Translations under genes and position numbers: made by a program
Notes under the pieces: model-generated
Told to the model about the DNA's origin: nothing
Databases searched by the model: none
The model's input: the letters and a program-made list of their open reading frames with translations, nothing else
Shown: positions 1 to 20,000 of the stretch, piece by piece
Position numbering within the stretch: the stretch's first letter is position 1
Layout of the letters: the number at the start of each line of letters is the position of its first letter
Source of the DNA: an uncultured virus (IMG/VR IMGVR_UViG_3300032897_000528)
Taxonomy: Duplodnaviria; Heunggongvirae; Uroviricota; Caudoviricetes
IMG/VR virus record: IMGVR_UViG_3300032897_000528
Length of the DNA: 20,000 nucleotides
Reading direction: 5' to 3' (one strand)

Positions 1-93
1 CACGTGGGGAGCCAGCATGAGCGCCACCTCCTTGGCGAACATAACCACCCTCTCGTCGTAGTCGAAGTCTATGAGCAGCTGCCCCGAAGCCAC
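1..93 (-). CDS. Hypothetical protein, 3'-truncated by the window edge (MASGQLLIDFDYDERVVMFAKEVALMLAPHV...)
   Basis: Hand translation: open frame to position 1, with a GTG at 93 lying 7 nt after GGAGGT and directly after the stop of the Fis-like ORF. An alternative GTG lies at 102. Confidence 0.55.
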   Translation of the reverse strand, partial: MASGQLLIDFDYDERVVMFAKEVALMLAPHV

Positions 94-94
94 G

Positions 95-367
95 TCACTC
101 ACCTCCTCTCGGCGGTCTTCCCACCCGAGCCGGTATGACGCCTAGGTCGATCTGGAGCACCTGCACCCTCCTGTAGAGGTACGTCCGCGGCACCCCGAGA
201 GCCGCCGCGGCGCGAGTGCGCGAGCCCCCGCACGACTGCAGAGCCTGTATGATGAGTATCCGCTCGTGCAGCGCCATGATCTGGGGCAGAGTGCGAGGCG
301 GCTGCCGCTCTCCGCTTCTCTCGACGGAGGCGTCTCGCCGCCCCATCCTTTGGCTTGGCATTGGCAT
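95..367 (-). CDS. Stand-alone Fis/NtrC-type helix-turn-helix (HTH_8-like) DNA-binding protein
   Basis: ERILIIQALQSCGGSRTRAAAALGVPRTYLYRRVQVL matches the Fis/NtrC C-terminal pattern (E..I..AL....GN...AA..LGI.R.TLYR.L). A GGAGGT SD precedes the ATG, and the C-terminus has a GRPPR basic motif. Confidence 0.8.
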   Translation of the reverse strand: MPMPSQRMGRRDASVERSGERQPPRTLPQIMALHERILIIQALQSCGGSRTRAAAALGVPRTYLYRRVQVLQIDLGVIPARVGRPPRGGE

Positions 368-584
368 CTCGACCTCCTTTCAGAGTCTCCAAGTACCCTT
401 GATCCACCGCATGCTCATAGAGCTCCAGCTTCATCTCGTGCATGTATCCCAGCACCGACCCCCTGCGCTTGTACCGATGTTTCTTGGACACCTTCAAGTG
501 CTCGTAGGCGTCCCGAAATGCCATGTTGAGCCGGAACTCGTCATACCCGGGCAGCCCGTGCCGCCTGCCCCAGCTAGACGGCAC
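99..584 (-). CDS. Hypothetical basic protein; the N-terminal ~70 aa look coding and the frame continues over the whole Fis-like gene
   Basis: GTG start overlaps the end of the sigma gene, preceded by GGGAGGGG. It fills the 368-573 gap. The C-terminal half has shadow-frame-like composition. Confidence 0.5.
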   Translation of the reverse strand: MPSSWGRRHGLPGYDEFRLNMAFRDAYEHLKVSKKHRYKRRGSVLGYMHEMKLELYEHAVDQGYLETLKGGRDANAKPKDGAARRLRREKRRAAAASHSAPDHGAARADTHHTGSAVVRGLAHSRRGGSRGAADVPLQEGAGAPDRPRRHTGSGGKTAERR

Positions 585-1218
585 GCGAGCCCCTCCCGCA
601 TGCGGACTCGTCGCTCGTCGAGTGGAGATCTCCGCACTCCTCGCACCTGCAGAGGCTCGCGCGCAGAGCGCCTATGGCCTCGTTCTTGATCTGGCATACG
701 CGACTCTCCGTCAAGCCCAGCCTCCTGCCGATCGACTTGAGGGTGTTGTCTTCTCGGTAGTACCACGTGACGACGTCCCGGAGCCTGCCGGGCAGCCGCC
801 CGACGGCCTCCCACAGGAGGTCGCGGCTCTCGCGGTCGAGCATCTGGGACTCGATGCTGCCTTCACAGGCGATCTCCTCCAGGTCGTCGACCCTCATCTT
901 GCGCACTAAGCACCACGCCGGCACGGCCTCCTCGCCGCCGGCGGCGATGGCCTGCCGGCCGTCCCGCTTGACGTGGTCCATCGTTCGGAGCTCGTCGTAC
1001 ATGGCCCCGCGGACCCTGTGTACGGCGTACGCGCGCCAGAAGTCCATCACCTGGAGCTTCGCGGGGTCGTAGTTCCGCCACGCATCGAAGAGACCTGCCA
1101 TGCCCGCCGCCACGAGGTCGTCGAACATATCCCACTGGCCCGACCGGCGCAGTATCAGCCGAGCTAAGCACTCGACGCTGCGTCGCCGGTTCGACCACAC
1201 CTCTTCGAACGACTTCAT
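574..1218 (-). CDS. RNA polymerase sigma factor, FliA/WhiG (sigma-28)-like, with shortened region 3
   Basis: Region 2: DDLVAAGMAGLFDAWRNYDP...AYAVHRVRGAMYDELRTMDHV (cf. FliA RIRGAMLDELR..DW). Region 4: LPGRLRDVVTWYYREDNTLKSIGRRLGLTESRVCQI (cf. LTLKEIG.VLGVSESRVSQ). Confidence 0.9.
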   Translation of the reverse strand: MKSFEEVWSNRRRSVECLARLILRRSGQWDMFDDLVAAGMAGLFDAWRNYDPAKLQVMDFWRAYAVHRVRGAMYDELRTMDHVKRDGRQAIAAGGEEAVPAWCLVRKMRVDDLEEIACEGSIESQMLDRESRDLLWEAVGRLPGRLRDVVTWYYREDNTLKSIGRRLGLTESRVCQIKNEAIGALRASLCRCEECGDLHSTSDESACGRGSRAV

Positions 1219-1230
1219 GGCCGCTGACCA

Positions 1231-1719
1231 CTATACACCTCCCCCGGCGTCAGCCTGTGACACTCCAGCCACTCGGGCACCGAGCCACAGCCCAAGCCTC
1301 GCCAGCACGCGCTCTACGACCATCACGGTGACCACGCCGACTCCCCTCATCTTGAGGAGGTCTCGCCGCCCGAGCCGCACGAGCTGCCCGACCGTCCGAA
1401 CGGCTGACTGACTGCGGGTCAGCTCGGGATCTGCCAGGAGGACGAACGCATTTTTCTCGACCTCCGTCAAGTCCGGCAGCCCCGCGAGCTCGAGGTCTAA
1501 GAGGCCACCCTCGACGGTGACCGGCGCCGACAACTTCCTCGAGTACTCACCCCACCACCTCTCGCTCGACAGCACCACCACTGCCGTCATCTTCCCGCCC
1601 GACACCTCCACCTTGACGGCGAGCTTCTCGTCAGATGACAGTGAGAGCTCCCGGCGGGCGAACCCAAGCACCTGCTCCCACACGCACGACACTGCCTTGT
1701 CGAAGTCACGAGCGTCCAC
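1231..1719 (-). CDS. Protein with C-terminal RNA polymerase alpha-subunit CTD-like (HhH) domain
   Basis: VRTVGQLVRLGRRDLLKMRGVGVVTVMVVERVLARLGLWLG aligns by eye with alpha-CTD [49 protein letters not shown] SD is present. Confidence 0.7.
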   Translation of the reverse strand: MDARDFDKAVSCVWEQVLGFARRELSLSSDEKLAVKVEVSGGKMTAVVVLSSERWWGEYSRKLSAPVTVEGGLLDLELAGLPDLTEVEKNAFVLLADPELTRSQSAVRTVGQLVRLGRRDLLKMRGVGVVTVMVVERVLARLGLWLGARVAGVSQADAGGGV

Positions 1720-1924
1720 GGTACCTCCTCAGGCGCCTCGAGCACCACAAGACAACTACCCCTACAACACCCGCCAAGATCAGCACCGGCCACAGCGGAG
1801 CCATCAACACCCAGAAGATCTTGCCCCGCTGACTATGGAGATCGACACGATCTCCGTCCCTCAGCTGAGCGTATACCCACCCGAGGGCCCCGCCGAACCA
1901 CGCCATGATCAATACCTTAGTCAT
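1706..1924 (-). CDS. Small membrane protein (two hydrophobic segments, basic C-terminus)
   Basis: VLIMAWFGGALGWVYA and IFWVLMAPLWPVLILAGVVGVVVLW are hydrophobic stretches. GAGGAGG SD upstream; it fills the gap between PolB and the alpha-CTD gene. Confidence 0.65.
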   Translation of the reverse strand: MTKVLIMAWFGGALGWVYAQLRDGDRVDLHSQRGKIFWVLMAPLWPVLILAGVVGVVVLWCSRRLRRYRGRS

Positions 1925-1939
1925 CTCTCGTGCCTCCTC

Positions 1940-4102
1940 TCACACGGCTGCCCTGAGCATGGCCTTGGTCACCGTGTCGAAGTTGCGCTCGATCTCAGCG
2001 TCGAAGTCGAAGCCCTCCGACATCCTGTCGCCCGAGCGCAGCTCGGCGACGGTCCACGGCCTTGTCTCCCCGTCCGGGTAGTGGAAACGCTTGGACAGCA
2101 TCTCAAAAGTCAGCGCCTTGATGACCAAGAGCTCGAACGGGCTCGTCGTGTACTGGCCGCCTACGAGAGTGCGATAGAGCTCCCGCATCCGAGTCATGCG
2201 CTGGACCCCGATGCGGTCGCCCGCGATGATCTTGTCGAGCTTGTCCCAGGCCGCCTGCCCCTGACCGAGGGAGAACCCCTTGGCCTTGGTTAGGCGCTTC
2301 TCCTTCCAGGTCCCGTCCCGCATGAGCTCGAAGCCCTCGCCCCGGTAGATCTTGGGAGCCACGAACTCGGCCCAGTCCATCTTCTTCTCGAGCTTGAGGG
2401 CGCCGAGCGTCTTGTCGTCAGTCGGCAGGGTAGCCTTGGTCGACACCGAGTCCGTGTCGAAGTAGTAGGGGGGCTTGTCCTGCCTGTAGCACTCCTTCGC
2501 GAAGTCGTAGAGCGTTCGGCGGGCGATGGCGGTGATGACGGAGGCCACGATCACGTGCCGGTGGGCAATCTTGGCCTCCTTGTCGGCCAACCAGACGCCC
2601 GGCTGGAGCATCTGCATGGTCGACCGGTCGATCTCGTCGGGATTGACGAGCATCTCCTGCTTGTGGGTCGACTCCGCGGCCTTGCCGTAGAGGGAGTTGA
2701 GCAGGTACTTGAGCACCAGCTTCCGAAAGTCCGTCGTGGAGGCGGCCCGGAGCGCGTAGATCTGCCTGGCGTACGCCGCGAAGTCGTCAAACGGCTCGAA
2801 GACATACACCTCGTGCACCTTGTGCAGGGTGGCCCCCTCGCGCAGCGCGAGCCTTATGTCCGTAGAGGTAAACCAACTCCGCCACCTCCCGGTCGGGAAG
2901 AAGACGCGGTTGTCCTTCCGATAGGGCAGCGGCGGCAGCACCATGTCCGGCACCTCGACGGTCGCGTCGACCAAGTAGATGCAGGAGTCCGAGTCGTCGT
3001 CCGGCAGCGTGGTCCGGTACTCGACGAGGTTGGCCGGCAGGGGATGGGTCATCGCGTACGGGAACGAGGAGTTGATGTCGTAGATCTGGAAGTCGCTCGC
3101 ATTGCGCGCCAGCACCTCGACCCTCGAAGCGAAGTAGCTCTCCTGGCTGATGCTGTTGAGCCTCTCGCTCGTAAAGATGTCCCGCTTGAGGAAGGCCCGC
3201 CGGAACAAGGTCATGGCGGTCGAGGCGATGGTCTGCTGGAGCTGCCCGCCGAGCGCGACTATCTCGGCCTCGAACTCCGCTATGGCCTTCCACAAGATCT
3301 CGCAGTCGAGCTTGTTGTACAAAGTCAAGATGTCGATTGGGGCCTCGGCATAGAAGGTGACCATCTCCGGCCGCGAGAGCGACTCGAAGTCCTTGACCTG
3401 CCGGCCAAACCGCTCGGACATCCAGGCCAGGGCCTTCGGGTCGTCGCCCTTCTTGATGCCGATAGCCTTACCGATGGAGGCGAGCTTGTCGCGCAGGAGC
3501 CAGTAGGAGTCGCAGAAGTGCCAGGCGTTCTTGCCGCTCACCACGTGGACGATGATGGCCGAGCTCCCGGAAAACGAGGCCTTGATCTTCCACATCCTGC
3601 CCCTGCCGTCCATACCCTGCTCCACTGTGGTCTTCTTGCTGCCGTCGGGTGAGTAGATCGCACTCGACCTGGTGGCGAGGAGGCTCTCGGCCCTCACCTG
3701 CTCCTTGATCTGGGTGAGCAGCTCGTCGAGCACGAACTGCATGTCGGCGAGGCCCCCGGCGTGGGCGAAAAACCACCAGCCGCGATACTCCCTGACAAGG
3801 AGTGCCTCTACGAGCTCGCGCACCGCCGGATAGCACCTATAGCTCGCGACCATGGTGGGCTCGTCCATATCCTCCTCGCCCTCCTCGGGCTGCTGGTCGT
3901 AGTACCCGCAGATGCGAGCCCGCAGGGCGGAGGTCATCCGCCGCGAGGGTGGGAGCGGCACGCGGAACCTCTCGCGAGTCCCGACGATCTCGACCTCCGT
4001 GTTGACGAGCTCGGGCAGGCTCTCCCCGGGCACCCACTCGAGGTCGAGGACGCCGAACCTGCGCAGCCTGCGCTCGGTCGTTATGGGGTTGAATACCGGC
4101 AC
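1940..4102 (-). CDS. polB: Family B DNA polymerase with protein-primed-type (DNA_pol_B_2-like) architecture and 3'-5' exonuclease domain
   Basis: ExoI GVLDLEW, ExoII FAHAGGLADMQF, CDSY, ExoIII YNKLDCEIL; motif A YDINSSFPYAM; motif B KYLLNSLYGK; ITAIAR; motif C YFDTDS; APKIY; KAKG. There is a ~100-aa TPR1-like insert between motifs A and B (LPYRKDNRVFFPTGRWRSWFTSTDI) and a TPR2-like insert between B and C. Confidence 0.92.
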   Translation of the reverse strand: MPVFNPITTERRLRRFGVLDLEWVPGESLPELVNTEVEIVGTRERFRVPLPPSRRMTSALRARICGYYDQQPEEGEEDMDEPTMVASYRCYPAVRELVEALLVREYRGWWFFAHAGGLADMQFVLDELLTQIKEQVRAESLLATRSSAIYSPDGSKKTTVEQGMDGRGRMWKIKASFSGSSAIIVHVVSGKNAWHFCDSYWLLRDKLASIGKAIGIKKGDDPKALAWMSERFGRQVKDFESLSRPEMVTFYAEAPIDILTLYNKLDCEILWKAIAEFEAEIVALGGQLQQTIASTAMTLFRRAFLKRDIFTSERLNSISQESYFASRVEVLARNASDFQIYDINSSFPYAMTHPLPANLVEYRTTLPDDDSDSCIYLVDATVEVPDMVLPPLPYRKDNRVFFPTGRWRSWFTSTDIRLALREGATLHKVHEVYVFEPFDDFAAYARQIYALRAASTTDFRKLVLKYLLNSLYGKAAESTHKQEMLVNPDEIDRSTMQMLQPGVWLADKEAKIAHRHVIVASVITAIARRTLYDFAKECYRQDKPPYYFDTDSVSTKATLPTDDKTLGALKLEKKMDWAEFVAPKIYRGEGFELMRDGTWKEKRLTKAKGFSLGQGQAAWDKLDKIIAGDRIGVQRMTRMRELYRTLVGGQYTTSPFELLVIKALTFEMLSKRFHYPDGETRPWTVAELRSGDRMSEGFDFDAEIERNFDTVTKAMLRAAV

Positions 4103-4184
4103 AATTGACCTACTGACAATCCACGCCTATCCAGCAGACGAGTGCTCTCGCTCTTTCGTCCATGCCTATCAGATTAACAACCCA

Positions 4185-4454
4185 TCAAGGTACAACTACG
4201 GACTTGACAGGGCCATATGCTGTCACCAAGTCTTGGCACACACATTGTAAACAGATCGCACCAGTGCCTGCAGTGACGGACTTTCCTTCCGCGTCAGTCC
4301 ATGAAAAACAAACTGGATCACTGCGTATATTACCGGTCTGTTTTGGAAACCTCCAAGTATGACCTCGCTTGCACGTGTGCAATTCCCATTCATACAAGAT
4401 GTTCAACGAAGCACTTGTAGAAATCTCAAAAACTTGTTTTTGTTCAGTTGTCAT
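4185..4454 (-). CDS. Small low-GC hypothetical protein, possibly metal-binding (CxxGH...CxxC)
   Basis: ATG at 4454 after GAGAGGAAAAGG; HTCKRGH and ICLQC motifs; visibly more AT-rich than its flanks. Confidence 0.6.
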   Translation of the reverse strand: MTTEQKQVFEISTSASLNILYEWELHTCKRGHTWRFPKQTGNIRSDPVCFSWTDAEGKSVTAGTGAICLQCVCQDLVTAYGPVKSVVVP

Positions 4455-4464
4455 CCTTTTCCTC

Positions 4465-4899
4465 TCAATCCTGCGGCACGACGATGAGAGCTCCCGTGAT
4501 GTTCCGAGCGCTGGCATTCGTGTTGGTCACACCCACCCGAATCTGATCGCCCCTCTTCACGGGTCGCATCCTCAGCGGGCAGGGATACTGGGGGAGGTAG
4601 TCCTCGACCTTAGCCTCCGGCCTGCACTGACGGAGCACCTCCTCCGTCAGCTCGTCCGTCGACGAGAACAGAGTGGCCGGCACGGGATCGTCAGCGTCGA
4701 GCAGCACGTGGTCCTCCCGGAGGGCGCCGCCCTCGCGAGTCACCGTCGAGATCTGGTAGACCAAGAAGTCTACCGCCACGTGCTCGGGGATGAACAGTCG
4801 CACGGGAACTACGTCTCGCTCAACCATGAAATGAAAGAGCATCGACGAGTTGCCACTCACGGCATGGACGCCCAGTCCCTTGACCAAGTACTTTTCCAT
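4465..4899 (-). CDS. Hypothetical beta-rich protein (possible jelly-roll-like beta-sandwich)
   Basis: Alternating hydrophobic strands (PVRLFIPEHVAVDFLVYQIST, VPATLFS, GDQIRVGVTN, ITGALIVV). The ATG at 4899 directly follows the stop of the upstream gene. Confidence 0.65.
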   Translation of the reverse strand: MEKYLVKGLGVHAVSGNSSMLFHFMVERDVVPVRLFIPEHVAVDFLVYQISTVTREGGALREDHVLLDADDPVPATLFSSTDELTEEVLRQCRPEAKVEDYLPQYPCPLRMRPVKRGDQIRVGVTNTNASARNITGALIVVPQD

Positions 4900-4901
4900 G
4901 C

Positions 4902-5096
4902 CTATCCGGTTGACGCTCCACTGAAGGCTCCGCCGTTCTTCAAAAGCCACTTGTGCAGACGTTTTTGTACGTGATCTCGTTCTGAATCACTCATGAATCC
5001 GTGGACATGCAAAGCACCAGCGCAAGCCAACATACGTTTGAGGCATGTCTCGGACTTCCAGGTTGGAAACTTGGCATAAGGCCGTAATTTCGACAT
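4902..5096 (-). CDS. Small basic hypothetical protein (lower GC)
   Basis: AGGAG SD before the ATG; fits the gap with tight spacing to the downstream gene. Confidence 0.6.
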   Translation of the reverse strand: MSKLRPYAKFPTWKSETCLKRMLACAGALHVHGFMSDSERDHVQKRLHKWLLKNGGAFSGASTG

Positions 5097-5187
5097 TTCA
5101 AACTCCTATCGAGTTAGTGGTGTGCGTGAACCGGATAAGCATGTACTTTTCCGATCCCATTTAAATTGAAAGTCGCTGAGCTGTCAG

Positions 5188-5676
5188 TCAACCTGCTGCT
5201 ATTCGATCAGTTGCCGTTCCCCACGGCACCCCGCCGACCAGCTCGGACATGATCGCCCTCGCCCTGGCCGCGCTCTGAGAGTCGTTCCACACCCTGCACC
5301 GACCGCTCGGGTGCGGCAGCCCGACCAGCCTCTTCCCCCGTACGACGGACCACTCGAATGGTAACGGTCCCTTGAAAACGCTCCTGACCTTAGACCCCAG
5401 CAGCACGAGCACCGAGTGGTGGGACCCCAGGCACTGCTGGGCCTCCTCCAGGGCGACCTCCTCCGACCACCTGCCCCGGCAGAGGTTGACCTTGTCCAGC
5501 AACCGAGCGTACTCGCAGTCTCGGAGTCCCAGTATCCTGCGAAGACGGTCTCCGCTCGACCCCCTGGGCATGTGGTAGAGGGCCAGGCGCGGGTCCGCGC
5601 CGAACGGGTTGAGCTCGCCCACTAATAGTACCCGACTGTGCTGATCGTGGAGATCGTCCAAACTATTGACACCCAT
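5188..5676 (-). CDS. Uracil-DNA glycosylase superfamily protein (compact, atypical)
   Basis: Motif A-like VLLVGELNP, SGDRLRRILGL, VNL, LVLLGSKV, and motif B LPHPSGR..W. Confidence 0.75.
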   Translation of the reverse strand: MGVNSLDDLHDQHSRVLLVGELNPFGADPRLALYHMPRGSSGDRLRRILGLRDCEYARLLDKVNLCRGRWSEEVALEEAQQCLGSHHSVLVLLGSKVRSVFKGPLPFEWSVVRGKRLVGLPHPSGRCRVWNDSQSAARARAIMSELVGGVPWGTATDRIAAG

Positions 5677-5682
5677 TGAACA

Positions 5683-5994
5683 TCACCAACTCAATAAAAC
5701 CACAGCGATCATGGCGCACACTATACCAATTGATCGACGAGCTGTTATTGGCTCTCCAAACCAACCTACCCCTAGTGCAACTAGTGCGACGGTCGAGAGC
5801 AGGATCCAGACTATTCCTGTCAGGTACAGACTTCTACCTATCCTCAGGGCCGGCAGCCAACTCGCGCCACTTAGGGCGTAACAGATCACAGAAACCCACG
5901 CCCAACTGATCCCGTCCCCCAGACTCCATTTCTTGGAGAAAAAATCACCCAGCCCGACTAGAAACCCCGACAGTATTAGCCAAAAATACATCAC
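5683..5994 (-). CDS. SMR/DMT-family four-helix membrane protein
   Basis: 103 aa with four hydrophobic helices; GVGWFGEPITARRSIGIVCAMIAVVLL matches the SMR C-terminal G..FGE.....GI.L...G pattern; low GC. Confidence 0.8.
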   Translation of the reverse strand: MMYFWLILSGFLVGLGDFFSKKWSLGDGISWAWVSVICYALSGASWLPALRIGRSLYLTGIVWILLSTVALVALGVGWFGEPITARRSIGIVCAMIAVVLLSW

Positions 5995-7064
5995 GTCTCA
6001 CCCTTCTCTCCCAGGTAGTGTGCCGGTCGCTTGCCGTCAGGGGTCCAGATGAAGCGCACCAGGAGCACGGTCGGCGGCAGACCCCGCTTCTCCATCAAGC
6101 TCTCGAGCATGGCCCGGAGGCCCACCTTGTAGTCGGTCAGGGCGTTCTGCACGGCGCCTCCACCCCAACCCTGAGTCGGGTACGTCCCGATCTGGAAGAG
6201 ACCTCGGTGCTTCTTGTAGAGATCTTCGATCTCTCCGACCTCAGCCTCGTTCTGCGGCCCAAACCGCACACCAAACGACACCCAGAAGGCTCCCCCCATG
6301 GGTGGTCTCGACGGGAAGTACTCGAAGTACCGGAACACATGGCTCAAGAACTCCACGATGAGAGTATGAGCGCCGGCCTCTCGCCAGATGTCAGGCAGAG
6401 ACTCGATCCGGAGCTCCCCGTCTACGGTCCCGTCAGCGTTGACGTACGTCTGCACACCCATCACGAGACCCGCACCCTCAGCAGCGATGCCGTCGAAGAG
6501 CGCCACGAGCCTCGTCTGCATCAAGATCTCCGCCTGCCTCGACCTCTCGGGCAGGAGGGGCAGCTCAGGCCTCCTGCGCTTGCGCTTGCGCTTCCCAGGC
6601 TTCTTAGCGACTGGCTTCCTCGCGACTGGCTTCCTCGCGGCAGGCTTCCTCGCGGCAGGCTTCCTCGCGGCAGGCTTCCTCGCGGCAGGCTTCCTCGTGG
6701 CAGGCTTCTTCGCGGCAGGCTTCTTCGCGGCAGGCTTCCTCGCGACGGGCTTCCTCGCGGCAGGCTTCCTCGAGACGGGCTTCCTCGCGACGGGCTTCCT
6801 CGCGGCAGGCTTCCTCGAGACGGGCTTCCTCGCGACGGGCTTCCTGGCAGCAGTCTTCTTTGCCTCTGGCTTCCTCGAGACGGACTTCTTGGCGGCAAAC
6901 TTCTTCGCAGCAGGCTTCTTGGCTGCTGACTTCCTCGCGGCGGGCTTCTTCGCTGCAGTCTTCTCAGCCTCTGACTTCCTCGCCACGGTCTCTATCTCAG
7001 CCAGCTTCTTGGCGAAGCGACCGAGCTCGTCGCGAGGCTGCCGCCTTCGTCCCCTGCTAGCCAC
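5991..7064 (-). CDS. Histone H1/Hc2/AlgP-like Lys/Arg/Ala/Pro repeat protein fused to an unknown ~190-aa C-terminal domain
   Basis: N-terminal RDELGRF motif, 25 K-x-x-x-K/R pentapeptides, KRKRKRRR, then a globular domain. The GTG at 7064 after GAGGA overlaps the end of the ATPase gene (the track start is TTG 7091). Confidence 0.8.
   Translation of the reverse strand: MASRGRRRQPRDELGRFAKKLAEIETVARKSEAEKTAAKKPAARKSAAKKPAAKKFAAKKSVSRKPEAKKTAARKPVARKPVSRKPAARKPVARKPVSRKPAARKPVARKPAAKKPAAKKPATRKPAARKPAARKPAARKPAARKPVARKPVAKKPGKRKRKRRRPELPLLPERSRQAEILMQTRLVALFDGIAAEGAGLVMGVQTYVNADGTVDGELRIESLPDIWREAGAHTLIVEFLSHVFRYFEYFPSRPPMGGAFWVSFGVRFGPQNEAEVGEIEDLYKKHRGLFQIGTYPTQGWGGGAVQNALTDYKVGLRAMLESLMEKRGLPPTVLLVRFIWTPDGKRPAHYLGEKGET
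6603..6977. repeat. Coding 15-bp tandem repeat (~25 units, consensus ggcttcctcgcggca) with a 45-bp higher-order unit
   Basis: Read directly from the sequence; encodes KPAAR/KPVAR/KPVSR/KPAAK, with KPVAR-KPVSR-KPAAR occurring twice in tandem. Confidence 0.95.
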
Positions 7065-8502
7065 TCTGGTCCTCGCTCGACTGGTCGGCAAGCGACTTCA
7101 ACAACAGCTCCCGCACGATGTCCCTCACAGGCGCCGGGATCTCAGACAAGATCGGATTGTCGCTCGCCCCCACGACCAATGTCTTGGATGAGTCGTACGT
7201 CGACTTGTGCCGAACCTTGAAGCGCCGGAACGCCGCGCGCTCACCACCTCTCAAGAAGTACGCCGTGCCCACTGGCAGCATGGGCAGCTGACTCAGGCAC
7301 GATACTCGCTGGCTCTCGCTGACCTTGTGGTCAAAGTGGGTGAGCCAATCTTCCACCGCTCGCAGATCTTGGGGCGCCGCCATCTGCAGGAGCCACAAGG
7401 CGTCCACCTGAGAGAGCACGTTCTTCGAGATCACGGCCGGGCGCAGGCTGATGAGCGTCACCCCGATGCCTCGCGACCTCCCCCGCATCACCATCCTCTC
7501 CACGTGACCGAGCGCCCTCTTCTGGTGCTTCGAGATCGCTCCCAGCCGCTGTGGAGCGAACTCGTCCGCCTCGTCTATCACGACGTGGATCGGGAAGTGC
7601 GGCAACCCTACGAGCCTCTCGCAGAAGGAGGCAACGACCTCGTGCTGCTCCGACGGAGCCAGCTCCGACAGGTCGACCACCACGGGCCTGGGCCTCACGG
7701 CGTTGACCACCTCCGCGATGCCAGCACCGCTGCCGGACGCGATCTTCTCGTGACCCCGCGGGCCTCCGAGCAAGATGGCCCCATAAGCTGATGGCTCGCC
7801 ACCTGCCGTCGAGAGCAGCCCCCACCAAACTCCTGTAGGGTCAAACACCACCACCGTCACCCCGTCGAGCCCCAAGAGCTCCTCCACGAGCACCATGCCG
7901 AGGTAGCTCTTGCCTGATCCCTTACGCGCCAAGATCGCCCCTGTCATGCTGGCGCTCCCGTCCGAGGGCAACATGAGCACCTCCGGAGGGTCTGAGAGCA
8001 CGAGCCCTCCGCCAGCCGACACCTCGCCGGCATCATCTCCCACATTGAAATCGAGCTCATCTTCCGAGATCTCGTCGTCTCTCGTCGCGACTGCTGGGAG
8101 CGCTCTCGACTCCACCGACTCGTCCAAATCCAGACCGTCGATCAGAGTGGCCAGATCTTGTCTTGCCTCGAGATCTCCGCGCCTCCTGAGCTTGAGATGC
8201 GACAGCGACCTCACGACGACGTACCCGGAGTCGAGCAGCTCGCCCAGCTCCGACACGAGCTCGACCGGACTGTCGACCTTTCGCCTCAGCTCCGACGCGT
8301 GGTGAAACTCACCGTCCCCGAGCACCTCGAGCAAGCGACTCTTCCTGGCAGACCCTCCGCGAGGGTACACGCCTGCCGTCCCTCCAGAATATATGCGAGC
8401 CGCGCTCCGCACGGCCTGCGGAGCCTGGGGCTCCTCGCGCTGTGGCGGCGCGAGGGGATAGCTCGACGGCGGCGGTATTCTTGGTCCTCGGCGCAGCAGC
8501 AC
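7057..8502 (-). CDS. HerA/FtsK-superfamily (DUF87/DUF853-like) P-loop ATPase with N-terminal winged-HTH
   Basis: Walker A ILARKGSGKSY, VVVFDPTG, Walker B HVVIDEADEFAP, arginine-finger region RGRSRGIG, ISLRPA. The N-terminal LLEVLGDGEFHHASEL resembles the BirA-type wHTH and is followed by an acidic linker. Confidence 0.85.
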   Translation of the reverse strand: MLLRRGPRIPPPSSYPLAPPQREEPQAPQAVRSAARIYSGGTAGVYPRGGSARKSRLLEVLGDGEFHHASELRRKVDSPVELVSELGELLDSGYVVVRSLSHLKLRRRGDLEARQDLATLIDGLDLDESVESRALPAVATRDDEISEDELDFNVGDDAGEVSAGGGLVLSDPPEVLMLPSDGSASMTGAILARKGSGKSYLGMVLVEELLGLDGVTVVVFDPTGVWWGLLSTAGGEPSAYGAILLGGPRGHEKIASGSGAGIAEVVNAVRPRPVVVDLSELAPSEQHEVVASFCERLVGLPHFPIHVVIDEADEFAPQRLGAISKHQKRALGHVERMVMRGRSRGIGVTLISLRPAVISKNVLSQVDALWLLQMAAPQDLRAVEDWLTHFDHKVSESQRVSCLSQLPMLPVGTAYFLRGGERAAFRRFKVRHKSTYDSSKTLVVGASDNPILSEIPAPVRDIVRELLLKSLADQSSEDQSG

Positions 8503-8511
8503 GAGTGACCC

Positions 8512-8871
8512 CTACTTCGCTGAGCCCTCTGCGCCATCGGCGCTCTCCGCGACTTCGTCTGCTCCTATCTTCTTGGGGCTGAGCGGCTCGTCGTGCGGCT
8601 TGCCCTCGTCGTCGAACCACAGGAGGCGGTGAGGGATCAGCCTGGCCATCGCGGTCAAGTCGACCATGAAGTCCGCCCTCCGAGTATCGCCCTGCTTGAG
8701 ATATGAGTTTATAGACTGCTCGAGCTGCTCGGTGTCGAACAAGAACTCCTCGCCGCTCGCGTCCGTGTACACATACACGTCCAGGTGGTCGCAGTACGCA
8801 ATCTTGGTTAACACCTTCGACCGCGCCGCTCCTGCCACTGCGTCCGTTGCTCGCTCGTCATCTGTAGACAT
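8512..8871 (-). CDS. Hypothetical protein
   Basis: ATG at 8871 after GGAGGA; coding-like composition; same strand as its neighbours. Confidence 0.7.
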   Translation of the reverse strand: MSTDDERATDAVAGAARSKVLTKIAYCDHLDVYVYTDASGEEFLFDTEQLEQSINSYLKQGDTRRADFMVDLTAMARLIPHRLLWFDDEGKPHDEPLSPKKIGADEVAESADGAEGSAK

Positions 8872-8917
8872 CAGTCGTCCTCCGCTGCGATTGTCAACCA
8901 AACAAAGATCGAGGTCG

Positions 8918-8970
8918 GGGCAAGGAGACAGTGCTCTCCTACCATCAAAAAATCGACCGTCTCCCCGCCC
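8918..8970 (-). terminator. 14-bp RNA hairpin (3 G-U pairs) followed by a U-rich run; candidate terminator/attenuator
   Basis: Minus-strand GGGCGGGGAGACGG pairs with CUGUCUCCUUGCCC, followed shortly by AUCUUUGUUUGGUUG. Confidence 0.45.
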
Positions 8971-8988
8971 TCCTCGTATAGTATCCGA

Positions 8989-9246
8989 CTACTGAGAGGA
9001 AGCCGCCTCGGGCAGAGCTCTCCTCACGCGGGGCCTGCGCCCCTTCTGCTGGTCTACGCCGCCTGAGCTGTCAGCGTCAGATGCCGCCGCCTCGAGGAGC
9101 ATGAGCGAGAGCTTCCTCACCTGCCTCGCCACCTTGTTCCGCCAGACGCTCGAACGGCGCGTGTCCTTGAGGACAGCGTCCCAGAGCCTCAGCAGATACG
9201 AGGCATCGCTCCGGTAGCTCGGTCGCATCTTTACAGGTCGGGACAT
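8989..9246 (-). CDS. Small basic hypothetical protein
   Basis: ATG 9 nt after the SSB stop; amphipathic helical pattern. Confidence 0.65.
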   Translation of the reverse strand: MSRPVKMRPSYRSDASYLLRLWDAVLKDTRRSSVWRNKVARQVRKLSLMLLEAAASDADSSGGVDQQKGRRPRVRRALPEAASSQ

Positions 9247-9255
9247 GACCTTGGC

Positions 9256-9783
9256 CTACGAGGCAGATGCTGCCTCGTCGCCCTCCGCCGAGCCATCGAA
9301 GTCAGCCGCATCGTCGTCGGCGACGGGCGCCTTGACCATCGCATGACGAGTGTCGAACGCGTGCATCGTCCTGCCTCCCGAGAGCTTGATCTTCTCGCGA
9401 GTGATCTGACCCCAGACCTCGTAGATGGCCCCTTGCTTGATGTCGGAGACGAGCGCCTCCCACCCCTTCGTCTTGGGCCCGTAGTTGACGTTGATGATCT
9501 CGCCGGGCTTCGCCTCGACCATCTTCGCGTCCTCGCCCCGGTCGACCCGGACCTGGCAGGACTGCTTGATCTCGACCTGGAAGAACTTCGCCGTGCCGTC
9601 AGCCCGCAGCTTCGACGGCGCCTCGAAGACGCCGATCAAGGTGCCGAAGAGCGTGTTGCCGATGAGCGAGTGGTCGAACCAGCCGGTCGCTATCGCGCTG
9701 CCCGACCGCTGGAAGCCTTCGGGCGGGGCAGCCATGGGACCTGTCGACTGTGACACCGCGGACGTTTCTCGATTTCGCGCCAT
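9256..9783 (-). CDS. Putative single-stranded DNA-binding protein (OB-fold-like with acidic tail)
   Basis: Beta-rich core with aromatic residues, acidic C-terminal tail DDDAADFDGSAEGDEAASAS, strong AGGAG SD, and first gene of the replication arm. Confidence 0.6.
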   Translation of the reverse strand: MARNRETSAVSQSTGPMAAPPEGFQRSGSAIATGWFDHSLIGNTLFGTLIGVFEAPSKLRADGTAKFFQVEIKQSCQVRVDRGEDAKMVEAKPGEIINVNYGPKTKGWEALVSDIKQGAIYEVWGQITREKIKLSGGRTMHAFDTRHAMVKAPVADDDAADFDGSAEGDEAASAS

Positions 9784-9861
9784 TGTGATCTCCTGTCATG
9801 GTGTGGGTTTCGCCGCCGACGAGGATCGATCCTTCGAATCCTCCAGAAAGACGACCGCGCG

Positions 9862-9898
9862 AAGCTACTCCCGCAATAATTCGAACACAACAAAAAAA
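9862..9898 (-). promoter_or_regulatory. Candidate sigma70-type leftward promoter (TTGTGT-17-TAGCTT) with upstream T-tract
   Basis: Plus-strand aagcta 9862-9867 and acacaa 9885-9890, with a 17-nt spacer and an A-tract at 9892-9898. Confidence 0.45.
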
Positions 9899-9943
9899 TA
9901 TAGCCGTACCACATTTCCGAATTATGAGTCCCTCAAACAATCG

Positions 9944-9952
9944 TGCTAGCAT
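9944..9952 (+). promoter_or_regulatory. Candidate extended -10 promoter (TG-C-TAGCAT) for the right arm
   Basis: The motif lies 7 nt upstream of ATG 9960, which has no SD. Confidence 0.45.
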
Positions 9953-9959
9953 GCCCGGC

Positions 9960-10166
9960 ATGGCCCAGAGAGGACGCGACACTCGTCACCCGATCGCTCG
10001 CACGTACATCAACAAGACCACGTCTCCGTCGGGGAAGACCAAAATCCACGCCCGCGTCTACTCCCCCTCCTATGACGTCGACCTCCGAGGGACAGGCTCC
10101 ACCGTCGACGATGCCGTAGGCAGAGTCCTCGACAAGCTCAGGCCCAAGCGAACGAAGAAGAGGTAG
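9960..10166 (+). CDS. Small basic hypothetical protein
   Basis: In frame within track ORF 9798..10166; MAQRGRDTRHPIARTYINK...; first gene of the right arm. Confidence 0.65.
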   Translation: MAQRGRDTRHPIARTYINKTTSPSGKTKIHARVYSPSYDVDLRGTGSTVDDAVGRVLDKLRPKRTKKR

Positions 10167-10171
10167 CTCCT

Positions 10172-10405
10172 GTGAATAACTGCCGCCACGTCGACCACCT
10201 GCCCAACGTGTTCCCTGGCTGGGCCTGTTGTAAGTGTCGAACTTACAATGACTACCAGAGGCCGCGCTGCCGCAGCTGCGGTCACGATCACTGCTACGCC
10301 GTCGACCAATACCACTCTCTCCTGCCCGTCGCCGACAGCGACGACCTCTACGACCCGATCATTCGAACCATGGTGAGACGATCACCGTCGCAGAAGCCAT
10401 CATGA
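10172..10405 (+). CDS. RanBP2/NZF-type zinc finger protein
   Basis: WACCKCRTYNDYQRPRCRSC fits W-x-C-x2-C-x3-N-x6-C-x2-C exactly; GAGGT SD; stop overlaps the next start (ATGA). Confidence 0.7.
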   Translation: MNNCRHVDHLPNVFPGWACCKCRTYNDYQRPRCRSCGHDHCYAVDQYHSLLPVADSDDLYDPIIRTMVRRSPSQKPS

Positions 10406-10692
10406 ACAATGACAGCAGCCCCTGCTGCGCATTCTGCGATCAGAACGACTTGAACAAGCCGTTGCCTTCTTGCGCGATCGAGTTCGTCCAGCGAAAGTGC
10501 TGCAACTTCTGCGAGCAATACCACCTGATATTGGTGCTGCCACCCACTGACCTCACAGACGAAGACTTAGAAGATCCCCATTATTTCGGAGATTTAGACT
10601 TAGTCAACATGAGCGACAAGGACCGAGATGCTCTACTTAAAGAAGCTGACGACAGACTGGCCGAGATAGAGAGGAGAAAAAGAACATGGTAA
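10402..10692 (+). CDS. Hypothetical Cys-rich protein with acidic/helical C-terminus
   Basis: CAFC and CNFC pairs; ATGA coupling to the upstream gene; lower GC. Confidence 0.6.
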   Translation: MNNDSSPCCAFCDQNDLNKPLPSCAIEFVQRKCCNFCEQYHLILVLPPTDLTDEDLEDPHYFGDLDLVNMSDKDRDALLKEADDRLAEIERRKRTW

Positions 10693-10699
10693 AAAAACC

Positions 10700-12724
10700 T
10701 TGAAGATCACGTTCTGGAAGGGAGTGTTCGTCGCCGACCACCAGCCCGGCGACGAGAAAGTCCTCAAGAAGGTCGGCTTCGTCGAGCACGAGCCCTCGCT
10801 GTGCGAGCCCTCTCGGTGCCGGGCCTGCCGAGCCAAGATAGGGCGCCGCTACTACTCGTCCAAGATCGAGCACGCGTCTCGACTCAAGCGCTACTGCACC
10901 GATCGCGCCCTCGAGGTGATGCGCGACCACCTGGCGAAGCTCGCCTCCTCGAGAGCGACCACCACGACGCTCTCCATACCAGCACCCCCCGGCGAGATGT
11001 ACCGACCCTTCCAGGCCGCCGGGATCGCCTACGCCGTCCAGCACAAAGACACCCTCATAGGCGACGACATGGGACTCGGCAAGACCGTCCAGGCCCTCGG
11101 GTTCGCCAACTACTCCCGGCCAGTGACCATCTTGGTGGTCGCCCCAGCTACCCTCGCCCTCAACTGGAAGCTCGAGGCCGAGAAGTGGCTCTGCCGCCGG
11201 CACGAGATAGTCATCCCGCAGAAGACCACCGACGTCCTGCCCCCGCCAGGCGAGAGACCTCTGCTCGTAATCACGAACTACGAGAAGATCTACGGGGTGA
11301 GCCGCGCGGTGACCACCTGCCCCTACTGCAGGTCCATCAATACGAGACCAAATCCCACTTGGACGTGCCTAGCCTGCTCTAGAACTTTCGCCGTCACCTG
11401 CCCGAGCTGCCAGTCTCCCTTGTCGATCTCCTCGCCAGCCAAGCTCCCAGCTACGACAAGCGAGCACGCGTGCCCGAGCTGCGGGCTCACGTTCGCCCCC
11501 ACCTGCCCTCACTGCCACTCACCAAACAAAATCTCGTCATCTCCACAAATATCCGGGCACACCTGCAGAGACTGCGAGCGCACCTTCACGAGCGACAAGC
11601 TGACCAAGGTGCTGTTCGACACCCCTCTGTCGAGGAGCCTGCGCAGACCCTGGGACCTCGGCATCTTCGACGAGGCCCACGCCCTCAAGAACCACGAGTC
11701 CTACCGCTCGAGAGCCGTGCTCGGAGAAGGAGGCCTCTACGACTGCTCGAGGCGGGCCCTCTTCCTGTCGGGCACCCCCCTCGAGCAGAGACCGATCGAG
11801 ATCTGGCCGATCGCCTCTCGACTCTGCCCGGCCAAGTTCGGCGACTGGTGGGACTTCGCGAGGAGATACTGCGCCCTCCACCGAGAGACCAGGGGCCGCA
11901 AGACCGTCTGGGTCGCCGACGGATCGTCCAACCACGCCGAGCTCCAGCAGCGACTGCGCACCTCCTTCATGATCAGGAGGACAAAAAATGACGTCCTCAA
12001 AGATCTCCCTCCCAAGTGTCGCCAAATGTTGGTACTCGACGACAGCGACGTCGACTGGGGCAAGTTCCCGGACCTCGTCCACTGGAAAGAGCACCTGAGC
12101 CAAGATTTCGACGATGCCCTCGCCCGACTGCTGTCGGCGAAGACCATGGACGACTACCGCAGGGCCGCCCGCAGGCTCGACGAGGTATCCGTCCCCTTCA
12201 CGGAGACGAGCGTGGTCCGGCACCAGGTCGGCCTCGCTAAGATAGACGCCTGCCTGCGCCTCACAGACGAGATGCTGGCATCCGGGCTCGACAGCCTGGC
12301 GATCTTCGCGCACCACAAAGACGTACTCGAGAAGATACACGACCACTACGGTGACGACTCATGCGTAATATACGGCGACACCCCCATGGACCAGCGAATC
12401 CCAATCGTGAAGCTGTTCCAGGAGGGTCAAAAGAAGATCTTCATAGGCGGGCTCAAGGCGGCCGGCGTGGGGCTCACCCTCACGAGGACGTCAAACCTCG
12501 TGTTCTACGAGAGCGACTGGAACCCGGGCACGGTCAGGCAGGCAGAAGACAGGTGCTGCCGCATCGGCCAGAAGAGGATGGTCAACATCACCCACCCGGT
12601 ACTGGACAAGAGCCTCGACGCGAACATGGTGAAGATGATCTTGGCCAAGCAGAACGTGGTCGACAAGATCTTGGACAACCCCACCGAGATACAGCTCAGG
12701 AAGGTGGGCCTGGAGAGCTGCTGA
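10700..12724 (+). CDS. SNF2-family (SMARCAL1/HARP-like) helicase/translocase with internal triple zinc-ribbon insertion
   Basis: Q motif RPFQ, I DDMGLGKT, Ia VVAPA, TNYE, II DEAH, III LSGTP, IRRTK, IV IFAHH, V AAGVGLTLT, DWNPG, VI QAEDRCCRIGQ. Confidence 0.93.
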   Translation: MKITFWKGVFVADHQPGDEKVLKKVGFVEHEPSLCEPSRCRACRAKIGRRYYSSKIEHASRLKRYCTDRALEVMRDHLAKLASSRATTTTLSIPAPPGEMYRPFQAAGIAYAVQHKDTLIGDDMGLGKTVQALGFANYSRPVTILVVAPATLALNWKLEAEKWLCRRHEIVIPQKTTDVLPPPGERPLLVITNYEKIYGVSRAVTTCPYCRSINTRPNPTWTCLACSRTFAVTCPSCQSPLSISSPAKLPATTSEHACPSCGLTFAPTCPHCHSPNKISSSPQISGHTCRDCERTFTSDKLTKVLFDTPLSRSLRRPWDLGIFDEAHALKNHESYRSRAVLGEGGLYDCSRRALFLSGTPLEQRPIEIWPIASRLCPAKFGDWWDFARRYCALHRETRGRKTVWVADGSSNHAELQQRLRTSFMIRRTKNDVLKDLPPKCRQMLVLDDSDVDWGKFPDLVHWKEHLSQDFDDALARLLSAKTMDDYRRAARRLDEVSVPFTETSVVRHQVGLAKIDACLRLTDEMLASGLDSLAIFAHHKDVLEKIHDHYGDDSCVIYGDTPMDQRIPIVKLFQEGQKKIFIGGLKAAGVGLTLTRTSNLVFYESDWNPGTVRQAEDRCCRIGQKRMVNITHPVLDKSLDANMVKMILAKQNVVDKILDNPTEIQLRKVGLESC

Positions 12725-13779
12725 CCACCGAGAGATGGGCAGCAGACGACGCCGCAAGATCTCCCATAGTGAGGCGAGCCGAACTGCTGCTCCAAGATCC
12801 TCACCTGCGCATAGAGAAGCGGAGGTCCGAGCTCAGGCAACAGCACGACGAGAGGATCTACGGCCCCCAAGGAGAGTCGCGATCGGAGATCATCACGAAG
12901 AGGGTCGAGCTCGTGCCCCTCGAACAGGTGCAGATCGACCCAAACTTCCCCAACATCCGCCTCGTGGCCACCGAGCAGGAGCTCGCCGAGCTCGCGGAGA
13001 GCATGAAATACGAGGGACTCAAGCAGCCCATCACCGTCCTCGCGTCGCCTCCTCCCGAGACGTGGCTGTGGCTGCGCGCCGGCTTCCGGCGCACTACCGC
13101 GGCCCGCCGGCTAGGCTGGCAGAAGATACCAGCCATCGTCCTGCCCCACGACACACCCGTCGTCGAAGAGTACTGGACCAACATCATAGAGAACTCCGCG
13201 CGGCAGCGACTCTCGACCTACGAGATCGCCCTCTCGGCGAAGACCATGCGCGACCGCTTCGGAGTTCGCCCGAGAGATTTTGCCCGCCGGGCAGGATATT
13301 CCGACTCCTACGTCGAAAATCTGCTGCGCTGCCTGGACCGACTGCCCGAAGAGATACTGCAGGAGTGGCGGAACCGAGCCCCGATCCCTCTCGACCTCTA
13401 CGTCCAGTGGTCAGCGCTGCGTCCCCCCGAGGCCGTCAAGATGATGCTCGCCTATTGCGGTCGCCACAAGAGCGTCACCAGCGGCTGGCAGCCTCCCCCC
13501 GAAGTCAAAGAGAAATACTTCCCCGCCAAGATGGCCTCGCAGCGAGGTCTCGCCCGCATGACCAAGCTGCGCTTCGCCCTCGAGGTTGCTCGCAAGCTGG
13601 ACCAGCCCACGCGCGAGATCTGCCTGCAGGTAGTCGACTTCTGCACTGGATCTCGCGACAACGTCCGCGACGTGTACGACGAGGGCAAGAAGCTGCGCAC
13701 CTACAAGAGCCGCACGAAAAATAGCGATCCCGAGTCCGCAGGAGCACCCGACCGAGAAGATGCCACCGCGAAAGATTGA
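12721..13779 (+). CDS. ParB/Spo0J-like protein (ParB N-terminal domain + HTH); start uncertain (CTG 12721 or GTG 12769)
   Basis: ELAESMKYEGLKQPITV, AGFRRTTA (GxRR), IIENSARQRLSTYEIA, and HTH FARRAGYSDSYVENLLR. The track start at 12361 overlaps the helicase and is not credible. Confidence 0.85.
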   Translation: MTTERWAADDAARSPIVRRAELLLQDPHLRIEKRRSELRQQHDERIYGPQGESRSEIITKRVELVPLEQVQIDPNFPNIRLVATEQELAELAESMKYEGLKQPITVLASPPPETWLWLRAGFRRTTAARRLGWQKIPAIVLPHDTPVVEEYWTNIIENSARQRLSTYEIALSAKTMRDRFGVRPRDFARRAGYSDSYVENLLRCLDRLPEEILQEWRNRAPIPLDLYVQWSALRPPEAVKMMLAYCGRHKSVTSGWQPPPEVKEKYFPAKMASQRGLARMTKLRFALEVARKLDQPTREICLQVVDFCTGSRDNVRDVYDEGKKLRTYKSRTKNSDPESAGAPDREDATAKD

Positions 13780-13820
13780 TCTGTATCCAAATTTATGCGA
13801 GCGTATGCGCTTCTCTGCCC

Positions 13821-14033
13821 ATGCCGCACATGCACCTCATACAGACCAAGGTGTCGAAAGAGACCTTAAAGGCGCTGGACGCGCTGGCCCGGGCAGTTGG
13901 ACACAAGCGCGCCGGTTACCTGCGGCACCTCGTAGAGGTCCACGTGCGAGCGATCGAGCCTAAGCTCCTGGCGTCGCTGTCCAAGACGAGACCCGACGTG
14001 CTCTCCCCCAAAAGGAGGCCTCGTGGACAATAG
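13821..14033 (+). CDS. Ribbon-helix-helix (CopG/Arc/MetJ-like) DNA-binding protein
   Basis: HLIQTKVSKETLKALDALARAVGHKRAGYLRHLVEVHV follows the beta-strand/helix/G-x-x-R/helix RHH pattern. Confidence 0.7.
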   Translation: MPHMHLIQTKVSKETLKALDALARAVGHKRAGYLRHLVEVHVRAIEPKLLASLSKTRPDVLSPKRRPRGQ

Positions 14034-14454
14034 TCGGCAGAAGATAGTGGAGAAGTACGCGAAGCTCATGAAGCTCGCTCGCGGCGCAGCCAACCAGCAC
14101 GAGTCTGAGAGCGCCCTAAAAGCCGCCCGCAAGCTCGCCTCCGACCACGGGCTGACGGAAACTGAGATCCAGTCTGGCCAGATGAGCGCAGCCTTCGACG
14201 ACCTGCTCGACATGGTAAAGAAGATCGTGACAGAGCACCCAGCCATACCAGTCGGACTGTTCGACACCGAGTCCATCGTCACCGACGTGCTCGGCAAGAT
14301 CAAGACCATCAACGACGTCGAGAAGGCGAAGAAGCTGCGCCAGGCAGCCATGATAGTGCGCACTGCCTCGCTCGTGGCGGGCGACAACCGGACGCTGCGA
14401 GAGATCAAGTCAGCCCTCGACACCGTCATCAAGAACCACGAGATCACAATCTGA
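14023..14454 (+). CDS. DUF2786-like N-terminal domain protein
   Basis: KIVEKYAKLMKLARGAANQHESESALKAARKLASDHGL matches the DUF2786 pattern (KI.KLL.LA....N.HEA..A...A..LM..YGL); AGGAGG SD. Confidence 0.7.
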   Translation: MDNSRQKIVEKYAKLMKLARGAANQHESESALKAARKLASDHGLTETEIQSGQMSAAFDDLLDMVKKIVTEHPAIPVGLFDTESIVTDVLGKIKTINDVEKAKKLRQAAMIVRTASLVAGDNRTLREIKSALDTVIKNHEITI

Positions 14455-14474
14455 AAACGGAGCAGAAACACCCC

Positions 14475-14825
14475 ATGAGCACCGAAACACCTGACCAACC
14501 CCTGGCGGAGCAGACCAAGCTGCAGCAGCAGCGACTCGCTCTCACTATCAAGACCGTCTGGGCGGCCCTCATCAAGCCCAACTGGACCTCCGACGAGCTC
14601 ATAGCGCTGGGCAAGGCCGTCTACTCCAAGCAGGCACTGGCCGCCATCGATGGTGCCCTGTTTCAGCGCATCTTCCCCCACCTGCAGAGCATCGGCACCG
14701 ACCTCCTCTCATTCTTTGACCAAGAGCGAGTGGAAGAGATGAAGCGCAAGCTCAACGAGACGCACGGCAAAGATTCAGCACCCCCCGCAGGACCCCGCAA
14801 GAAGGAAGACGACGATGCCGTCTGA
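14475..14825 (+). CDS. Hypothetical protein
   Basis: Coding-like composition in a tightly packed run of plus-strand genes. Confidence 0.7.
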   Translation: MSTETPDQPLAEQTKLQQQRLALTIKTVWAALIKPNWTSDELIALGKAVYSKQALAAIDGALFQRIFPHLQSIGTDLLSFFDQERVEEMKRKLNETHGKDSAPPAGPRKKEDDDAV

Positions 14826-15117
14826 CCGCGACGTCGTGATACCCATCTCTACCGGTAGCGTTATCGGAAGTGATCCCCTGCGGACCATCCAGGGAGGCGG
14901 CACCCGCATGGTGCCCATGGTCCCCGTGGGAGAGGGCCGCCTGCTCCCGTGCATCTGGAGATCGCACTCCGTCAAAGAAGGCGTAGACAACACCGGGCGT
15001 CCCATCCGCGTGCACGAGTGCCTGCTGCTGGTCGGGAGAGATCCACTCCTCACCCTGCGGGCCGAGGTCGACGTGGACGCCTGGAAGCAGTTCGGCAACG
15101 GCCCCGTCGAGTGGTAG
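14815..15117 (+). CDS. Hypothetical protein
   Basis: Short overlap with the upstream gene; AAGGA SD. Confidence 0.65.
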   Translation: MPSDRDVVIPISTGSVIGSDPLRTIQGGGTRMVPMVPVGEGRLLPCIWRSHSVKEGVDNTGRPIRVHECLLLVGRDPLLTLRAEVDVDAWKQFGNGPVEW

Positions 15118-15127
15118 GAGAAAAAAC

Positions 15128-15475
15128 ATGAAAATTTCCAGCCTGTTCGACCTCCTGACAGACGCCAAGGACGTGCTCGACGTCTTCGAGGGCGTCGAGA
15201 CTCGCGAGCAGATGGTGTCAGCTCTCGAGCGGCTCAAGCACCAGGACACCGAGTTGTTACTTGACTGTCTAACTAGCCTCTCCATGTCGGTCAACCGCGC
15301 CCTGAACGACACCATGGAGATGTCAGCCGTAGTCGACGACGAGCCGGACGACGACGGCGATCTCGAGACCGAGCTCGCTAAAATTGCAGAATCCGTCGCG
15401 ACGGATGACGGCAAAATGACAAATACGGGTGAGAAAACTCCCGACACTGATCCAAAAAAGGCCGTGCAGAGCTGA
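15128..15475 (+). CDS. Acidic hypothetical protein
   Basis: AGGAG SD; acidic stretch DDEPDDDGD. Confidence 0.7.
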   Translation: MKISSLFDLLTDAKDVLDVFEGVETREQMVSALERLKHQDTELLLDCLTSLSMSVNRALNDTMEMSAVVDDEPDDDGDLETELAKIAESVATDDGKMTNTGEKTPDTDPKKAVQS

Positions 15476-15483
15476 TCAGCGCG

Positions 15484-15492
15484 TGGTAGAAT
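15484..15492 (+). promoter_or_regulatory. Candidate extended -10 promoter (TG-G-TAGAAT)
   Basis: Intergenic, ~28 nt upstream of ATG 15521. Confidence 0.45.
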
Positions 15493-15520
15493 TGAGCTCA
15501 CCAGGTCAAAAGGTGGGCCC

Positions 15521-15772
15521 ATGGCGAACAAAATCGCACTAGCCCTCACACTCACGTGTAGAGAGCTTGAGAGAGATCCGGCACCAGCCGATTCTCTGTC
15601 GGTGGACTGCCGCGCCTGCGACCCAGACAACCCCCGCTCAGTGCCCCGCGAGAAATGCCGCGCCTGCCGCGGCACCGGCAGGGTGCCGACCGACCTAGGT
15701 CCCATCGTGGGCGAGCTCCACGCCTCCCGCCTTGAGCTCCTGCGAGGCGGCCGACGAGACGACGACGAGTAG
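15521..15772 (+). CDS. Small protein with DnaJ-type zinc-finger motif
   Basis: CRAC...CRACRGTG (CxxCxGxG); AAGGT SD. Confidence 0.65.
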   Translation: MANKIALALTLTCRELERDPAPADSLSVDCRACDPDNPRSVPREKCRACRGTGRVPTDLGPIVGELHASRLELLRGGRRDDDE

Positions 15773-15838
15773 GCACCGCGAACACCAGTAAATGATGCTC
15801 CCCACGAGTCGGCCCTCACCCCAAGCCGAACTCGATGT

Positions 15839-15881
15839 CAAAATAAAAAAACTTGCTCCTCGGAAGTAAGTGTCGTAAAGT
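15839..15881 (+). promoter_or_regulatory. sigma70-like promoter: A-tract UP element, TTGCTC-17-TAAAGT
   Basis: A-tract ~15839-15851, -35 at 15853-15858, -10 at 15876-15881, then GGAGGT SD and ATG 15906. Confidence 0.6.
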
Positions 15882-15905
15882 GAGCACTGAGCTGGAGGTT
15901 GACCG

Positions 15906-16100
15906 ATGGAGCGAAAACAAGAGAAGCGACGTGAGCTAGAAGCGATCTCCCCCGTCGAAACCCACGACAAGTGCGCCAGGCGGGGATGCAACAACCTCAA
16001 GTGGGAAGGCGAGGCGTTCTGCCTCACCTGCATCGCCCTCAAGCACGACGGTCCCGGCACCTCGTGCGACAACTTCCCGGCCCTGCGAGTCCCCACCTGA
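15906..16100 (+). CDS. Small Cys-rich hypothetical protein
   Basis: GGAGGT SD; CARRGC...FCLTC motifs. Confidence 0.6.
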   Translation: MERKQEKRRELEAISPVETHDKCARRGCNNLKWEGEAFCLTCIALKHDGPGTSCDNFPALRVPT

Positions 16101-16172
16101 TGCACCCTATTCCCCTGCTGAGCTACCTACCCACCGGTAACGACGACAGCCCTGCCGAGGAGGATATCGAAG

Positions 16173-16493
16173 ATGACGCCGACATCGAGTAACCACCTCT
16201 CAGTGACTGCGCAGCCCAACCTGCGCGATCTGCTCACGACAGCCTGCTCCAGTTGCGGCCTCGTCGTGAACTACGTAGTCATGCACCTGAGCGACAACGA
16301 GTCCGAGGTCACCGGCTTCGACGTCTACCACTACAACACCGATCTCTCCTTCGACGTCCTGATCAAGCTGTCCGAGCGCTTCCTCACGCGTGACATCAAC
16401 CTGTCCTGCGAAATGGGATGTGAAAGTGACCGCTCCCACGAATCCTGCATCGAGGTCAAGAGTATACCTCCCGAAGCCATGAGAGCATCGTGA
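16173..16493 (+). CDS. Hypothetical protein
   Basis: GAGGAGGA upstream; coding-like codon usage. Confidence 0.6.
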   Translation: MTPTSSNHLSVTAQPNLRDLLTTACSSCGLVVNYVVMHLSDNESEVTGFDVYHYNTDLSFDVLIKLSERFLTRDINLSCEMGCESDRSHESCIEVKSIPPEAMRAS

Positions 16494-16494
16494 C

Positions 16495-16710
16495 GTGAAG
16501 ACTTTCGCCATAGGATCTCCGTGCTCGCCCGAGGTCGCCGACTTCTACGACCGCGGCGTCCCCTACCAAGTCACCGGACTCCTCCGTTCCAGCGCCATCA
16601 GATCAGTCTTCCCGCTACCCCCCGCTCGCCTGAGTCGAATAGCCGTAAACGACGACGCTCTGATCCAGACCTTCGTGTCTCGCCAGAGTGTGCAGAACTA
16701 CGTCAACTAA
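16495..16710 (+). CDS. Small hypothetical protein
   Basis: GTG start 1 nt after the upstream stop; fills the gap. Confidence 0.5.
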   Translation: MKTFAIGSPCSPEVADFYDRGVPYQVTGLLRSSAIRSVFPLPPARLSRIAVNDDALIQTFVSRQSVQNYVN

Positions 16711-16728
16711 ACCAAAACAGGAGATCTC

Positions 16729-17013
16729 ATGAGAGCCGTCTGGATCAAACTCTGCGAAGGAACGTCGGCTATGGAAGTACCAGGAGGCGTGCTCGTCAGC
16801 TCCTGCATCGAAGGATCTCCGAACACCGACCTCAATGGTGAGACCAGCGGCGGCGAGAGCGTCGCCGTGTGCATGGCGTTCGTCCCCGGAGCTGGCATCG
16901 ACTGCTCCAAGATGGACGAGACAGGAGTGGGCGAGCTCAAGATCATAGGGAACGACGGCCAGCTGCGCGACTTCAAGCAATATGAACCAAGGCACCGACT
17001 ACAGGAAAAATAA
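16729..17013 (+). CDS. Hypothetical phage-type protein
   Basis: AGGAG SD; TSAMEVPGGVLV...MAFVPG beta-rich pattern. Confidence 0.65.
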   Translation: MRAVWIKLCEGTSAMEVPGGVLVSSCIEGSPNTDLNGETSGGESVAVCMAFVPGAGIDCSKMDETGVGELKIIGNDGQLRDFKQYEPRHRLQEK

Positions 17014-17029
17014 CCCGGAGACCGCACCC

Positions 17030-17617
17030 ATGAGACTAGCTCTACTGGCAGTCACTATGTCAGCTCTTTTCTCTTGCTCACTGGACCGCCACGGGATCAT
17101 CACCGTCCACCAGAACGCCGACGGAGGCCAGCCGATCTCGTGCGACGCCTCATCGACGAGTCCAGACTCCCTCCCTCCCGCCGAGCCTGACCTGGCACGA
17201 CCTGACACCACCCTCGGCTCAGAGAGACCGGACGCCGCGATCTCACTCGCTCCCGACAGCGCAGACGGTACCGCCGACCACCCGAGAAGACTCTTGCCAC
17301 CGAGAAGACGCGACGCCGGTCACCCCGCTGGCACCTCAGACACAGCGCCTGACTCCATGACAGTGATGACCGACTCCCAGTCGGACCAGAAGAGATCCAC
17401 CGACGCCCCCGCGTACCGCGACGCCCTCCCCGAAGCCGGCCAGGAGACACCTCGCGATACCGAACGAGAAGTGCCATACGACGCTCCCCCCGAGTCCAAG
17501 CCCGAGTGCCCCTCCTACTGCTCGGGTGGCTGCTACCTCGGGTGCGACGGCGAGGGCAAGTGCCGCTCGTGCGCCGTCTGCACCTGCTCGGGCGAGACGG
17601 GGATCTGCCACTGCTAA
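17030..17617 (+). CDS. Putative lipoprotein with Asp/Pro/Ala-rich linker and Cys-rich C-terminal domain
   Basis: MRLALLAVTMSALFSC signal peptide with lipobox-like LFS-C; GGAG SD; C-terminal CPSYCSGGCYLGCDGEGKCRSCAVCTCSGETGICHC. Confidence 0.65.
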   Translation: MRLALLAVTMSALFSCSLDRHGIITVHQNADGGQPISCDASSTSPDSLPPAEPDLARPDTTLGSERPDAAISLAPDSADGTADHPRRLLPPRRRDAGHPAGTSDTAPDSMTVMTDSQSDQKRSTDAPAYRDALPEAGQETPRDTEREVPYDAPPESKPECPSYCSGGCYLGCDGEGKCRSCAVCTCSGETGICHC

Positions 17618-17630
17618 AAGAGGAGCATTC

Positions 17631-17867
17631 ATGGGCTACGACAATCGAAGCAACATGATCAGGGTCGACTTCTTCAAGCCATCGGGCAAGTACTGCACCA
17701 CAGAGGCCGTCGACATGCTCTCGGCTCACGACGAACCCGACCTCGAAAGAGCTACTCTCACCTGCATCGAGAATCACCTGAAGGGACGCCTCCGCGGCAT
17801 GACCGCCGTCGTCCTCGAACCCTACCATATAAACCCCTACCCCCTCATGCTCAAGATACCAGAGTAG
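17631..17867 (+). CDS. Hypothetical phage-type protein (RVDFFKPSGKY...EPYH)
   Basis: GAGGAG SD before ATG 17631; the track start at 17526 overlaps the previous gene. Confidence 0.7.
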   Translation: MGYDNRSNMIRVDFFKPSGKYCTTEAVDMLSAHDEPDLERATLTCIENHLKGRLRGMTAVVLEPYHINPYPLMLKIPE

Positions 17868-17902
17868 GACCTGCACTCACTACCAGCCCGACAAGGAGAC
17901 AC

Positions 17903-18322
17903 ATGCTCGTCTCGATCGAACCACGACTCGCCCACAAAGAATCACGGGTATATTCTTTCTCCAGCTGCGGAGTGTGCGGATCACACAACAACACTAGTCA
18001 GCCGACCTGCCCCGTGATCGTGTGCCTCGCCTGCGGGTCACCCCTCTGTCTCTCGTACAGCTCGAATGGCAAGAGGTGCCCGATCTGCCTCGGCGGGATA
18101 CTGCCCGGCCAATCGGAGTGGCAAAACCCTTGTGACTACCGCGACTGCGGCAACCAAGCCGTCTTCGTCAATCACGGCAGGCGCTGCTGCCTGCAGCACA
18201 TCAAGACAGCACCACGATCTCGACCACTCCACGGACGACAGCTGACCGTGCAAGAATGGATCGAACACCGCCTGCAGATCCGTGACCGTTCATGGCACCG
18301 AGTCGCGACGATTGAAACATAA
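17903..18322 (+). CDS. Multi-CxxC zinc-binding protein
   Basis: AAGGAG SD; CGVC, CLAC, CPIC, CDYRDC and CCLQH motifs. Confidence 0.7.
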   Translation: MLVSIEPRLAHKESRVYSFSSCGVCGSHNNTSQPTCPVIVCLACGSPLCLSYSSNGKRCPICLGGILPGQSEWQNPCDYRDCGNQAVFVNHGRRCCLQHIKTAPRSRPLHGRQLTVQEWIEHRLQIRDRSWHRVATIET

Positions 18323-18354
18323 CTGTTACCGATCACTCGCGGAACACACTGCCC

Positions 18355-18720
18355 ATGCCACTCGACGAGAACCTCCCCCACGAGATCGCCCTCGCCGTCC
18401 GGCTCGCCCGCTTAAAGCAGCAGCAGGCCGACCGCTACCACGAGAGGGTCGCCCTCCTCGAGTCGAGACTGAGACCGCCCGACCCCTCCCTCAGAGATCC
18501 GCGCACCACCGACTCGGACTCGACATACCCGCGAGTCGTGGCGAGAGTCCTGCGCGACCTGGCCTTCGCAATGAGAGACCACCTCCGACAGGTAGGCTGC
18601 TGCGAGACCGACCGGATGCTCAACTACGTCGCCGAGGCCGAGCACACTGCCTACCTCCTCACGCGCGACACAGAAGACGACCACTCTCAGGATCCACTTA
18701 ACAGCTCGCCCGAGCCCTAG
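18355..18720 (+). CDS. Hypothetical helical protein
   Basis: Coding-like and helical; last gene before the terminator hairpin. Confidence 0.65.
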   Translation: MPLDENLPHEIALAVRLARLKQQQADRYHERVALLESRLRPPDPSLRDPRTTDSDSTYPRVVARVLRDLAFAMRDHLRQVGCCETDRMLNYVAEAEHTAYLLTRDTEDDHSQDPLNSSPEP

Positions 18721-18790
18721 CAACATGGAAGATTGACCGTCCAACTCCGCCGAGAGAGTCCCCCTGGAACGAGCACCCCAGGTCGGGACG

Positions 18791-18831
18791 GGTGATGGCC
18801 CTGGCACAACGACCCAGGGCCATCGCTTTAT
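18791..18831 (+). terminator. Rho-independent terminator
   Basis: GATGGCCCTGG (18794-18804) / CCAGGGCCATC (18814-18824) is a perfect 11-bp stem extendable by G-U pairs, with a 9-nt loop, followed by TTTAT. Confidence 0.7.
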
Positions 18832-18956
18832 GTGCCACCTCCGTGTAGACTGCCACCAAGAGCACCTGCTCTTAAAAGTGCAGCAACCTCGGGCCGCCGG
18901 CGGGAGCCATCAACCTCAGCGGGGCAACTCCCCCGGCCCCTGCGGTCCACACGACC

Positions 18957-20000
18957 ATGGGCACCTTCAGCGGCAACGCGTTCGACTCCGGCACCTTCGA
19001 CGTCTACGTGCCGCTGGGGTGGGACGTCGACACGGTTCCAAAACCCCGCCGCCGCCGACAGGTCATAAACCCCAACGCCCTGATATCACCGCCAGCTCCG
19101 CAGCGAGCTATCCCAATAGACCAGGCGACAACACCTGCCAATCGCCCGCCCCGCAGACACCCGGACCTGCCCGACCCCTACCGCACCCAGCAGCACTACC
19201 CAGCGAGCGACCAGACAGACTCTACCAAAGCTAGATCCCCGCGCCAGCAGCCGGAGCAGTGGGCCTCGTCGACTAACCGATCTGCGATCTCCCCCATCGC
19301 AGATCTAACCGCGCCACCAACTAGACAACTGCCCCGCAAGACCATCACCGCATGCGACGACGGTACTGCGAGCCCCTCTCACAGACCGATACCCGACGAG
19401 CACCAGTCGCTCCTCGACCGCCGCCAGAAACCAAGAAGTGCTGCTACCACAGACGACGTCCCTCCGCCCCCGCCCGTCAGGACAGTCTACGCCGGCGATG
19501 TCCCCACTCCCCGACGTCGACGAACCGCCAGCAACCTCCGCGTCGACTCGCCGGCCGCAGCGGTGTCCCCGCCTCGACTCGGACCCCCCGACCTGTCGAT
19601 GCGGCAGCCCTGGCAGAAGAAAAAACTCTCAGAGGCGCAGGCGTCAGCAGATCCGCCGCTCAACCTCCGAGTCATCCCGTCGCAACCCAACGACATCCGA
19701 CCGCGCGGCATCGCGAATCGTCCCTCCCAAGAAGTCTCTGCTGCCACCCCCCGACCGACCTCTCCCGCCGTGGAAGAGCCTCCGAAACCACACACCGCCA
19801 GGCGCGGCTCGAAGATCGCACCACCTGACGACGTGCCTGCCCGGAAGACTATCGTACAAGTCGACGGCGTGCGCGGAGCTGAGATCAGACCAAGACGTGC
19901 TCGAACGCCCACCGACACCGAGATCTCCACCGCAGAGACTCGCCCCTCCCCCTTCGTGCCCTCAGCTGACTTCCACCGTGCCAGGCGCACGACCAGAAAA
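18957..20000 (+). CDS. Long Pro/Arg/Ser/Thr-rich protein, 3'-truncated by the window edge (MGTFSGNAFDSGTFDVYVPLGWD...)
   Basis: Hand translation: 348 codons with no stop from ATG 18957 to the window end, and an upstream in-frame TAA at 18873. It is absent from the ORF track, presumably because it has no stop in the window. Confidence 0.6.
   Translation, partial: MGTFSGNAFDSGTFDVYVPLGWDVDTVPKPRRRRQVINPNALISPPAPQRAIPIDQATTPANRPPRRHPDLPDPYRTQQHYPASDQTDSTKARSPRQQPEQWASSTNRSAISPIADLTAPPTRQLPRKTITACDDGTASPSHRPIPDEHQSLLDRRQKPRSAATTDDVPPPPPVRTVYAGDVPTPRRRRTASNLRVDSPAAAVSPPRLGPPDLSMRQPWQKKKLSEAQASADPPLNLRVIPSQPNDIRPRGIANRPSQEVSAATPRPTSPAVEEPPKPHTARRGSKIAPPDDVPARKTIVQVDGVRGAEIRPRRARTPTDTEISTAETRPSPFVPSADFHRARRTTRK

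Follow-up and report, generated by a model that had tools for sequence, protein, structure and literature searches.

The question raised by this locus was whether phi29-like, protein-primed replication can serve a large phage-like genome. The window, a 20,000-nt stretch of the uncultured virus record IMGVR_UViG_3300032897_000528, carried on its minus strand (9783 to 1940) an operon that a first-pass annotation had described as a protein-primed-type family B DNA polymerase (PolB) with an SSB, a wHTH-HerA ATPase, a histone-like protein and a UDG. All of the genes named were present; PolB, the HerA/FtsK ATPase and the basic repeat protein stood as described, but the SSB and UDG calls were weak. 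In the accessible text of PMC4889955, protein-primed replication is known only in genomes smaller than 50 kb. The phi29-type polymerase was found here in genomes several times larger than any for which protein-primed replication is known.

The polymerase (720 aa; 1940..4102, minus strand) belonged to the phi29-type family B class. PF03175 was the sole family that it matched (E 7e-29; 101.5 bits, cut-off 25.8), and its translation contained the full set of exonuclease and polymerase motifs (ExoI DLE, motifs A YDINSSFPY, B LNSLYGK and C YFDTDS, and KIY), in which YxDTDS and KxY were canonical. Identity as a piPolB was ruled out, because YFDTDS and KIY were canonical by the criteria of PMC5695915 and the piPolB signature motifs were absent. 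The sole PDB sequence match was phi29 polymerase, and the alignment crossed motif B and the TPR2 stretch. With the AlphaFold model as query, the top nine Foldseek matches all fell on phi29 polymerase (E between 1.7e-18 and 1.4e-16), and RNA-primed PolBs started only at E 1.5e-9. VIA-align matched the model to the full length of phi29 polymerase (Z 17.0-17.9; 499-510 residues; phi29 residues 5-575, taking in TPR1 and TPR2; for the Z 17.9 alignment, rmsd 4.1, 499 residues aligned and chain residues 6-575 covered), whereas RNA-primed PolBs scored clearly lower (Z 11.6 or less). The polymerase did not group with RNA-primed PolBs by PF03175, PDB sequence match, Foldseek or VIA Z, and a confidently modelled beta-rich insert (residues 357-437) took up the TPR1 position. 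The TPR2 region and the thumb of the model had pLDDT below 50.

A contig of 150,998 bp carried a strain with 99.4-99.7% identity to the window, syntenic or related IMG/VR contigs measured 194,181 and 202,518 bp, and the longest contig with a homologue had 282,438 bp. The near-identical strain and the syntenic 194,181-bp contig (G002; CheckV completeness 88%) bore out a genome much larger than classic pPolB replicons. The module was conserved across relatives (the IMG/VR contigs G002 and G003 among them), with gene order and distance from the contig end constant even where polymerases were only 60-75% identical, and it sat in uncultured phage-like genomes of approximately 150 to 200 kb. No deposited phage or plasmid with this replication module, and with it no described phage genus, was found among 91 phage records (best PolB match 26-28% identical) and 20 plasmid matches (all Bacillus tectivirus-like replicons).

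From 9783 to 1940 the operon, all on the minus strand, was ordered as SSB-like protein, small basic protein, acidic protein, ATPase, basic repeat protein, a variable insert (membrane protein, UDG-like protein and small ORFs) and PolB. The SSB-like candidate (175 aa; 9256..9783; 8 loci) had an acidic C-terminal tail, but it had no Pfam, PHROG or NCBIfam match, its structural likeness to PF00436 SSB was sub-threshold (TM 0.32), and its Atlas relatives were viral hypothetical proteins. The small basic protein (85 aa; 8989..9246) was kept in distant relatives too (phmmer, 11 loci, including L058, L061, L064 and L099). The acidic protein (129 aa; 8512..8901), conserved in the close family (phmmer, 5 loci; family F9 in the synteny map), had no Pfam, PHROG or NCBIfam match. 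The FtsK/HerA-type ATPase (481 aa; 7057..8502; conserved in 11 loci) was identified by PF01935 (33.4 bits, cut-off 23.2) and by its Walker A (GSGKS) and Walker B (DEADE) sequences; no model detected a wHTH in its N-terminal extension of approximately 180 aa. It also matched phrog_2666 (E 7.9e-17), which annotates the ATPase of MetSV (26% identity with the window ATPase over 211 aa; E 2e-13) under the label 'terminase large subunit', a product label shared by ORF14 of Bam35.

The basic protein (366 aa; 5991..7091, minus strand) had two parts. Its N-terminal part was a basic (A/V)ARKP-type repeat region encoded by a tandem 15-nt (5-aa) repeat array (6491..7059, minus strand), whose length differed by 90 nt between the window and the near-identical strain L039; the 25 in-register copies at 15-nt spacing, together with HC2-type low-complexity matches, agreed with the earlier description. 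The C-terminal domain (C-domain; residues 176-366, approximately 190 aa; 5994..6566, minus strand) was conserved across 15 aligned relatives (alignment A3; D45, D49, G122, W174 and P181 invariant, Y117 near-invariant) and retained down to relatives with PolB approximately 38% identical. It had no known family and no usable Atlas hit, no PDB sequence matched it below E 0.45, and none of 61 database homologues of the basic protein had an informative name. Of the 24 loci whose upstream sequence extended for 3 kb or more, 14 had the C-domain (by HMM) upstream of PolB and on its strand; it went undetected in the other 10, including the contig G004. The gap to PolB was 233 nt in L060, and the two genes were directly adjacent in L050 and L052. 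In phi29, Bam35 and a PRD1-like phage this position is occupied by the terminal-protein gene, and in an autolykivirus a putative terminal-protein gene is annotated there. The recurrence of this domain with the polymerase in distant relatives, in many cases immediately upstream of it, is a new observation.

The predicted complex of the C-domain with PolB scored 0.72, against 0.00 for the best of three controls; of 157 solved complexes, 116 attained the mark for this score, compared with 2 of 215 mismatched pairs. The three runs gave 0.72, 0.27 and 0.78, with contact agreement between runs of at least 0% and C-domain pLDDT of at least 79. In these models the C-domain would bind the TPR2/thumb region, with a predicted interface at PolB residues 487-502 and 507 (TPR2-like insert), 644-651 (thumb) and 136, 170 and 172, and at C-domain residues 35-56, its most conserved motif. 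The partner was not at the polymerase active site in the predicted complex, for which neither motif A nor motif C had a listed contact. Because it travels with the polymerase and is predicted to bind the TPR2/thumb region, the C-domain is the leading candidate for the terminal protein or, failing that, for a partner bound to the polymerase.

The module was 15-26 kb from the contig end in relatives, and among 11 close-family contigs of at least 20 kb, 0-26 kb and never more lay upstream of PolB, with up to 172 kb downstream. A separate set of unitigs, from the run that is probably the source, stopped within 2 nt of the right end of G002 (approximately 28x depth). Terminal inverted repeats (TIR) were not confirmed in any relative: the left end of G002 was an exact 126-nt inverted copy of internal sequence, but this lay 1.87 kb inside the right end. 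The extreme ends of G002 as assembled were not alike, no terminal redundancy was found, and a long collapsed TIR was not supported because the terminal 2.0-kb unitig was at single-copy depth (28.8 against 27.9). No TIR or direct terminal repeat was found in 78 other metagenome loci, G003 or G004, most of which were fragments.

The sign of GC skew in G002 tracked the genome arm and not the gene strand. In the left arm, 93% of the 94 plus-strand genes and 88% of the 25 minus-strand genes had positive skew; in the right arm the shares were 15% of 101 and 24% of 63, respectively. Along the contig, skew fell linearly, with +0.19 and -0.20 at the two ends and the zero crossing at 92.6 kb; a straight line fitted with an R2 of 0.94, the best step model with 0.73. 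By our derivation from the phi29 symmetric replication scheme, this shape would be expected if single-stranded exposure fell linearly from end to centre. Skew was negative in 18 of 18 window genes tested, on either strand. Three genuine terminal-protein phages used as controls (phi29, Bam35 and a PRD1-like phage) differed in having no skew gradient, their skew tracking gene orientation, and in G004, which has a related polymerase, skew was step-like and one-sided.

As the first-pass annotation had stated for the window, none of the 36 ORFs scanned (Pfam, PHROG, NCBIfam) matched a primase family; clamp, ligase and topoisomerase were likewise absent from these ORFs. The same four functions were absent from G002 (150 ORFs scanned with Pfam and 126, in part the same ones, with PHROGs), and no clamp loader was found in the window or G002. 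There was thus no detectable primase or clamp. The earlier interpretation was supported overall, with the polymerase outside the RNA-primed group, no described genus sharing the module and the large genome borne out. Phi29-like protein-primed replication of a large linear phage-like dsDNA genome by this module is probably the best explanation. The window would lie approximately 20 kb from one end of such a genome, and the minus-strand operon would be its conserved replication module, with putative roles for the SSB-like protein and the ATPase. The polymerase would start at both ends on a protein primer, which the C-domain may provide as terminal protein unless it acts as a polymerase-bound partner, and the basic repeat arm may bind DNA. 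Each strand would be copied continuously through strand displacement, and therefore no primase, clamp or lagging-strand machinery would be needed.

A phi29-like fold may instead work without protein priming, on primers from the host, from undetected phage enzymes or from recombination intermediates, in a circularised genome with an internal or junction origin. This is rather unlikely, as is, jointly, the role it would give to the basic protein as DNA tether or processivity factor and to the HerA ATPase as helicase. The predicted contacts on TPR2, thumb and exonuclease domain, away from the catalytic site, would suit a tether, and G002 encoded a Dda/RecD-like helicase of SF1 and, as a separate protein, a PolB-type exonuclease. 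The unconfirmed TIR and the size range given for protein priming in the accessible text of PMC4889955 (<50 kb) also point this way. An origin near the contig junction of a circular replicon would give the same skew sign, and ParB of G002 was approximately 10 kb from the contig end, as partition genes lie near origins. However, a two-level step would be expected of theta replication rather than the gradient observed, the right end of G002 was a dead end at approximately 28x in a second assembly of the same run, and terminal redundancy was lacking. The missing primase, clamp, clamp loader and ligase, the lack of piPolB motifs and the partner gene at the terminal-protein position also argue against this reading.

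That the element is not a virus, and is a large linear plasmid or other extrachromosomal element replicating with a terminal protein, is improbable. Terminase, portal and known capsid families were not detected in G002, G003 and G004, ParB was present, and two contigs of window sequence were binned in a 1.9-Mb genome bin; however, the polymerase occurred in only 1 of 61 genomes related to that bin, and IMG/VR lists the three contigs as viral, with CheckV completeness estimates. G002 also encoded a virion structural protein family common to cyanophages and HMO-2011 (phrog_1645; E 3.2e-93), and an SLT lysin gene directly after a 1404-aa ORF, with a homologue of an ejected-protein family; G004 encoded endolysins and a collagen-like tail fibre. 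It is very improbable that PolB and the genes around it were captured as a small self-replicating element (tectivirus- or pipolin-like) and are carried as a passenger that does not replicate the large phage genome. The nearest named relatives of the polymerase and ATPase were in 10-17 kb tectivirus-class genomes, a variable low-GC island abutted PolB, and the window PolB gene had near-zero skew (-0.005), unlike its neighbours; the G002 PolB gene (+0.106), in contrast, matched its arm. PolB in the window was not flanked by a small element's capsid or integrase genes (Pfam and PHROGs), no second replicative polymerase was found among the G002 ORFs scanned (Pfam, PHROGs), and gene order and end distance were kept despite the polymerase divergence. 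Inteins favour essential, conserved genes, and 21 of the 120 PolB homologues listed were 990-1161 aa long, 4 of these with an intein domain.

The low-GC island between the conserved module and PolB (4185..5096, minus strand; GC 0.55-0.57 against flanks of approximately 0.64) held three small ORFs with no homologues beyond the same phage except one weak match, and the G001 assembly broke there. The UDG-superfamily-like protein (162 aa; 5188..5676, minus strand) matched phrog_12275 (E 1.7e-14) and contained the strings GELNPFG and HPSG, which may resemble UDG-superfamily motifs, but PF03167 was below cut-off (E 0.0021; 18.6 bits against 24.3). Its gene, in 2 of 82 loci (one being the same phage), and that of the FliA/WhiG-type sigma-70 family factor (574..1218, minus strand; PF04545, PF04542, TIGR02479 E 1.2e-30), in the window phage only (1 of 82), were strain-specific extras outside the conserved module. 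The SMR/ArnF-like hydrophobic membrane protein (103 aa; 5683..5994, minus strand; weak NCBIfam matches, E 2.6e-4) was an accessory found in 2 loci. A Fis-type HTH protein (90 aa; 95..367, minus strand), weakly matching the C-terminal HTH of sigma-54 activators, was found with PolB in 14 loci (phmmer); its gene was directly downstream of PolB in G002 and separated from it by three extra genes in the window phage. Family models confirmed SNF2 and ParB, as they did the sigma factor. The SNF2-family helicase with a zinc ribbon (10700..12724, plus strand; PF00176, PF00271) was divergent from the operon, and its synteny was kept in G002, G003, L041, L043 and L046. The ParB-like gene (longest ORF 12361..13779, plus strand; PF02195, TIGR00180 E 3.7e-22), whose true start is probably downstream of 12724, was next to SNF2 in relatives too, and a DUF2786 protein (14023..14454, plus strand; PF10979) had homologues in the left-arm module of G002 and G003.

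The minus-strand gene at 1940-4102 encoded a family B DNA polymerase of 720 aa, for which PF03175 was the only family reported in the Pfam scan (E 7e-29; 101.5 bits vs. a cut-off of 25.8), with no match to PF00136, the family of RNA-primed PolBs. The translation contained DLE, HAGGLADMQF and YNKLD (ExoI-III), YDINSSFPY (motif A), LNSLYGK (motif B), YFDTDS (motif C) and KIY, and neither an alignment of 29 close homologues nor a wider one of 40 showed any change in the catalytic residues, including YFDTDS and KIY. Phi29 polymerase was the sole sequence match in the PDB, with the alignment running through motif B, the stretch following it, and motif C. The AlphaFold2 model had a mean pLDDT of 66 and was poor at residues 632-673 and 471-517 (pLDDT < 50 in the latter); in a Foldseek search all nine top places went to phi29 polymerase, with E between 1.7e-18 and 1.4e-16, and the first RNA-primed PolBs came at E 1.5e-9. 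Alignment with VIA-align gave Z 17.0-17.9 against phi29 polymerase (499-510 of ~570 residues aligned, spanning phi29 5-575) and Z ≤ 11.6 against RNA-primed PolBs (286-399 aligned residues). The TPR1 position, between motif A and the fingers, was occupied by a beta-rich insert (357-437; block pLDDT 84-94). At the TPR2 position, an insert of ~40 aa (476-516; pLDDT < 50) aligned in sequence to the phi29 stretch after motif B, which is presumably TPR2 of that polymerase (residues 398-420). Motifs and predicted fold together indicate that the polymerase is of the protein-primed type, as the first-pass annotation had proposed from its PolB motifs and DTDS motif C; of the two TPR-like inserts described there, the first was upheld, and the second was present but poorly modelled.

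Two other identities for the polymerase were rejected. Primer-independent PolBs of pipolins (piPolBs) belong to the same broad PF03175-type group and have both TPR1 and TPR2, and their signature, in the available portion of their description, is SxTTDG replacing YxDTDS and KTRG replacing KxY (PMC5695915). The presence of YFDTDS and KIY, with neither SxTTDG nor KTRG, ruled out a piPolB. An RNA-primed PolB was ruled out by the absence of PF00136 and by the lower structural score (Z ≤ 11.6 vs. 17.9 for phi29 polymerase). Plasmid matches were only 20 Bacillus tectivirus-like replicons, with no pipolin-type plasmid.

A neighbour-joining tree of 31 sequences had as its references Methanosarcina spherical virus (MetSV), Bam35, an autolykivirus, a PRD1-like phage, GC1 and phi29; no piPolB, casposon, polinton, adenovirus or RNA-primed sequence was included. 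All 50 bootstrap replicates (100%) set the family and its relatives apart from these six named protein-primed polymerases, to which identity was 21-29% (phi29 ~21%; MetSV 26-29%). The MetSV polymerase was the best of 91 matching phage records, and no deposited phage was above 26-28% identity. Among 120 listed polymerase homologues (of 971), 21 were 990-1161 aa long, and 4 of these 21 carried the intein domain PF14890; two metagenome loci, L043 and L049, had polymerase versions of 1114 and 998 aa. The GC skew of the polymerase gene was -0.005, vs. -0.07 to -0.25 in all of its neighbours; the skew of its orthologue in the related IMG/VR record G002 (+0.106) was like that of its arm.

A word-indexed search returned the 971 polymerase homologues, of which the 120 listed were all at least 59% identical and lay on contigs of up to 282,438 bp; contigs carrying homologues were mostly of high GC. 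In the exhaustive search, polymerase clusters counted at 50% identity numbered 5,421 with a threshold of E ≤ 0.001 and 370 with one of E ≤ 1e-30; many of them were proteins of ~590 aa that were 40-50% identical. A metagenome contig of 150,998 bp, compared within 10 kb on either side of the polymerase, belonged to a strain 99.4-99.7% identical to the window across 14 kb. Related IMG/VR records were G002 (194,181 bp; CheckV 88% complete; polymerase 62-64% identical), G003 (37,993 bp) and G004 (202,518 bp; CheckV 94% complete; polymerase 36-37% identical). Alignment-based scans for related loci recovered three IMG/VR records and one genome contig, the late-protein alignment scan matched G002 only, and neither the single-protein scans nor a megablast with the whole window gave matches. 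The window's sequence was also present, on two contigs, in G001, a small high-GC genome bin of 1.9 Mb. The polymerase occurred in just 1 of 61 related genomes, so that these contigs look like binned mobile DNA and the bin gives no reliable host. A 6-kb contig of a relative was binned in a Nitrospirota MAG, and is likewise poor evidence of a host.

Protein-primed PolBs are described as confined to genomes < 50 kb in the accessible parts of three sources (PMC4889955, PMC5695915, PMC11348598), and ANME-1 chaacviruses with such a polymerase have genomes of 10-11 kb (PMC9894754). The contigs found here, of 150,998, 194,181 and up to 282,438 bp, are above that size. The genome is thus several times bigger than any known for the protein-primed type, in agreement with the earlier expectation that it would be much larger than classic replicons of this kind. 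No description of a large phage with a phi29-type polymerase was found in the full-text literature, supplements aside, and the terms "protein-primed" and "terminal protein" had zero occurrences in the available text of an overview of 224 jumbo-phage genomes (PMC7824862) and in that of a 2026 review (PMC13282480). The argument that large genomes require an RNA-primed replisome comprising helicase, primase and clamp draws on the limit of ~50 kb. A clade as widespread as this one (971 homologues; 370 clusters at E ≤ 1e-30) would break that limit. If the genomes of 150-280 kb carry the phi29-type polymerase only, one polymerase would copy up to ~200 kb by strand displacement, and such polymerases could be of practical interest as highly processive strand-displacing enzymes.

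In the window (G+C 55-66%), a minus-strand operon occupied 9783 to 1940, and a block of plus-strand genes diverged from it at ~9800. The operon began with a 175-aa SSB-like protein with an acidic tail (9256-9783), for which Pfam, PHROGs and NCBIfam gave no SSB family, and whose comparison with the PF00436 SSB (TM 0.32) was below the bar of the Atlas tool. It was followed on the same strand by a basic protein of 85 aa (8989-9246), an acidic protein of 129 aa (8512-8901), the HerA/FtsK ATPase (7057-8502), the basic repeat protein (5991-7091), a hydrophobic protein of 103 aa and, between the 103-aa gene and a low-GC island, a UDG-like protein of 162 aa. Three small minus-strand ORFs occupied the island (4100-5200; GC 0.55-0.57). 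Beyond the polymerase, the minus strand also carried two ORFs of unassigned family and the genes of a sigma factor of the FliA/WhiG type (574-1218) and of an HTH protein of 90 aa (95-367). Besides many small ORFs without assignment, the plus-strand block encoded ParB, an SNF2 helicase and a DUF2786 protein. The sigma factor, ParB and SNF2 named in the first-pass annotation were all present. Its statement that the window holds no primase agreed with the scan of 36 window ORFs, in which Pfam, PHROGs and NCBIfam gave no primase family. Its UDG was less secure: the strings GELNPFG and HPSG, which are taken here to resemble UDG-superfamily motifs, were present, and the PF03167 match missed its cut-off (E 0.0021; 18.6 vs. 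24.3 bits).

The same gene order was found in the window, in G002 and G003, and in five metagenome loci, a check of synteny in IMG/VR having been suggested earlier. One strand carried ParB and SNF2. On the opposite strand, the SSB-like, 85-aa and 129-aa proteins were followed by the HerA ATPase and the basic protein; next came a MazG-like pyrophosphatase, which the window lacked, then a variable stretch and the polymerase, and after these the 90-aa HTH protein together with more shared ORFs. The UDG-like gene was in 2 of the 82 loci compared, one of them from the same phage, and the sigma factor in 1 of 82; both are accessory. The longest ParB ORF (12361-13779) overlapped the end of SNF2 by 364 nt, so that the true ParB start is probably internal, and no ParA adjoined ParB in the window or in G002. 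Save for one weak match, the ORFs of the low-GC island had no homologues outside the window's phage. The G001 assembly broke near this island, where contigs C81 and C49 overlapped by 141 nt (5324-5464), an indication of a hotspot that varies between strains immediately upstream of the polymerase. A stretch of ~55 nt at 5087-5141, comprising the RBS and start of a small ORF, recurred ~10 kb away (G001 C81, 3252-3307; 86% identity) and may be a repeated leader or promoter element. Promoter-like and terminator-like sites in the window were at chance level only, and the window contained no tRNAs.

The ATPase (481 aa; minus strand) matched PF01935 (33.4 bits vs. a cut-off of 23.2) and had Walker A (GSGKS) and Walker B (DEADE) motifs, which confirmed its assignment as HerA/FtsK. 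Its core matched phrog_2666 (E 7.9e-17), the family that annotates the ATPase gene of MetSV, labelled "terminase large subunit"; ORF14 of Bam35 bears the identical product label. Direct comparison gave 26% identity with the MetSV ATPase (211 aa; E 2e-13) and E 3e-5 over 47 aa with Bam35 ORF14. The phrog_2666 and MetSV matches show the ATPase core to be homologous to that of the MetSV protein. The gene was kept in 11 loci of the close family, and was not found in G004 or in several distant loci. With this distribution and a place in the replication operon, the protein may serve packaging or act as a fork helicase or translocase. A defence-system reading of HerA plus SNF2 was rejected: PADLOC yielded generic HerA and ZorD/DpdE-type core matches only, without partner proteins, and the generic HerA models of NCBIfam and PADLOC matched the ATPase core only.

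The basic repeat protein (366 aa; minus strand) gave HC2-type, histone H1-like matches in its N-terminal half, which was encoded by a tandem array of 25 in-register copies of a 15-nt repeat (6491-7059; minus strand), in line with its earlier designation as a basic repeat protein. In the 99.4-99.7% identical strain the array differed in length from that of the window by 90 nt, or six units, and the length of the basic arm therefore varies between strains. The C-terminal ~190 aa of the protein (C-domain) had D45, D49, G122, W174 and P181 invariant and Y117 near-invariant, and was also kept in relatives whose polymerase was just ~38-48% identical. For 24 loci, 3 kb or more of sequence was available upstream; in 14 of these, an HMM of the C-domain matched upstream of the polymerase and on its strand, and the other 10, G004 included, gave no match. 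Across all 82 loci, 22 had such a match. In two metagenome loci, L050 and L052, the C-domain gene immediately adjoined the polymerase gene, the same place as that of the terminal-protein gene directly upstream of the polymerase in phi29, Bam35 and PRD1-like phage; in the autolykivirus a putative terminal protein is annotated at this position. There were 61 database homologues of the C-domain, none informatively named, several of them on contigs of 282,438, 128,897 and 94,246 bp, the same sizes in bp as contigs carrying polymerase homologues. PDB sequence and Atlas searches gave no usable relative.

Prediction of a complex of the polymerase with the C-domain scored 0.72 (single runs 0.72, 0.27 and 0.78), vs. 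0.00 for the best of three controls; of 157 solved complexes 116 reached the mark used, as did 2 of 215 mismatched pairs. The runs shared at least 0% of contacts, with a partner pLDDT of at least 79. In the predicted interface, the most conserved motif of the C-domain (residues 35-56) met the TPR2-like insert (487-502 and 507), the thumb (644-651) and residues 136/170/172 of the polymerase. The interface stopped short of the catalytic motifs, which is compatible either with a terminal protein docked off the priming position or with a tethering factor. The priming domain of the phi29 terminal protein reportedly contacts TPR2 and thumb (literature on 2EX3). The prediction supports binding of the C-domain to the polymerase. 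For biochemistry, the C-domain is a new candidate partner of the polymerase, and it may be a terminal protein with a new fold.

Among close-family contigs, 11 were 20 kb or longer; upstream of the polymerase, these extended for 22.0, 26.0, 1.2, 16.0, 2.0, 14.8, 24.8, 0, 22.9, 19.7 and 14.8 kb, never exceeding 26 kb, while downstream sequence in contigs of the close family reached 127 and 172 kb, so that the module lies near one genome end, as do the replication modules of phi29, Bam35 and PRD1. The left end of G002 (1-126) was an exact 126-nt inverted copy of 192,184-192,309, 1.87 kb inside the right end. In unitigs of its probable source run, both arms entered the 126-nt repeat, and the terminal unitig stopped within 2 nt of the contig end. 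This dead end, at ~28x and single-copy depth (28.8 in the terminal 2.0-kb unitig vs. 27.9 in the unique arm), makes defined physical ends likely in G002. On the same single-copy depth, the reading of a long collapsed terminal inverted repeat was rejected as unsupported, and an invertible segment in a circular map was unlikely, as the unitig was unbroken through the repeat boundary. The extreme ends of G002 as assembled were dissimilar, with the inverted repeat terminal on one side only; no tested explanation fits this asymmetric arrangement fully.

The GC skew of G002 tracked the arm and not the gene strand, and fell along a straight gradient that began at +0.19, crossed zero at 92.6 kb and ended at -0.20 (R2 0.94 for a line vs. 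0.73 for the best step; AIC -332.6 vs. -259.7). A linear gradient is predicted by an extension, derived here, of the symmetric scheme of phi29, because single-strand exposure of the displaced strand would fall linearly from end to centre. All 18 window genes tested had negative GC skew, whichever their strand, which is consistent with the window lying in one genome arm. Against reading the skew as initiation at the ends, a circular replicon with its origin at the contig junction would give skew of equal sign, and the skew of G004 was step-like and one-sided. Phi29, Bam35 and a PRD1-like phage, all genuine terminal-protein phages, showed no end-to-centre gradient, so that the one in G002 is without empirical precedent among the genomes tested. 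Taking together the polymerase class, the finding of no primase, partner synteny, the binding prediction, the position of the module and the one skew gradient, the mechanism with the strongest support is protein priming from the ends, which was held to be more probable than not.

Among known systems, phi29 (Salasmaviridae; p2 polymerase, p3 terminal protein, p5 SSB, p6 dsDNA-binding protein) has a polymerase fold alike over its full length, TPR1 and TPR2 positions included. Also phi29-like is the co-oriented early replication operon near a genome end, in which a candidate SSB, a DNA-binding protein and a candidate polymerase partner are encoded upstream of the polymerase gene; so is the lack of primase and clamp, neither of which was found here. 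The genome is however ~8-10 times larger (at least 151-194 kb vs. 19.3 kb), the polymerase is only ~21% identical and in a separate clade, and the candidate partner has a long basic repeat arm and no sequence likeness to p3. Moreover, an FtsK/HerA ATPase lies inside the operon, and no terminal inverted repeat of 6 bp or more was demonstrated here. Tectiviridae-class viruses (MetSV, Bam35, PRD1, GC1, autolykiviruses) provide the closest named polymerase and the closest named ATPase, both from MetSV, but have genomes of 10-17 kb, and no double jelly-roll capsid family was detected here; the ATPase is twice as long as that of tectiviruses and is placed in the replication operon, not a late operon.

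The remainder of the genome was surveyed mainly in G002 (150 ORFs vs. Pfam; 126 partly overlapping ORFs vs. PHROGs). This record encoded RtcB, Ro60/TROVE, an RNA ligase, ThyX, nucleotide-metabolism enzymes, sigma-like factors and many glycosyltransferases, as well as an SF1 helicase, a stand-alone exonuclease of PolB type, an SLT lysin immediately after a 1404-aa ORF, and a member of phrog_1645, a virion structural protein family common to cyanophages (E 3.2e-93). The scanned ORFs of G002 gave no match to any family of primase, clamp, ligase, terminase, portal or capsid protein, and 112 ORFs of G004 gave none to a terminase, portal or capsid; divergent versions of these last three may be present in either record. 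Six-frame Pfam searches for Terminase_6N (PF03237), Phage_capsid (PF05065), P3_N (PF09018) and Capsid_NCLDV (PF04451) were each positive in 0 of 3 records. Double jelly-roll capsids usually need structure comparison, for which one late protein was folded. This protein, the best conserved late protein of G002 and G004 (G002 176,257-177,345; 51 homologues), was rejected as a capsid, its predicted fold being an alpha/beta domain plus a 100-residue helix, with no BFVD match at E ≤ 0.001. A tblastn search of phage records with it and with a 666-aa late protein gave no matches.

Jumbo and huge tailed phages resemble these elements in genome size and accessory load (RtcB, Ro60/TROVE, ThyX, RNA ligase and glycosyltransferases in G002), but differ in that their terminase, portal and HK97 capsid families were not detected here. 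Borg elements of Methanoperedens are likewise large and linear, with an SNF2 helicase and a PolB gene near one end; as presented in the available part of PMC12660748, however, their PolBs group with processive and not with protein-primed PolBs, and their hosts are archaeal. Several features found here speak for a bacterial host, namely a sigma-70 factor, the C-terminal domain of an RNA polymerase alpha subunit and the SLT lysin. A further reading is that the elements of 150-280 kb may not be tailed phages but a lineage of giant bacterial viruses with tectivirus-like origins (Varidnaviria). They would have kept the protein-primed polymerase along with a packaging ATPase of FtsK/HerA type and a terminal protein with a new fold, and their linear genome of ~200 kb would be copied end to end by strand displacement. 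This reading is compatible with the polymerase and ATPase being closest, among named viruses, to those of MetSV and tectiviruses, and with scans of two near-complete genomes that gave no terminase, portal or HK97 capsid; it is nevertheless considered rather improbable.

Other features of the related genomes were outside the replication module. In G002, a 902-aa protein with a major-vault-protein shoulder and repeat domains (60,838-63,546) was encoded near an SPFH/Band-7 protein (56,602-57,849), an unusual cargo in a phage-like genome. The RNA-repair set of G002 consisted of Ro60/TROVE (93,857-95,539), RtcB (48,805-49,950) and RNA ligase (31,889-32,920), and RtcB was also present in G004. The central part of G004 contained dispersed repeats of ~90-145 nt with 89-94% identity (e.g., at 58.9, 97.6, 101.0, 102.3, 111.3, 112.1 and 122.5 kb).
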